The position numbers were made by a program, and so were the translations under genes. Shown piece after piece: positions 1 through 64,000 of a stretch of DNA of 64,000 nucleotides (the first letter of the stretch is position 1; each line of letters opens with the position of its first letter). The notes beneath the pieces were generated by a model that saw only the letters and a list, made by a program, of their open reading frames with translations, had not been told where the DNA came from and searched no databases. The stretch covers positions 1,674,001-1,738,000 of the forward strand of contig JAUFOQ010000013.1 of assembly GCA_040285855.1 (NCBI GenBank), read 5' to 3'. This stretch comes from Eukaryota sp. GEM-RC1. Taxonomy: Eukaryota.

Positions 1-1
1 T

Positions 2-1147
2 CAATTAAATTTCCATATCTTCTTTTGGCGTGGAGCGCTCTCTCCACCTATACATGCGATCCAATTCCAATTAGTACTAGTTCCACTGTTAAAGGAACAA
101 ATCTTCAATGCGGGAGGTGGTAATCGACCTAATGTTGTTACAATTAATCAAGGTGAGGAAACGCCACTCTTTCTTAGTCTTTTTAATGGATTTTTTGTTG
201 TGAAGAAACGTGTGTCTGAGGAAACTTGCCTGTTTCAGTTACAATCGAATCCTGTGGTGACGTTGGCTTGCCAAGTTGATCCACGGCCCTTGTCATCAAA
301 CAATTGTTGGTTGTTGTATACTAAAGAAAACAGTTACCTATGGTTGGGCAGTGATTGCGGTTCTGATTACAAGGAAAGTTGTCGAACTTTGATTGATGAG
401 TTCTTTGATATTGGCGTTTTGATTGAAACTCAACGAGGTAGAGAGCCGTCGAAATTCCATGAATATTTTAAATCTTTGAGTGATACTGAAGTGAGCTATA
501 TTGAACGAACACAATTGCCGAAACTCTTTTCTTTACAGTATAATTCAGAATTCCATCCAAAGTTGGTACTTGAGGTCATTCTTTCCAAATCTGTTCTTGA
601 TTGTAGGAAAGTTGCTGCACTTGATTGTGGTAATGAGCTCTTTTTATGGATTGGTAAATACTCTGACAAGTATCTGGTTGATCTAGCACGAAGTTTTTTA
701 AATCTTTCGATAGTGTTGTCGGATCGAGACGAATCTTGTGAATTTATTGAAGTTGATCAAGATTCAGAACCTGATAATTTTAAATATGAATTTTTGGCTT
801 GGCATAATGAACATCGGTATTATCAAAATTTCAAATTTGATGATCCGTATCTGGAAAAATCTCAAATCATTAAAACTACAGAATTTCAGAATCAACGACT
901 GGCATTTGAAGAAATGGATCGCCAACGACGTCATAGAGCTTTATTATTTCACTTATTATTGAAATTTAGTTTTGAAAAGAATTATGCTTTTAATGTATTG
1001 GCTAAGTTTGCGAAGTTCATCAAGCTACAAGGGTCCTGCGAAAAATTTTCAGGGTGTTTATGTTCCTATGCGTGTATTTATAACAATTTAAAATCTAAGA
1101 AAAGTATTAAATTTGATGTTAGTCAAATTTTAGCCGCTGTTGAATAA
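2..1147 (+). CDS. Gelsolin/villin-family actin-binding protein, C-terminal part (5' end outside window)
   Basis: The frame is open from base 2. Gelsolin-repeat motifs: HIFFWRG...INQGEETPLFLSLFNG, YLWLGS...QRGREPSKF, LDCGNELFLWIGK...QDSEPDNF. Confidence 0.8.
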   Translation, partial: QLNFHIFFWRGALSPPIHAIQFQLVLVPLLKEQIFNAGGGNRPNVVTINQGEETPLFLSLFNGFFVVKKRVSEETCLFQLQSNPVVTLACQVDPRPLSSNNCWLLYTKENSYLWLGSDCGSDYKESCRTLIDEFFDIGVLIETQRGREPSKFHEYFKSLSDTEVSYIERTQLPKLFSLQYNSEFHPKLVLEVILSKSVLDCRKVAALDCGNELFLWIGKYSDKYLVDLARSFLNLSIVLSDRDESCEFIEVDQDSEPDNFKYEFLAWHNEHRYYQNFKFDDPYLEKSQIIKTTEFQNQRLAFEEMDRQRRHRALLFHLLLKFSFEKNYAFNVLAKFAKFIKLQGSCEKFSGCLCSYACIYNNLKSKKSIKFDVSQILAAVE

Positions 1148-1319
1148 ACTTTATAGCTGACGATTAGAAACTTATTGATATCACAGTCTAAGTGCTAGCG
1201 AAATTCAAGTTTTGCAACAATAGATTAATGCATATTAATTTAGAAAATGTAAGAAGTTAAATACAAATTTTCCACATCAATACCAGAACTGTCTGTGTAC
1301 AACTTGGAATAAATCGAAT

Positions 1320-1480
1320 TTAAATACTTAGGGATGCTTCTTTACAGCACAAACACAGTTCGATCAATCTATACGGATCCATTAAACAATCTGAAACGAG
1401 TAATCTGAACAATTTTGAATCTGCTGGACCAATATTACCAAAAGTTTCCCGAAATAATGTTTATTCGATCAACTAACACT
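1320..1480 (-). mobile_element. Non-LTR retrotransposon 3' fragment
   Basis: Resembles 54580-54720 (shared GCTGGACCAATATTACCAAAA and ATGCTTCT). Confidence 0.5.
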
Positions 1481-1493
1481 TAGGTATGAACTA

Positions 1494-2086
1494 CACTTCA
1501 GGAAACATTTAGTCTCACTGAGACTAATTCTGTACTCAAGATTTTAGTTAGTCATCCCAAAATTAGTCTCACCAAATCTCAGTGAGACTAATTTTGTACT
1601 GAGACTAATTCTGTACTGACATTGATTTTGCACAATTATTGAAGTGTTAAAACCGACTTCACTACTCACATTTGCTCACAAACACACAAATGATCGTCAT
1701 CATCTAGGCTCCAATCAATTAGTCACCCTCAACTTATGGTAGCACGCTTTTTTCTTGATGAACAATAGATTGAACATGGATTGGAACTCGTTAAAAAGAC
1801 TTTCGAATTGTGTCGGAAGTCAATGATACTGAAAACGTGTATTCCAGATCACAAAACAGAATAATATGAGATCTGGATTCTATTGTATACAATTTAAACG
1901 GACAGAGGTAATTCAGTCCAGCTGTTTGATGTTATTATTATATGTCTATGAACTGTAAAGAACAGTTTAATTCAAAAAAAAGTTGTTGTATTGAAAATTG
2001 CAGGACAAATATAGTCTCACTAGAGTACTTTTTTAAAATGAGTAAGACAAAATTAGTCTCAGTGAGACTAAATGTTTCCTGAAGCG
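1494..2086. mobile_element. Non-autonomous TIR element (MITE), Tc1/mariner-like TA target duplication
   Basis: Left end CACTTCAGGAAACATTTAGTCTCACTGAGACTAATT; right end AATTAGTCTCAGTGAGACTAAATGTTTCCTGAAGCG (~36-bp TIR, 1 mismatch). TA on both sides (1492-93, 2087-88). Subterminal AGTCTCA/TGAGACT palindromic motifs are repeated. Confidence 0.85.
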
Positions 2087-2924
2087 TAACTGCCTCTAAT
2101 TACATAAGACTTACATGCATGTGTTCTTTTACTTGAAGTGATAGCTGTAAATTCTTCTTAATGGGTGTATAGCGGTTTCAGTACATTGGTTGGTGTATTA
2201 CTAGGGAAATACAAGATATATGTACACAACTAAACAGGGAATTCAAACATCAAATACGTAATTAATCTTTGTAAGTTACAGTTACACATTTTTCACATTT
2301 TTGTAGCAATGTAACCTTTTCAGTATCGAATACAGTTGCATATCATTTAGCCCAAAAGTTTTCGTTTGGAAGCTAGTATGACAACCCCATGCTAAAGTTT
2401 CGTAACTTTCTAGTATAATCATTTTGTGTTGTTTTATAACCAATTTTTGAAATCTCTGAATTTAGAATTAAACCAAACGAATGTAAAAAATTCTTGACTT
2501 GAGTTTAGTGAATCGGCACATTTGCGAAATCATCAATTTTGAATTATTGATGTAACAACAAGACGTGGTTTTCCAGATAGATAAAATCTATGATGATTCT
2601 TTAGATTTTTATGTTCCATTGTATAGGTATAATTTAACTTCTTTCATTTTCTGAATTAGTATGTATCAATTTATTGTTGCAAATAAACTCTTAGACAGAT
2701 CTTCAAAATTAAACACAATTTTTCTAAAATCTCGAAATATATATCTTCAAAAAGACAACACATAAAGCGGACAAAAACTGAATCATATGAATAAAACTGA
2801 CGTTCTTTCGTATTTGAATGATTATAAACATTGATGAAACCAGAAGGATTAAGACAATTTATTGCCACCAAGAATAATAACAGACCCAAATATTGTCAAA
2901 AATGTACAACAATAATAAATAATA

Positions 2925-3305
2925 ACGATTAGGTTGGAGCATGGAACGCAAATGTTCCGTACCGCGGCGATTTTAGGCGTACCGTACCGTACGTACGTAC
3001 AGAACATGTGCCGGTACTGTACTTTTGACCAACTAACATAGATTATTACTTTTTTGAACATGATGATCCAATGTGAGATTTTAACAGTGACAATTGTCAT
3101 ACATTCTACCGTTAAACAGATCTCATGATATCAAGATCTCGATTGTCCCACTTATTCAAATTTAGCATTTATAAATACATTTAGGTCATTCGTAAACAGG
3201 GCTTTTTATAGAATCAAATGACATCGGTACGGATGAAAGAAATCGGTACCTACCGATCCGTACCGTACGTACCAAATATTAAATATTTACGATTGGGTTG
3301 GAGTG
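2925..3305. repeat. Clustered CCGTAC/GTACGG motifs bounded by an imperfect direct repeat; probable DNA-transposon end remnant
   Basis: CGTACCGTACCGTACGTACGTAC at ~2978 and CCGTACCGTACGTACC at ~3258. ACGATT(A/G)GGTTGGAG occurs at ~2925 and ~3289. Confidence 0.4.
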
Positions 3306-3349
3306 CTGCTTATGATTATTTAGTAACACACCAAAAAGCTTCATAATTA

Positions 3350-4549
3350 CTAATGAAAAAGAGTCAAATGTTGCAAAATTGATACTTCGTTAAAAATGCT
3401 TTCGGTTTTTAAAACTTTTTGATTGGTAACTGTTATTGCATTAAGCTCTAATACAATATCATCGTAACAAAGCTCACAAATAGCAGTACAGTGACTACAA
3501 TTTGAATATCTGTAATTAAAATATTTCAAATATTTCAAATTTGTCAAGCAATTGGGTGAAAAGCTACAAGACTCTAAGGTCAATGTTCGCAAATAAGGTA
3601 AATAATTAGAAATCCTAATGTTTTCAATTTTTATCGACCCCAGTACCAAATGCAGCAAAGTAGACGGCAAATTTTGAAATATTGAAAGATTATGCAGGTC
3701 GTGAAGCGGTGAATAACCAAAGAAATTTAAATGTGACGGAAATACAATAGATGTCGTCACATCAACATTATCAAGATAGAGAGAATCCAAATTGACGAAA
3801 ACATTAAAATTTAAAGATTGATCAAAACATTCGACTAAATCTAGACGAAGATATTTCAATTTTAATTGATTAGTGCTCTGAAGCAAAAGTTCTGGAATAT
3901 ATAAGGTATTCAAACATGTTACATCATTTAAATTTGCACCAGAAAGTACCAAACCAATATCACTGTCATATGACGAAAGTCGAAGACCACACATTTTCAA
4001 TTTTGACAAACAATTTCGATATCGATTCAACAAAGCATTGTCGATGTCTACAAATGAAATGTCCAAAAATCTTGTATTTGCGACATTATCAAGTAGAAAA
4101 AGGACTTCGTCATGATTACTATATTTGGAAACTTTAATATTCAAATATTCATTAGATGGGATGTTCGAAACAGGAAAGTCTGTGATCGTCATAGTAATTG
4201 ATTGTGAAACAAGTGCAGCTGGAACATTATTGAAATAACAAAAATAGATCTTGGCATGAGGAATATCTTGAAAGAAAGAGATTTGAATGGAAGAAAAGCA
4301 ACACGGTGGAAAGTCTAAAATGAAAAGTGACACTTGGCTGAATACAGAGCTTGATAGAGAAACAAGATGGACAAAGAAATCTAAGACCGAAACTGAAGTA
4401 ATGATGACTGTGTCTTTATGAGAGAGAGCTCGAATAACAGCAGCAAAGAAAGCATCGGAAACGTAGAGAAACTTGAATAGAGACGCAGCAGAGGAGTGTG
4501 AGAAGACGAGAGATTGTAAAGCTTGCGTGAGATGAATGATGCGTGGCAT
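3350..4549 (-). CDS. Hypothetical protein with irregular leucine-rich repeats
   Basis: ~400-codon ORF with LxxLxL patterns (LKYLRLDL, NLDSLYLDN, YLRTLTLESC, NLKYLKYF). Start taken at the ATG of MPRIIH. Confidence 0.55.
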   Translation of the reverse strand: MPRIIHLTQALQSLVFSHSSAASLFKFLYVSDAFFAAVIRALSHKDTVIITSVSVLDFFVHLVSLSSSVFSQVSLFILDFPPCCFSSIQISFFQDIPHAKIYFCYFNNVPAALVSQSITMTITDFPVSNIPSNEYLNIKVSKYSNHDEVLFLLDNVANTRFLDISFVDIDNALLNRYRNCLSKLKMCGLRLSSYDSDIGLVLSGANLNDVTCLNTLYIPELLLQSTNQLKLKYLRLDLVECFDQSLNFNVFVNLDSLYLDNVDVTTSIVFPSHLNFFGYSPLHDLHNLSIFQNLPSTLLHLVLGSIKIENIRISNYLPYLRTLTLESCSFSPNCLTNLKYLKYFNYRYSNCSHCTAICELCYDDIVLELNAITVTNQKVLKTESIFNEVSILQHLTLFH

Positions 4550-5867
4550 AAAGAAAGATTGCCCCTGGACATGTTTTGGTGACTTCCAAAACATCCAATA
4601 AAAGAGGAAATATATACGTTTATATATTTGACTTCCACCAAAACCAATTGCCAAAGATATTGTGAATTTCTTTTCGGGTGCTTAACACCATTTTCGCTCC
4701 AGACTCCTAAAACGTTGTTCACTGTCATTCTTTCTCCTCCTGTGTCATCTGTTTCGATCTTGTTATGCCTTACGGTAACCTTCCTCAACCTCCTAGTGCA
4801 ATTGTTGTCATGGAAAACTCGATTGGTTTGATTTGAATTCTTTGAGGTATCATACTTCTTTATATACACTTGTTCGTGGATTTCCCTATACGGTTGCTGT
4901 GATTTCCTATCACAATAATAGACACTTCGACTCTCTGACCAGTTTCAGAAAGGTATCCGCCTCTTCTGATTCAATGTCAGCCAGATCCATAGACATAACA
5001 ACTTCCTCAACAGGCACTCGGCTACTCTGAGCGGAACTCATCACACATATCCTTCGTTCAGGTAGAAACGGTATCAACTCTTTTGGTTAACGAAAAGGAT
5101 GTTACATATAGTTGTTTGGATTGAGGGATTCTCTTCAATTTGTCTTATTTTTTGTAGTTGTTGAAAAACTGTCAGAACGTGTGAACATGAATACCCATTC
5201 TTTAAGGGATTAAGATGAACATGATAGGATCTATACATAATAAGAAGTTTTTCAAAAATACAGTGTATTAAAACGTTCTAATATTTGATCGAAAAAATAC
5301 ATAATGAGCTCATTATTAATAACACTCTAGACAAATTGATTAACATAGAATCAAAGCGAACATTTACTATACACAACGCTGTCAACTTGATGATTGAGCA
5401 AAGAACGAATTCTTAAGTTAAATCTTATGAGATTCAATCCAAAGGGACTTCTTCGTCTGGATGGATTAGTTGTTGAAGGAGAAGCGAAGTTTGGATAGAA
5501 TGTCTTCTCATTAGTAAGTGATTTCCTCATTGGAGAGCCCTAGGCAAAGACTTGAACATCACAAGGGGAAGCAGGGCTAAAGAAACTGTAAGGGAGATGC
5601 TGAGAAACAAGAAGTGGGATGACTAGCAGGAAGTGGTGGGTGTATGGAAGGAATCTAGAAGGGAAGTTGGCAATAGGATACCGAGAGCAAGTGATGTAGG
5701 ACTAAGAGAGTCAGAGCATTGCAGATACATAGGATGAGAAGACCTAGGATTAGCAAATGACAGTGTAAGACAAGGCTACAAATTATAAAGGTGTGACTAT
5801 AATAGGGGTGGGAAACTCAATATGATGAAAGGAAAGTGATTATGGTTGACCGGAAACTTCGACACTA

Positions 5868-6221
5868 TGGCACAACCACGTAAGTGTTTCACTCGGTCGT
5901 GTGCTCTGAACTCGCTGCTTATACCTTCAGCAGTTCACCAGATTCGGTCTGACATTCCTCATGTCACCGAAGTCTGCCATGAAGCTTCTTTGCTTCTTCA
6001 TTCTTTCCTTGTCACTTTCCCTATAGCGGCCAGAGCTATTGCGGAACAGGATGTCTGGTATCTCTTTATGACCGTCATCAACAAAAGTAGCTTTCCTGCT
6101 CCTCAAACTTCGAAAGGACAAAGGCTTTTGTTGAATGTTTTCTATGATGGTTTTCTTCCAGAGTCCCCTGCTTCTTTTGTTCCTCCTTTTACTTTGGAAC
6201 ACCAAAACTTTTTAATTTCTT
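5868..6221 (+). pseudogene. Probable Fanzor N-terminal fragment, truncated by the LRR-cassette flank
   Basis: MAQPRKCFTRSCALNSLL...IRSDIPHVTEVCHEASLLLHSFL resembles the recalled Fanzor1 N-terminal pattern (xKcxLxs...I...v..v..i..ea..ll). The ORF runs into TTGACTCCAATATTCAACAC, which also occurs at ~8706. Confidence 0.45.
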
Positions 6222-6485
6222 TTGACTCCAATATTCAACACAACAAAAGTACCAGTAAATAACGTGTGTTATTCACCAGGGTAGGACTTAAAATCTGCAC
6301 CTGAACAACTGCTAAACTACTATGATATTTGACCCTTTCACGGAGTTTTGTTTGGGATAATGGTTGTTCTGAGCTAAATGATTTTTCAAGTGTGTATTAT
6401 ATTCACCGATTAATTATTGTACTTTTGATGGGAAATTAATTATGATCAATGACAAATGTGATTTTTTTATACAACGAAAACTTGT

Positions 6486-8238
6486 TTAAAAATACATTCT
6501 ATTTTTGTGTAGTGATTTTAACGACTGTTGTGTTTGACTGTTGATTGAGTTGTTATTAAGATAAATCGTAGAAACTGAAGAATTTACCTTCAAAGCTTCA
6601 GCAATTGTAATAGCTCCTTCAAGACCAATTGAGTTGGTCCATAGATAAATCTCAGAAACTGAAGAATTCACCTTCAAAGCTTCAGCAATTGTAATAGCTC
6701 CTTCAAGACCAATTGAGTTGTTATCTAGATCGATCCTAGAAACTGAAGAATTCACCTTCAAAGCTTCAGCAATTATAATAGCTCCTTCAGGACCAATTGA
6801 GTTGAAACCTAGACCAATCGTAGAAACTGCAGAATTCACCTTCAAAGCTTCAGCAATTGCAATAGCTCCTTCAGGACCAATTGAGTTGTGCCTTAGATCG
6901 ATGTAAGAAACTGAAGAATTCACCTTCAAAGCTTCAGCAATTGCAATAGCCCCTTCATTACCAATTGAGTTGTAACCTAGATAAATCTCAGAAACTGAAG
7001 AATTCACCTTCAAAGCTTCAGCAATTGCAATAGCCCCTTCATTACCAATTGAGTTGTAACCTAGATAAATCTCAGAAACTGAAGAATTCAACTTCAAAGC
7101 TTCAGCAATTGCAATAGCACCTTCAGGACCAATTGAGTTGTTATATAGATAAATCGTAGAAACTGAAGAATTCACCTTCAAAGCTTCAGCAATTGCAATA
7201 GCTCCTTCATTACCAATTGAGTTGTGCCTTAGATCGATCGTAGAAACTAAAGAATTCACCTTCAAAGCTTCAGCAATCGCAATAGCTCCTTCATTACCAA
7301 TTGAGTTTTCAGCTAGATAAATCTCAGAAACTGAAGAATTCACCTTCAAAGCTTCAGCAATTGCAATAGCTCCTTCATTACCAATTGAGTTGTTCCATAG
7401 ATAAATCTCAGAAACTGAAGAATTCACCTTCAAAGCTTCAGCAATTGCAATAGCTCCTTCATTACCAATTGAGTTGTTATCTAGATGGATCGTAGAAACT
7501 GAAGAATTCACCTTCAAAGCTTCAGCAATTGCAATAGCTCCTTCATTACCAATTGAGTTTTCAGCTAGATAAATCTCAGAAACTGAAGAATTCACCTTCA
7601 AAGCTTCAGCAATTGCAATAGCTCCTTCATTACCAATTGAGTTGTTCCATAGATAAATCTCAGAAACTGAAGAATTCACCTTCAAAGCTTCAGCAATTGC
7701 AATAGCTCCTTCATTACCAATTGAGTTGTTCCATAGATAAATCTCAGAAACTGAAGAATTCACCTTCAAAGCTTCAGCAATTGCAATAGCTCCTTCATTA
7801 CCAATTGAGTTGTTATCTAGATAAATCGCAGAAACTGAAGAATTCACCTTCAAAGCTTCAGCAATTGCAATAGCTCCTTCAAGACCAATTGAGTTGTTAT
7901 CTAGATCGATCCTAGAAACCTCATTTCTCACCATTTCATCATAACAATTCTTCAACTTCGAACTAAGCTCGTTCCAATCAATAACAAGCTCCTTCTCTTC
8001 AACTTGTTGTACAAGGCACACACTTTCAATAGACTTGATTGGCGAAGGAGTGTCATCTAGAAGCCTAGCAGAAGCAACATTGGACTCCGAAACAACAGAG
8101 AGAGAGGCCAAACGACGAGAAGCTTCGCAGTGGATAGAGCAAAGTTCTTCATTTAAAGAGGAGATGATAGCAGATTGGTTCTTAAGTAGGGTGGAGGTTG
8201 TGGTAATGAAGTTTTCGCCGATCTTTGGTTTAAAGATT
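6486..8238 (-). pseudogene. 5'-truncated TRIM-LRR paralog (part of coiled-coil/linker plus 17 LRR modules)
   Basis: The IFKPKIGENF...MVRNEV segment is nearly identical to the gene at 18165-20122. Homology stops at ~8238, so RING and B-boxes are absent. An internal ATG at 7934 could give an LRR-only product. Confidence 0.8.
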
Positions 8239-8969
8239 ACACCTCTTTTCAATCTCACCTGTTTCTGTACCTTATCAATAACGTGTTTTGTTTTTAAGAT
8301 ATTCTAGAGAAAAAATATCCAATACTGGGTCGATTAGTTAATTTTACATAAATTACTAAATTTCAGATGTACAAAAAGCGGTTTTGTGTGTTGACACAAA
8401 CACAAAAACTTTTGTTGACAACACCACTACAGTGTACATACATCTAATAATCGATATCCGCAAAGTCCAGATTGCCTATCCGGAAATTCTCCCCTACTTT
8501 GGATAGCCGAAATTGTAATTAACATGTCTATAAACTCTTTCTTCAGATATTAATTGTGCAATTCCTAAAACAATTCTGAACATTAGATTTAAAAAAGCAC
8601 AATCGCAATTTCAATAACATGTACTTGCCTATGTAGAAGCCGCAGAAATTAATTTAACATAACTAGGTCTTCGTAAATTTAACATCGTCATATGTGTTTC
8701 TGCTGTTGACTCCAATATTCAACACAACAAAAGTACCAGTAAATAACGTGTGTTATTCACCAGGGTACGACTTAAAATCTGCACCTGAACACCTGCTAAA
8801 CTACTATGATATTTGACCCTGTCACGGAGTTTTGTTTGGGATAATGGTTGTTCTGAGCTAAATGATTTTTCAAGTGTGTATTATATTCACCGATTAATTA
8901 TTGTACTTTTGATGGGAAATTAATTATGATCAATGACAAATGTGATTTTTTTATACAACGAAAACTTGT

Positions 8970-10418
8970 TTAAAAATACATTCTATTTTTGTGTAGTGAT
9001 TTTAACGACTGTTGTGTTTGACTGTTGATTGAGTTGTTATTAAGATAAATCGTAGAAACTGAAGAATTTACCTTCAAAGCTTCAGCAATTGCAATAGCTC
9101 CTTCAAGACCAATTGAGTTGGTCCATAGATAAATCTCAGAAACTGAAGAATTCACCTTCAAAGCTTCAGCAATTGTAATAGCTCCTTCAAGACCAATTGA
9201 GTTGTTATCTAGATCGATCCTAGAAACTGAAGAATTCACCTTCAAAGCTTCAGCAATTATAATAGCTCCTTCAGGACCAATTGAGTTGAAACCTAGACCA
9301 ATCGTAGAAACTGCAGAATTCACCTTCAAAGCTTCAGCAATTGCAATAGCTCCTTCAGGACCAATTGAGTTGTGCCTTAGATCGATGTAAGAAACTGAAG
9401 AATTCACCTTCAAAGCTTCAGCAATTGCAATAGCCCCTTCATTACCAATTGAGTTGTAACCTAGATAAATCTCAGAAACTGAAGAATTCACCTTCAAAGC
9501 TTCAGCAATTGCAATAGCACCTTCAGGACCAATTGAGTTGTTATATAGATAAATCGTAGAAACTGAAGAATTCACCTTCAAAGCTTCAGCAATTGCAATA
9601 GCTCCTTCATTACCAATTGAGTTGTGCCTTAGATCGATCGTAGAAACTAAAGAATTCACCTTCAAAGCTTCAGCAATTGCAATAGCTCCTTCAGGACCAA
9701 TTGAGTTGCCAGCTAGATGGATCGTGGAAACTGAAGAATTCACCTTCAAAGCTTCAGCAATCGCAATAGCTCCTTCATTACCAATTGAGTTTTCAGCTAG
9801 ATAAATCTCAGAAACTGAAGAATTCACCTTCAAAGCTTCAGCAATTGCAATAGCTCCTTCATTACCAATTGAGTTGTTTCCTAGATAAATCTCAGAAACT
9901 GAAGAATTCACCTTCAAAGCTTCAGCAATTGCAATAGCTCCTTCATTACCAATTGAGTTGTTATCTAGATGGATCGTAGAAACTGAAGAATTCACCTTCA
10001 AAGCTTCAGCAATTGCAATAGCTCCTTCATTACCAATTGAGTTGTTATCTAGATGGATCGTAGAAACTGAAGAATTCACCTTCAAAGCTTCAGCAATTGC
10101 AATAGCTCCTTCATTACCAATTGAGTTTTCAGCTAGATAAATCTCAGAAACTGAAGAATTCACCTTCAAAGCTTCAGCAATTGCAATAGCTCCTTCATTA
10201 CCAATTGAGTTGTTCCATAGATAAATCTCAGAAACTGAAGAATTCACCTTCAAAGCTTCAGCAATTGCAATAGCTCCTTCATTACCAATTGAGTTGTTAT
10301 CTAGATAAATCGCAGAAACTGAAGAATTCACCTTCAAAGCTTCAGCAATTGCAATAGCACCTTCAGGACCAATTGAGTTGTTATATAGATTGATCGTAGA
10401 AACCTCATTTCTCACCAT
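8970..10418 (-). CDS. LRR-only cassette, RI/NLRC3-like 28-aa repeats, 17 modules
   Basis: Intact ORF MVRNEV + 17x28 aa, ending KNRMYF. Confidence 0.7.
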   Translation of the reverse strand: MVRNEVSTINLYNNSIGPEGAIAIAEALKVNSSVSAIYLDNNSIGNEGAIAIAEALKVNSSVSEIYLWNNSIGNEGAIAIAEALKVNSSVSEIYLAENSIGNEGAIAIAEALKVNSSVSTIHLDNNSIGNEGAIAIAEALKVNSSVSTIHLDNNSIGNEGAIAIAEALKVNSSVSEIYLGNNSIGNEGAIAIAEALKVNSSVSEIYLAENSIGNEGAIAIAEALKVNSSVSTIHLAGNSIGPEGAIAIAEALKVNSLVSTIDLRHNSIGNEGAIAIAEALKVNSSVSTIYLYNNSIGPEGAIAIAEALKVNSSVSEIYLGYNSIGNEGAIAIAEALKVNSSVSYIDLRHNSIGPEGAIAIAEALKVNSAVSTIGLGFNSIGPEGAIIIAEALKVNSSVSRIDLDNNSIGLEGAITIAEALKVNSSVSEIYLWTNSIGLEGAIAIAEALKVNSSVSTIYLNNNSINSQTQQSLKSLHKNRMYF

Positions 10419-10775
10419 TTCATCCTCAACAATTGTAATAATGAAACTGTATGTTGGTAATTCGATGGTAAATGTATACTATAAATTAACAATATTTCAG
10501 ATACTAATAAATCGCTGTTGTTGTTGAGAACAATAGCAAGAGCACCAGTAAATAACGTGTGTTATTCACGAGGGTACTTAAAATGTGTACCTGAACATCT
10601 GCTAAACTACTATGATATTTGACTCTGTAGCGGAGTTTTGTTTGGGATAATGTTTGTTCTGAGCAAAATGATTTTTCAAGTGTGCATTACATTCATCGTT
10701 TAATTATGGTGCTTTTGATGAGAAATTAATTATGATTAATGACAAATGTGATTTTTATAAACAATGAAAACTTGT

Positions 10776-11636
10776 TTAAAAAGACATTCTATTTTTGTGT
10801 AGTGATTTTAACGACTGTTGTGTTTGACTGTTGATTGAGTTGTTATCTAGATAAATCGTAGTAACTGAAGAATTCACCTTCAAAGCTTCAGCAATTGCAA
10901 TAGCTCCTTCACTACCAATTGAGTTGTTACCTAGAGAAATCTCAGAAACTGAAGAATTCACCTTCAAAGCTTCAGCAATTGCAATAGCTCCTTCACTACC
11001 AATTGAGTTGTTACCTAGAGAAATCGTAGAAACTGAAGAATTCACCTTCAAAGCTTCAGCAATTGCAATAGCTCCTTCACTACCAATTGAGTTGTTACCT
11101 AGAGAAATCGTAGAAACTGAAGAATTCACCTTCAAAGCTTCAGCAATTGTAATAGCTCCTTCATTACCAATTGAGTTGTTATCTAGATAAATCGTAGAAA
11201 CTGAAGAATTCACCTTCAAAGCTTCAGCAATTGCAATAGCTCCTTCAGGACCAATTGAGTTGTTATCTAGATAAATCGTAGTAACTGAAGAATTCACCTT
11301 CAAAGCTTCAGCAATTGCAATAGCTCCTTCAGGACCAATTGAGTTGTGCCTTAGATAAATCCTAGAAACTGAAGAATTCACCTTCAAAGCTTCAGCAATT
11401 GCAATAGCTCCTTCATTACCAATTGAGTTGTTATCTAGATGGATCGTAGAAACTGAAGAATTCACCTTCAAAGCTTCAGCAATTGCAATAGCTCCTTCAT
11501 TACCAATTGAGTTGTTATCTAGATGGATCGTAGAAACTGAAGAATTCACCTTCAAAGCTTCAGCAATTGCAATTGCTCCTTCAGGACCAATTGAGTTGTT
11601 ATATAGATTGATCGTAGAAACCTCATTTCTCACCAT
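10776..11636 (-). CDS. LRR-only cassette, 10 modules
   Basis: Intact ORF of 286 aa = 6 + 10x28, ending KNRMSF. Confidence 0.7.
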   Translation of the reverse strand: MVRNEVSTINLYNNSIGPEGAIAIAEALKVNSSVSTIHLDNNSIGNEGAIAIAEALKVNSSVSTIHLDNNSIGNEGAIAIAEALKVNSSVSRIYLRHNSIGPEGAIAIAEALKVNSSVTTIYLDNNSIGPEGAIAIAEALKVNSSVSTIYLDNNSIGNEGAITIAEALKVNSSVSTISLGNNSIGSEGAIAIAEALKVNSSVSTISLGNNSIGSEGAIAIAEALKVNSSVSEISLGNNSIGSEGAIAIAEALKVNSSVTTIYLDNNSINSQTQQSLKSLHKNRMSF

Positions 11637-11992
11637 TTCATCTCAACAATTGTAATAATGAAACTGTATGTTGGTAATTCGATGGTAAATGTATACTATA
11701 AATTAACAATATTTCAGATACTAATAAATCTCTGTTGTTGTTGAGAACAATAGCAAGAGCACCAGTAAATAACGTGTGTTATTCACGAGGGTACTTAAAA
11801 TGTGTACCTGAACATCTGCTAAACTACTATGATATTTGACTCTGTAGCGGAGTTTTGTTTGGGATAATGTTTGTTCTGAGCAAAATGATTTTTCAAGTGT
11901 GCATTACATTCATCGTTTAATTATGGTGCTTTTGATGAGAAATTAATTATGATTAATGACAAATGTGATTTTTATAAACAATGAAAACTTGT

Positions 11993-12939
11993 TTAAAAAA
12001 GACATTCTATTTTTGTGTAGTGATTTTAACGACTGTTGTGTTTGACTGTTGATTGAGTTGTTATCTAGATAAATCGTAGTAATTGAAGAATTCACCTTCA
12101 ACGCTTCAGCAATTGCAATAGCTCCTTCATTACCAATTGAGTTGTGCCTTAGATAAATCCTAGAAACTGAAGAATTCACCTTCAAAGCTTCAGCAATTGC
12201 AATAGCTCCTTCATTACCAATTGAGTTGTGCCTTAGATAAATCCTAGAAACTGAAGAATTCACCTTCAAAGCTTCAGCAATTGCAATAGCTCCTTCACTA
12301 CCAATTGAGTTGTTACCTAGAGAAATCTCAGAAACTGAAGAATTCACCTTCAAAGATTCAGCAATTGCAATAGCTCCATCACTACCAATTGAGTTGTTAC
12401 CTAGAGAAATCGTAGAAACTGAAGAATTCACCTTCAAAGCTTCAGCAATTGCAATAGCTCCTTCACTACCAATTGAGTTGTTATCTAGATAAATCGTAGT
12501 AACTGAAGAATTCACCTTCAAAGCTTCAGCAATTGCAATAGCTCCTTCAGGACCAATTGAGTTGTTATCTAGATAAATCGTAGTAACTGAAGAATTCACC
12601 TTCAAAGCTTCAGCAATTGCAATAGCTCCTTCAGGACCAATTGAGTTGTGCCTTAGATAAATCCTAGAAACTGAAAAAATTCACATTCAAAGCTTCAGCA
12701 ATTGCAATAGCTCCTTCATTACCAATTGAGTTGTTATCTAGATGGATCGTAGAAACTGAAGAATTCACCTTCAAAGCTTCAGCAATTGCAATAGCTCCTT
12801 CATTACCAATTGAGTTGTTATCTAGATGGATCGTAGAAACTGAAGAATTCACCTTCAAAGCTTCAGCAATTGCAATTGCTCCTTCAGGACCAATTGAGTT
12901 GTTATATAGATTGATCGTAGAAACCTCATTTCTCACCAT
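11993..12939 (-). pseudogene. LRR-only cassette, 11 modules, frameshifted
   Basis: Frameshift at ~12675 (GAAAAAATTCACATT versus consensus GAAGAATTCACCTT), plus an extra A in the terminal homopolymer. Confidence 0.7.
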
Positions 12940-13245
12940 TTCATCTCAACAATTGTAATAATGAAACTGTATGTTGGTAATTCGATGGTAAATGTATACT
13001 ATAAATTAACAATATTTCAGATACTAATAAATCTCTGTTGTTGTTGAGAACAATAGCAAGAGCACCAGTAAATAACGTGTGTTATTCACGAGGGTACTTA
13101 AAATGTGTACCTGAACATCTGCTAAACTACTATGATATTTGACTCTGTAGCGGAGTTTTGTTTGGGATAATGTTTGTTCTGAGCAAAATGATTTTTCAAG
13201 TGTGCATTACATTCATCGTTTAATTATGGTGCTTTTGATGAGAAA

Positions 13246-14157
13246 TTAATTATGATTAATGACAAATGTGATTTTTATAAACAATGAAAACTTGTTTAAA
13301 AAAGACATTCTATTTTTGTGTAGTGATTTTAACGACTGTTGTGTTTGACTGTTGATTGAGTTGTTATCTAGATAAATCGTAGTAATTGAAGAATTCACCT
13401 TCAACGCTTCAGCAATTGCAATAGCTCCTTCATTACCAATTGAGTTGTGCCTTAGATAAATCCTAGAAACTGAAGAATTCACCTTCAAAGCTTCAGCAAT
13501 TGCAATAGCTCCTTCACTACCAATTGAGTTGTTACCTAGAGAAATCTCAGAAACTGAAGAATTCACCTTCAAAGCTTCAGCAATTGCAATAGCTCCTTCA
13601 CTACCAATTGAGTTGTTACCTAGAGAAATCGTAGAAACTGAAGAATTCACCTTCAAAGCTTCAGCAATTGCAATAGCTCCTTCAGGACCAATTGAGTTGT
13701 TATCTAGATAAATCGTAGTAACTGAAGAATTCACCTTCAAAGCTTCAGCAATTGCAATAGCTCCTTCAGGACCAATTGAGTTGTTATCTAGATAAATCGT
13801 AGTAACTGAAGAATTCACCTTCAAAGCTTCAGCAATTGCAATAGCTCCTTCAGGACCAATTGAGTTGTGCCTTAGATAAATCCTAGAAACTGAAGAATTC
13901 ACCTTCAAAGCTTCAGCAATTGCAATAGCTCCTTCATTACCAATTAAGTTGTTATCTAGATGGATCGTAGAAACTGAAGAATTCACCTTCAAAGCTTCAG
14001 CAATTGCAATAGCTCCTTCATTACCAATTGAGTTGTTATCTAGATGGATCGTAGAAACTGAAGAATTCACCTTCAAAGCTTCAGCAATTGCAATTGCTCC
14101 TTCAGGACCAATTGAGTTGTTATATAGATTGATCGTAGAAACCTCATTTCTCACCAT
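13246..14157 (-). CDS. LRR-only cassette, 10 modules (C-terminus extended 17 aa by a homopolymer +1)
   Basis: 303-aa ORF; TTTAAAAAAGAC here versus TTTAAAAAGAC in sister copies. Confidence 0.65.
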   Translation of the reverse strand: MVRNEVSTINLYNNSIGPEGAIAIAEALKVNSSVSTIHLDNNSIGNEGAIAIAEALKVNSSVSTIHLDNNLIGNEGAIAIAEALKVNSSVSRIYLRHNSIGPEGAIAIAEALKVNSSVTTIYLDNNSIGPEGAIAIAEALKVNSSVTTIYLDNNSIGPEGAIAIAEALKVNSSVSTISLGNNSIGSEGAIAIAEALKVNSSVSEISLGNNSIGSEGAIAIAEALKVNSSVSRIYLRHNSIGNEGAIAIAEALKVNSSITTIYLDNNSINSQTQQSLKSLHKNRMSFLNKFSLFIKITFVINHN

Positions 14158-14513
14158 TTCATCTCAACAATTGTAATAATGAAACTGTATGTTGGTAATT
14201 CGATGGTAAATGTATACTATAAATTAACAATATTTCAGATACTAATAAATCTCTGTTGTTGTTGAGAACAATAGCAAGAGCACCAGTAAATAACGTGTGT
14301 TATTCACGAGGGTACTTAAAATGTGTACCTGAACATCTGCTAAACTACTATGATATTTGACTCTGTAGCGGAGTTTTGTTTGGGATAATGTTTGTTCTGA
14401 GCAAAATGATTTTTCAAGTGTGCATTACATTCATCGTTTAATTATGGTGCTTTTGATGAGAAATTAATTATGATTAATGACAAATGTGATTTTTATAAAC
14501 AATGAAAACTTGT

Positions 14514-15794
14514 TTAAAAAGACATTCTATTTTTGTGTAGTGATTTTAACGACTGTTGTGTTTGACTGTTGATTGAGTTGTTATCTAGATAAATCGTAGT
14601 AATTGAAGAATTCACCTTCAAAGCTTCAGCAATTGCAATAGCTCCTTCACTACCAATTGAGTTGTGCCTTAGATAAATCTCAGAAACTGAAGAATTCACC
14701 TTCAAAGCTTCAGCAATTGCAATAGCTCCTTCACTACCAATTGAGTTGTTACCTAGAGAAATCGTAGTAACTGAAGAATTCACCTTCAAAGCTTCAGCAA
14801 TTGCAATAGCTCCTTCATTACCAATTGAGTTGTGCCTTAGATAAATCCTAGAAACTGAAGAATTCACCTTCAAAGCTTCAGCAATTGCAATAGCTCCTTC
14901 ACTACCAATTGAGTTGTTACCTAGAGAAATCGTAGAAACTGAAGAATTCACCTTCAAAGCTTCAGCAATTGCAATAGCTCCTTCAGGACCAATTGAGTTT
15001 TCAGCTAGATAAATCTCAGAAACTGAAGAATTCACCTTCAAAGCTTCAGCAATTGCAATAGCTCCTTCATTACCAATTGAGTTGTTATCTAGATCGATCC
15101 TAGAAACTGAAGAATTCACCTTCAAAGCTTCAGCAATTGCAATAGCTCCTTCACTACCAATTGAGTTGTTACCTAGAGAAATCGTAGAAACTGAAGAATT
15201 CACCTTCAAAGCTTCAGCAATTGTAATAGCTCCTTCATTACCAATTGAGTTGTTATCTAGATAAATCGTAGAAACTGAAGAATTCACCTTCAAAGCTTCA
15301 GCAATTGCAATAGCTCCTTCAGGACCAATTGAGTTGTTATCTAGATAAATCGTAGTAACTGAAGAATTCACCTTCAAAGCTTCAGCAATTGCAATAGCTC
15401 CTTCATTACCAATTGAGTTGTGCCTTAGATAAATCCTAGAAACTGAAGAATTCACCTTCAAAGCTTCAGCAATTGCAATAGCTCCTTCATTACCAATTGA
15501 GTTGTGCCTTAGATAAATCCTAGAAACTGAAGAATTCACCTTCAAAGCTTCAGCAATTGCAATAGCTCCTTCACTACCAATTGAGTTGTTACCTAGAGAA
15601 ATCTCAGAAACTGAAGAATTCACCTTCAAAGCTTCAGCAATTGCAATAGCTCCTTCACTACCAATTGAGTTGTTACCTAGAGAAATCGTAGAAACTGAAG
15701 AATTCACCTTCAAAGCTTCAGCAATTGCAATTGCTCCTTCAGGACCAATTGAGTTGTTATATAGATTGATCGTAGAAACCTCATTTCTCACCAT
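14514..15794 (-). CDS. LRR-only cassette, 15 modules
   Basis: Intact ORF of 426 aa = 6 + 15x28. Confidence 0.7.
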   Translation of the reverse strand: MVRNEVSTINLYNNSIGPEGAIAIAEALKVNSSVSTISLGNNSIGSEGAIAIAEALKVNSSVSEISLGNNSIGSEGAIAIAEALKVNSSVSRIYLRHNSIGNEGAIAIAEALKVNSSVSRIYLRHNSIGNEGAIAIAEALKVNSSVTTIYLDNNSIGPEGAIAIAEALKVNSSVSTIYLDNNSIGNEGAITIAEALKVNSSVSTISLGNNSIGSEGAIAIAEALKVNSSVSRIDLDNNSIGNEGAIAIAEALKVNSSVSEIYLAENSIGPEGAIAIAEALKVNSSVSTISLGNNSIGSEGAIAIAEALKVNSSVSRIYLRHNSIGNEGAIAIAEALKVNSSVTTISLGNNSIGSEGAIAIAEALKVNSSVSEIYLRHNSIGSEGAIAIAEALKVNSSITTIYLDNNSINSQTQQSLKSLHKNRMSF

Positions 15795-16150
15795 TTCATC
15801 TCAACAATTGTAATAATGAAACTGTATGTTGGTAATTCGATGGTAAATGTATACTATAAATTAACAATATTTCAGATACTAATAAATCTCTGTTGTTGTT
15901 GAGAACAATAGCAAGAGCACCAGTAAATAACGTGTGTTATTCACGAGGGTACTTAAAATGTGTACCTGAACATCTGCTAAACTACTATGATATTTGACTC
16001 TGTAGCGGAGTTTTGTTTGGGATAATGTTTGTTCTGAGCAAAATGATTTTTCAAGTGTGCATTACATTCATCGTTTAATTATGGTGCTTTTGATGAGAAA
16101 TTAATTATGATTAATGACAAATGTGATTTTTATAAACAATGAAAACTTGT

Positions 16151-17179
16151 TTAAAAAGACATTCTATTTTTGTGTAGTGATTTTAACGACTGTTGTGTTT
16201 GACTGTTGATTGAGTTGTTATCTAGATAAATCGTAGTAATTGAAGAATTCACCTTCAAAGCTTCAGCAATTGCAATAGCTCCTTCATTACCAATTGAGTT
16301 GTGCCTTAGATAAATCCTAGAAACTGAAGAATTCACCTTCAAAGCTTCAGCAATTGCAATAGCTCCTTCATTACCAATTGAGTTGTGCCTTAGATAAATC
16401 CTAGAAACTGAAGAATTCACCTTCAAAGCTTCAGCAATTGCAATAGCTCCTTCACTACCAATTGAGTTGTTACCTAGAGAAATCTCAGAAACTGAAGAAT
16501 TCACCTTCAAAGCTTCAGCAATTGCAATAGCTCCTTCACTACCAATTGAGTTGTTACCTAGAAAAATCTCAGAAACTGAAGAATTCACCTTCAAAGCTTC
16601 AGCAATTGCAATAGCTCCTTCACTACCAATTGAGTTGTTACCTAGAGAAATCGTAGAAACTGAAGAATTCACCTTCAAAGCTTCAGCAATTGTAATAGCT
16701 CCTTCATTACCAATTGAGTTGTTATCTAGATAAATCGTAGAAACTGAAGAATTCACCTTCAAAGCTTCAGCAATTGCAATAGCTCCTTCAGGACCAATTG
16801 AGTTGTTATCTAGATAAATCGTAGTAACTGAAGAATTCACCTTCAAAGCTTCAGCAATTGCAATAGCTCCTTCAGGACCAATTGAGTTGTGCCTTAGATA
16901 AATCCTAGAAACTGAAGAATTCACCTTCAAAGCTTCAGCAATTGCAATAGCTCCTTCATTACCAATTGAGTTGTTATCTAGATGGATCGTAGAAACTGAA
17001 GAATTCACCTTCAAAGCTTCAGCAATTGCAATAGCTCCTTCATTACCAATTGAGTTGTTATCTAGATGGATCGTAGAAACTGAAGAATTCACCTTCAAAG
17101 CTTCAGCAATTGCAATAGCTCCTTCAGGACCAATTGAGTTGTTATATAGATTGATCGTAGAAACCTCATTTCTCACCAT
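16151..17179 (-). CDS. LRR-only cassette, 12 modules
   Basis: Intact ORF of 342 aa = 6 + 12x28. Confidence 0.7.
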   Translation of the reverse strand: MVRNEVSTINLYNNSIGPEGAIAIAEALKVNSSVSTIHLDNNSIGNEGAIAIAEALKVNSSVSTIHLDNNSIGNEGAIAIAEALKVNSSVSRIYLRHNSIGPEGAIAIAEALKVNSSVTTIYLDNNSIGPEGAIAIAEALKVNSSVSTIYLDNNSIGNEGAITIAEALKVNSSVSTISLGNNSIGSEGAIAIAEALKVNSSVSEIFLGNNSIGSEGAIAIAEALKVNSSVSEISLGNNSIGSEGAIAIAEALKVNSSVSRIYLRHNSIGNEGAIAIAEALKVNSSVSRIYLRHNSIGNEGAIAIAEALKVNSSITTIYLDNNSINSQTQQSLKSLHKNRMSF

Positions 17180-17485
17180 TTCATCTCAACAATTGTAATA
17201 ATGAAACTGTATGTTGGTAATTCGATGGTAAATGTATACTATAAATTAACAATATTTCAGATACTAATAAATCTCTGTTGTTGTTGAGAACAATAGCAAG
17301 AGCACCAGTAAATAACGTGTGTTATTCACGAGGGTACTTAAAATGTGTACCTGAACATCTGCTAAACTACTATGATATTTGACTCTGTAGCGGAGTTTTG
17401 TTTGGGATAATGTTTGTTCTGAGCAAAATGATTTTTCAAGTGTGCATTACATTCATCGTTTAATTATGGTGCTTTTGATGAGAAA

Positions 17486-17809
17486 TTAATTATGATTAAT
17501 GACAAATGTGATTTTTATAAACAATGAAAACTTGTTTAAAAAAGACATTCTATTTTTGTGTAGTGATTTTAACGACTGTTGTGTTTGACTGTTGATTGAG
17601 TTGTTATCTAGATAAATCGTAGTAACTGAAGAATTCACCTTCAAAGCTTCAGCAATTGCAATAGCTCCTTCATTACCAATTGAGTTGTTATCTAGATGGA
17701 TCGTAGAAACTAAAGAATTCACCTTCAAAGCTTCAGCAATTGCAATTGCTCCTTCAGGACCAATTGAGTTGTTATATAGATTGATCGTAGAAACCTCATT
17801 TCTCACCAT
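17486..17809 (-). CDS. LRR-only cassette, 3 modules
   Basis: Short ORF with the same start and C-terminal cap as its sisters. Confidence 0.55.
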   Translation of the reverse strand: MVRNEVSTINLYNNSIGPEGAIAIAEALKVNSLVSTIHLDNNSIGNEGAIAIAEALKVNSSVTTIYLDNNSINSQTQQSLKSLHKNRMSFLNKFSLFIKITFVINHN

Positions 17810-18115
17810 TTCATCTCAACAATTGTAATAATGAAACTGTATGTTGGTAATTCGATGGTAAATGTATACTATAAATTAACAATATTTCAGATACTAATAA
17901 ATCTCTGTTGTTGTTGAGAACAATAGCAAGAGCACCAGTAAATAACGTGTGTTATTCACGAGGGTACTTAAAATGTGTACCTGAACATCTGCTAAACTAC
18001 TATGATATTTGACTCTGTAGCGGAGTTTTGTTTGGGATAATGTTTGTTCTGAGCAAAATGATTTTTCAAGTGTGCATTACATTCATCGTTTAATTATGGT
18101 GCTTTTGATGAGAAA

Positions 18116-20122
18116 TTAATTATGATTAATGACAAATGTGATTTTTATAAACAATGAAAACTTGTTTAAAAAAGACATTCTATTTTTGTGTAGTGATTTT
18201 AACGACTGTTGTGTTTGACTGTTGATTGAGTTGTTATCTAGATAAATCGTAGTAATTGAAGAATTCACCTTCAAAGCTTCAGCAATTGCAATAGCTCCTT
18301 CACTACCAATTGAGTTGTGCCTTAGATAAATCTCAGAAACTGAAGAATTCACCTTCAAAGCTTCAGCAATTGCAATAGCTCCTTCACTACCAATTGAGTT
18401 GTTACCTAGAGAAATCGTAGTAACTGAAGAATTCACCTTCAAAGCTTCAGCAATTGCAATAGCTCCTTCATTACCAATTGAGTTGTGCCTTAGATAAATC
18501 CTAGAAACTGAAGAATTCACCTTCAAAGCTTCAGCAATTGCAATAGCTCCTTCACTACCAATTGAGTTGTTACCTAGAGAAATCGTAGAAACTGAAGAAT
18601 TCACCTTCAAAGCTTCAGCAATTGCAATAGCTCCTTCAGGACCAATTGAGTTGTTATCTAGATCGATCCTAGAAACTGAAGAATTCACCTTCAAAGCTTC
18701 AGCAATTGCAATAGCTCCTTCACTACCAATTGAGTTGTTACCTAGAGAAATCGTAGAAACTGAAGAATTCACCTTCAAAGCTTCAGCAATTGTAATAGCT
18801 CCTTCATTACCAATTGAGTTGTTATCTAGATAAATCGTAGAAACTGAAGAATTCACCTTCAAAGCTTCAGCAATTGCAATAGCTCCTTCAGGACCAATTG
18901 AGTTGTTATCTAGATAAATCGTAGTAACTGAAGAATTCACCTTCAAAGCTTCAGCAATTGCAATAGCTCCTTCAGGACCAATTGAGTTGTGCCTTAGATA
19001 AATCCTAGAAACTGAAGAATTCACCTTCAAAGCTTCAGCAATTGCAATAGCTCCTTCATTACCAATTGAGTTGTTATCTAGATCGATCCTAGAAACCTCA
19101 TTTCTCACCATTTCATCATAACAATTCTTCAACTTCGAACTAAGCTTGCTCCAATCAATAACAAGCTCCTTCTCTTCAACTTGTTGTACAAGGCACGCAC
19201 TTTCAATAGACTTGATTGGCGAAGGAGTGTCATCTAGAAGCCTAGCAGAAGCAACATTGGACTCCGAAACAACGGAAAGAGAGGCCAAACGACGAGAAGC
19301 TTCGGAGTGAATAGAGCAAAGTTCTTCATTTAAAGAGGAGATGATAGCGGATTGGTTGTTAAGTAGGGTGGAAGTTGTGGTAATGAAGTTTTCGCCGATC
19401 TTTGGTTTAAAGATAACAGGCTTACCTGATTTTAAGTCATTCATGATGGTAACAGAGTCTAACATAGTTTCTTGCAGCATATCAGTTAGAGTTTCTTTCA
19501 TTTGAGCAAATCCAGATGCCGCTTGTTGGAGAGCATTTTCTGTACACTTTCCGACGGTTTCTACAGCAACAGCTAGTTCTTGATTGATGGCATTAATGCC
19601 ATGTTCTACAGCAGATCTTCCTTCGTCAAACGGAAGCAAATTCTTCTTGTGCTGGTCGTGGTCCCCAAGGATAGCACAAATTGAGCAAAGCGCAACAGAA
19701 CAAGAAGTACAGAAGAGGTCAAAGGATTTGGACGGATGGATCGGACATTTAGGCACAATGGAGGCGTGTTTCTTTTGCAGCGGAATTGCAACGTGGGTAC
19801 GTAAGAGTTTCGGCCGATGAATGTCCTTAAAACATTGGTCGCATAAATCAGCGTCACATTCTGCGCAATAACAAGTGGCAACAGCTTCATCACACTCAAT
19901 ACAAATAGACTCACCCTGACCAGCAACGAAGGCTTCAACAGCTTCTTTCAACTTGTAGTTAGGACACAGCCTTGACTTGTCCACTTCAGCTCTACAAATT
20001 GGACATCCGTCATGAGAAACAAGCCACTCCTGTAAATCCGACATACAAAAGGTGTGGCCACACCAAGTAGTTACCGGATTCTTGAGAATTTCATGACATA
20101 TATCACATAGATAGTGAGACAT
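18116..20122 (-). CDS. TRIM-like protein: RING, B-box, B-box, coiled coil, 11 LRR modules (putative E3 ubiquitin ligase)
   Basis: RING CDICHEILKNPVTTWCGHTFC...CPICR; B-box1 CIECDE..ATCYCAECDADLCDQCFKDIH...H; B-box2 CPIHP...LFCTSCSVALCSICAILGDHDQH; then a helical segment and LRRs. The true stop may be at ~18165 if the A-run is one base too long. Confidence 0.92.
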   Translation of the reverse strand: MSHYLCDICHEILKNPVTTWCGHTFCMSDLQEWLVSHDGCPICRAEVDKSRLCPNYKLKEAVEAFVAGQGESICIECDEAVATCYCAECDADLCDQCFKDIHRPKLLRTHVAIPLQKKHASIVPKCPIHPSKSFDLFCTSCSVALCSICAILGDHDQHKKNLLPFDEGRSAVEHGINAINQELAVAVETVGKCTENALQQAASGFAQMKETLTDMLQETMLDSVTIMNDLKSGKPVIFKPKIGENFITTTSTLLNNQSAIISSLNEELCSIHSEASRRLASLSVVSESNVASARLLDDTPSPIKSIESACLVQQVEEKELVIDWSKLSSKLKNCYDEMVRNEVSRIDLDNNSIGNEGAIAIAEALKVNSSVSRIYLRHNSIGPEGAIAIAEALKVNSSVTTIYLDNNSIGPEGAIAIAEALKVNSSVSTIYLDNNSIGNEGAITIAEALKVNSSVSTISLGNNSIGSEGAIAIAEALKVNSSVSRIDLDNNSIGPEGAIAIAEALKVNSSVSTISLGNNSIGSEGAIAIAEALKVNSSVSRIYLRHNSIGNEGAIAIAEALKVNSSVTTISLGNNSIGSEGAIAIAEALKVNSSVSEIYLRHNSIGSEGAIAIAEALKVNSSITTIYLDNNSINSQTQQSLKSLHKNRMSFLNKFSLFIKITFVINHN

Positions 20123-20735
20123 TTTAAGGAGAAAATTGAACTTGGACTTCAGATTTCATTGTGGAAAACTAAATTCATTTTGTCGCACGACAATTTTTTT
20201 CTCCTTTCAGGTACTTTCTCAACCTCTTCAAACAGTTAAACTACCATTTATAAGCCGACTTCAATACCTGATCTTTGCAAAATTTCCATATACCCGATCT
20301 AGCTTAACCGGGATCATGCGTTTTTTCTTTTTGACATCCAGAAAGAGTAAAGAACAGAGAGTTTTGTTGTTGGAATGTTGCTGTTCTTAGGCAGCAAAAG
20401 AAACAAAGGCTATACTTAAGACATGAGCTTACTCTTTTCATCACAAAGCATCTGTTCTTTTCGTTATCCTCTTGTGACTACGATTTTAGGTGTGGCTGTA
20501 GTTGTTGAATAAATTACCCTATCTTTTGGTATACCTCTTGTAGTTTCTCTCCTTTAAGAACGACCTTCTCTAAGAGTGTTAATGCTACTATTGTCGTGCC
20601 ACTGGTTTGAAAGGGTTCTTCTCTTCACATCACATATTCTACGTATTACGATCTCAGAACATGTTCTCTGGATTTGTCTCTTTCAACATCTGTTAGATTC
20701 TCAATTTCCCCGGTTTCTGTTTCAGTTACTGAAAT

Positions 20736-21221
20736 CAGTGTTGCACGAAACGTTTTCCTATCCCACGTTTCCGTTTCCGAAACGTTTAAGAAACGTTAAT
20801 GACTCCAAGGAAACGCATCCGAAACCTCACTAAATGGTTCCAAAACTTGATGATTACCGGTAATGTCTTACGTATGTCTTAAGTATGTTCCATTCATTGT
20901 ACTTTCTTGGTATTTATATGAATGTTACCAATAAAATTGGATGTACAGTAGCAAACCACTGAAACGAAAACACTTGCCGGCATAGCTGTAGTTTTTGATC
21001 CAATTCTCTCTCTAAATTTCATAACATCGGGTACAATCCATAACAACATGTATGACATCTGCTCATACAAAATAACTGGTAAAAATCTATTATCCCAGTC
21101 AAATGGAATTTTTTCGAAGATAAATTGTTGGTGGAGAAAAATAGGGACGCAGAACCATAAATGACGTTTCGGAAACGGAAACGCGTTTCCATATGAATTT
21201 CACACGTTTCATGCAACACTA
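20736..21221. mobile_element. hAT-like non-autonomous element
   Basis: Ends CAGTGTTGCACGAAACG and CGTTTCATGCAACACTA. Subterminal CGTTTCCGTTTCCGAAACG and CGTTTCGGAAACGGAAACG are inverted copies. No clear TSD. Confidence 0.7.
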
Positions 21222-23799
21222 CCAAATTTGTAATCCTGTTTGGCAGACTATCTTCTTCTTCAGTAACTCTCCGTTGCTTCCTATATAGTCTGATGCTTGT
21301 AACTATATCATCCTTTCTCCAAACACTTATAATTTACTTCCTCAATGTGACTACGATCATGTATTATCTGAAGCAAAGTTTGAGGTACCTTAAAATCTCT
21401 ACTACATCCTATCTAAAACCTGTGTTTCTCCTATCGCTTCGTCACCAAGCATGGGTCGGTTAAAATCGTTTTTTTTTTCGATTCTTCTCCATTACCTTGG
21501 GTTATATCGCACAAAGTAAATAGAATGTGTTATTTGTTTTTCAGCCAAGTTTTGGAGTATAACTACATCTACTGGTGAAGCAGTGTCACAACTACAGCCC
21601 TTTTCTCAATGTTTCACAATCAAGAAACTAATGTTTCTCTGATAAGTCAGTCATTGATTTAAGTGAAATCATCAATGTTCAACAGGCCTTTGACTTTTGT
21701 GGCTTTATATTGTCTGATGAAGATTTCCTGAATGGTATTAGTCCAATTCAGGTAAACGGTTTGGTAAACTTCATTTTAAGTAATGATTCTATAGAGTTTG
21801 AGGATCTTTTGAATATTATTGGAGTACTATCGGTTCCAAAATCTAAATCATTCTAATTGCTATCCATCAACATTCATTTGGTTATGTTGGGTGTTTGCAT
21901 TCATTTTGAAACTGAGTTGGAAAGTATTACCCAAGCTTCTCGGAGCGAATATTTTTTAATAGTACATGTAGATTCTTTTAAATTATTATAGGTATATTTA
22001 TTGTTATGGTCACGACTCATGGTTCAAATGAGTAGAAAGGATAATCAACAGTTTCTTCAGTTCAATTTCTTCTATTTTTATAGATATTGAGGGCATATAT
22101 GTGTACTGCGTGGGATGTCGACGTAAGATGGAAAACGAAAATCCATTAATTTGTTAATGATTGGACATATTGATTAGTCCGGCATTTACTTTGAAAATAT
22201 GATCTCGAACAAACTGGTGGATGTAAATGGGAGATTTTTGTTTCAAGAGAGTTATAGATTTCTAAAAAGCTCAATTATCATCTGAATTTCAGGTTTTTAT
22301 GAACATGTAGAAAATTTCACGATGTGATACAAAAACACAAAATCTTGTTGAAATGACGCACAGATATCAGAAGTTTCAGCATGTAATTGTATTAACTTGG
22401 GTCGTCGGAGTAGGTGGGTTTTAATATTTACAATATTATTAAAAATAATAAATTTAATATCTATGATATTATGTGACATATGATGAGTGAAGTCTGCAAT
22501 CCATTAAAGCTGAATACGATGTATAATGAAAGCAGCAGGCATTATATCATAGTAGCAGCTCTGGACAACATACTCCCTGTATGTATAGCGAGGATTTACT
22601 CGATGATGAAGCAAAAGTATGCGTCACTCCATTTGACTCCCACAGCCAGTTATCAGACATAACTGGCTGTATGATAGCCAGCAACATACAATCCCTCAAA
22701 GTAACAGAGGTCGTCCACAACGTACTCAACAAAAGGTAAGGTGGTTTTAAAATGTCCCAAGTATAGCCTCCACCTAAGAAATGTCTGTTTTCATGTTGCA
22801 ACAATGCATATCATCTTCTTATCATCTTCTTTATACTTAAGTAGACGTATACGTTCACTGCGGTCCTTGATAAAAACTGTTACATTTTCACTACCTCATG
22901 CATCGCCTACGTTTTTGGAGCTGCTTTCTCCTTCCCTTTTGAAAGAAAATGTAAGCATCTTCGTTTCTCCAGTATTGTTGTAGTTATAGCGTTGTGTAAT
23001 TTCATATTAGGTTTTTATCTTCCCCCTTACATCTATAGAGGTTCTTCTCCGTATAAAGGTTCTCCTCTTTATAGTATGTCCCATTATAGTGCACAAAGAC
23101 CAATAGTATAATATATTTCTTGTCATCCGTGAAGTTTGCTCCTTAATTTTTTCATTTGATTCCCTCTTGATCTCTTCAGAACAATGTATATTTCGCTACG
23201 TAGACCTTTCAATGACACTTGTCAATCTCTCTTAGTTACTTCAACTGTTGTCGAGTTGATTATTCAAATAGCTCCTCTTATTGACTCAGCAATTGCTCTT
23301 GCAGAAGTATTTTATTGCAATACTTCAATGAAAACAGTTACTCTGTCTGTGACTCCCGGTTTTATCGTTATGCTATTATTCTCTTTTCACCACTTTCAAC
23401 TAATTCAATGTTAAACTCAATTGATTTATCTAATTTTAAATAGTTCAAGTATTGAAAGTTTTTTGTTTCCAGGTTGTTGTGGTTTTTTTCTACAATATTT
23501 GATAGTCTGAAGGAGCAGTCATATCTTAATGGAATTTTTTTTTGAAAATTTTAGCTTCAATAGTGCACATCTCACGGAGTTTTAAAATTCAATGATTTTT
23601 TGAAAATGATAACTTCAACGAAATGCTCCTCCGATTTTTAATTCTCTGGAATCTTATGCTTCCTTGTCAAAATTACTTCTTAAGCCGAACAAGTATCTCA
23701 ACAACCAAGAACTCGAGTCCTTAGGTCAAACGTTGCAAATACTTGTTCATCTGTTCTAAACTTTCACGACATATTTATTAGTTCATTTCAGACTCAGCA

Positions 23800-24300
23800 T
23801 TACCCAATCCCAATAGTAACTTGCAGATGTTGCAAAGCTTGTTCAATATCTATTTTAGCTCCTAATCCTTCAAAATATTTAGAAGCCTCTTGAAAATGTA
23901 ACCCCATGATCATTCTAGAAAGCACATCCCAAAGAATGTATAGCTTCCGCATTCCCCACGTGTGTAGCCACTGGTAGATAATTGAAACCTTTTTCAATAG
24001 CCGTTGTAACTCCTAGTTCTTTAGAACTACAATGATAAAGAATATAAAATACTTCATAATAACCGAATTCTGTGGTTTTTTGGAATCACAACAGAGTGTC
24101 ATTTAGACTTTCACCGACTCTGCAAGAAACAATCTCCCAAATTAATACATTTCCCATATCAGCAGCTCTTGCAAAATTCTCTTCGACTCCTAAACTTGAA
24201 CAATAGCAATTTGCTAATTTAAAAATAGAATCAAACGTGATTGTGATTAGCACCTTCATTAAACAAGGTAAAAGCTTTTTCATAATTCGCAGTCACCAAT
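23800..24300 (-). pseudogene. Degenerate Sel1-repeat gene fragments
   Basis: SIFKLANCYCSSLGVEENFARAADMGN and SKYFEGLGAKIDIEQALQHL; broken by stops and frameshifts. Confidence 0.55.
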
Positions 24301-27300
24301 TTTCTATGGAATAACGGCAGTCCTCCTAGATACAGTTGAATATCAATTTTGAGCTCTTTTTCACGTGATGAGCAGAAGTCAAAAGAAGTCTTTGCAGCAA
24401 TGTAACTCATATAAGCCCCAAGATTAGTATATTTACGGATTTCTTATCAAAATTTAAAAACTGCATTAGATTCGAATCAAGTTTCTCCATGATCAATGAA
24501 AATTAAAATTTGAAAAGGTCCATAACAGATTCTTTGGAAAAAGCGTTGCCAAGAAGAAAGTCTAGCTAAGCCAATTTCAATCGGTCATACTTGGAAGTAC
24601 ATATCCAATTGAAAAACTCTAAAATGTTTGAAATATCAAATTCAACACAGTTTTGTTAGTGAAAAAGACCAAAAAATCGATCCAAAAACATTTTCAAATA
24701 TACCCAAAAATTGATTAGAACATTCAAGACAAATTGGATGTCAAATCGACAAATTGACAAATAAATGCAGATGTAAACAAGTACCAAAAATGAATCAACT
24801 AATCAAACTTCAATTTTATATACGTGTTTTTAAAAGACACCCACCCGTATTTAGGGCAAGATTCTAAAATTTAAAATTAACTGTTTTGGATACATTTCAA
24901 TTTGTTTCACAAGCCTTCTGTCATTCTCTCAGTGACAAACTCACTTGCTGGAACTGAAGAAGAGAAGGAATGATGCAAAGCATACTGACATTTTCAGGAG
25001 TAAAGAGTTGACAGGACTGAAAAGAAGATATCATTTAGAAGATGGGCAGAAATGTACTAAGTTGATGTCAGATAGGTATTTTTGTACCCAAACCCTAAAT
25101 TATATTATATTTGCCTGATAACATTCCACATAATTTGAAATGCCAATGTGGGCAATCAGTAATACATACACATTTATTAAATTGCAACCGTTTTATTTCT
25201 TTTAGATGCAAGGTTCATGATTCAGTAAGGGATCAATTATATTGTGTGTGTGATCTTTAGTAAACTAACAGATGAACAAATTTTAATTTTCTAAGTTTTC
25301 AATGATTGCAAAGGATTCATCTTGATATCCGTGATCCCACTGATTTCTGGCTTTTTAATTTTTGAATTGCGTTTAAAAAACTGTTTAAACTGTTCTTTGT
25401 TCCTCATAAAGATATCCTCCGTCAATTCCAACAGAAAAGCAAACACACCAGACATACCAGCTACAGTACCAAGAACTGTCCCTGCTAAGGTCATAAAGGT
25501 ACGTGATGCAGACCTATCAGTCATTAATGCTAAAGAGAATGAATGGAACTGAAACTCCACTTTAAAACCAGTAGCGTGGTGGAATTGAGTGTTAGAGACA
25601 ACAGAACCTGCAGAAGCAGATTCAAATCGAAGGTGATATCCTGTATTAGAATTGGAGGGTTCAACATTGTCAGTGAAGACAGAAGGAATTAACTCGTATG
25701 AAAACACACTAGGATTATTCCCTTTCAAAACCATATTCTGAGGAGCACTCACTGAAGAAGAGATGTTAGAGAAGGCGTTAGGAAGTGAAGCAAATGTTGA
25801 AATGTTAACAGCGACTGCATTGGCGTACGATGCTTCGTTGTTTGATTGGATAGAAAGTGAACTGATTGAGTTAGTTAACTGACAATCAAAATCAACTGAA
25901 ATGAGACACGAATCAACAGAAGTTCCATCACCTATTGATGACGTGATGGTTGCCGGACAATCCACACCATTAGTTTGCAGAACAAACGACTCATTGGAAC
26001 AACCAGTTGAATATCCTTGAAATTCTATAACAAAGAAACCATGAAAAGTAAAGTTTTTGGGTGTTAAAAAAGCTGGTTCTAAAGTTCGAGTATAAGAAAT
26101 ATTGTCATATTGATATTCGAAAAACAAACTGCTTGTCATGAATAGAAGTCCTGCTATAAATAACCATGAATAAAATCCTCCTAGTTTAGTTTCTCGTTGG
26201 ATAATTGGTTGGTTGTTTTCGGTATAATGACTTTGATTAAAAAAAATCAAAATATCTAAAGAATGGTCCTTCACTTATGAAAACGGAAGCAATAATTAAC
26301 AGCGTCACAGCCAGAATCAGCAAATACAGAGCAATTGTTGAATATTCTTCTAGTTTTGCTAGTTGAGACGGTGGAAGTTCGGGTTGTTCTGAAATAAAAT
26401 CTACCGTTGCATCCTCGCTTGAAAGTGGAACAACACTTCCAACAGGGCAATACTTATCCTCTGGGCATGGTTCACAGTGAGAAGAACCATAGTTAGGATT
26501 ATAAGTAGAGAAAGGACATGGGATGCATGACTCAAATCCATTTCCACCAATGAAATCACTGAAAAAACCAGGATCACAAGGTCTGCAACTAGTGCCATTG
26601 CTTGAATAAACACCATAAAGCCCATTCTCACAGGCAACGCAACCTCCAAGCTCATCAGCAGCACTACCAATAAAGCAATCAAATTCGCAATCAATAATCA
26701 GAAAATCAGAACAGGTCAGATTCATGATTGCAATTGCTGATAAAGGAGATGCTGGTGATCGCTCCCTGGGGATATGAGAATTACCAACATACCTCACAAC
26801 TAAGTTTTGAAATGCAACTACGGTATAATCAGTATCAGTAAAGAAATCATTATCATTAATGATTCCAAACGTGATACGGGAATCTTCAGTTTCCAATTTG
26901 GGAATACTGAAGAAATTTGTGATCCTAGGGATAAACTCTCTATCATGACCACCAAAAATTAAAATGTTATTACCGAACTGAATTAAGTTGAAGGTGTGTA
27001 CCTGGTTTCGGAATCTAAAAGGTTGGTAAAACCATCTTTTTGATTAGAACCATCACGTGTTAAGCTATCAGGAGATATTTTCCATAGGTAGGTTTGATTG
27101 ACGTTGCGTGAATCATCCCGACCCCCAATCAGCATGACGTATGGATCATCAGTTTGGGCAACTAGAAGAGAACACCGATCCATTGGAGGAGGCCAGACTT
27201 CCTCTGACGTTTGAGAGATTTGAGTCCACCTGCCGGTCTGAAGATTGAGTGAGTAGAGCTCAGAAGAACGTGACGAAGCAGTGGCACCTCCGTAAACTAT

Positions 27301-28677
27301 TAAAGAATGTTCATACAATGAACAACAAGCATAAGAACGAGGACTTGGAGGTGATCCTTCAGTGACAAACCAAGTAAACTCTCGTGACACGTGGTAAAAA
27401 AAAGATGACGTCATTGGTGAGATCAGAAGTTGAAACAGTTTCCCCTCCAAATTGAACAATTCTAGTACCATATACAACGCTACAATGACCAACACGGAGT
27501 GGTGGTGCATAAGAGCTTTGAACTTCTAGATAATTCCAAGAATACGTCATCAAGTCAAAATGATAGACATTCATATCACGTATATCACGAGAAAACGGAC
27601 GACTTCCTCCAAGTACAAACATCTTTGTTCCAACTACAACTGATGAGTGACCAAATGTCCTTGGCGGAGTCGTTATTGAAGGAGATACAAGGTTAAAGTC
27701 AGCATAGGTAGGTGTCATATCTAACAATTCAGGATCGAACTCCAAAATAGAATTCTCTACTTGATCAAAGTAATCACCACCAAACAGATACAGTTTATCA
27801 TTGATAACAAACGGAGTAGAACTAGAGTCCAGTCTAAACATTGAACCATCTCTTCTCATTCTAAGCTGATCCCATGTCCAAGTTGAGATGTTGTTGTCAT
27901 TAGTTGAAAGAACTTGTAGGATAGCAAAGTTAGCAACAAAGGGGTAAGTTGTAGCTATACCCCAACCTCCAAAGATGAGAAGCTTTTGATTAATGAAAAG
28001 TAAGAATCTGAAATTCTTGTTGGTGCACCCGTAATTATGTCAGTTATATTTTCATAAAGAGAATATACTGAAAGTAAACTGTCATTTAACAAGTCAATCT
28101 CTACTGTTGCAATCCAGGTATGAAAATCATAACTAACTACCAAAGCTCTCAGAGTAAACACGTGTGGTGACGTTTCAACCATGGACTGTACCACCATGTT
28201 TGCACCTTTGCGTCCCACTTCTAGTTCAATGTCTGATAGAGTCTTGACTTCATAAAAAGTAAGAGTTTCAAAGTCAAACAGCCATAAAGCTGAGGTAGGT
28301 GTAGGTATATAAGGGGAAGTAAGAGCAGGAAGTGTAAGCACGAGAGCAAACTCGTGATCATTCAAAGAGAACTGGAAACAAGAAAGTAAAGCACGCAGAG
28401 GAAGTTGTTGGCCTTGTGGAGGGGTAGATCGCCAACAAAGAGACTCGAAACTCCAGATATAGATATCAGTAGAAGGAGCGTTGTTCAGTTCTCCACCGAA
28501 TTGAATTATTTGAGACTTATAGTGCCACAGACAACCTCCAGAAGGTGGTAATGTACCAGCAGAGGGATATTGAAGCCAGAACTTAGAGCTCTCGGTTCAA
28601 GGAATTAAAGACCAGTCTGGTGAAGAAACCATAATTCAAAGAGATCGTCATCATGTTGGTCAATGCCACCCCAGAAG

Positions 28678-29685
28678 CAGGGATGAGGTAAAAATTATTC
28701 CAGTGAGAAATAATTCCCGTATTATATACGGGATTACGGTACGGCTTCTCTTTTTGTTACGGGAGTACGGACAGAAAATATTTTCCGTAATTTTCTCAGT
28801 CTTCTAAATCAAGGGAAAAATCCGGACGCTCCAGCTGACCAGGATCTGAAGACTACATCAACAACAATGCATTGCTAGAAAATTACATCTGCATCTTGAA
28901 TATATTCTTGCTGGAAACAAAGGTTGTTCAACGTCTGTTCAGTATTGCAAAACACCGCTTGGGTTCGTTTAGAAACAGGTTAACTCCTGAACCACTGGCA
29001 ATGGAACTGTTTCTCAGATCGAATAAAAAGTTGTGGGATGAAGAAGTTCTTCGTAAAGCTTTGACTCTGAAACCAATAATAGAAGTACATATAACTGATT
29101 AATAGTAATAAACAGTTTATTGATGGAGGCTACAAAAATACATATAATTATAACAGCTATGAAACTCTAGCCACCCAAAATTCCTGGTCAACAGTACCAC
29201 AGTTTTAATACCACTTTGTGACAATTGAATTAAAAACTTGGGCATCGAACGGAACAAAGAAACAACCAAACGGTTATGCCAAATTGATAAGTTAAATCTC
29301 TTATTCTGAGACTTACACATAGATCCGAAATCAGTTAAAAACTTAGAAACCATTTCACTAATGCTACCAAAAATCGAAATAGCAAGCGGAACAAATACAA
29401 ATTTTGAATAGAAATTTTGATTGAGTTTAGCATTATTATTTATTTTTGGAATACAAATGATTTTTACTTTTTGGCTGTTTCTAGGTGGTTCAAACCTTTG
29501 AATTTAAGCCATTAACTTAATTGATTAATAGTGATCCTTTGTATCAATTTAATATAGTTTTGTCATCCTTTGTTTAGTAAATGTACGGAAAGAATATATT
29601 CACCGTATATTCCACAGTACGGAATAATTTACGGCAAGACAAAAACAGAGTCCGTATTACGGCCATATATTCTACCCCATCCCTG
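28678..29685 (+). mobile_element. hAT (Ac-like) internally deleted element
   Basis: Termini CAGGGATG...CATCCCTG. Imperfect 8-bp TSD CCCAGAAG/ACTAGAAG. Subterminal TACGG/CCGTA motifs. Remnant of the hAT C-terminal dimerisation domain VQRLFSIAKHRLGSFRNRLTPEPLAMELFLRSNKKLW (28920-29040). Confidence 0.85.
29110..29430 (-). mobile_element. LINE 3' fragment nested in the hAT element
   Basis: FVPLAISIFGS...KSQNKRFNLSIWHNRLVVSLFRS; homologous to 49300-49700 on the plus strand. Confidence 0.6.
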
Positions 29686-30652
29686 ACTAGAAGGCAACAA
29701 GGTTCAAGACATGTAAATCGATATGTTTCTGTACCTTATCAATAACGTGTTTTGTTTTTCAGATAGTCTACACAATAAATATCCAATACTGGGTCACTTA
29801 GTTAATTTTACATAATTTAAGATGTACAAAAAGCAGTTTTGTGTTTTGACACAAAGACAAAAACTTTGTATTGACAACAACACTACAGTGTACATACATC
29901 TAATAATCAATATCCTCAAATCCCAGATTACCTATCTGGAAGTTCTGGTCTACTTTGGAAAACCCAAATCGTAATTAACATGTCTATAAACTCTCTCTTC
30001 AGAAATTAATTGTGTATTTCCTAAAACAATTCTGAACATTAGATTTAAAAAGGCACAATCGTAATTTCAATCACATATACTTGGCTATGTAGAAACCGCA
30101 AAAACTAATTTAGCACCACTAGGTCTTCGTAAATTTAACATCGTCATATGTGTTTCTTCTATTGACTGCAATATTCAATTCAACAATTTTGGTAACTCTT
30201 TGTGTATCACTATCAGTTTTACTGACTGAATGCAAAAGCACGTTTATGAAACATCACTGAGAATAAGTAAAGCATCATATTTTGCATATGATAGACAATG
30301 CAGTCGTGATAATAATGAAACTGTACATTGGTAATTCGATGGTAAATGTATAGTAGAAATTAACAATACTTCGAATACTAATAAATTTCTGTTGCTGTTG
30401 AGAACAATAGCAAAAGTACCAGTAAATAACGTGTGTTATTCACCAGGGTAGTATTTAAAATCTGTACTTGAACATCTGCTAAACTACTATGATATTTGAC
30501 TCTGTCACGGAGTTTTGTTTGGGATAACGTTTGTTCTGAGCTAAATGATTTCTCAAGTGTGCATTACATTCACAGTTTAATTATGGTGCTTTTGATGAGA
30601 AATTAATTATGATTAATGGAAAATGTGATTTTTATATGTAATGAAAACTTGT

Positions 30653-31261
30653 TTAAAAATACATTCTATTTTTGTGTAGTGATTTTAACGACTGTTGTGT
30701 TTGACTGTTGATTGAGTTTTCAGCTAGATCGATCCTAGAAACTGAAGAATTCACCTTCAACGCTTCAGCAATTGCAATAGCTCCTTCATTACCAATTGAG
30801 TTTTCAGCAAGATCGATCCTAGAAACTGAAGAATTCACCTTCAAAGCTTCAGCAATTGCAATAGCTCCTTCATTACCAATTGAGTTGACACCTAGATAAA
30901 TCTCAGAAACTGAAGAATTCACCTTCAAAGCTTCAGCAATTGCAATAGCTCCTTCATTACCAATTGAGTTGTTATTTAGATAAATCGTAGAAACTGAAGA
31001 ATTCACCTTCAAAGCTTCAGCAATTGCAATAGCCCCTTCATTACCAATTGAGTTGTTATCTAGATAAATCGTAGAAACTGAAAAATTCACCTTCAAAGCT
31101 TCAGCAATCGCAATAGCTTCTTCAACACCAATTGAGTTGAAACCTAGATGAATCGTAGAAACTGAATAATTTACCTTCAAAGCTTCAGCCATTGCAATAG
31201 CTCCTTCAGTACCAATTGAGTTGTTATATAGATTGATCGTAGAACTCTCATTTCTCAACAT
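30653..31261 (-). CDS. Dispersed, more diverged LRR-only cassette, 7 modules
   Basis: 202 aa = 6 + 7x28. Flanks 29724-30650 and 31262-31345 match the array spacers. Confidence 0.7.
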   Translation of the reverse strand: MLRNESSTINLYNNSIGTEGAIAMAEALKVNYSVSTIHLGFNSIGVEEAIAIAEALKVNFSVSTIYLDNNSIGNEGAIAIAEALKVNSSVSTIYLNNNSIGNEGAIAIAEALKVNSSVSEIYLGVNSIGNEGAIAIAEALKVNSSVSRIDLAENSIGNEGAIAIAEALKVNSSVSRIDLAENSINSQTQQSLKSLHKNRMYF

Positions 31262-31344
31262 TTCGTCTCAACAATTTTAATAATGAAACTGTACATAGGT
31301 AATTCGATGGTAAATGTACAGTATCATTTAACAATAATTCTGAT

Positions 31345-32918
31345 ATACTCACTTATGGGTTACTCCTTCAGAATTTCTTGAACTCCTGGCTAGCCACACA
31401 GACCTTTTCTGTGGTGAATAGCCCTAATCTTTCGCAGTGGTTTACTTGCCGTTCTCGTCAGTTGGCAGTTAATGTTAAGTCGTCTCTGCCCAAAATATCC
31501 AGAGCTTGGATTAAAAATTTTCTATATGCCCATTGTCGGGTCATTGAGACACCTCGTCAATTTTCTTCGCATCTTCTTTATCTCTTTTATAATATTCCAT
31601 TTAATGCTCCTTCTTTTGTTAATGTTTCCATTGACAATCAGTCTGAAAAAATCTTTTTACTTAACGCTGTCTACTTTATTTTCCATCTTTTCGATCGTTG
31701 TCCTGTCTCGGAAGGACTTTTATCTTCTGCTGACCACATGAATGTTTCTCCTAAAGAAATTCGTGAATTGTTTATCTTTAACCTATCAATTGCACAATTC
31801 TTAGAAACATATTTAAGTGATTTTTCCCATTGTTGGAGACGGCTCCGACTGATCCCCCTAGCTTCTCACAAAGGGTCAAAACTGTTGGATGTACCTCCAA
31901 ACATCTTCAGAAGCAATGGAAGATTCCCTCCAGCTACAGGCACTAGGGCTAATCGATTTTTCATTTTGAACCAGAATTTGAAGAAAATTTTCAAAAATTG
32001 TCCACATGAAAAATTCAAAATGTGGAAGAAAAGTTATAAAAGAAACTAAAGAAAGTTAGCTCTCAAGTCAAATGGAAATGAGCTTTTGATCACATTTGAA
32101 TGGACTGAGCCAACCTTGGAGAAAGAAGGAGAGCCGCCAAAAAAAAAGAGGCGGACAAAACTTGAGATGCAGCAAGATCCTAAAGCCAACTGCATCAAAT
32201 CCATCAATTTAAAAGGATCGAAGAAGCAGCCTCGCCGTCGCCCTCCAACTGCCCAGGAGATTATCCCTGAAGGCCCATTAGTGGGTGTGGATCTTGGTCA
32301 GTCACGTCTTTGTGGTTACTATTTGAATGAAGAAAACCACGGACTGATCAAGTGTCCTACAGGCCGCCAGTTTCGAACAAACCCTTCTCCTCTCAAAATG
32401 TCACCGAACCAATATTCCGTGCAAAATATTCACCTATGTTTGAATCACTGGAATTTGGTAAGAAAACAGGTGTATAAAGAGAGTAACCGGTCGAAGTGGA
32501 AGTCGATTAAGTTCGACAATCGAAGACGCAGAGAACGCCGCTTTCGTGAAGCTCTGAATACTTTCCAAGAGATTTCTGGTCATCCAGAGGAACTGTATCT
32601 GGCTGTTGGCTCAGCAAACTTTCCTTCCCATTTCAGGAAAGTTAAAAGATATGGATCAGCTCGATGCTTTCGGAAATGGCTGAATCACCAAAAGGAGTAA
32701 AACACTTTCCCACCAGTGAATTCAACACTAGCAAACTGTCAAGCTGCTGTATGTCACTAAACGAAGCAACCAGATAGTGGCAAATGAGAGTCTGTGCCAA
32801 CTGCCATCAAGTATATGACAGAGATGTTTTCGCTGCTAAAAATATTCAGACTAGGAAGAAAGCAGAGTTGTGGCCTGGAAGATACGTCTGTCCTGAGGTA
32901 ATGTCGAGGAGAGTCTAA
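31345..32918 (+). pseudogene. Fanzor (eukaryotic TnpB-like RNA-guided endonuclease), probably Fanzor1; 5'-truncated with two stops and one frameshift
   Basis: ORFs 31378 and 32086 are in the same frame, separated by TAA at 32047. RuvC-I LVGVDLGQ, then LYLAVGSANF. After a shift at ~32690: FPTSEFNTSKLSSCC (RuvC-II E, 32718), TAG at 32775, RVCANCHQVYDRDVFAAKNI (Cys pair plus RuvC-III D, 32823), stop at 32916-18. LRLIPL and LKSNGNELLITF match the recalled Fanzor1 LxP and TDG-like motifs. Confidence 0.85.
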
Positions 32919-32919
32919 T

Positions 32920-33217
32920 GGAGAGATCGGTAGAAATGATAAACAAAACCACTTTGAGACCGATCTGGTGATGTATCTATCCCGGTAGATATGTTTGTCA
33001 GATCCATTTAGATAGATTAAGTCTAAGAAACTTTGTTCTGTGTAAGCAGTGTAAGCTGTGTAAGCAGTCGGTCTATCTAAGTGATGTAGCCCGTTGATGA
33101 AGATCATGATTGTCTTTGTCAGATGACGCTATATGTCTCTTACAACCTGTGAAAACAGGAGTGAATTTCATAATTGGGAGTACTACTAGTAGTAAGCAGT
33201 TGTTATGAAATTCACAG
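32920..33217 (+). ncRNA. Candidate Fanzor omegaRNA scaffold / element right end
   Basis: Consecutive stems: 32924-31/32959-66; 32971-80/32985-94; 33005-18/33070-83; CCTGT-GAAA-ACAGG at 33146-59; perfect 13 bp 33161-73/33203-15 enclosing the palindrome TACTACTAGTAGTA. Located directly 3' of the Fanzor ORF. Confidence 0.55.
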
Positions 33218-33272
33218 TACTTGATACCTGAATAGGTAGACATGCAAGGGGAAAGGATAATATATTTTATAA

Positions 33273-34481
33273 GGGTATAATTCAAAAACACTCATGTCCC
33301 AAATCTATATTTCATAACCACTCAAATGGAATTTGATATTACAAAAACACTCATTAGACCACTATAATATTGATATCAATAGAACCAAGTCATTGTTTTA
33401 CTATATTTTGATTACTATTATCTCATCTATCTATCGATATGCCATCTACTACTTGTTGGGACATGTCTTCATTGTATGTCCCTTCTTCTTGCAGATACTG
33501 CATCCGTACTTTCCTCGTCCTTTCTTCATCTCTGGTTCACCAATGCTGGTAAGTCTTCTTGTACGTGGCCTTCATCTTCCTCGTTTTTCTACTGGAAGCG
33601 CGACTTGCTCTTGAACTTCATCTTCAGTAGCCATCCAGCTGTTTCTGGCTCTAATAGCAGGTAACAAAGTACCATAGCATTTTAACAGAGTTGATTGATG
33701 ATATTCCTCACCAATCAACTCTTCTAGAGGTTTTCTCATGAACACAGCAACAGCAACAGCATGTACACACGGGACTTTGTCTTCTTGCCACTTTCCACAT
33801 GAACAGCTCTTCGTCATCTCATCAACAATAGCAGAATCTGCTCCCTGAACCTCAAACTGTTGGTTCTGAGCAGGAACAATGGTAAATGCTGTTGCATTAC
33901 CTAATAAAGATCTTACATCATCTGCCACTTGTTTTTACAATACAGGGCATTTTCTTTGCCTTTTCTAGTCTTTCCCCATTTTTATCATAGTTTTACGCCA
34001 TCTTATCTGCCATCTTATCTGCCATCTGTAACATCTAGATCAATGATAGGATCATTGTAGCACGCACGCAGTTCCCGAACGTAAGCTTGAATTTCATCAT
34101 AAGCTTCTTCAAAGCTTCCATACAAGTCCTTTTTAATCTTCTTCTGAGCTCGGTAAGCATTCTGATAGTTAACCGTAGCTCCATTTGATGCAACAACTGT
34201 CCTAATGGTGGCTGCTGTAGTTTGTAGATCATGCTGAATTGCTGTTACAACTGGGGTAATTGCAACAATCTTTGATGCTGTGAGGGACTCGTGATTGATT
34301 CTCAAGCCCGAGCAAGTATGTTGGAGATTGACGGAGTGAATCATGAAGGGAGATAAGTAAAGTCATTGTTTGTGAAGTATGTATATCAGAAAAGGTTCAT
34401 GAGTGTTTTTTGTAATATCAAATTTCATTTGAGTGGTTATGAAATATAGATTTGGGACATGAGTGTTTTTGACATTTTTCC
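33273..34481 (-). mobile_element. Mutator-like element (MULE), internally deleted, inserted in the Gypsy 3' LTR
   Basis: ~80-bp TIRs (TCAAAAACACTCATGTCCCAAATCTATATTTCATAACCACTCAAATG...). 9-bp TSD ATTTTATAA (33264-72, 34482-90). Transposase remnants VNLQHTC...VNYQNAYRAQKK and SWIM finger CSCGKWQEDKVPCVHAVAV. No DDE core seen. Confidence 0.93.
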
Positions 34482-34541
34482 ATTTTATAAATGGCAACAC
34501 CATACTTCAACACTGCCACATCATAACACCTGTGGCCAACA

Positions 34542-37500
34542 CTACCTCTTCTCTCTTTTCGAGTTCCTTGTTCTCTTGGCTACAGGTGACTTAGCTTTCT
34601 GAGATTGCTCGCTGGATACTCTTTTCTTCTTAGGCCTGTGGACAGTGGAGTCATTACTACTATTACTATTTAATTTAATAAACTCTGAGTATGCTTTCGT
34701 ATTCGTGATGTCTTTTAGGGGAACTGCTGAGTGTTCGCCACCAAACCAGACTACTGTGCAATACTCGCCTTCAGGGGTATCATATCGATCAAGGACTTTG
34801 ACCAAGATATGTTCTTCAGTATCACCCGAAGCAACAGCCTTGTGAAGCTCATCATCATTGGGTAAATCTGTCTGATAGATCTTGCATTGATGGATGCTTG
34901 CTTTACCAACGTGACCAGTGATCAAATTCTTGATAGACATGGAAGTATTGGAATCAATTGACATTACTAAGAATGGTCCACAATAACTACCATGTAGCTT
35001 GGATGACTTAGTTGCCTTGAGCACAAGGTCCCCTGCCTTAAAGGGATTAGGTTGAGATTTCTTAGAAGGAGCCTTACTCGATTGTCGAGCCCCTGCCTTT
35101 TCTCTCTTTTCTTTAAGGCGTTTCAGTTTCAGAGCCATGTCGTCGATGAACGAAATTTCCGAAGTGGAACATTCGATCGCTTTTAACATAGTACCGGGGT
35201 CTGCACCTGGGCTTATGTCGCTACCAAACATCAACTCGTAGGGGGAATGTCCCGTTACACTACTCTTAGTTGAATTGATTTGGAGCTGAACCGAAGGAAT
35301 GTATGTTGACCAATTGTCGTAATCATTGAAATCGACAAGAAGACGGCGTAGACTTTGCAGCACGTCTCTATGTCGTCGTTCCACCAGACCATTACTCTGA
35401 GAGAAATGAGGGATCGATCGACTGACTTCAATGGCCAGTAGGTTGCAAACTGCCTCGAATGTAGCGTTAGCAAACTCCTTGCCGTTATCACTATGGATAC
35501 AGAACGGTATACCAAAAATAGCTATTACATCCCAAACCAGGCGATATGCTACTTCAGTGCTATTCAGATCCTCGAGGGGGCTTAAAATGGTGTATCTGCT
35601 GAACGAGTCAACAAATACCAGTAGAAACTGGTTTCCATTTTGATCTTTTGGCAGAGGTCCTATTGTGTCGACGTTAAGTCTTGCAAAAGGTCGATTAGCC
35701 CATAGAGAACCCGTCGGCTCAATTGCCAGTTTACGGACAGGTGCCGTTTTCTGACAGGATGGACATCGATTCACGTGGTTGATCATGTCAACCTTCATGC
35801 TAGGCCAAAAGTAGCCACTATTGAACAGCTTTTCCAAACTATTTTTCAAGTTAGGGTGACCAGACTGGACGAGTCCGTGGAGCATGTAGAGGACTTTCTT
35901 ACGTAAGCTCGACGGTATCAGTATCTTATTCTTGCTGTTAACGTAAGTCTTGCTCTTAGGACAAAGGTTAGCTTTTGTGAATAAAGTGTCTTTTGCTTTT
36001 ATTGCCGTTAGCTGCTCAGCTCTGATGGTTGATAGCCATGAGTTGAACAGGGGCAACTTGCCATCTGTTGAAAGTTCACGGAGGTTGCTAATTACATAAA
36101 CTGAGTTGTCATGTGGTTGAGACTCGATGTAGTTGGCTTCATCATATCTCAAATCATTACGATTGAGTGTGATGTGATCCTCGGTGTGGCGTTCAATCAG
36201 ATTTACTGATTTGATTGTTTCCACTGGATTGCGGTCAATAACGCGAGAGAGCATGTCAGCCCAGTGGTTGTCTTCTCCTGCAACGTGTTCAATCTCAAAA
36301 CTAAACTCGGATAAGATGGGGATCCAACGTTTTACGATCCTATTCTTTTCTGGAGCGGATATGAGAAAGGAAAGGTTCCTGTGATCAGTGAAGATCACCA
36401 AGTGTCTACTTATGAGGAAGCTTTCTAGGTTTGATTCAGTCAGAATCAACAAGATTGCGTACAGCTCTTTCTGGATAGCTGACCAATTTTGCTGACTGTC
36501 GTTAAGGAGTCGGCTATAGAAGGATACCGGTTTTACCTTGCGATCCTTCAGTGGAGTGCCGGGTGGAGCTGGGGGTTTTCTTCCTGCCAGATGACTCCTC
36601 CTACGGCGATGTCCGATGCGTCTGTCGATATGATAATGTTCTTATCTTCGTCAGGTAAGTCTAGAGCCATGTTATTGATTATCAACCGTTTTATTTCGTT
36701 TAATAAGTTTTCATGTTCGTCTGTCCAGTAAATCTTCTTTGGTTTGTCTCTGGTTAGTTTAATAATCGGTGACATCAGGTCCGAGAAATTCGGAATCCAA
36801 TCACGGATGTAATTCAACGCGCCAATGAGACTTCGAACCTCAGGAAGTGTCTTGGGGGACGGTAGACTCTTTAAAGCCGAGACCCTACTCTCGTCAATGT
36901 GACGGGTTTTGTTCACAAAGTCGCTGCCTAGAATCTTTATTTTATGACTTGAAGTCGTGAAATGACACTTCTTTAAGCCAAACCGTACTCGGTAACGTCT
37001 GGCGCGTTCAAGTACGTTTGCGATTCTTGAAAGAAACTCTTCGAAGGTGTTGCCAATGACAATTATATCGTCGATATAAATGAACACACCTTCACAACTG
37101 AAGATTTCCATCATGATGTTTTGGAAGATTGCAGGTACATTCTTTAAACCAAAACATGCTCGTTTGAAGCTAATTGTGGTCTTATTGACGTCCTCGTCAG
37201 CTACTTTTAGCTGCCAGAAGGCTTTTGGGAGGTCGAGTGTTCCTATGAAATTTGCTTTCGATAGGAACTCCAGGGTATCGCAAATCCTTGGAAGGTTCGG
37301 CTTCACAGGTTTGGTATTAGCATTGATCCCATCAAGTCCACTGAAATCTCCAGTTAAACGAGGCTTGCGGTGGTCATTGTAGACGACCAAGACTATGGGA
37401 CTGCTGAACTTTCCGTTTGATGGTACGGCCCATCCTTTACGTATTAATTCATTAAAAATCTCCTCGGCTACCCGTTGTTTTGTGGGATTTAGCTTCCGGG

Positions 37501-38433
37501 GAGGACGAAAGACAGTGACGTTTTCGTCATAGAAGGGGATTGACATCGGAGAGCAGTCTATGCCATCGGGGTCAATGTCTTCTGAAAAAACGTCTGCGTA
37601 CTCACTTAGTGTTTTCAGCAATGTCTCTCTTCGAGTGGTGTCGTCAAGACGAATGATACAGCCAGAATCATCTATGAATCGTTCAAAATCGGAACCTGAG
37701 TTTGGATTTGATTGAGAGTCGCCGTTCACATCGTTAGAAACATTCAAAATTGATTGATTCCCGATGGAATTTGGAGGAGTTATCATCCTTGCGTCAAATT
37801 CACTCTCTGCGTTCAGGATAGTGCGGTGCTCTTTGTCTAGTTGAATGACTAAACCATCATCCGTCAGGAGTCCAAGTTCGTTAAGCAGGTCACGTCCTAT
37901 TAAAAATATTCCGGTACCAGGAATTATAGGAAGACAGTGCTTCATGTGAACGATGTTGGCCAGACTCCCGACGTTGAACGTCAGTGTACCAATTGCACTC
38001 CCCAGGGATGTTGCACGAATATTATTCGCTGAAAGGTAATCGATGCTGTCATCGATCATATCCATTCACAGAGACGGGCTGAATCTTGTGTAATGACAGA
38101 GCATGTTGCAGCTGTGTCAAATTCGCCGGTTACTGGCACATTGTTGATCAACAGTCGAAAAGATAGGGACCCTTTTCCACTATCATCGACCCCTAGGTTC
38201 TGTAAGCTGTTTATTTTGTTACCACTACCCAGTGAGTCTAAGGACGCTATGGGGTTTGAATATTCTAGAGGGGTGTTGTCGATTTTGTTAAGTTGAAAAA
38301 TGTAGTTACTATCTTTATTTGATTTTTTTGAACTTCTATCGTCACCAGCTCTACGTTTGTGTTGTCGTTGGGGTTGCTCTGCTTTCTTTGAGCGGCAGTC
38401 TTTGGCAAGATGACCCTTCTTGTTACAATTGTA
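34542..38433 (-). pseudogene. pol: Gypsy pol (protease, RT, RNase H, integrase, chromodomain-like tail) with frameshifts
   Basis: Protease GEFDTAATCSVIT (~38110). RT LDLPKAFWQL...FGLKN...YIDD. RNase H STDASD...KELYAI...TDHRNL. Integrase H..GHP..CPSC, NVDTIG, HSDNG, NGLVERR. Frame shifts at ~38068 and ~36575. Confidence 0.92.
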
Positions 38434-39783
38434 TCAAACGACTTCGTCTCTGGGACCTCTTCTTTGGTCCTGAGATTGTTCTCTTTTCTTGGAGCCTCTG
38501 TGTTGTCGTCTTTCGGCGGGCTTTTCAGTTGGGCGAGACGTGCTAACAGTAGCGGAAGAGCGTTTCCAATCAATGTACGCGGCCTTGAGTTCATTAATGA
38601 ACTGAGGCAATTCGTACTGATTGTCTCTAGAAGTGAGACGATCAACCCAATGAATTTTCAGATCCGTTAATAGGGACGATTCACCTTGGGGATCTAACTT
38701 CTTTAACATGACGTCGGCAATTAGGTTTGCGGGGACATGTTTGCGTTCGTGTTGGTGGACTGTGGGAACAGCAGTTGACCGTTGAATGATTGTAATCACA
38801 CCTTTCAAATAGGCATTGATTGCTTGAGTGGGCTCTTGGCTAAGAGTGCACTGAACTCTCTTGAGGGCCTGGATAGCCGTCGAAGAGGATGGAAATTGAG
38901 TCAGTAGAAGGATGTATAACCAAAGTTTCTCATCACTCGTACCTTCCATCTCCAATTCATTCAGCATTCTCCAGGAGTAAACCAGTTCTGTGCTAATAAA
39001 CTTAGAACATTCAGATGGGTCTACTTCCTTGAGAGAAGTGCGTACTAGGTCGAAGCCATGTACAGGTTCACCTAACTCAGTAGAATAGGGGCCATCACCT
39101 TGACCACGAATTTCTTTTGACCAGTACGTGAAATCTAAGATAAAATTTAAAATTTTCTTCGGGTCCTCACTGTCTAGAGTTTTTGGACGGAATTTGTTTT
39201 TAGATTTTAAAGTCGATTTAGACGTTTTGGGGTGACCACGACCAGAGATAGCAGAGGAGGTCAGATGAGATGTTCCTTGGTCTTCTTCGGAGGAGCTTGG
39301 TTCCTCGGGTTCAGATGGGGATGGCTCTCGACGACTCTCTTCTCGGCGTTTCCATTCTTCTTGTTGGCGTTCGAATTCTTTTCGTGCTGAAGCAGGACTA
39401 GGACTATACACTGGAGGTCTGTATCCGGGTGGTGTCGGTGATAGTGACGGTGAACGTAGAACAGTAGTTCTTTTCTTCTGTTTCACTCTTGGAGTTTTCT
39501 CCAGTTGACTTGTTGTCAAGGGATCTCTCGAAGAAGCACTACTTTCCTGACGAGTGAGTTCGTCGAATTCGGACTTCTTGATTTCCCCAGTTGTACCCAA
39601 GGTTCGGTCCAGAATTTTGTAAACGATCACTGTTTCAGGGCGTTTGCTTTGACCTGGATATTCTTCTTGAGACGGAAGTTTCGTTGAATCAAGAAGTTCG
39701 CGGTCATCATGCAGGGCAGCATGGATTTGCCGTTCCCTTTTATTAGAACCCTCAGTAGGATCGATCAATTGGTCACCTCTCAT
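38434..39783 (-). CDS. gag: Gypsy gag-like ORF
   Basis: 449-aa ORF upstream of the protease. Its TGA replaces the first Cys of a CCHC knuckle (*YNCNKKGHLAKDC), and the frame continues into the protease. Confidence 0.75.
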   Translation of the reverse strand: MRGDQLIDPTEGSNKRERQIHAALHDDRELLDSTKLPSQEEYPGQSKRPETVIVYKILDRTLGTTGEIKKSEFDELTRQESSASSRDPLTTSQLEKTPRVKQKKRTTVLRSPSLSPTPPGYRPPVYSPSPASARKEFERQQEEWKRREESRREPSPSEPEEPSSSEEDQGTSHLTSSAISGRGHPKTSKSTLKSKNKFRPKTLDSEDPKKILNFILDFTYWSKEIRGQGDGPYSTELGEPVHGFDLVRTSLKEVDPSECSKFISTELVYSWRMLNELEMEGTSDEKLWLYILLLTQFPSSSTAIQALKRVQCTLSQEPTQAINAYLKGVITIIQRSTAVPTVHQHERKHVPANLIADVMLKKLDPQGESSLLTDLKIHWVDRLTSRDNQYELPQFINELKAAYIDWKRSSATVSTSRPTEKPAERRQHRGSKKREQSQDQRRGPRDEVV

Positions 39784-40904
39784 TCCGAAAGGGACGATTG
39801 TTCCATATCTAGTGGGGGCATAATACTATAAACTTGCTCCGACGATTTGCCAGGAGGTAAGTTGTCGTATACGGGGGTTTCGGGAAGCCACGCTGTGCTT
39901 ATTGCAACATCTTTGCATGCAGCTTTCTTAGTGGACAAGCTGTATTGGTACCATGCTGGGTACTCATATACCAAACTCTGTCCGGATGGATGAACCGTTT
40001 CCATCAGTGGTTCGACTGAGATTCCATGAGCTGGATCCCAGGATTCACTAACGGGAAATCTATATGTGTCCCCGCGACGTGGGTCAAACTTACCTGCAAG
40101 GTAACGAGTGATTACTTCTGGGGGAGTCATAGGAGGTACATTTCTGATTAGGAAGTGCTTGGCTTCCTTCAATCTTTGACGAAGGAGCACATTGAAGGGA
40201 TCGAACTTGGCCATTTGCCACAGTTGGCGATCGTCAATTCCAATGAGCGAGTCCTGGCTACTGGCGAACGGAATGAGCTCATTCGGTATCGCTGCTCTGT
40301 GCCAATTTTGCGGGTTTCGAGATGACTCGGGGAACTGGCGTTGGACTAGCTTTGCCTTCTCTGCATTGTTATATCTCCTGCGCTCCTCGTCGATCATATG
40401 TTTATGGGACTGAATAGCCCAACCATGAGTAGGTTTGGCATATAACAACGTGTTGACCTTGTCGGCTGCAGCTTTTAGTTCTTTCTGCGTTGCTTCGAGA
40501 CGTAGTTTATGGAACTCACGTTCTTCCTCCCGTGACAAATCTTCAATTTGAACGACGTCAGGGGGATACGACAGAGGAACCAGCCAGAGGACCGTGAGAG
40601 GTTGTCTGGTTTGCAGCGACATCCAAAGCACCTTGAGGGGTTGTTTGGGAGTTGATTCGTGCAAAGCACCTTGAGGGGTTGTTTGGGAAATATAACCATC
40701 CAGAGGACCTTGAGAGGTTGTCTGGGAATCATCCAGAGGACCAGGATTGGTTGTCTGGGAATCTTTCAATGGAGCTTCATCTCCTCTGGAACCAGGTGGG
40801 GAACCAGAAGGACTTCGAATGCGAGGACCAAACATGGTTGTCGCTTCTCCTTCATCTCGAGGGCTTCTAGAAGCTGTCGAGGGATCTTCAGTTCGAGGAC
40901 TCAT
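39780..40904 (-). CDS. Additional 5' ORF of the retrotransposon, unknown function
   Basis: ~375 codons from MSPRTEDP, with internal SQTTxQGPLD-like repeats (40570-40770). Its stop overlaps the gag start (ATGA). Confidence 0.65.
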   Translation of the reverse strand: MSPRTEDPSTASRSPRDEGEATTMFGPRIRSPSGSPPGSRGDEAPLKDSQTTNPGPLDDSQTTSQGPLDGYISQTTPQGALHESTPKQPLKVLWMSLQTRQPLTVLWLVPLSYPPDVVQIEDLSREEEREFHKLRLEATQKELKAAADKVNTLLYAKPTHGWAIQSHKHMIDEERRRYNNAEKAKLVQRQFPESSRNPQNWHRAAIPNELIPFASSQDSLIGIDDRQLWQMAKFDPFNVLLRQRLKEAKHFLIRNVPPMTPPEVITRYLAGKFDPRRGDTYRFPVSESWDPAHGISVEPLMETVHPSGQSLVYEYPAWYQYSLSTKKAACKDVAISTAWLPETPVYDNLPPGKSSEQVYSIMPPLDMEQSSLSE

Positions 40905-41508
40905 ACGAGCTGTCGAATCTTCGTCGCTTCTACCACGAGAAGGACAATAATTATTGATACCTGAATAGGTAGACATGCAAGGGGAAAGGATAATATATTT
41001 TATAAATGGCAACACCATACTTCAACACTGCCACATCATAACACCTGTGGCCAACATACTCTTGACTTCTCAGAATAATTTTAGGAGAAACAAATATGAT
41101 ACTCCCTCGACCATAATTGAAAGTTCTTCTTTAATTGAAAAACTGGACGTATTTTATATGTTTGAGAGTAGTCAACTTGGTAAGAATGTTTCTGAACATC
41201 AAATTTGATCAAAAGTTTTTGTTGAATTATTGTCTTTAAACAATTCTGTTCTCGAAAGCTCTTTTAGCTCACGGTGTTTTCGATGTAGAAAGAACTTCTG
41301 TGAGTTTCAATGCTAGTGACTTGTTTATTTTATGATATTGAGTTCTAGTTGTTGATATTAGTGGATTGTATCAATTAATAATTAATAAATGTGTTTGGCT
41401 TGAATACTAATACATTATTGATTTTAATCATAATAAATGTAGCTTAAAGAATCTAATAGTTCTAGAAATGGAGTTACGCTCTAGCTGTGTTTCCGTAAAT
41501 AAATAAAC

Positions 41509-44121
41509 CTAAAACAGAAATCCAAAGAAAGAATTCAACCGTTTTAACTTTTTCTTAGCCTCAGAATTACCTAAATCAGCCGCCTTCTGAAACCAGTCAA
41601 TAGCAGTACCTTTGTTCTTTTCACACCATACCCATAGAGATAAGATTGTCCAAGAGTATACATTGCATCTGAATACTTGAGGTCTGCTGCTTTTCGGTAC
41701 CAGTACATTGCGTGTTCAATGTTTTTACGCACACCAATTCCATGATAGTAAGAATTACCACATAAATACATAGCCACAACGTGTCCTAAATCAGCAGCTG
41801 TTTGAAGCCAATGATTAGCTTTTCGAAGGTCTTTTCAACGACTTCACCTTTAAAGTAACAATCACCAAGAGCGAACATGGCATCAGAATTTCCCAAAACA
41901 GCAGCTTCTTGAAACCAATATAGAGCATCTTCCATGTTTTTACAAACGCCAATTCCATGGAAATAACAATTACCATATATATACATAGCCCCAGCATGTC
42001 CTAAATCAGCAGCCTTTTTGTACCAAAACGCAGCTTTTCCAGAATCTTGTTCCACACCTTCTCCTTCAAGATAGCGACCACCCAGAACAACCATGGCTTC
42101 AGAATCTCCCGCATCTGGAGTTTTATAAGACTCAGCTTGTTCAAGGTCTTGGTCCAGTCCTTGAACATCTTGAAAACCATTACTAAGATTAATCATGACT
42201 TCAGAATCTCCCACATCTGGAGTTTTATGGCACTCAGCTTGTTCAAGGTCTTGGTCCAGTCCTTGAACATCTCGAGCACAAACACTAAGATTAATCATAG
42301 CTTCAGGATTTCCCAAATCTGCAGCTTTTTGGCACCAAGAAGCAGCCTTTTCAAAGTCTTGTTGCACACCTGTTCCTAATTGATAACAAACACCAAGATT
42401 GAACATAGCATCAGAATTTTCCAAATTAGCAGCTTTGTTAAACCAATGTAGAGCTTTTACAAGATCTTTTTCCAGTCCTTGTCCATCTCTGTAACAAACA
42501 CCAAGATTGAACATAGCATCAGAATTTTCCAAATTAGCAGCTTTGTTAAACCAATGTAGAGCTTTTACAAGATCTTTTTCCAGTCCTTGTCCATCTCTGT
42601 AACAAAGACCAAGATTGAACATAGCATCAGAATTTTCCAAATTAGCAGCTTTGTTAAACCAATGTAGAGCTTTTACAAGATCTTTTTCCAGTCCTTGTCC
42701 ATCTCTGTAACAAACACCAAGATTGAACATAGCATCAGAATTTTCCAAATTAGCAGCTTTTTTAAAACAATGTAGAGCTTTTACAAGATCTTTTTCCAGT
42801 CCTTGTCCATCTCTGTAACAAACACCAAGATTGAACATAGCATCTGAGTTTCTTCTGTCATCAGCTTTTAAAAACCAATGTACAGCTTGTAGAAAGTCTT
42901 TTTCCAGACCTTGCCCGTTTCTGTAACAAACGCCTAGATTAACCATAGCGTCAGAGTTTCCCAAATCAGCAGCTCTTTGAAACCAATACACAGCTACCGT
43001 ATAGTTTTGATGAACTTCATCTCCACACTTATAAGAATTACCAAGATTATTCATTTGCTGACTTTTCCAATCATCAGATCTCCGTTCAACTTCACAAGTC
43101 GTGTCATTGTCGCTAATTTTAGTTTGAACACCATTTGCTGAGTTGTCGAGATCCATCGCTTCAACAACTACTTGAAATTCTTTCAACCTTTTCAGCACAT
43201 GATTAATAGACGGTCTTTGACTCGGATTAACAGAAAAACACTTACCAATCAATGAGGAAATTGATAGCGGAAATCCAGGAGGATAAACAAATAAATGCTC
43301 ATGTTCTTTTGCATTAGTTACTTCTGAAATTGACATGCCGTCAAAAGCAAGTCCATTGGAAAACATTTCATAAAGCAGTATTCCCAAACTATAAATATCA
43401 AATGCAGGGCCAAATACATCCTTAAGGGCTTCTGGTGGAATATACTTGGGGGAAACTTGAAGAGATGAAGAAACGGTTTGAGGAGAACCAAGATCAGAAA
43501 TTTTGACTCTAGAATTTACAATAATGACATTCTCAGCTTTGATATTGTAGTGAACAATGCCTTTGGAATGTAGAAACTGTACAGCTGTGCAAATCCCAAT
43601 TGCTTGGGAAAGTGTAGTGGGAGAAAGCGATGTTGGAACTTGCAAATGTCCAGAACCAAGTTCCATGACTATTCCAATGTGCTCAGGAAGTCTGGTTATA
43701 CCAAAGACTGGAAGAACATGAGGATGAGACAGAGGTAACATTTGAGACACCTCTTGGTGTAATAATTCTTCGCTGTGAGTAGCTTTGTTTACCATTTTTA
43801 CGGCAACCACACAGTTGTTCCACTCAGCACTACGAACAACATCGCCAGCAATGTTCTCCAGAAAGTTGGAGTCATCGAGTTGGAGATCGTCAGGAGAAAT
43901 TTCAACCAGATCGGAAAAATTTTCTGGCACAGGATCAGCTGCTTGATGTAACGCTGAAGAATGGACCGAATCGGCAAGAAGAGTTTTCAGTCCGCAAGTT
44001 GGACAGCTCCCGTTAGTATCGAGCCATTGTTTTATGCATAGATGGCAAAAGAATGTCCACAAGGTAAAGTTACAGCTCCTTGGAATGTTCCAGAACAGAT
44101 AGTGCAGTGAAGGTAGAACAT
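41509..44121 (-). CDS. RING + pseudokinase + Sel1-repeat protein (frame breaks at ~44050, ~41825, ~41620, probably indel errors)
   Basis: MFYLHCTICSGTFQGAVTLPCGHSF/CHLCIKQWLDTNGSCPTC; kinase fold VAVK, HYNIKAENV, ISDLG, DIYSLG; more than 10 Sel1 repeats AMFNLGVCYRDGQGLEKD, with near-identical 108-bp units at 42380-42850. Confidence 0.85.
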
Positions 44122-44210
44122 TAAAATTTGATATGGACTAGCAGACAGTGAATTTCATTTCAAATCAATATCACTGGAACCTTTCATTCACCTTCTAATA
44201 AATCGTACTT

Positions 44211-45008
44211 ATGTTGTCTTTGTCTTCAATAGATCAACCAAACTCCATCCCAATAGAACTTAATTACTATCTTGTTGCTGGAGCAAGAAAGTTTGGTGAC
44301 AAGTATGTTGGACTGCTCTTTGACGATATCCTTGACGTCACAGTCGAAAACCTCACTACTCTTCTTATGAGCCATTATTCTGAAGTCGCAACTAGACTCA
44401 GAAAAGAACAACACCCTGAAGCTTCTTTAGAAATCTCCTTCCGCATATCCAACAACTTTGGAAACAGAAGTTCCAGCACAATTCAAGGATGGGTGATTGA
44501 TTACGTCTCTGATAATCCCCATGCCTTTTGTGTAAAAATTAACCCACAGGCAGCAATCACTGCCAGATTTTATGATCAATGGGTCCGAACTAGAGAACAA
44601 GAAGAGGCTAGAATAATTACTTTGGATGAACTAAAGAATCATCCTGCTAATTCAACATTGGTTCTTGCAGAAAACTTATGGGTGAGTTGGTTGGATCTCA
44701 TTAATCAAAAGAGAGCAGAAATTTCGGTTGTGCCAGAGTCCAATGTACCTTTTCTGGGAGAAGTTGTTGACAATCCCATTACAACCGACATGGCTGAAGA
44801 AATTGTGCAGTATGCTTCTGCTAGACTTTTTCGAATCAGAAAAGATGTTCTTGAATACTTAGATGCCTGTGAAGCCAAGTATTTCCGAGAAATGGAGGCT
44901 TTTATTATTGGACTAGGGAAAAGAAGAAGCAGCCAGGTTTTGATGAACGCTGATATCGAACAATCACTGGAGGTGTTACATTCGTTAATTCTTACATGTA
45001 TACTCTAA
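44211..45008 (+). CDS. Hypothetical protein
   Basis: 265-aa ORF with normal composition, divergent from the RING-kinase gene (89-bp gap). Its stop lies inside the adjacent MITE, so the 3' end may be truncated. Confidence 0.5.
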   Translation: MLSLSSIDQPNSIPIELNYYLVAGARKFGDKYVGLLFDDILDVTVENLTTLLMSHYSEVATRLRKEQHPEASLEISFRISNNFGNRSSSTIQGWVIDYVSDNPHAFCVKINPQAAITARFYDQWVRTREQEEARIITLDELKNHPANSTLVLAENLWVSWLDLINQKRAEISVVPESNVPFLGEVVDNPITTDMAEEIVQYASARLFRIRKDVLEYLDACEAKYFREMEAFIIGLGKRRSSQVLMNADIEQSLEVLHSLILTCIL

Positions 45009-45353
45009 TTTACCTAATACTCGACCCAAAATAACCCTTACTAGCCTACCTCTTCGTGGCTAGTAATAGGTAGGGGCTAGTAACGGAGGGGCTTGTATTA
45101 TGTAAGGGCTAGTAATTAACTTGAGGTCAACAATTCACAATAAACAAGAGAACTTTATACTATACTTGTAGCTTCATTACTTTATAGCCTTAAATTAACC
45201 CCATACTCATATTTTATCCTACACTACGTGTAGTGGTCTGGTACTGAGATTAGCAAAACACTATCAGAGCAAGGTGGGCTAGTATTAGGCATCTTACTAG
45301 CCTACACCTTCGTGGCTAGTATTAGGGAAGGGCTAGTATTAGGTTAATTAGAG
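45003..45353. mobile_element. MITE with TA target duplication
   Basis: TA-CTCTAATTTACCTAATACT ... AGTATTAGGTTAATTAGAG-TA. The internal hairpin motif TACTAGCCTAC..TTCGTGGCTAGTA occurs twice (~45039, ~45295). Confidence 0.8.
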
Positions 45354-45404
45354 TACACATGTTTTGATTTTGAGATCAAGAATTTTTGTTGTATATTTTT
45401 ATTT

Positions 45405-46150
45405 CATTGACAACAACACTACAGTGTACATACATCTAATAATCAATATCCTCAAAGTCCATATTGCCTAACTGGAAATTTTCACCTACCTTTTCCTCAT
45501 AATGTCTTCCAAGAGATTATAAAGCGCTAGATACAAAAGTCACCATACCTTTAAAAATAGCAAACACGATTCGATTTTCCAAAATCTAAGATCAAAAGTC
45601 CTAGATGTTTTTTATTTTACAGTCTTCACAAATATTTCAAGTAATGATGTGGCCGATTCACCTTAAGAACCATACAGTGAAAATCCAAACGGGTACAACA
45701 AGTAATTCGAGTGTGAAACCAAATTCAATAATTTCAATTTAGCACAGTATTTTTCAATTGTAAATTTTTAACCAATCACAGAGGGTTTTTAACAATAGAT
45801 TTAGTAAGTTTCTTGTTGGAACCATTCCAAACATAGTTAGACATAACATCAGCAATAACGAAAGAACCATCGAGACCAGGAAATATGACATCACCACGGC
45901 TACTTCCAAACGATTTCTCAACATCTGTATCATCAACAAATTAGCCAGAACTGGTTCTTAAAAGGAAATTATTCCAAAAGATTTACACATACAATATACT
46001 AGTAATTGATGCCTTACAGAATCATGAACCTTACTTCTCAAAGAAGAAGAAAAACGCTTACACTTTAATAAATGTGTAGGTGTTACAGATTGCCCACCTT
46101 GACATTTCAAATTATGGAAGACCGATGAAAGACTATATAATAACAATATC
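45405..46150 (-). mobile_element. Degenerate RLE-type non-LTR retrotransposon 3' part
   Basis: KCQGGQSVTPTHLLKCKRF...SKVHDSVRHQL...CMCKSFGI; an inverted homolog of 52490-53262, including the 3' UTR. Confidence 0.75.
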
Positions 46151-46599
46151 TTCTATAGTAATGTTTAATCCTTTTCTCACAATTTCATCAAAGTTATACA
46201 ATTGTTATAGCCACTGGGTGTTGGTTCTTACTTTACGTGTTTCCTTTGTCAGCGCCTTCAGGAGCATAACAGTTTTCATAATCTGTTCTTATATTACTTC
46301 GTGATAATTGATTTAACAAATTTGGACATTATTTTCTGATTTTCAAAGTTGTCAAAAAGGATGAACATTAAATTTGATCACATGCTTTGTTAAAAAACGC
46401 CTTTTATTAACAATTACAAATAGAGAATTTGCTTAGTACTAAAAAGGAGATACTAATACATCTACATCATCTCACACTCATGTCTTAATCATACTAGTGG
46501 ATCACACTACTTTTCTCAGTGTGATCACAACATGGGTGAGAACAAATATATTTATATTGTATTTATTGCAATAAATATCTATTTATATATTTATTGTTC

Positions 46600-46880
46600 T
46601 GTGATTTATGCCCTTTGCTGTTTCCAATTTATGGACGTTTAGGAAAAGGTGTATTGAATTTTTCAACGATTTCGGAAAAATCGTTAAAAGCAGGATGAAC
46701 AGACGTTTTGATCATATACTATGGTTGAATCGGATTGTTTTTACTGTTTTTAAAACAATTCCCCTAATCATCTCCAAAGCTTTATTAGCAGTGAGTTCCT
46801 TTTTTGAGGACAAAGCTGTTGTAAGGTTCGATAGCGACGGGTGTTGTTTTAATGATATCAAATTTTAGTTGTTTTGTCTA
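46600..46880 (+). mobile_element. LINE 3' fragment
   Basis: FMPFAVSNLW...FFNDF...RFDHILWLNRIVFTVFK matches the C-terminal pattern of the other LINE remnants in this window. Confidence 0.55.
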
Positions 46881-47685
46881 TTACATTTATAATAATAGAA
46901 AATTATTAAACAAAAGTGATTTACCGACAATATATTTATTGTTGGTCGAAACAATAAACAATATTATTGCAATATATTCCAAAATATATTTAAATATACT
47001 TAAAGTAGAACATTTTTAATTTTATTGAACGATTTGACAGGTGTTGCATTCGAAATAGAACGACTCTAGCTCTAGCTACATGTACATTTTATATACGTGT
47101 TTTGATTTTGAGATTAAGAATATTGAAAATACAATTTTATACATTCTAGTCCTTCTTTACTGTGACATCTCCCAGCCGCACAAAGTATGAATCATTTCTT
47201 GAAATGATAAAAATTTCAATACTAAAAAAACTGTTTCCAGATGAAGGGGACAAAAAATTCACATCAAAATAAAAGCTATGATTCACTGGACACAGAAAAT
47301 TCCTGGTCAACACCACAACAGTTCTTATACAACTTTGTGATAATTGATTTGACACACATTTCAATGTTGATGTGTTTGTGTTCTTCCCTCGGTTTTGCCT
47401 CTGTCTGGATTAGTAATAAACCGAGGGAAGACTGTATAATAATAATATTTTCTATAATAACAATCTCTTTCTCACAATATAATCGAAGTCATACAACTTG
47501 TAGCACCCACTGAGTGTTGTTTCTTGCTTTTCATGCCAAGTTTTTACCCTTCTTGAGCTCCTTCAACAGCATAAAAGTCTTCTTATATTTTTTGGATACA
47601 GACTTTGAATTAAAGTATTATACTGTAACTTCTGGATAACTAACCAAAGATCAAAAAAAACTGTTTTGAACCAATTCTTCAACAA

Positions 47686-49127
47686 ATGCTCAGCAACTTC
47701 AGCTCCTATCTGCCTTCATCTCTACTCGCCAATGCAGTCTCGATACCTTCTTCCTCTAAGACAATGCCCTATCAATGTCACTCTGATCAAGATAGACAAG
47801 AAATGCTCAAATCGATGAACATGAAGTCTGTTGACGATCTCTTCGCACACATTCCTGATCAAATGAAGATTAAAGGAACTCTTCGTCTACCTGAAGCAAA
47901 ATCCGAGTTCGAACTCATTTCTGACCTCAAGAAGACCTGCAAAAGAACACAACTCTCTCCGACGTCCCTTCCTTCATCGGAGCTGGAGCCTACAACCACT
48001 ACATCCCTGCTGCCGTCGATCACCTCATCTCCCGTTCTGAGTTCCTCACTTCCTACACCCCCTACGCCCCCAGTATATCCCAAGGAACGCTCCAGTCCAT
48101 CTTTGAATTCCAGAACCAGATATGCCTACTCACTGGTATGGAAATCAGCAACGCCTCAATGTACGATGGTCCTACAAGTACAGCTGAAGCCATTGCCTTG
48201 GCTTGTCGTCAAACTAAGAGAAGAAATGTTCTCCTTGCCGGCAACCTCCATCCTTCCTATGCTAATGTTGCCAAAACTTACTCAAAGTATTCTGATAAGT
48301 CTGAAATAACTCACTTACCAGTCGACCTTGATAACTCGTCATCATCACATTTGATTGACAGCATCGATCGGTCCACGTCATGCGTCGTTGTCCAATACCC
48401 CGGGGTAACGGGGGCTATACCTGACCTTGCCGCCATTTCTAAGAAATGCAAAGAAACAGGTACCTTCCTCATCGTCGCTGTCAATGAACTTCTCTCCCTT
48501 GGTTCTCTGGAGTCTCCTGGTAAGTATGCTGACATTGTCGTTGGAGATGGGGGAAGTCTAGCGGGAGGTGTCTCCTTTGGAGGTCCTAGTGTTGGTTTCT
48601 TTGCTACTAAGAAGAAGTTTTTGAGGCAGTTACCTGGAAGACTAGTAGGTGAAACTAAGGACAAGGATGGGAAGAGATGTTTTGCATTAACTGTTGCTAC
48701 TAGAGAGCAGCATATTAAAAGAGAGAAAGCGACGTCCAATATTTGTACTTCTGCTGGTATCATGGCTCTTTCTCTATCTATTCATTTGTCAATGCTTGGA
48801 GAACATGGGTTTAAATCGTTAGCGGAACATAACCATCAAAAGTGTTGTTATCTAGTTGATCGTTTAAAGGGAGATTTGATACTGTCTCATTTAGGGCTAA
48901 AGGTTGTCAATGATTCTTTCTTTAATGAAGTGTTGGTGAAGTTACCAAATGGAGTTTCGGCTAAGGAAGTTGTTGAGAGATTGGCACGTAGAGATGTGTT
49001 GGCTGGTTGTCCAATGTCGAGATTGTTTGGGGATGATTATGATAATTATTTGTTATTGGCTGTTACTGAGAAGACTTCTGAAAGTGATGTTAATGCTCTG
49101 GTTAGTGCTTTGCCTACTGCTTTTTAG
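47686..49127 (+). CDS. gcvPA: Glycine cleavage system P protein subunit 1 (split type), with one apparent frameshift at ~47940
   Basis: MPYQCHSDQDRQEMLKSM...DDLFAHIP; after the shift SFIGAGAYNHYIPAAVDHLISRSEFLTSYTPY..SISQGTLQSIFEFQ...NASMYDG; SFGGP; REQHIKREKATSNICT. Ends at P1 length. Confidence 0.92.
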
Positions 49128-49299
49128 AACATTTGAAATTTTAAAAATTCATTAGAATAAATATGTTGTATATTGTGTAATGTTTTATGTGTGCAGTTTG
49201 CTAGTAGCCTAGACATTGCTAATATGCTTTATCGTGATTGAGGGTGGTCTATACATGTTTTTAAGATCATTTGACAATTTGTTCAGTATGGTCTTACCA

Positions 49300-49700
49300 C
49301 TTGTTTAATCATGTTCAACTCTAAGTTGATACATTTACAACATTGTTTATTAGTGATTATCAATGATAACTGGCTCGGTCGTTTCTTGAATCCTGATGTT
49401 GCTAAACTCAATCAAAACTTATATTCATAATTGGTATTTATTCCATCTACTATTTGATTATTCGGTAGTATTGGTGAAATGGCTTCTCAGTTTTGGACTA
49501 ATTTTGGATCTACTACTAAGTAGTTGTATGCGTAAGTCTCAGAAGAGATTTAACTTATCAATTTGGTATAACCGTTTGATTTTTTCTCTGTTCCGATGTG
49601 ATGTATGTCCAAATTTGTTAAATTGATTTTCACGAAGTAATATTAGAACTGTTGTAATCTTGACCAGGAATTTTACATGTCTAGTGTTTCATAACTTTAT
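49300..49700 (+). mobile_element. LINE 3' fragment
   Basis: KSQKRFNLSIWYNRLIFSLFR; homologous to 29110-29430 and 47280-47350. Confidence 0.55.
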
Positions 49701-50115
49701 ATTTATCCGAACAACTTACCTAAAATTGAATTAAAATATCTGTGCTTTGAACGAAACAACTTAAACGTTAACCTGTTCAACCAAAAATTCTTCAGAAGGT
49801 CCACTATTACAAAGGTCAATTGAAAAAGCAGCGAACTCGGGACTATTAATTTTAGCCAAGCTAATACTATTATTAAAGTCCAAGAGTTCAAACTCCTTGT
49901 CAATGTATTTGGCAGTTTACATACAGCAGACGGAGAGATGAATAGTTATTTATATAGTTGTGTCCCCTCAATCTAAAAACAGTTTTTTAGATTATTGCAC
50001 TATTATTTTTTCAGCAGTTCAATAAAGTTAGAAACTTACTGTAACTGTTCCATGAAAAGTTCTGATAGAGTTTAGGAAATTGTTGGTTTTCATTTACGCT
50101 AATTCTCCACCATCA

Positions 50116-50742
50116 ATGTTATCTGCTGAAACACTTGAATCATTTTCCCATGAAAAGAAACAAACTCTCTTGTCTCTCTTCAATGAGACTGATTGGCTTA
50201 AGTCCACAGAGAAAAAGGGTGCAGTCCTTCTAAAGAGACCTTCTCCAAACTCTCCCATATCTCAGGTCAGAGTAGAAATTACGGTTGATCGTCCTGCTGA
50301 GGGAATATTCACATTCCTTGCGGATACAGCCAACTACACTCTAATTGATCCAAGTCTTGAAGTTCTCAATGAAATGATGTCTCTCAATGATGACATGAAC
50401 ATCAAACTTGCTCACATTCTATACAAGATGCCAGTTGTCTCAAATCGAGAAGCTGTTGTCTGTATGTTTGAGTCTCACCACGAAAATCTTCTTGTCGTTG
50501 GAGAAGCCTCTGTTAATCCCCAGGACGTTGATGCTGAGCCTTCTAACAAGAAATCTGTTTGGTGCGATGTCCACGTCTCGGGATATATCTTGGTCCCTGA
50601 ATCTGACAGTTTAACGCGTGTTATTTCCCTTGGAGATGTGAATCCGTGTGGTTCCATCCCAGCGTGGATCATCAATAAATTGATTGACCAACAGGTTACC
50701 ACAGCAATTGATTTAAAGAAGTTGTTGGAAAGCAATCTTTAG
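50116..50742 (+). CDS. START-domain lipid-binding protein
   Basis: W..STEKKGAVLLKRP, YKMPVVSNREAV, SGYILVP...TRVISLGDVNPCGSIPAWIINK. Confidence 0.85.
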   Translation: MLSAETLESFSHEKKQTLLSLFNETDWLKSTEKKGAVLLKRPSPNSPISQVRVEITVDRPAEGIFTFLADTANYTLIDPSLEVLNEMMSLNDDMNIKLAHILYKMPVVSNREAVVCMFESHHENLLVVGEASVNPQDVDAEPSNKKSVWCDVHVSGYILVPESDSLTRVISLGDVNPCGSIPAWIINKLIDQQVTTAIDLKKLLESNL

Positions 50743-52489
50743 CTTTGATTAGAGTAGTTATTTATTGATTTTTTTATTCATCAGTCGTATGTATAGATTT
50801 TGGCATACTTTTTTCAGTATTTTCTCAACATTAAAAATGCCATTCATTTGCCGTTACACAATGGTGAGTACTATTACCCACTGATTTCGTCAAACATCAT
50901 CATAATCTCATATTCGTGTCTCGATACACTGTGAAACAGTGCGGATTCGAATCAGAACACCTTAGCATCGCTTTAGAACGGGAAAATGACAGCTTGTAGT
51001 GGTCAGCTGATAGAGATCCACACACGCAGAATCCATTTCTAAATTTTTTTTTGCACACTTCAAAAACATTTCTTTCCATCTACTATCATCTTGTTACAGT
51101 GTTCTCCAGTATTGGTCTCAGTTTTTCCTGGAGGTCTAACGTAACTTACATGGGCACTTCAGCTATGCGTGCACTGAACTTTGTGTTATTCTCTGTTCTT
51201 TACAAGCTGTCTTGGTACATCTCTTATTCAACAATTGTTTCACGAACTGATCTGATTAAGTCAGGTTTCTTGACATGTATCTCTTTTCACCTTACATATG
51301 TGTCTGATTCTATACTTTCGCTATATCACTTGTATTTTTTGTTCTGTTCTGCACAAATCAGTTCCGTTGCCCTCTGATGTGGCGTGAGGAATGTATACAC
51401 TGTGCTACGATCAAATATCTGTTTTGTGAACCATACCTTTCATGAGTAGCTAGCCCTGCCTTTCATATTATACAAATTCTTCAAAAATACTGAACAGAGG
51501 ACAATTGGACACGTCAAACAAACAATGTTCCTAAATTCCATTAGACACTACACAGATTCTTTGAATCTCTTCCCAGTAGGTAGTTCTTACCAACATCTTA
51601 TATGTAGTAATGTCTTTTATATTGTCGTTAAGATTGTTGACTTTTCAGTACACGATAGAACTCTTTTAAATATGCAAAACTTGTTCTCTTCTAAAAAGCG
51701 GATTTATGTGCAAAGAAAAACACCCTAGAGATACAATGTGTTTTGTAGGAAGGTTACCTTATTGGGTGCCGGATAAAGGTTAGACAGCACTAGATACAAG
51801 TAATATACGGTAATATTGGACCAGCTGCACAAGGTTTTTGAACTTCCTTTGGTAAATTGTGTTCTGAGTATGGTAAAGTTTTCAATGAAAATTTTTGGTT
51901 CAGTAGGTTAACGTTTGCGTTGTTTCGTTCAATGCACAGATATTTTAATTCAATTTTAGGTAAGTTGTTCGGTGATGGACAGAAGGATCATGGTTTAGAT
52001 TCTTTAGTTAGTGTCTGTTAGTTATTAACTTCTGCAAATGCATTTATTTCACTGACTGATCATAAACCCCGTTTTTTACAAAGAAGGGACTGTAAAAGTA
52101 AAAACTAGAATGAATTTGGATACAAGTAAAGACTATAAAAACAAATTATCCTACATCGATTTCCTAATAATATTTCACTTATGAACCCGAACTGGGGAAA
52201 ATTTTTACTGGACTTAAATGAAGCGTTGATCAAATTACCTTTTGACGTTTGGTCTCAATGTTTCCCAGAATCTGTGTCTGAAATACCTGAAAGATGTTTG
52301 ACTTATCTTCAGTTTTGTCTGAAAAAATTACAACAGAAACTAACAAATAGCTTTGAAAGATTGGATTATAATGTTGGACTTTAAACGGCTAAGGAAAAAA
52401 ATCATGTTTTTGCAAAAAAAAATATTAAAGAATGTTTCCAATAGCTCTATTTAATGTCTGATTACTCAAATCTCTCATGTTTACAGCCT

Positions 52490-53262
52490 TTGTCATGATG
52501 ATAACTCTTGGTTATTAAACATGCGTTTACGGTCATATGTTTGACCTGATGAACTTCCGAAATGCCGATGTGGGCAATCTGTAACACCAAGACATAGATT
52601 GAATCTGAACCGTTTTACTTCCTCTTTTAGAAATAAGGTTCATGATTCAGCAAGGGATCAATTACTTTGCATGTGTAAATCTTGTGGAATAGTTTCCTTT
52701 TACAACCAGTTCTGGCCGGTCTGTTTGATGATACGGCTGTTGACAAATCGTTTGGAAACAGCCGTGGTGATGTGATATTTCCTGGTCTCGATGGATCTTT
52801 CATTATTGCTGATGTTATGTCAATCGATGTTTGTAATGTTTCCAACAAGAAACTAGCTAAATCTAGTGCTAAAAACCCGCGGTTGATTGGTGAAAAACTT
52901 AAAACGTAACAATATTTGGATAAACAGAAATTATTGAATTCGGTTTCACACTCGAATTACTTGTTGTACCCTTTTGTATCTTCACTGTATTGTTCTTTAG
53001 GTGAATCTGCAACATCATTATTTGAAATCTTTGTGAAGATTGTAGACGGAAAAAATCTAGGACTTTTGATCTTAGATTTGGGAAAAATCGAAATGTGTAT
53101 GCTATCTTTAAAGGCATGGTGACTTCTGTATCTAGCGCTTTATTTTATCTTGGTAGACATTATGAGGATATTGTAGGTGAAAATTTCCAGATAGGCAATC
53201 TGGACTTTGAACACATTGATTATCAGATGTATGTCTAATGTAGTGTTGTTGCCAATAAAAAA
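52490..53262 (+). mobile_element. Degenerate RLE-type non-LTR retrotransposon 3' part
   Basis: CRCGQSVTPRH...KVHDS...SRGDVIFPGLDGSFIIADVMSID...EKLK (zinc knuckle plus restriction-like endonuclease pattern). Ends with AATAAAAAA. Contains stops and frameshifts. Confidence 0.75.
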
Positions 53263-54279
53263 TGTATTAGTTAAAAAAACTACCTACATCCGAAAAGTAC
53301 AAAATGTAGTTACCACCAAACAACTTGCAAAAAATGGAATCAATACATCTGATCACATTTTCAAGGATGTTTTTGGGCGAACGTGTAGTGAAGTGTGAAG
53401 ATCAATGAATTGTGTTCCTAAACAAAGTATCACATGATTTCTTTGACAACGAAGACGAACCTACTGACGGATCAGATCAAGATACAATAAGAAACTGATT
53501 TTGTACTTCATTGTGGTTAATTTTGATACTCAACCCAAGCATTAGTCCTGTCAAATATCAGTCAGATTATTCTTGGATTAAGCATTATTTTACACAATTG
53601 ATGAAGTACTAAACATTCGGGAACATTTGATTATAATCATCAAATATGCCCAAAAATTGTTGGCTCCTCGACTTATGGTAAGCAAGCCTTCTCTCTCAAT
53701 CTTTATATAGTCTCTTTAGCTCTCAAATTTTAATTAAAATCGTCGTTGAAAACATGTAAACTGAACTATACGAGAAGTACAGCTGATAACTGTATTGAAC
53801 TAAAGCAATGAGACAACGAAACAGCCTTTTATTTACCGTTCCTTCAATTATGTTAACAGTGGTTTACGTGATGACGTGATCGGAGAAACAATAGTTTACA
53901 AATAGTTGACATTAAGAAATAAAATGGACAATATATTTCGACTCTGGGTAAATGCACCACATTATGCACCACAAATTCTATTATTTTTCTTAAATGCACC
54001 ACATAATTCAACTTGCACCACATAATAAATTTTTCATATTACAGAAGCAACGGTACACACAATGTTTAGATCAAAAGAACAAAATATTATCTTTGGCGTT
54101 GAATTCTTGTACATCTAAAAGGTAGTTCGAAGGAGGACACTTTGTCAAAAAGTTAGTAGATAACGACTTTGTTTCTATACCAAGAACAATCTATAGAAAC
54201 TGTGAAGAATGTTGGAACACTCTAATCAATTTAGTTCTCAGCTTCATTTAATTAAATTAATTAAATTAATTTTAAAGAG

Positions 54280-55010
54280 TTTATTTGCAACAAAAAAAAA
54301 TAAGAGTTTATTTGCAACAATAAATTAATACATACTGTTTCAGAAAATGAAAGAAGTTAAATTCTCCACATCAACACGAGAATTGTCCCTATACAACTTC
54401 GAAAAAAAGGAACATAAATACAATGTACTTGGGAATGCTTCTATAAAGAGCAAACATAATTCGATTATTGTATTTGCAACAATATATTAATACATACTAA
54501 TTCAGAAAATGAAAGAAGTTAAATTCTCCACATCAACACGAGAATTGTCCCTATACAACTTCGAATAAACGGAACATAAATATTTGGAAATGCTTCTATA
54601 AAGAGCGAACATAATTCGATTAATCCATACATCGCTATTAAACACCTTGCCATTAGAACGACATAAAAGACTAAAATCACTGAAAAACTGTAAACCGGCT
54701 GGACCAATATTACCAAAAATTGAAATGGCAAATGGAACAAATGAAAACTTAGAATATAGATTTTCATTAAGCTTCTGCAAAGCATCCGCATAATTTGAAC
54801 ACTTTCGCTGATCAGCTTTTTCCAGATGACCATTCGAATCATTCAATATGGAGTCTTGGTAGACTTTTGCAAACGGGTCAACTGTAGTAAAATCAACCAC
54901 AACTTGAGATGAATCCAGGAAAGGAGCAATTAAGTCACCACGCCGAGAATCAAACACGTTATTGTCACTATAATGTTTCAGAAGAGGTTCAATTTTACAA
55001 CTATAATTGT
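54280..55010 (-). mobile_element. RLE-type LINE 3' part (second family) with locally duplicated 3' end
   Basis: RRGDLIAP...VVVDFTTVDP...FVPFAISIFGNIG. TTCAGAAAATGAAAGAAGTTAAATTCTCCACATCAACACGAG occurs at ~54339 and 54501. Confidence 0.7.
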
Positions 55011-55569
55011 AGGATTAAATTAATTAATTTTTAATTAATTCTTTAATTTAAACTATCAACCACATTTACTCTATCGTTTAACAAAACCGAGCTAAAAGTC
55101 CTGAGTTAATCCAATGAATATATCATAATTTTTTCTAATTTGGAATTTATTCGTACTGCAATCTAAACTTGATAGCGGACATCTGCAGATTTGAACAAAG
55201 ACAAATGCCAAAACTCTTCCTTTGTTCAAAATTCTCCAGCAGTACAATAAAATTGAACATATTGAACTTCTCTTCTAGTTGAAAACCGAAAGGAACTACA
55301 TTCAAAATGTTGAATTAAAAGTTCATCATGTTAACAAACAGAGAGACCAGTAGCAAACAACAATTCTGGTCACATCCACTGGTGGACCATAACCGTGACT
55401 CACAACAGTCATCCTATCAATCAAAAATGAGTGAACGAGATCATCAACTTCTGTCAGAGTACAAAGTTAAGAAGAACGAAATGAACAACGAAATTCAGTC
55501 AATGAAAATTGAAAAACACAACTCACAAAAGTCTACGTTCAAACAATTACTAACGAACAATTAAAAATC

Positions 55570-56646
55570 TCACGTAAACGTGACCAGATTGTTATGAAGG
55601 TCGTCTACTTTCCAAAAGTGACCATTCCAATTACTTTTTAAATTTAAAACCTCTCTTACTTCAATTAAAGAATCTTCAGTAGAATCAGAAGACAATTGGT
55701 GAGAATCCTTACGATCAACAAGTAATGATGGCAAAGAACGCATAACGTCATCAATCTGACCTTGATTGACAACAAACTGATCTGGAGTATAAGTGACACG
55801 TGTCTTAAAGTGGGGAAACACTTGCTGAGACTTTTTAACAATGGCCAACCATTCAGGATGATACTCCAGGCGATTTCCAGTGGATGGTATTTCAAAGAAA
55901 TGAAAAGCTTGCTTTGGGAAACGTTCTACATGAGATAGCGCCATAAATGAGGTGGATCCAGAAACACAGTCCCATTTAACATGGTGGTGGGAAGAGAACA
56001 TTAATGATGGCTGTTTGAGATCCAGGATTTGTTGTAATCCAGAACATCCAAGTGAATTAGCTCTAACATCCTTTCTAAGATAGGGTTTGAGTCTGAATAG
56101 AGTCGTTGTATCACCAAATGTAGTAATGTCTCTAGGCCAATCATGAGAAACAAAGATATCAATATCGTCCTTGAGTGCCAGTAGTTTTGCAACTTCAAAC
56201 TGACGAACGTGATAGATTGACCTCTTGCCTGATTCGTTTAGGGGGAAACGTTCGCTATAACCCTTGTAGAAATCAAGTTGGTTATGGATTCCAGATAGTC
56301 CTGCGATGGTGAGACCACCAACCTTGACAACACCAGAAAAACCAAGGAAATATATGTTGTGACAAAGCCAACCACCGTCTTTTAACTCAGCAAAGAAGCT
56401 GCTAGCTTCATGATTGCCTCCAATTACGAGAGTCAGTACGGGAGCTGTCTTCTGTTTGTTGTAATAGGGAAGGAAGTCTCCATATTTGAGATATTTTGTG
56501 GGACAAGAGAGAGATATGAGATCGGATTCATTTCTAACAGCTTGAAAGTCACCAGTACAAATGACGAGGTCAATTGATTCATTACCGAGAGTGTTATAAA
56601 CAGAGTCTAAGCACCCATGAACACATCCAGTGACACAGACACGCAT
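55570..56646 (-). CDS. DBR1: RNA lariat debranching enzyme
   Basis: MRVCVTGCVHG, GDFQAVRN..DL....P.KY...GDF, IGGNHEAS, RSIYHVR, SHDWP, SSHHH. Confidence 0.93.
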   Translation of the reverse strand: MRVCVTGCVHGCLDSVYNTLGNESIDLVICTGDFQAVRNESDLISLSCPTKYLKYGDFLPYYNKQKTAPVLTLVIGGNHEASSFFAELKDGGWLCHNIYFLGFSGVVKVGGLTIAGLSGIHNQLDFYKGYSERFPLNESGKRSIYHVRQFEVAKLLALKDDIDIFVSHDWPRDITTFGDTTTLFRLKPYLRKDVRANSLGCSGLQQILDLKQPSLMFSSHHHVKWDCVSGSTSFMALSHVERFPKQAFHFFEIPSTGNRLEYHPEWLAIVKKSQQVFPHFKTRVTYTPDQFVVNQGQIDDVMRSLPSLLVDRKDSHQLSSDSTEDSLIEVREVLNLKSNWNGHFWKVDDLHNNLVTFT

Positions 56647-57216
56647 TGAGATCTTGTAGAAGATGAGAAAGGTTAGGAATCGTAGTTGAAATAAATAAGC
56701 TTGGCTCACATGAAGACTAAGTAAATGATGGGGCAATATTGCTTGCAATACATGTACTAGTACATGTACTGGAAAATCATACTACATGTATTGTTTCACA
56801 TCCCTGAATGTACACTTTCCACAGCCCAAACACTTCCTTTTAAAGATCATTTCCTCTTAAAGATCATTTCTTTTATTCATCTGGAGTTAATCGTCACATC
56901 AATGTAGTGTCTTTTGTCATGCAATAAACGTGTTTTGTTCAAGTAAATTAATGGAATAAAAATGGCTTAATTAAGCGATGTTGGACAAATCAACTACTTT
57001 TAGTAGATACAATGACTTTGACTTTGAAAGAGTAGCTGATAAAATGCGTTCCAAAGAAAGAAAAATAACTCTCATTTGTATTAACGACCAAAACTTAAAC
57101 ATTGCTCCCAAAACTGGATAAAAAATAGAAGATGTTGATAAGTCGTACAAATAACAAACAGCAGTATAGAATCGTTCTGATAATACAACTATTTCTATTA
57201 ATTTAAAATATATCTC

Positions 57217-57798
57217 CTAACTTTGCAGTAAAGACTCAATCCTAGAAATTCGTTCTTCCAATTCAGCTAACTTGTCATAAGTAGATGGAGGTCGATGCTG
57301 AAGATTTGAAAGTTTCTTCTTCAGGGCGAATGTTCTCTCCGACAGCGTCTGAAGCCTCTCCTCAGTCTCATCAATGTTGGAGGACTGTGGAACGACTCGA
57401 TTCGAAGGAACTTGTGACGAAATGGGGTTTGAACTCGAGTGACAGACAGAATGTGTAGTTGAGGGGAAGTGGGGGGATATTGTTTGAGTAAGATTAAGCA
57501 CAAGAGATTCGATTCTCTCCAATCTCGAGATTATATCTGTATTTGGAGAAGAAGGAGTAGACGACGAGCGCTGGGAAGACGATGACTGATGAGAAGTGTA
57601 AGGAGAGTAAGAAGGTGGGGATATTGATTTTGGCATGTTTGATAGAGGAGAGTTGCGATGTCTGAATGCAGTGCTAGGTATACCTTTATTCATATCTGCC
57701 AGGATAGTCTCAACAGATCCAGATCTGGGAGGTGACTGTAGTTGATCTAATTCTAGGAAAACACTACTATCATCTCGACGTTGGGGAGTTTCATTCAT
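57217..57798 (-). CDS. Hypothetical Ser/Pro-rich protein with short coiled coils
   Basis: 193-aa ATG-initiated ORF with heptad segments ISRLERIESLV and LAELEERISRIESLL. Confidence 0.6.
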   Translation of the reverse strand: MNETPQRRDDSSVFLELDQLQSPPRSGSVETILADMNKGIPSTAFRHRNSPLSNMPKSISPPSYSPYTSHQSSSSQRSSSTPSSPNTDIISRLERIESLVLNLTQTISPHFPSTTHSVCHSSSNPISSQVPSNRVVPQSSNIDETEERLQTLSERTFALKKKLSNLQHRPPSTYDKLAELEERISRIESLLQS

Positions 57799-58590
57799 AA
57801 TTTATTGTCTGATGTTTTGGAAGTGGGATTGAGGATTGGAAGAAATACACAAAAAGGAAATTGTATATGTGACTTTTGGTTAGGGGCACCATCAAATCAA
57901 TCACATCATTGTTCTAATGAATTAGACCAATGCTTTCCATGCCAGGAGTACCAGATAATTTTGGAAATTCGAAAACAATTTGTTCCATCACTGAACACCT
58001 GGCACAGATTACGGATTTGAAGAGGGTGTTCTGCTGAAGTTGTTTCTCGAATTATTTCTTCAGGGGCCACGTGACTGCCATCTAGTTTTGTGAATGAAAT
58101 GAAAATCGAAAAGATGGTTTTCATATCAGCAGGTGGTTTTCAGCAATTAGTCAATGTCCAGATTTAAAATAGTGGATCAATCATCAAGAAATCATAAGCT
58201 TCACTATCGAAAACGAAACACTGAACTGTATTTAATCGATATTAAGTCCAAAAGAAGGAGAAGATCTCCACAAAATTAAATTAAATAAAACCGCTTCCAG
58301 ACTAAATCAATTATCAATAGAATGAAAGAACAATAAATTAAAATATTGAAAATATCGACAATTAAAGTAAACTGAGAGTGTAATTCCAGGAGAACTTAAA
58401 TTCTAAATTTTTGAAATTGCCACAATTACAAAACAAACTGGACATCACTGATTCCAAATCAAACCAAAATAGAAATATTAAAAAATGAACTGTTTTTTGA
58501 GAAGAAGAGATCATGCCGTTGGACAACTTCTTCAACTGAAAAGGCAAAATTAAAAAAAAAACGAAACCCCAAATTTCGATTTTTCTCTAC

Positions 58591-59520
58591 TTAATCAACC
58601 GGATTTAAATTAACCCTATCAATCAGCAACCTTCCTTTTTTGTCTAACAACTTCACTTCAGCAGTTCTTCCATTAACTTTCCGAATCACAGCCCTTTCAT
58701 TAAAATATTTCGATATTTTTTGATCAGTTATCAGAACAATCGATCCCTCCACAAACCAATCATCATCACAATCATTTCTCAATTTTTTAAATTTCACACA
58801 ATCACTCGTCATCACAGCCGAGCTTCTCTTCCCCACGTCCTTAACTTCCACCTCTTTCTCCACCTCTTTCTTCGTCTCAACTCCACCATCTTCATCTCCC
58901 AACCAACCATTCAAATCAATCTCCAATCCGCCCTCATCTTCTTTTTCAGGTACAACATCCATCTTGGGAAGCTGAATCCCGGTAACTTCAGTGGTTTTAG
59001 CAGTAGCCACCTCCATTAATCTTTCTGAATAACTTTTAGTTCCAACAAACTCCTCCAATTCTTTCCCTCGTTGATCCCTTTCAATTGCCACTTGGTCAAC
59101 AAAGGAAACCCACCAACCTTTCACTGGATGAGGTTCAATGACAACTTTCCCAGCCCGAGCCATTGATTGAAGAAAGCCTGAGAGGGATGTCCATCTGGTG
59201 GAATTTAAATGAACATGAGACTTGTCACGTATTAACAAGTTGTAGACGTGATTGGCATCAACTTTCTTAGTACCAAAGTTACCACGAAGAGCTGTTAGAA
59301 AGGAAGTTTCGAATTGGGTAGAGTAGTCTGATATTTGTTTGTCTTGATTCTGAGAAAAGAGTTCCATGTTTCTGATATGAGATTCAGATTGACAATGGTT
59401 GTCAAAGGCATTGGCATCTTTGCACTGCTTCTCACACACTTGACAGTAGAACTTGAGTTTCTGAAGACCTCTCAAATTTCGTTTGGGTTTAGCATTAGGT
59501 TTAGATGCTTTAGGAGGCAT
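58591..59520 (-). CDS. KIN17: KIN17 DNA/RNA-binding protein
   Basis: GLQKLKFYCQVCEKQCKDANAFDNHCQSESH, HVHLNSTRWTSLSGF, and a C-terminal SH3/KOW-like segment. Confidence 0.93.
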   Translation of the reverse strand: MPPKASKPNAKPKRNLRGLQKLKFYCQVCEKQCKDANAFDNHCQSESHIRNMELFSQNQDKQISDYSTQFETSFLTALRGNFGTKKVDANHVYNLLIRDKSHVHLNSTRWTSLSGFLQSMARAGKVVIEPHPVKGWWVSFVDQVAIERDQRGKELEEFVGTKSYSERLMEVATAKTTEVTGIQLPKMDVVPEKEDEGGLEIDLNGWLGDEDGGVETKKEVEKEVEVKDVGKRSSAVMTSDCVKFKKLRNDCDDDWFVEGSIVLITDQKISKYFNERAVIRKVNGRTAEVKLLDKKGRLLIDRVNLNPVD

Positions 59521-59607
59521 TGAAGAAGACGAATTAGTACTGGAACTCAAGAATCCAAGAGATGAAAACTGTTGTTCAATTTTTGTTCACAGAATTTACA
59601 AGTCTTC

Positions 59608-61686
59608 ATGGCTAGACTCACCTTCTCATCAAACATCAGGGATGCTCTTATCATACTTATCATACTTGTAGCTTTCTGGTTTACTCTTTCGAAAAGAATG
59701 GAACTTAGTCTAACTCTACAATATCAAATACCAACATTTTCCTCAAAAGGTGGTATTATCTCTAAGTACAATAACAAACTACCTCCACCAATTATTTCTA
59801 AACTAGACAATGAACGCAATTATCTTATTAAAGTTTCAGCTGAACCCGCTCTTCTCATATACGATCTCACCACAAAATCATCTCCATACAATCCTCGCAG
59901 CCCAAAGGTCAAACCAAAACATCCCTCACCAATAGCCAAAGTCAGCCTCTTATCTAAGGACACTTCTTCTCCTTCTGCTTTCCCTGTTGCTCTTGCTGCC
60001 GGCAATCTCTATACCGAATCTCGACCTCAGAACCTTTCTACTACACCCCCATCTCACCAAATCATTTCTATTGTTTTCGAGGACTTCTCCGTTCAGACTT
60101 TCGACTCTTCTCTTAAACTCCTGTGGTCTGCCCCTCTCTACCACGATCAAGAAGACGCTCTTCATGACCTCCTTTACTTTGATGCCACTCTAGTCATCGT
60201 TCCCCAACGAATCCAGGTAAAAGACGTTGGTGCAGTAATTGTTGGAATTTCTCCTAAAAAGAAAACACATCAAGAACGAGACAATGACTTTGCTCCGTTC
60301 GATGAGGAGCTACTACCTCACCACGACTACTTCGCTTTTGACGGTCTAACTGGAGCTCATCGCTGGTGCCACGTGTCATCCGATGACGTGTCACTTTCCC
60401 ATTCAACTCTTGATTGGTGGAATGTGGATGAACGAACCACTGCCTCAGCCGTATCACATGGACATCACCAAACAGAGAATGATTGGCGAGTGTTTAGAAC
60501 AAGTGTGTTGGACGTGTTGCCTTTCCAGTATACAACAAGTCAAGATTCTTCAATGACTTCGAACTTTTTTATTACAGATGAAAAGTTGTTGGAAGAAGTA
60601 GCTCGAAATCCAAGGATAAATGCAATGAAGGAAAAGATTTCTCAGGAAGTCTTTTCTCCTTTCATCTCAGTTGAAGAACAACGGCAGAGGTATTTAGCAA
60701 GGTTACTGCAAGAGCAATTCAAGGAGGATTTAGTTTATGATAATGTTGTGGTTGCAAGGTGGTCTAATGGAATTGAAGTTATTCATTTGTATTCTGGGAA
60801 AGTTTTGACTCATTTGATTCTACCGTCGAGTAATGTGTATTGTGATTTAAATAATGATGGAATAATTGAAAAAATCGAGGTCGGGTATTTACCTCTTGAT
60901 CACGATTCTGAGCTCATGTTTTCACCTAGATGTAAAGTTTCTGTTGTTCAATTGTCCAGTTCGGGAAGGTCGATTTTCGAAGGATCAATCTGTCACGTGC
61001 ACGATGATTTTTCCGATTTGATTATCCCACGTTCCCCTGCTGCCAATCACCATCATCACCATGAGGGTCAGGGATCAGGAAACAGGAAAGGAAAGAAATC
61101 AAACACTCAGTTTGCAGACGAGCCACACGATTTGATTATTGACGCGTCAATGCCACTGATTGACCAAGAAAGTCACCAAATGATTTTCTCGACTTCTGAT
61201 GGATTATTAACTGCCTATTCCATCGACGGTTACCTGCTTTGGCAGTCACACAATGGAGCTCCTTGGTCAGTGATTCTAAGCGAGTATAACCCCCATGAAG
61301 AAGCACTGACGCCTAGTATTTTAAAATTTTCAATTAGTTCTAAATTTGATGGGTATCTTTCCTATTCAGAAAGCGCTGTGCACTTAGCTTCAACTCATGG
61401 TGACCATTTAGCTGAAATTCATCCTCGATCTGGAAGTCTCCAATCAAAACCAATCATTGATGATGTGATGAATACCAGGAGTAATGCACTAATATTATCA
61501 ACTCAGAAGTCAATTTTGGTATATTCTTTTAATTTACATCATCAGGCTAATGTCATGGCTCGATCACTGCTTATCACTGTTGCGTTGGCTGCTATTATAG
61601 TGTTTGTTAGTTTAAGTAATAGTTTTAAGGGGGTACGAGTTGAGGATTTGGTTGTTGAAAAGGAAGAGCAACGGACGTCTCTGTAA
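59608..61686 (+). CDS. FG-GAP-repeat / NERD1 (At3g51050)-like membrane protein
   Basis: N-terminal RDALIILII TM, HHDYFAFDGLTGAHRW, RVFRTSVLDVLP, VVVARWSNGIEVIHLYSGK, YCDLNNDGIIE, and a C-terminal TM. Confidence 0.7.
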   Translation: MARLTFSSNIRDALIILIILVAFWFTLSKRMELSLTLQYQIPTFSSKGGIISKYNNKLPPPIISKLDNERNYLIKVSAEPALLIYDLTTKSSPYNPRSPKVKPKHPSPIAKVSLLSKDTSSPSAFPVALAAGNLYTESRPQNLSTTPPSHQIISIVFEDFSVQTFDSSLKLLWSAPLYHDQEDALHDLLYFDATLVIVPQRIQVKDVGAVIVGISPKKKTHQERDNDFAPFDEELLPHHDYFAFDGLTGAHRWCHVSSDDVSLSHSTLDWWNVDERTTASAVSHGHHQTENDWRVFRTSVLDVLPFQYTTSQDSSMTSNFFITDEKLLEEVARNPRINAMKEKISQEVFSPFISVEEQRQRYLARLLQEQFKEDLVYDNVVVARWSNGIEVIHLYSGKVLTHLILPSSNVYCDLNNDGIIEKIEVGYLPLDHDSELMFSPRCKVSVVQLSSSGRSIFEGSICHVHDDFSDLIIPRSPAANHHHHHEGQGSGNRKGKKSNTQFADEPHDLIIDASMPLIDQESHQMIFSTSDGLLTAYSIDGYLLWQSHNGAPWSVILSEYNPHEEALTPSILKFSISSKFDGYLSYSESAVHLASTHGDHLAEIHPRSGSLQSKPIIDDVMNTRSNALILSTQKSILVYSFNLHHQANVMARSLLITVALAAIIVFVSLSNSFKGVRVEDLVVEKEEQRTSL

Positions 61687-62133
61687 ATTTAATATTTTGC
61701 GTAATTTATTCAGAATTTCCAATGGTAATATGACTGATAAAACACAGTTTTCTTATATGGTTTTGTTCTTATTCTAATCGCAACTGATCCTTTGATTTCA
61801 CTCTTGCTGATCGTAGTTCTCACCATGTGATATTGAGTCAGAGGTTATCAACCAACACAAAAAAACGAAATAGCCAACTGATTGCTTGTCAAAATTCTAT
61901 TACTCAACAAATATTAAAATTTCAAGGTCCCACAAATACTAGAAATCATTTTCCCCCGTATGTCTGGCGATGGTAACAGATCCGCACGACCACAAAGAGG
62001 CGCAATGTCAATCAGAGTATCAAAACTAGAAGTAATCAAATCAAATGAATTTGAGAAATCTTTTAATTCTACAGTTTGTCTACAGTTTTTGTGGAAATGC
62101 TCAGACTTAAAACCAGGACACATTACTCCTTGC

Positions 62134-64000
62134 ATGTCTAAGGAACAACGTCAAAGTCCGATTAGTCCATCGAGGCCTTATGTTCACTCTACAGGACAAC
62201 CAGTTCCGGGATCTCCTCCAATGACTTTCAGTTCACCAAAAGCATCTCTAAGCAAGAGTGATTCTGGATCTCCCACGTCTGAACCGATGGCCGCTCCAGT
62301 TCCAGTTCTTCCTTCCACCAAGAAGCTACGTGCAATTACTCCGTTGGAGCGTAGTGAGTCAGGACGTCTAGCCTCCCACTTTCTGCTTTCTCCAACACGT
62401 AAGAAGGAAAACGTCATCGAAGGAAGTTTCATCCGACCAATGCCTGAAGAACTCAGCTCAATGAGTGTAGCTGAAATCCTTTCACTGGAGAAAGATGCTG
62501 AACACTCCCCCAAAGCTCGAATGGGGCTGCTCTGGAGACTTGTTTCTGCATACATCCCTACTGATCCTGGAACCATTCTTAGACACGTTGCTTCTCACTT
62601 AGAATTCTCCCTTGCACGATCCAGATTTTCCTACAACCCTGAAGCTCTGTTCTTAGCAACCGCCTACTCAGTCCGTGATCGGCTTATTCAGTTCTGGAAT
62701 GATACTAGTATGTAGAACACTTCATCATTTTCACCCCAGGTCAGTTCTTTAACGCTTCTAATTGTAAACGGGCCTATTATTTATCCATTGAATTTCTCAT
62801 GGGCAGACAAATGCTCAATGCTCTAGTCAATCTGGATATCCTTGCTGAGTATAGAAGTGCTCTACTTCAACTGGGTTTCCCATTAGAACGACTATGTGAA
62901 GAAGAAAAAGATGCTGCTCTTGGTAATGGTGGCCTTGGTAGACTTGCCGCTTGCATGCTCGATTCAGCTGCAACTCTAGATATGCCAGTATGGGGTTATG
63001 GACTGAAGTACTCCTATGGAATGTTCAAACAAAACCTAGTTCGAGGATACCAATACGAACTTCCAGACTTCTGGTTAACTAGTGATATGGCATGGGTCAT
63101 AGAAAGAACTGATGTTCAGTATGAGGTTATGTTCTATGGTTCTGTGTCTGGTCTTGACTCTGAGAACAGAGCAACTTGGACAGGAGGACAAATCATCCTG
63201 GCATGTGCTCATGGTTTGTCACATCTTACCATCTTACTCTAGACTTCCCAATTCCTGGATTTGGTACCTATAATTGCACTAATATCAGACTCTGGTCATC
63301 CCGTCCTGCCAAAGAGTTTGATCTAGAAGCTTTCAATACTGGTGAGTACTACAAGATCGTTGAACAACGTCAAGATGCTGAGAACTTGACCAGTGTACTT
63401 TACCCTGATGACTCTTCTGAGCCTGGACGAGTGCTCCGTTTGAAGCAACAGTACTTCTTTGTTGCTGCCTCACTAGCTGACATTGTACGCAGATTCAAGA
63501 AGATGGTTGGTCCTGCCTTGAACTGGGAATGTTTCCCTGACTTGAACACTCTCCAACTCAATGATACCCATCCTGTATGATACTTGTTCTCATATCTAAC
63601 TTCAGAGTTTAGCTATTCCGGAATTGTTGCGAATTTTGATGGATGTTGAACGTCTTACTTTCAAGCAGGCATTCTCCATTGTCAAGAGATCTTACAATTA
63701 CACTTGCCATACACTCCTTCCTGAAGCCCTGGAAAAGTGGCCAATGGCTACCTTTGCTCATCTTCTCCCACGTCATTTGCAATTGATTCTCCTAATCAAC
63801 CATCATCACTTGGAACACTGTCGTAAAACACTTGGAGCAGATCATCCTGCCATCTCAGAGCTTTCTCTTATTGAAGAAGATCCTTCCAAAATGATTCGAA
63901 TGGCTAACTTGTGTGTTATTGGTTCAACTCATGTCAATGGGGTTGCGCGTATGCATGGAGCTCTCATGAAGAAACATGTTTTCAAGAACTTCACCCTCCT
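62134..64000 (+). CDS. Glycogen/alpha-glucan phosphorylase, three short introns, runs off the window
   Basis: ATAYSVRDRL, YYLSIEFLMGR, DAALGNGGLGRLAAC, VLYPDD..GRVLRLKQQYFF, QLNDTHP, HTLLPEALEKW, VNGVA. Introns at 62708-62739, 63214-63242 and 63575-63605. The start could be at 61960. Confidence 0.95.

Follow-up and report, generated by a model that had tools for sequence, protein, structure and literature searches.

Among the described systems closest to the locus studied here are the fungal NLR receptors with high internal conservation (HIC), exemplified by the HNWD genes het-d and het-e of Podospora. Published accounts describe near-identical repeats under concerted evolution, three to five binding-surface codons under positive selection, exchange of repeats inside a locus as well as from one locus to another, and pseudogenes that retain intact repeats (Paoletti 2007, PMC1805685; Dyrka 2014, PMC4986451; PMC13449251). 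For the ROCO-LRR genes of Ectocarpus, shuffled LRR modules with a positively selected concave face are reported, and surplus LRR copies are proposed as a reservoir (Zambounis 2012, PMC3341825). The locus of Eukaryota sp. GEM-RC1 shares with the fungal receptors the near-identical repeats, the few selected surface codons and the repeat exchange, and with Ectocarpus the shuffled LRRs, the surface selection and the spare LRR copies. Scaffold homogenisation combined with diversifying selection is already established for both of these groups of immune-type receptors. The present locus extends this evolutionary mode to a metamonad, from a lineage in which defence has received little study. It also brings in a new chassis, a TRIM-like ligase that bears an LRR array at the place of the SPRY-like domain of related proteins. 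What may be new is that such repeats make up the target-binding tail of a ligase of this type and have a bank of LRR-only blocks beside them. On balance, we favour a reading in which a TRIM-like ligase has an LRR target arm, recombination keeps the scaffold uniform and selection favours new surface residues.

Gene A (18116..20122, minus strand) is an intronless ORF of 668 aa whose exact product is collection protein P0006; one additional T in a T-run abolishes the stop usual in the family and lengthens the product by 17 residues. This product is composed of a RING, two successive B-boxes, a predicted coiled coil, a linker, 11 RI-like LRR units and a C-cap. The N-terminal RING finger (19994..20107, minus strand) scores above its Pfam cut-off (zf-C3HC4, 29.2 bits against 21; U-box, 40.3 bits) and carries Asp at the sixth zinc-ligand position, which is His in the paralogues P0003 and P0004. 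Two B-box zinc fingers follow (19646..19903, minus strand; zf-B_box, 49.8 bits, two stretches), the first of which scores 22.7 bits as an ANCHR-like B-box, under the cut-off of 27. Long helices of a predicted coiled coil come next (19280..19630, minus strand; AlphaFold helices at residues 164-219, 222-230 and 243-280), with a local pLDDT of 45-82 in an N-terminal model whose mean of only 55 denotes low confidence. Residues 38-162 match TRIM28 in an alignment spanning both B-boxes (E 1.2e-10), residues 124-231 match TRIM3 (E 4.3e-10), and the head also matches TRIM25 and TRIM21. The N-terminal half of the product is 99% identical to a protein of Skoliomonas sp. GEM-RC; identity to P0001 reaches 99% across the 340 N-terminal residues, yet only one of the nine modules of P0001 is present in gene A.

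This order of RING, two B-boxes and predicted coiled coil, followed by a variable C-terminal domain, is that of TRIM/RBCC ligases, in which the C-terminal domain binds the substrate according to the available part of the source (PMC5758549). The difference lies in that domain, which in gene A is an LRR array (18218..19093, minus strand) of 11 units without private substitutions. Since a relative whose head is the same, P0249 (E 8.5e-24), has a SPRY-like domain at its end (191 features shared in the Atlas, score 0.96), the LRR array occupies the place of the TRIM target-binding domain. SPRY was not detected by Pfam, down to E 0.1, in three RBCC relatives, and was found in the one submitted to the Atlas feature search. 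We know of no LRR class among the tails of animal TRIM proteins, and a further 146 proteins whose head is related yielded no RI-like LRR, while five of five positive controls scored. The array is likely the target-binding arm of a putative TRIM-like ubiquitin ligase, and the product of gene A is likely a sensor that tags with ubiquitin, in an anaerobic protist of free-living habit. Should it indeed act as a ligase, this would be a natural receptor coupling a recombining binding surface straight to degradation. In the Atlas, clusters that combine a B-box with LRRs of another type, all scoring below 0.9, constitute leads.

The architecture sets the locus apart from both systems. Fungal NLRs carry WD40, ANK or TPR repeats on a NACHT or NB-ARC core, whereas here RI-like LRRs are borne by a RING, B-box and coiled-coil head without NTPase domain, and repeat-only blocks stand in tandem; a Pfam scan of genes A and C and of two LRR-only blocks returned neither NACHT nor NB-ARC, which define NLR (STAND) proteins. 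The LRRs of Ectocarpus are single exons of 24 residues, shuffled through introns on a ROCO GTPase, in contrast to the 28-residue units and intronless fusion found here.

The preliminary description dealt only with the repeat units of the range 8970..19110, missing both the head of gene A and the organisation in blocks. This range comprises eight arrays with non-coding spacers between them rather than one array, and holds 89 units of 84 nt, all on the minus strand (80 full units of 28 codons, eight first units beginning at the strand, and one frameshifted), instead of the estimated 100 or so; 113 units occur in the window, the whole stretch of 64,000 nucleotides analysed. Eleven units belong to gene A and the other 78 to seven head-to-tail LRR-only blocks. 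With codons numbered from the E of EGAIA, the near-invariant scaffold stood, at 21 rather than about 22 of 28 codons with a majority codon in at least 90% of the 80 full units, among which 11 of 28 codons are fully invariant. The variable codons are 18, 20, 22, 23 and 28, and the residues listed for them agree exactly with the unit alignment. That variation was confined to these codons proved mostly correct and slightly overstated: codon 17 is S or T (62+1 and 17 units), 17 of the 80 full units carry a synonymous variant of codon 19, and codons 5, 15 and 16 show rarer changes. The multi-base changes are mostly apparent, more than one base being needed in only five of 26 allele links.

The LRR-only blocks follow gene A on the same strand: block 1 (17486..17809; 3 units from ATG to stop, identical to collection protein P0233), block 2 (16151..17179; 12 units), block 3 (14514..15794; 15 units), block 4 (13246..14157; 10 units), block 5 (11943..12939; 11 units, one of 85 nt, with a frameshift near 12680 in an A-run), block 6 (10776..11636; 10 units) and block 7 (8970..10418; 17 units), their number and order being those of one assembly. 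Block 3 is mosaic, its head being of block type and its tail that of gene A, and includes one module that elsewhere belongs to the gene C-type arrays; in block 7, the first unit is of block type, and the remaining units and the 3' flank are of gene C type. Gene C itself (6486..8241, minus strand) is a 5'-truncated paralogue without RING or B-boxes, reduced to the end of the coiled coil, the linker and 17 LRR units, and 96% identical to gene A over 278 nt. An inter-array segment of 439 nt (C-cap, about 355 nt of non-coding DNA, N-cap) occurs seven times on the minus strand (17779..18217, 17149-17587, 15764-16201, 14127-14564, 12909-13347, 11606-12044 and 10388-10826) and connects the 3' flank of gene A with the beginning of the LRR domain. 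Six copies differ only by the length of one T-run, and the seventh has in addition one substitution and one inserted base; the run counts six T in four copies and five in three. An older LRR-only block (30653..31261, minus strand; 7 units, five private amino-acid changes) has the same junction and flanks at 88-92% identity. A single duplication would have fused the 3' flank of the gene to the start of its LRR domain, and the resulting LRR-only block would then have been amplified in tandem. Alternative splicing from gene A into the blocks gains no support from the junction AG, whose phase in block 7 differs from that in the other six.

Six of the seven blocks retain both caps and an uninterrupted frame between ATG and stop, and may for that reason be genes and not a silent pool. 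They would then be expressed as free-standing LRR sensors or decoys, with amplification serving dosage and diversity, in keeping with the confidently predicted fold of block 7, with the one protein called in the collection among the seven LRR-only ORFs looked up, and with the annotated paralogues that lack RING and B-boxes (P0040, P0089, P0164). We find this unlikely, as the spacers are too recent for an intact frame to signify selection, one block is frameshifted, and the DNA upstream of the blocks is a copy of the 3' flank, not of the gene A promoter. Private changes are moreover nearly all non-synonymous: scaffold singletons count 8 non-synonymous to 1 synonymous, against 6 to 8 for shared variants (p=0.04), and seven of the eight non-synonymous singletons sit in LRR-only blocks, gene A having none, although sequencing errors could account for singletons. 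Selection on the blocks is likely weak, and they would serve gene A as a passive store of variant units; the seven repeat-only copies likely trade units with it.

A more active role would bring the blocks close to the lamprey VLR and the vlsE of Borrelia, cassette systems where incomplete silent donors lie beside one expression site and conversion runs one way in somatic or clonal lineages. The seven blocks do adjoin the sole complete gene, directly downstream of it, and hold modules that gene A lacks; their junction takes in the entire LRR domain and recurs in the older, 88%-identical copy, and rearrangement outpaces substitution. That they are silent donors feeding gene A by directed gene conversion, with receptors diversified from clone to clone, is nevertheless rather improbable. 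The blocks come with an ATG, caps, a stop and a 3' flank of their own, and they differ from each other where donors are expected to be stable. The nine recurring strand/loop module labels of gene A lie in the same runs in the blocks (at most five exact units), which plain duplication from gene A would yield, and the direction of transfer is unreadable from one sequence. We are just as doubtful of anticipatory intracellular immunity, in which a TRIM-type ligase would have its SPRY-like domain replaced by an LRR array gene-converted clonally from seven donor cassettes. If true, it would represent a unicellular counterpart to the VLR assembly of lampreys, coupled without intermediary to protein degradation.

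No two arrays share the same unit order, though the 439-nt spacers are near-identical: the eight arrays are 2-17 unit edits apart, and six spacers are without substitution. Near-identical spacers with differing unit orders indicate that unit shuffling is faster than point mutation, for which the spacers provide an internal clock. Identical neighbours are found in 12 of 103 cases, against 4.0 in shuffles. Sites also reassort inside the unit. The four-gamete test fails between codons 18, 20, 22 and 28 (13 of 25 site pairs for codons 18 and 22, 16 of 20 for codons 22 and 28), while codons 22-23 travel together (no failure in 30), and the 41 distinct units give a consistency index of 0.52. One exact 84-nt unit is common to five type-1 blocks and both gene C-type arrays. 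These inter-array units and the four-gamete failures reveal the exchange of repeats within and between loci that characterises HIC receptors, and paralogues on other contigs display the same reassortment.

A fungal study states that such domains need long reads for their reconstruction (PMC13449251). The T-run that varies among copies and the frameshift in an A-run are what long-read errors would give. We still hold it very unlikely that assembly and polishing of a tandem repeat created the block array or the mosaic units, since recombinant modules recur across several separate arrays, paralogues on other contigs reassort in the same way, the chimeric block 7 has a gene C-type flank, the old diverged block has the same junction, and artefacts would not favour codon positions 1 and 2. 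The mechanism we propose takes as given the architecture, the predicted fold, the five-codon excess, the reassortment within units and the differing unit orders. Recombination among near-identical units likely maintains the uniformity of the scaffold; unequal crossing-over and gene conversion between out-of-register units would add, drop and swap units and generate mosaic ones.

Selection was assessed with each codon allele counted once and with per-codon minimum-step counts, because within-unit recombination violates a tree-based codon model. The five codons carry 28 of 37 amino-acid steps. An even spread along the unit, which the preliminary description had named as the pattern that would contradict it, is rejected, the best five codons reaching at most 26 in 200,000 simulations. 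Non-synonymous and synonymous steps number 28 and 3 at the five codons, against 9 and 9 elsewhere (omega about 4.2 and 0.32), so that, as in HIC receptors, a few interface codons diversify and the rest is under purifying selection; at these five, amino-acid change exceeds the synonymous rate by a factor of about 4-10. The null of omega=1, corrected for the post-hoc choice of sites, gives P=0.005. The x positions of LxxLxLxxNxL, chosen a priori, have 26 non-synonymous steps (p=1.3e-4 against all 12 synonymous steps), a significance that rests on pooling a mere 12 synonymous steps from units that are not independent; within the five codons alone the test is not significant (p=0.09). Between genes A and C, pN at the five sites reaches 0.49, for a pS of 0.077 in the non-repeat linker and 0.037 within units, and a pN of 0.004 at positions 1, 4, 7, 8, 11, 12 and 14 on the linker and helix side. 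Their 3' flanks have 23 mismatches in 247 nt, which sets an external clock of 0.08-0.09. Some modules may predate the split of the two genes, as long-kept alleles rather than fast change. The proposal of scaffold homogenisation with diversifying selection is supported by the step counts, by omega and by this comparison.

Could recent duplication alone have left a uniform scaffold, with surface sites that are unconstrained or a local mutation hotspot? Solvent-facing x positions are variable in most LRR proteins, short palindromes occur within the variable stretch, and the within-codon test falls short as noted. Such neutrality is highly improbable in view of the corrected omega=1 null and the external clock, of a piN of 0.40 at the five codons against a piS of 0.06 at the same codons and 0.04 overall, and of the interleaved codons 19, 21 and 24, which encode the same amino acid in each of the 113 units. 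As variable and invariant codons alternate, template switching at palindromes was set aside as the principal cause. Diversity-generating retroelements possess a template repeat and a dedicated RT, and make adenine-only changes. Suggested by the fixed third bases, such an element was discarded: other third bases at codons 18, 22 and 23 exclude A-only change from one template, synonymous A sites are not raised, and the only RT among the scanned ORFs sits with RNase H and integrase. Under the favoured reading of a selected target arm, the selecting ligands would likely be rapidly changing proteins of foreign origin (prey bacteria, symbionts or viruses), and the putative ligase would tag them with ubiquitin.

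The AlphaFold model of block 7 (pLDDT 90.5) alternates strand and helix, and the best fold matches are protein-binding ribonuclease inhibitors (TM 0.78-0.82, the top one at 0.82 with E 2e-21); together with the 84-nt period, this places the units in the RI-like class of 28-residue LRRs. In the model the strand consists of codons 18-20, codons 22-23 lie in the next loop and codon 28 in the first helix turn, side-chain direction being deduced from LRR geometry and secondary structure. The location of the variable sites on a ligand-binding beta-sheet thus agrees with the model for two of the five, and disagrees for codons 22 and 23 (loop) and 28 (helix turn). Acidic residues equal or outnumber basic ones at the four strand and loop sites in ten of ten arrays, in itself weak evidence about the ligand. 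The LRR is 43% identical to one of NLRC3, which reportedly binds DNA.

TAL effectors are built of helical repeats of about 34 residues with one variable di-residue in a loop, each repeat reading one base, and a programmable code loosely like theirs had been envisaged here. Under it, each unit type would read one ligand element, such as a base, and unit order would spell the target. The likeness consists of discrete modules on a near-identical scaffold, reused in varied orders, of the adjacent loop pair at codons 22-23, whose joint inheritance is the only RVD-like trait, and of the resemblance to NLRC3. Sharing of modules beyond the locus was examined on proteins: among 60 named GEM-RC proteins returned by searches, seven have the same scaffold, and two of their 33 distinct modules recur among the window's 26 (two of 32 as four-residue words). 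The code is scarcely credible, given the different fold and length (28-residue beta-alpha LRRs), five freely recombining sites instead of two, an open vocabulary (26 five-residue words in 81 units) where TAL effectors have a small closed one, best fold matches that bind protein, the acidic bias, and the same positions being most variable in unrelated eukaryotes.

Other LRR families were compared as well, namely the LGR of Protochlamydia (PMC2216083), the RING/F-box-LRR proteins of Neochlamydia (PMC4209131) and the 90-bp exon LRRs of Tetrahymena (PMC6564038). The chlamydial families join E3-type domains to LRRs (PMC2216083, PMC4209131), and the portions of the papers available on these LRR expansions contain no report of an RBCC head with LRR-only tandem blocks. 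NLRC3-like or RI-like LRRs of 28 residues are expanded further in Capsaspora, Mortierellaceae and Chrysochromulina, and in other GEM-RC genes, and codons 18, 20, 22 and 23 are among the most variable in all five groups compared. A uniform scaffold with the five sites variable was found in 26 of 149 scored proteins. The scaffold described here lies at the extreme, with a difference of 0.02-0.03 against a cut-off of 0.15, and this difference, with 21 of 28 codons at least 90% fixed, places the repeats above the 85% identity that distinguishes HIC receptors.

The minus strand of the region carries several tandem arrays of an 84-nt unit, and the repeat feature at 8970–19110 is real. Anchoring on the conserved NSIG/NSIN codons, we called 113 units across the window, of which 89 fall within this range (80 complete 28-codon units, 8 first units and 1 frameshifted). 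With codons numbered from the E of EGAIA, the majority codon reaches at least 90% at 21 of the 28 codons, 11 being invariant, and amino-acid entropy is 1.3–2.0 bits at codons 18, 20, 22, 23 and 28. Codon 17 follows with 0.75 bits, and no other codon exceeds 0.43. The preliminary description had proposed such a near-invariant scaffold with few variable codons, and the residue sets that it listed are those we find. More than one base is needed in only 5 of 26 allele links, so that its multi-base differences are mostly accumulated single changes.

The first array is the 3' end of gene A (20122–18116, minus strand), whose 668-residue product combines a RING with a pair of B-boxes, long helices (predicted), a disordered linker and 11 LRR units closed by a cap. 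Over its N-terminal 340 residues it shares 99% identity with GEMRC1_012661, a protein of Eukaryota sp. GEM-RC1, to which all four matches of the search belong. PMC11316075 gives this organism the name Skoliomonas sp. GEM-RC and describes it as a metamonad that is free-living and bacterivorous; the window presumably derives from it or from a nearly identical organism. Seven LRR-only blocks follow downstream on the same strand, with 3, 12, 15, 10, 11, 10 and 17 units in turn, and after them gene C (8241–6486, minus strand), a paralogue without RING and B-boxes. Every block begins at a junction where the LRR domain's N-cap is fused to roughly 390 nt derived from the 3' end and flank of the family, and an older LRR-only block (31261–30653, minus strand) carries this junction too, at 88% identity. 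A stretch of 86 nt in the 3' flank of the LRR gene, at about 8414–8500, has two further copies (45407–45492 and 53173–53260; 83–90% identity) and is a possible small dispersed element. The family is modular, with head-only forms and LRR forms devoid of RING and B-boxes among proteins P0004, P0005, P0040, P0059, P0089 and P0164. In P0059 a different N-terminal region is fused to the family's LRR tail and cap, and P0005 stops in the coiled coil at about the point where gene C starts.

Because the units are copies of one another, each codon allele was counted once and alleles were joined by the fewest steps, with synonymous paths preferred. This minimum-step count gave 28 non-synonymous and 3 synonymous steps at the five variable codons and 9 of each at the other 23, corresponding to omega values of 4.2 and 0.32 relative to the synonymous rate pooled over all codons. 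When the six x positions of LxxLxLxxNxL are chosen beforehand, omega comes to 3.6 (p=1.3e-4); in pairwise comparison, piN across the five codons reaches 0.40 versus a piS of 0.04–0.06. A null with omega=1 throughout, which allows for uncertainty in the synonymous rate and for picking the five highest codons post hoc, gives P=0.005, but restricting the test to those five codons yields p=0.09, which counts against a selection signal. As homogenisation can erase synonymous differences, genes A and C served as an outside clock: their linker, which lies outside the repeats, has a pS of 0.077 and their 3' flanks differ at 23 of 247 bases, versus a pS of 0.037 overall and a pN of 0.49 at the five codons within the units. 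The proposal of scaffold homogenisation with diversifying selection was right, though this evolutionary mode is already known. Fungal WD40 repeats combine concerted evolution with four selected codons, pseudogenes keeping intact repeats (PMC1805685), and the same mode extends to ANK and TPR repeats (PMC4986451); such repeats, LRRs included, occur across life (5.6% of repeat proteins without ATPase domain; PMC13449251).

The binding face of LRR horseshoes comprises the strand and the strand-to-helix loop. Folding of block 7 by AlphaFold from its single sequence (pLDDT 90.5, pTM 0.85) gave a model whose top fold matches are ribonuclease inhibitors (TM 0.78–0.82); the LRR sequence is 43% identical to an NLRC3 LRR. 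In most units of the model the strand corresponds to codons 18–20, the following loop to codons 22–23 and the first helix turn to codon 28. On this predicted fold, the suggested location of the variable codons on the beta-sheet would therefore apply to codons 18 and 20, but not to 22 and 23 (loop) or 28 (helix turn). The Ectocarpus LRR paper likewise assigns binding to the concave face and describes LRR shuffling with selection there (PMC3341825).

The seven inter-array segments (438–439 nt) differ solely in one T-run, save the last, which also has one substitution and one extra base. The eight arrays are 2 to 17 unit edits apart in pairwise comparison, none being identical. Block 3 is a mosaic of a block-type head and the tail of gene A; in block 7 the first unit is of the block type, whereas the array that follows is of the gene C type. 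Identical units are adjacent in 12 of 103 cases versus 4.0 expected (5,000 shuffles). Within the unit, the four-gamete test on site pairs fails in 13 of 25 for codons 18 and 22, in 6 of 20 for 20 and 22, in 16 of 20 for 22 and 28 and in 0 of 30 for 22 and 23, with a consistency index of 0.52 across 41 distinct units. Scaffold singletons, none of which lies in gene A, comprise 8 non-synonymous and 1 synonymous changes versus 6 and 8 among shared variants (p=0.04), and could be fresh unselected mutations or sequencing errors. The LRR-only blocks may represent a bank with rapid unit turnover, their number being that of one assembly.

A programmable, TALE-like code had also been envisaged, and the sequences do not support this analogy. 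The 81 non-terminal units of the range display 26 five-residue words; seven same-scaffold GEM-RC paralogues hold 44 modules, 33 of them distinct, and 2 of these 33 recur among the 26. In P0001, a paralogue nearly identical to gene A in its N-terminal part, 1 of 9 modules is present in gene A. The alphabet is open and the variable sites recombine, as fits a continuous binding surface rather than one word per ligand element.

To follow the pattern among LRR proteins, we gathered 229 homologues, a set biased by its choice on similarity to the window's array, and scored the 149 with at least 4 internal 28-residue units, leaving out 80 with fewer. In each of the five groups, codons 18, 20, 22 and 23 belong to the seven positions that vary most, and a uniform scaffold with the five variable sites occurs in 26 of the 149 proteins (GEM-RC 7/43, Capsaspora 1/13, Mortierellaceae 2/11, Chrysochromulina 1/4, others 15/78). 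In GEM-RC, related arrays also stand behind other heads, such as BTB and kinase.

The TRIM-like head was searched against 1.84 billion representatives. Among the best 150 of 4,261 relatives, RI-like LRRs were found in 0 of 146 further proteins, with five positive controls scoring strongly; one of these 146, P0249, has a SPRY-like C-terminal domain by Atlas features (0.96), a Pfam scan for SPRY giving no match. Clusters with B-boxes and another LRR type appear as Atlas leads scoring <0.9, so B-box–LRR fusions are probably not unique. The literature searched, with most subscription journals outside it, yielded no prior account of the locus or of any RBCC-LRR gene, and 'leucine-rich' and 'LRR' are absent from the main text of PMC11316075, whose supplements could list the family. 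Comparison families are the Tetrahymena 90-bp exon LRRs (PMC6564038), the Protochlamydia LGR proteins (PMC2216083) and the Neochlamydia RING/F-box-LRR families, which couple E3-type domains to LRRs (PMC4209131); in TRIM proteins the C-terminal domain is substrate-binding (PMC5758549). The locus adds a predicted TRIM-like chassis accompanied by a bank of LRR-only blocks with apparently fast unit turnover.

Elsewhere in the window, a broken TnpB/Fanzor-like nuclease gene (31303–32918, plus strand, several frames) starts where the spacer homology of the older LRR-only block stops (31345); it has a Pfam Cas12f1-like TNB domain (E 5e-8, 32664–32915, stop read as X) and RuvC-like motifs judged by eye. 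Remains of a Gypsy-like LTR retrotransposon (34542–41021, minus strand) retain domains for RT, RNase H and integrase, each in a different frame. A protein kinase followed by Sel1 repeats (41786–44137, minus strand) contains a 108-nt tandem array of 7 copies with 86% matches, several units being near-identical, and is possibly a second homogenised repeat sensor. A long gene for a kelch-repeat/ephrin-receptor-like cysteine-rich membrane protein (25291–28596, minus strand) is spread over five frames through introns, decay or assembly indels. Housekeeping genes encode a lariat debranching enzyme-like phosphoesterase (55570–56781, minus strand), KIN17 (58591–59586, minus strand) and a glycogen/starch phosphorylase in pieces (61918–63242, plus strand). 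The N-terminal half of the glycine cleavage P-protein forms a separate ORF (47925–49127, plus strand; Pfam GDC-P, E 2.5e-101), of interest in a lineage described with extremely reduced mitochondria.

Follow-up and report, generated by a model that had tools for sequence, protein, structure and literature searches.

Results

The window, by which we mean the whole 64,000-nucleotide stretch of Eukaryota sp. GEM-RC1 DNA analyzed here, contains a broken gene related to the Fanzor RNA-guided nucleases, which lies in four pieces, all collinear on one strand, as seen by tblastn and three-frame translation (Table 1). A sequence-only reading of the region had described three open reading frame (ORF) pieces, and these were seen on translation of 31200-33100. 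The Fanzor part of the downstream piece begins at about 31336, within a first ORF (31303-32049) that is closed by TAA at 32047-32049; a second ORF (32050-32700) contains VGVDLG; and a one-base frameshift at the A4 run 32690-32693 leads to the frame reading GVKHFPTSEFNTSKLSSCC...RVCANCHQVYDRDVFAAKNI, where an in-frame TAG at 32775-32777 precedes the terminal stop (32916-32918). One further codon has been lost in frame within an A9 run (32139-32147). A tblastn search of the window with the full-length relative P0012 gave an additional match at 5867-6235, about 25 kb upstream from the remainder, in which codons 1-118 are identical to P0016 at 118/118 positions and to P0012 at 115/118. The count of two stops and one frameshift given by the earlier reading stands, while its extent of the gene does not: the one-codon loss had been missed, and neither the N-terminal piece nor the split of 25 kb had been recognized, which makes the copy more broken than had been stated.

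The natural proteins P0008, P0012, P0013, and P0016 span all three of the lesions recognized earlier with the sequence that had been proposed for the repaired gene, and the C-terminus predicted from restoring one A at about 32690 is that of the intact P0012 and P0016. Intact relatives read QKGVKHFPTSEFNTSKLSSCC across the frameshift site, and where the window copy has its two stops they encode Tyr and Trp, for which reason an intron, as well as a genetic code with TAA and TAG read as Gln, was rejected as the cause of the stops. With X placed at each break, the window copy is identical to P0012 at 623/642 residues (97.0%) and to P0023 at 371/629. Another copy, P0001, terminates at the frameshift of the window copy, reflecting either shared descent or a sequencing error repeated in that A run. 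Given the 25.1-kb split, the two stops, and the frameshift, the window copy is a pseudogene, unable to make the protein.

Table 1. Features of the window, with positions counted from its first nucleotide
Feature	Position	Strand	Basis or detail
11-nt direct repeat	left 5689..5699, right 33079-33089	+	only two copies in window
Fanzor1 codons 1-118: ATG, first WED strand, start of REC	5867..6220	+	tblastn with P0012
Host-gene block splitting Fanzor	6221..31335	.	25,115 bases between codons 118 and 121
RING-B-box-LRR gene in block	18116-20155	-	
Kelch-repeat/ephrin-receptor-like gene in block	25291-28596	-	five overlapping ORFs
Fanzor1 codons 121-648: REC, WED, RuvC, TNB	31336..32918	+	translation, tblastn; amino acid coding to 32915
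Dimorphic WED segment, residues 313-375 of P0012	31912..32100	+	alignment; window is type A
RuvC-I Asp D440 in GVDLG	32290..32292	+	aligned to SpuFz1 D383
Alternative RuvC-II Glu E583 in EFNTSK	32718..32720	+	alignments
RuvC-III Asp D618 in DRD	32823..32825	+	alignments
Candidate omega-RNA scaffold, three predicted stems	32919..33089	+	folding; 3' boundary not fixed
Further structured DNA: element right end or flank	33089..33221	+	z -3.33, 0/300 shuffles
LTR retrotransposon, right of Fanzor	33222-41056	-	102-bp LTRs, TACT target duplication
Mutator-like element in left LTR, SWIM-domain fragment	33273-34481		inverted repeats of about 66-90 nt
Kinase-Sel1 repeat gene	41786-44137	-	
Glycine cleavage P-protein gene	47925-49127	+	

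The block that interrupts the gene contains the flanks of ten LRR units and closes, after the kelch/ephrin-receptor-like gene, with its final LRR unit and the beginning of an eleventh (~60 nt); the GC content of the block is 0.354, against 0.41-0.44 in the Fanzor pieces. Between 6221 and 20155, LRR-only gene units about 90% alike are arranged in tandem and end at the RING-B-box-LRR gene, from which they seem to be derived; the product of the kelch/ephrin-receptor-like gene is probably a membrane protein. Both junctions lie within LRR-unit flank sequence, and residues E119 and W120 are absent. About 4 bases are common to both sides of the left junction, and at the right junction 10 Fanzor bases match the LRR unit at 8/10, junction positions being uncertain by a few bases. 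No direct or inverted repeat longer than 7 nt joins the two ends of the block, and no Helitron or terminal inverted repeat (TIR) ends were seen for it. The loss of two codons and the absence of a duplication or terminal repeat at the ends suggest capture of the block during break repair, which would have used short microhomologies. We think it quite unlikely that the halves are instead separate truncated copies around an ordinary host region or that the block is a large cargo transposon. Such readings draw on a multicopy family with many fragments, on the resemblance of the block to normal host DNA, and on another Fanzor fragment, P0007, that adjoins an LRR gene, but the break points complement each other with a gap of only two codons out of 648, the halves are collinear on one strand, and no repeat longer than 7 nt joins the ends of the block.

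The D/E/D triad that had been proposed for the repaired frame is also present in P0012 and P0016. SpuFz1 residues are numbered with a chain offset of 394, which places D383 and recovers N385, Y345, D300, C310, Q129, and N133 as they appear in passages of PMC10432273. The alternative-Glu arrangement described in PMC10711439, with the Glu six residues ahead of the zinc finger, was found, E583 being followed by FNTSKL and then by the finger position, and the canonical Glu position is inert, occupied by G546 at the end of strand 541-546. The spacing of D440, T586, and R617-D618 matches the Fanzor/TnpB motif given in PMC3627910, D-X(125,275)-[TS][TS]-XX-C4 finger-X(5,50)-RD. Divergence at two motifs, DLG for DPG and SNG for TDG, had been suspected and was borne out by alignment with relatives and SpuFz1. 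The RuvC-I motif of Fanzors is described in PMC10711439 as "near exclusively" DPG; here it is DLG in the window copy and seven close relatives, DPG in their sister group, and DPN in a basal group. At the position aligned to the WED motif TDG of SpuFz1, the window copy has SNG and the clade TNG, SNG, or SDG. The zinc finger retains four Cys, but as SSCC...CxxC, the first canonical Cys being replaced throughout the clade. Since the window copy departs from both DPG and TDG, we file the gene as a Fanzor1 variant.

The assignment to Fanzor/TnpB nucleases from the RuvC motifs held, and profile and fold searches narrowed it to Fanzor1. Alignment to RuvC-TnpB/Fanzor profiles, on which the earlier reading had staked its claim, extends to nearly the full length of SpuFz1: a 10-sequence profile, which matched 21 PDB sequences at E values up to 1, had SpuFz1 as its best match (E 7e-23, profile positions 15-572 of 575) and GtFz1 as its second (3e-15), while Fanzor2, Cas12m, and TnpB matched at the C-terminus only. 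Cas12f1-like_TNB was the sole Pfam domain. The AlphaFold model was weak (pLDDT 59, pTM 0.43, WED below 50), and its fold matches had rmsd values of 11-17 A and TM scores of about 0.3. With this low-confidence query, Foldseek ranks 1-4 were all SpuFz1, and VIA aligned 417-429 residues of PpFz1 and SpuFz1 (Z 12.8, rmsd ~12 A); most Cas12f/TnpB rows aligned over ~150-220 residues, with Cas12f and CasPhi rows (~170) within 1 Z of Fanzor1. The best Atlas matches were large-virus clusters with PF26935/PF07282 (score 0.98, TM 0.61). By the profile search and the matches of this low-confidence model, REC and WED are enlarged, and the similarity is full length to Fanzor1 and not to Fanzor2.

In a tree of 39 rows, the eight DLG rows formed one group (100/100), sister to five DPG rows, and two DPN rows stood at the base of the 15-row clade (100/99); this order indicates that DLG is derived. 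The clade grouped with TDG/DPx proteins against two TnpBs in this tree, which has those two as outgroups, includes neither Fanzor2 nor a named Fanzor1, and so cannot by itself assign the clade to Fanzor1; it drew on 20 of 36 viral-like matches and carries a long-branch-join warning. Viral relatives of Nostoc TnpB, sought as outgroups, were not found. That eukaryotes independently captured a prokaryotic TnpB, from the clade combining D-hydrophobic-G with the alternative Glu, seems to us very improbable. The window copy does pair DLG with the alternative Glu, which PMC10711439 gives as the pairing of a non-Fanzor clade, and has SNG in place of TDG, and the tree included no TnpB of that type; against this stand the DPG and DPN of the sister and basal groups, the length of 648 aa with full-length matches to Fanzor1 REC and WED, and a search of 72,556 plasmids with P0045 that gave only three weak C-terminal matches (E 0.1-0.8). 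The window copy very likely descends from a Fanzor1.

A read-through query of the window copy found seven proteins, and intact relatives, which the earlier reading had thought possible elsewhere in the genome, are present in protein clusters: P0012 (648 aa) and P0016 (646 aa) are full length in an 11-member cluster, and P0023 (651 aa) is full length among the 15 members listed of an 82-member cluster. The gene is multicopy in the relatives, and the cluster listings show many of the related copies to be fragments. The P0064 cluster is a third family, of 592-aa Fanzors with a DPN motif, and has seven full-length, near-identical members among 10; it has probably spread recently. A phmmer search over 1.84 billion representatives gave 29 matches, 24 of them at E values up to 1e-10. 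All eight of these strong matches that were traced to a label (including P0005 and P0007) came from Skoliomonas isolates, three in all; six of 10 matches sampled for label were from Eukaryota sp. TZLM1-RC or TZLM3-RCL, and the four weakest (E 1e-4 to 9e-4) were one protein of Amoeboaphelidium plus three sequences of unnamed or metagenomic origin. TZLM1-RC, TZLM3-RCL, and GEM-RC are described in PMC11603281 as Skoliomonas, haloalkaliphilic metamonads among which TZLM3-RCL is deepest, and the order of the DLG, DPG, and DPN groups in the Fanzor tree agrees with the host tree given there. Among the matches traced to a label, strong matches to the lineage thus appear only in soda-lake flagellates. 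Pattern searches of metagenome contigs (43 and 586 matches) and of viral contigs (355 matches) confirmed no relative. Our literature search found no paper on Fanzor and a metamonad, although supplementary tables of Fanzor surveys could list these proteins; none among the matches listed has Fanzor and Skoliomonas together, and the main text of bioRxiv 10.1101/2023.05.03.539051 has 0 occurrences of Fanzor. These results favor the earlier suggestion of an uncharacterized lineage.

In a sister family, predicted gene models join the nuclease to another domain. In P0075 (1323 aa, TZLM3-RCL label), the domains XPG_N and XPG_I precede a Fanzor part that is 28% identical to P0012; P0070 and P0073 have the same XPG-Fanzor joint, and for P0060 and P0093, which belong to another family, the alignment continues through the joint at about 30%. 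A DVEPNPG motif, which we take to resemble a 2A ribosome-skip signal, precedes the XPG/EXO1-like part of P0075. The XPG part of P0075 had no tblastn match in the window; no paper containing both Fanzor and XPG was found, and none of the listed papers on XPG and transposons was relevant.

Comparison of the window copy with P0016 revealed a segment of the WED domain, residues 313-375, at which 22/60 sites differ, against 7/580 outside it. None of 10,000 permutations reached this clustering. Since the segment limits were chosen after inspection, we also took the maximum in any 60-residue window, which was 22 as observed and at most 12 in 10,000 permutations; no such cluster was seen against P0012 (469 of 10,000 permutations). 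Among the copies labeled GEM-RC1 and the window, where the dimorphism was scored, type A is found in the window copy, P0012, P0001, P0013, P0017, and the start of P0007, and type B in P0016, P0008, P0009, and P0011; the 15 TZLM1-RC sequences that cover the segment have a single form. PMC11423790 describes a WED segment that is variable and has a helix in contact with the TAM, and in profile alignments our segment matches residues of SpuFz1 and GtFz1 that contact the TAM. The first dimorphic site, residue 313, is aligned with GtFz1 Q278 (offset 410) in a weak stretch (E 0.067), and SpuFz1 R291 falls at about 320-322, where type B is short by two residues. The two types may, on these alignments, read different TAMs; both have identical REC residues at the positions aligned to SpuFz1 Q129/Q130/N133, so the TAM may be unchanged between them.

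Downstream from the gene, 32918-33088 folds with a z of -2.56 (4/300 shuffles as good; terminal half, z -3.25), a first fold of 32860-33100 having been not significant (z -1.55). The end of the candidate scaffold is not fixed, as the DNA at 33089-33221 folds as well. Rfam gave no match in the scaffold and, in all, one hit at chance level (E 1.3). The 11-nt direct repeat is possible but doubtful as a target-site duplication, as 25 of 2000 shuffles give an equally long match and a purine-rich block across the left copy argues against a boundary there. No terminal inverted repeat for a Fanzor element was found in the window; a short inverted repeat (31346-31355 and about 33078-33088) was rejected because its left arm falls within the coding part of the gene. 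No transposase adjoins the gene. To the right, the LTR retrotransposon has ORFs for reverse transcriptase, RNase H, and integrase whose frames are shifted, and the Mutator-like element is flanked by a 9-bp duplication, ATTTTATAA.

Discussion

Our results point, with good confidence on our part, to a decayed copy of a multicopy Fanzor1-type gene, split by host DNA and carrying two stops and a frameshift, whose intact relatives are likely RNA-guided DNA nucleases with a predicted 3' omega-RNA and a TAM probably read by REC and WED. It is highly improbable that the organism carries an unbroken gene and that the frameshift, stops, and split are assembly errors: although each of the two length changes makes an A run shorter, as long-read errors commonly do, and P0001 ends at the same frameshift, the two nonsense substitutions are not of homopolymer type, a 25-kb block that separates codon 118 from codon 121 and replaces two codons would be an unusual mis-join, and many related copies are fragmentary too.

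Under the reading of a decayed Fanzor1-type gene, and by analogy with characterized Fanzor1s (passages of PMC10432273, PMC11423790, and PMC10530073), the intact protein would bind RNA from the right end of the element, with a guide drawn from flanking DNA. The carrier would be a non-autonomous element moved in trans, as suggested by the lack of a transposase beside the gene. The nuclease would cut sites vacated by the carrier transposon, and repair would then restore it, as in the restorative-homing model of PMC13565253; by this analogy, intact copies likely cut excision sites with a flank-derived guide, and the predicted 3' RNA region of a dead copy could be usable in trans. The two versions of the WED segment would have arisen via recombination with a diverged sister family. 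More tentatively, and against our own expectation, the lineage could work by module exchange, with two WED cassettes for different TAMs on one 99%-identical backbone and omega-RNA scaffold and with the EXO1-like fusion of the sister family resecting cuts toward homing.

What gives the window copy its value is that it leads to relatives that are intact and can be tested. These extend Fanzor1-type genes to metamonad flagellates, from which they are absent in the papers searched, and indicate that the DPG fingerprint can be lost within the family, which matters for surveys based on motifs. P0012 and P0016 form a natural pair bearing on a proposal in the literature, namely that TAM specificity is set by the variable WED segment; should this hold, exchange of a 63-residue cassette would be enough to retarget a compact editor. 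The fusion to XPG/EXO1 in the sister family offers a route to how Fanzor cuts are channeled into homing-type repair.

Among known systems, Fanzor2 (ApmFz2, 9b0l) and the TnpBs of IS605/IS607 share RuvC and the TNB finger with the window lineage but are shorter and match its C-terminal third only, and neither a serine nor a HUH transposase was seen adjoining the window gene. The MCi-2 Fanzor1 elements of Mucor circinelloides, with 11-12 bp target duplications and no terminal inverted repeats (PMC3627910), recall the 11-nt repeat found here, although that repeat is perhaps due to chance and no Crypton fragment was seen beside the window gene. SpuFz1 of Spizellomyces punctatus (PDB 8gkh) is similar in length, domain order, and D/alternative E/D triad, whereas its identity with the window lineage in structural alignments is only ~12-14%, it has DPN, TDG, and CxxC where this lineage has DLG, SNG, and SSCC, and the Spu-1 element has ~30-nt inverted repeats of which none were found at the window copy. 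GtFz1 of Guillardia theta (9cer) and PpFz1 of Parasitella parasitica (9cf1) share the full-length Fanzor1 architecture and, as described in PMC11423790, a variable TAM-contacting WED segment; in those proteins the segment varies between species, whereas here its two versions occur on a 99%-identical backbone under one isolate label.

Follow-up and report, generated by a model that had tools for sequence, protein, structure and literature searches.

We analysed a window of 64,000 nucleotides from Eukaryota sp. GEM-RC1 (contig JAUFOQ010000013.1, positions 1,674,001 to 1,738,000 of the forward strand; coordinates below are those of the window), whose gene content is eukaryotic. It carries an open reading frame (ORF) for Fanzor1, a eukaryotic RNA-guided DNA nuclease, broken into two pieces by an insert of ~25 kb. 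Behind the stop codon lies a strongly folded tail of ~300 nt, at 32920-33217, and this is followed by a Ty3/Gypsy retrotransposon that has itself received a Mutator-like element (Table 1).

Table 1. Features of the Fanzor1 locus and of its folded tail (P, pair probability; WC, Watson-Crick)
Feature	Position	Strand	Evidence or detail
Fanzor1 ORF 5' piece, codons 1 to ~118	5867-6219	+	tblastn with P0015 residues 1-124, 94% identity
~25-kb insert splitting the ORF (LRR array, kelch/ephrin-like gene, others)	6220-31335		approximate bounds
Fanzor1 ORF 3' piece, RuvC-I/-II, zinc finger, RuvC-III	31336-32918	+	stop codon 32916-18
Predicted 5' multi-helix domain	32920-33141	+	z -5.0 (+), main helices P 0.86-0.98
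Helix, front domain	32962-80/32985-33004	+	predicted fold
Helix pairing	32962-68/32998-33004	+	6 WC + 1 G-U; minimum-free-energy pairing, P 0.86
Helix	32970-80/32985-95	+	predicted fold
10-bp stem	32971-80/32985-94	+	7 WC + 3 G-U
14-bp stem	33005-18/33070-83	+	11 WC + 3 G-U; triple 9-mer in its loop
Helix	33084-106/33111-34	+	predicted fold
5-bp hairpin, GAAA tetraloop	33146-33159	+	5 WC pairs, P 0.99
Terminal hairpin	33161-33215	+	13 perfect pairs + inner 5-bp stem, P 0.98
Left 4-bp target duplication of Gypsy	33218-33221		identical to 41057-41060
Gypsy LTR, 102 bp, TG...CA, interrupted	33222-34541	-	repeat match
Mutator-like non-autonomous element in LTR	~33273-34481		66-nt inverted repeats 98%, 9-bp duplication, SWIM finger remnant
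Ty3/Gypsy internal region: RT, RNase H, integrase	34542-40954	-	Pfam RVT_1, RT_RNaseH, rve
Second Gypsy LTR	40955-41056	-	identical to first over compared parts
Right target duplication + putative pre-insertion flank	41057-41075	+	from LTR pair + duplication

The frames 5' of the tail carry RuvC-I, RuvC-II, a zinc finger and RuvC-III, and the last ORF piece matches Pfam Cas12f1-like_TNB (PF07282) above the cut-off (E 2e-7). With a profile built from 11 sequences, SpuFz1 (8GKH) was the best of 17 PDB sequences (E 1.1e-9), in an alignment that starts at the WED motif and runs through to the C-terminus. Fanzor1 nucleases have a TnpB-type RuvC with a D-E-D triad and a C-terminal zinc finger; further traits described for them are a rearranged RuvC-II glutamate about six residues ahead of the zinc finger (PMC13565253), and an enlarged N-terminal half with a WED 'TDG' motif (PMC10711439). 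The triad of the intact relative P0015 is D440, E583 and D618, of which E583 and D618 are invariant across the 11 sequences and D440 nearly so; E583 lies six residues ahead of position 590, where the finger starts with a serine here, followed by cysteines at 592-593. The family proteins are 646-659 aa long, and their WED motif reads SNG, TNG or TDG across the alignment, in line with the TDG of SpuFz1. The profile, Pfam and motif tests thus agree with the sequence-only reading, which had placed the tail downstream of a Fanzor: judged by its triad, RuvC-II glutamate and enlarged N-terminus with WED motif, the gene is a Fanzor1, nearer to that group than to Fanzor2 or TnpB. A fold search returned only TnpB, Cas12 and Fanzor chains, with Cas12f above SpuFz1, and was non-discriminating with a weak model (pLDDT 52); a first structure model (pLDDT 31) was unusable and the second was confident in the RuvC part only. 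An Atlas search gave mostly giant-virus clusters (PF07282/PF26935, score 0.98). Six skoliomonad Fanzor proteins (P0015, P0026, P0038, P0058, P0060 and P0062) show adjacent cysteines (xxCC) in place of the first zinc-finger pair, and in the same six a run of basic residues between the WED and RuvC regions looks like a nuclear signal.

Of 887 candidates in a protein search, 8 matched; every one of the 8 carries the name Eukaryota sp. GEM-RC1 or TZLM1-RC, the latter of which we take to be Skoliomonas litria. The intact family ORFs encode 646, 648 and 651 aa and keep the D-E-D triad. Family clusters of 11 and 82 members are present in two annotations, while a third holds further families with several equal-length copies each; the large clusters and the equal-length copies point to recent mobility. 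With a cut-off of E 0.001, a profile search reached 34 proteins. Ten of the matches were examined: seven are skoliomonad, five TZLM3-RCL families among them, and three are metagenome proteins at 19-25% identity. In the related skoliomonad species, protein identity is 57% and 31-37%. In a tree of 15 chosen rows, from which reference Fanzors were left out, the family joins two TZLM3-RCL families (99/99), and a second group holds three further skoliomonad proteins. GEM-RC and TZLM3-RCL are reported as Skoliomonas isolates, which are free-living metamonads (PMC11316075). The host of the window is thus probably a skoliomonad.

The copy in the window is dead and cannot make Fanzor1 protein, although intact ORFs exist in relatives; neither its dead state nor the 25-kb split had figured in the sequence-only reading. 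Its triad and zinc-finger motifs are present yet scattered over broken frames, with internal stops at 32047-49 and 32775-77 in the 3' piece and a frameshift within an A run at 32690-93. The relative P0003 ends at the identical frameshift, which may have been inherited from a common ancestor or may be an assembly error that arose more than once. At the insert junction about two ORF codons were lost and no target duplication was seen, and both insert ends lie within an LRR repeat unit. The insert looks like the product of break repair or a captured segment. It contains host-like DNA: tandem LRR genes, together with RING/B-box-LRR, kelch and ephrin-like genes. The relative P0010 is likewise a Fanzor-LRR chimera. 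Relative to all compared relatives, private changes occupy 9 of 514 positions of the 3' part; a number so low suggests recent decay and a tail still similar to that of active copies.

Two other features around the ORF were considered and set aside. The left junction at ~31345 was ruled out as the left end of the element, with its TAM, because the ORF continues at 5867-6219. An antisense ORF at 32757-33107 was taken to be spurious (six candidate homologues, none at E up to 1). Ahead of the Fanzor start codon, a purine-rich tract at 5400-5860 (peak GC skew 0.62, peak AT skew 0.34) has no ORF and no fold; it may be the 5' region of the Fanzor element.

The fold of the tail is real and sharply bounded. 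On the plus strand its minimum free energy (MFE) is -94.3 kcal/mol (z -5.49), and none of 200 shuffles was equally stable; the sequence-only reading had proposed shuffled-control folding, and the structure that it had picked out withstands it. The minus strand reached -67.5 kcal/mol (z -3.13) in the shuffle test. Among 428 tile-strands across the window, in a tile register set on the coordinates of that earlier reading, the plus strand of the tail ranks first, with a composition-regressed residual z of -3.65. On either side folding falls to shuffle level, both in the final 300 nt of the ORF (z -0.25) and in the native downstream DNA at 41061-41360 (z -0.3), and sliding-window folding with 120 nt gives the same bounds. 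Four separate sub-domains each fold significantly on the plus strand (z -3.3 to -5.8). The front part, 32920-33141, is weaker on the minus strand (z -2.4, against -5.0 on the plus), while the terminal 76-nt unit, 33142-33217, is nearly equal on the two (z -5.8 and -5.0). Averaged over each of the main helices, the pair probability is 0.86-0.99. A search for pseudoknots of at least five pairs found no candidate in the tail; an Rfam search gave no match above E 0.78 and a tRNA search none. No second copy of the tail was found within the window, nor terminal repeats enclosing the whole of it.

Several elements of this structure had been recognized from the letters by eye, and the 10-bp and 14-bp stems, the GAAA-tetraloop hairpin and the triple GTGTAAGCW repeat are all present. 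The 9-nt unit of the repeat occurs at 33040, 33049 and 33058, with one extra match in the window at 28332. The pairing of 32962-68 with 32998-33004, which had been proposed as an alternative, exists but belongs to the MFE fold; it competes with 32924-31/32959-66, a perfect pairing of 8 bp, and the two are mutually exclusive. The closing helix of the front domain has 5-7 bp, and its partner changes with the folded bounds. The terminal hairpin extends over 33161-74/33202-15, within which 33161-73/33203-15 form a perfect 13-bp inverted repeat; together with the GAAA hairpin it makes up the 76-nt unit. The 7-bp first stem-loop described for the solved Fanzor1 RNAs has no clear counterpart in the tail. 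The leader [AT]TCC, as seen in several of the published RNAs, has two occurrences in the tail: one lies in a loop, the other immediately 5' of the 14-bp stem.

The preference for the plus strand is harder to read from the base pairs. It had been argued that, because every non-Watson-Crick pair in the 10-bp and 14-bp stems is G-U on the plus strand, selection acts on an RNA of that sense. Only G-U pairs do occur in these stems, but the claim is true by construction where stems come from folding the plus strand, and extending the register of the 14-bp stem by two positions includes one A-C. A strand-neutral stem scan gave 13 G-U against 4 A-C, an excess that is not significant against base composition (p 0.16; p 0.025 against 1:1). 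In ten plus-strand helix segments G-U makes up 15 of 82 pairs. When G-U pairs were disallowed the strand gap became smaller (z -3.6 on the plus strand, -2.9 on the minus), and with DNA parameters both strands folded alike (z -4.3 and -4.7). RNA folding favours the plus strand over the minus by 27 kcal/mol. We regard the G-U evidence for an RNA of plus sense as weak.

The two parts of the interrupted left LTR are each identical to the right one (33222-33263 to 40955-40996, and 34482-34541 to 40997-41056). This match and the 4-bp duplication indicate that the Ty3/Gypsy element inserted 6 bases past the last hairpin, and that the native flank resumes at 41061. The Mutator-like element entered the left LTR after the Gypsy insertion. 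The Gypsy LTRs are very short (102 bp), and the first ORF of the element begins inside the LTR, at 41018. N-terminal parts of two TZLM1-RC Fanzor-fragment records, P0046 and P0064, match the Gypsy tail at 44-47%, suggesting that related Gypsy elements lie in or beside TZLM1-RC Fanzor copies too. Further dispersed repeats in the window, some of them inverted, occur at 45402-46108 and 52559-53260, and at 8410-8500 and 29865-29944; others were seen at 29107-29432, 47225-47354 and 49400-49794. The dispersed repeats are probably remnants of other mobile elements.

Comparison of positions 1-5870 with the right side produced chance-level matches only, and neither terminal inverted repeats nor a target duplication of the Fanzor element came to light. 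Two matches, a direct one of 8 nt at 4628 and an inverted one of 10 nt at 4661, were rejected as ends, being out of register and at chance level. With the Gypsy element removed, a helix of 11 pairs (P 0.94) could be drawn between the ORF tail, 32903-14, and 41101-11; it failed the null tests. Random tails gained as much in 43 of 300 and 87 of 300 trials, the counts in duplex tests were 821 of 2946 and 1280 of 2949, and the LTR tail paired equally well as a control; only the short duplex taken alone, a post-hoc choice, was rare (11 of 12796). The stretch 41057-41075, made up of the right target duplication and the DNA next to the hairpin before the insertion, is a candidate for the original guide, or for the last bases of the element. 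The sequence-only reading, which had the guide come from flanking DNA, had also missed that what lies past 33221 is now Gypsy LTR and not native flank.

Published omegaRNAs derive from the 3' non-coding region adjoining the right end of the element (PMC10432273, PMC10530073). The tail fills this slot on the sense strand, between the stop codon at 32916-18 and the next foreign DNA, and the finding of no pseudoknot candidate of at least five pairs is as expected for Fanzor1 RNAs (PMC10711439). From its position, strand and sharp bounds, we believe it likely that the tail is the omegaRNA scaffold region of a Fanzor1 transposon family. The sequence-only reading, which had proposed a candidate omegaRNA, is partly upheld: a structured sense-strand element does occupy the slot behind a Fanzor1 stop codon, though the G-U argument is weak. 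Protein-guided scans for a second DNA copy returned 251 pattern matches in metagenomes and 177 in viral contigs, none of them confirmed, and the hairpin pattern had 0 matches in viral contigs. A 21-mer match in metagenome contigs, at one locus (L001), was put down to chance since nothing is shared past the 21 bases.

By analogy with characterized systems (PMC10432273, PMC10530073; review PMC13565253), the plus strand of an intact element would be transcribed through the tail into the flanking DNA, and the transcript would be trimmed to the scaffold and a flank-derived guide of ~15 nt. Loaded with this scaffold, the nuclease would cut element-free alleles that offer a TAM and a match to the guide, and repair of the cut allele would restore the element by copying. 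The last two hairpins, 33146-33215, are most likely part of the scaffold proper, and the 220 nt before them may be an extended scaffold or part of a precursor; as the tail is longer than published Fanzor1 omegaRNAs, the true scaffold may be just the last ~76 nt. In the window copy the LTR now stands at the predicted start of the guide, in place of the guide or the last scaffold bases, and, with its protein lost, this copy is a relic that would work in trans only, if at all.

A more far-reaching version can be imagined, which we think rather improbable as a whole. Here the entire 300 nt would be one omegaRNA, longer than any tabulated Fanzor1 RNA, and its 220-nt front domain would switch between an mRNA 3' end and a mature guide RNA by means of the exclusive pairings behind the stop codon, 32924-31/32959-66 and 32962-68/32998-33004. 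The system would belong to a skoliomonad radiation that includes FEN1/EXO1-like fusions, and the guide would now consist of the first Gypsy LTR bases, aiming intact enzymes at a rival transposon.

The hairpins might instead act as DNA, providing the right-end signals of a Helitron- or HUH-type single-strand transposon, with the RNA fold as a by-product. DNA hairpins tolerate G-U poorly, and for ends of this type a short hairpin or two is enough, where the tail has 250 nt of helices; the G-U content of the plus-strand helix segments and the 27 kcal/mol by which RNA folding favours that strand speak against such a role. The significance of DNA-parameter folding on both strands, the 13 perfect pairs of the end hairpin and the failure to find terminal inverted repeats or a target duplication between 1-5870 and the right side would all suit it, as would the known presence of Fanzor1 in Helitrons (PMC10530073). 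We judge it distinctly unlikely; DNA-end and omegaRNA roles can, moreover, coexist. Equally unlikely, in our judgement, is that the tail serves as a structured 3' UTR through which the processing, stability or translation of Fanzor mRNA is regulated, with the guide RNA a small part of it or encoded elsewhere. Such a UTR accounts for a fold that starts right at the stop codon and exceeds the listed Fanzor1 omegaRNAs in length, and the Chlamydomonas small RNA lacked the conserved upstream part of its fold (PMC10530073), yet the Fanzors characterized in two studies draw their RNA from this very slot (PMC10432273, PMC10530073). For the first 220 nt, a 3' UTR role is compatible with the omegaRNA reading.

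That an unrelated foldback element or a host non-coding RNA lies behind the gene by chance seems very unlikely. The locus does collect insertions, namely the 25-kb block, the Gypsy element and the Mutator-like element, but the tail has no second copy in the window, no enclosing terminal repeats and no match in the Rfam and tRNA searches, and its fold starts only a few bases past the stop codon. Chance folding of ordinary intergenic DNA is scarcely credible: although the coordinates had been chosen by eye for structure, 0 of 200 shuffles are as stable, the tail is the best among 428 tile-strands and its four sub-domains separately reach z -3.3 or lower.

Read as an omegaRNA, the tail is unusual in its length. 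The RNAs in three Fanzor1 structures measure 75-150 nt (PMC11423790), and coordinates printed in supplementary file 5 of PMC10432273 give lengths of 71-229 nt for the 11 Fanzor1-labelled rows among its 20, a tabulated range that the ~300-nt tail exceeds. The best solved protein match is SpuFz1 of Spizellomyces punctatus (Spu-1; PDB 8GKH; Saito et al. 2023, PMC10432273), which at 638 aa is similar in length to the skoliomonad family proteins (646-651 aa). Spu-1 and the family have in common a single ORF followed by a structured tail, and many copies, which in Spu-1 are full and partial; Spu-1 copies also have Gypsy insertions within and beside them (PMC10432273). Spu-1 differs in its 30-nt terminal inverted repeats, of which none were found for the window element, in a first zinc-finger pair that is CxxC rather than SSCC as here, and in its 75-nt scaffold, a size that the last 76 nt of the tail match.

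Multi-stem scaffolds are also known from the Batrachochytrium salamandrivorans Fanzor1 (229 nt; PMC10432273 supplementary file 5) and from GtFz1 of Guillardia theta, whose RNA has four stem-loops in ~150 nt (Xu et al. 2024, PMC11423790); both are shorter than the tail, in a comparison of size and architecture. The region past the first stem-loop is described as varying freely in Fanzor1 RNAs (PMC11423790). The GtFz1 RNA overlaps the end of its ORF, whereas the ORF end in the window is unstructured. For the CrFNuc fRNA of Chlamydomonas Helitrons (Jiang et al. 2023, PMC10530073) the conserved 3' fold exceeds the mature RNA, which suggests processing; there, conservation and expression were demonstrated, while the tail in the window is known from the sequence of one DNA copy.

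In the metamonads, Fanzor1 had already been listed before the present family, with three occurrences for Aduncisulcus paluster (PMC10432273 supplementary file 3). None of the eight searchable supplementary files of that survey contains a skoliomonad name, and a full-text literature search found no paper on Fanzor together with Skoliomonas, metamonad or Aduncisulcus, though a listing in survey supplements could escape such a search.

One related TZLM3-RCL Fanzor family is annotated, in predicted gene models, with an N-terminal XPG/FEN1-like nuclease (PF00752, PF00867, TIGR03674). The record P0073 (1323 aa) continues through to the RuvC end and P0071 has the same join; P0069 and P0068 belong here as well. 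Three records of the fusion family contain the motif DVEPNPGM, which we take to recall the 2A ribosome-skip signal, its usual final proline missing. Speculatively, a fused 5'-3' nuclease could resect the cut and so favour homing. No paper on Fanzor1 with XPG, or on Academ with XPG and transposon, was found, and none of the literature matches listed in a further search (12 of 259) describes the fusion in its title or the opening of its abstract. The XPG/FEN1-Fanzor fusion is possibly of more interest than the omegaRNA tail.

The design of omegaRNAs has already been published and the copy in the window is a relic, which limits the significance of the present tail. As leads it offers its unusual length and the competing pairings just past the stop codon, along with the nuclease fusions of the family. 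With intact family proteins on record, the scaffold, the guide border and the TAM are directly testable. A 300-nt scaffold, if real, would widen the known size range of Fanzor1 RNAs, and, if our reading is true, the tail would provide the RNA component of a Fanzor1 family that is divergent, recently mobile and found in skoliomonad metamonads.
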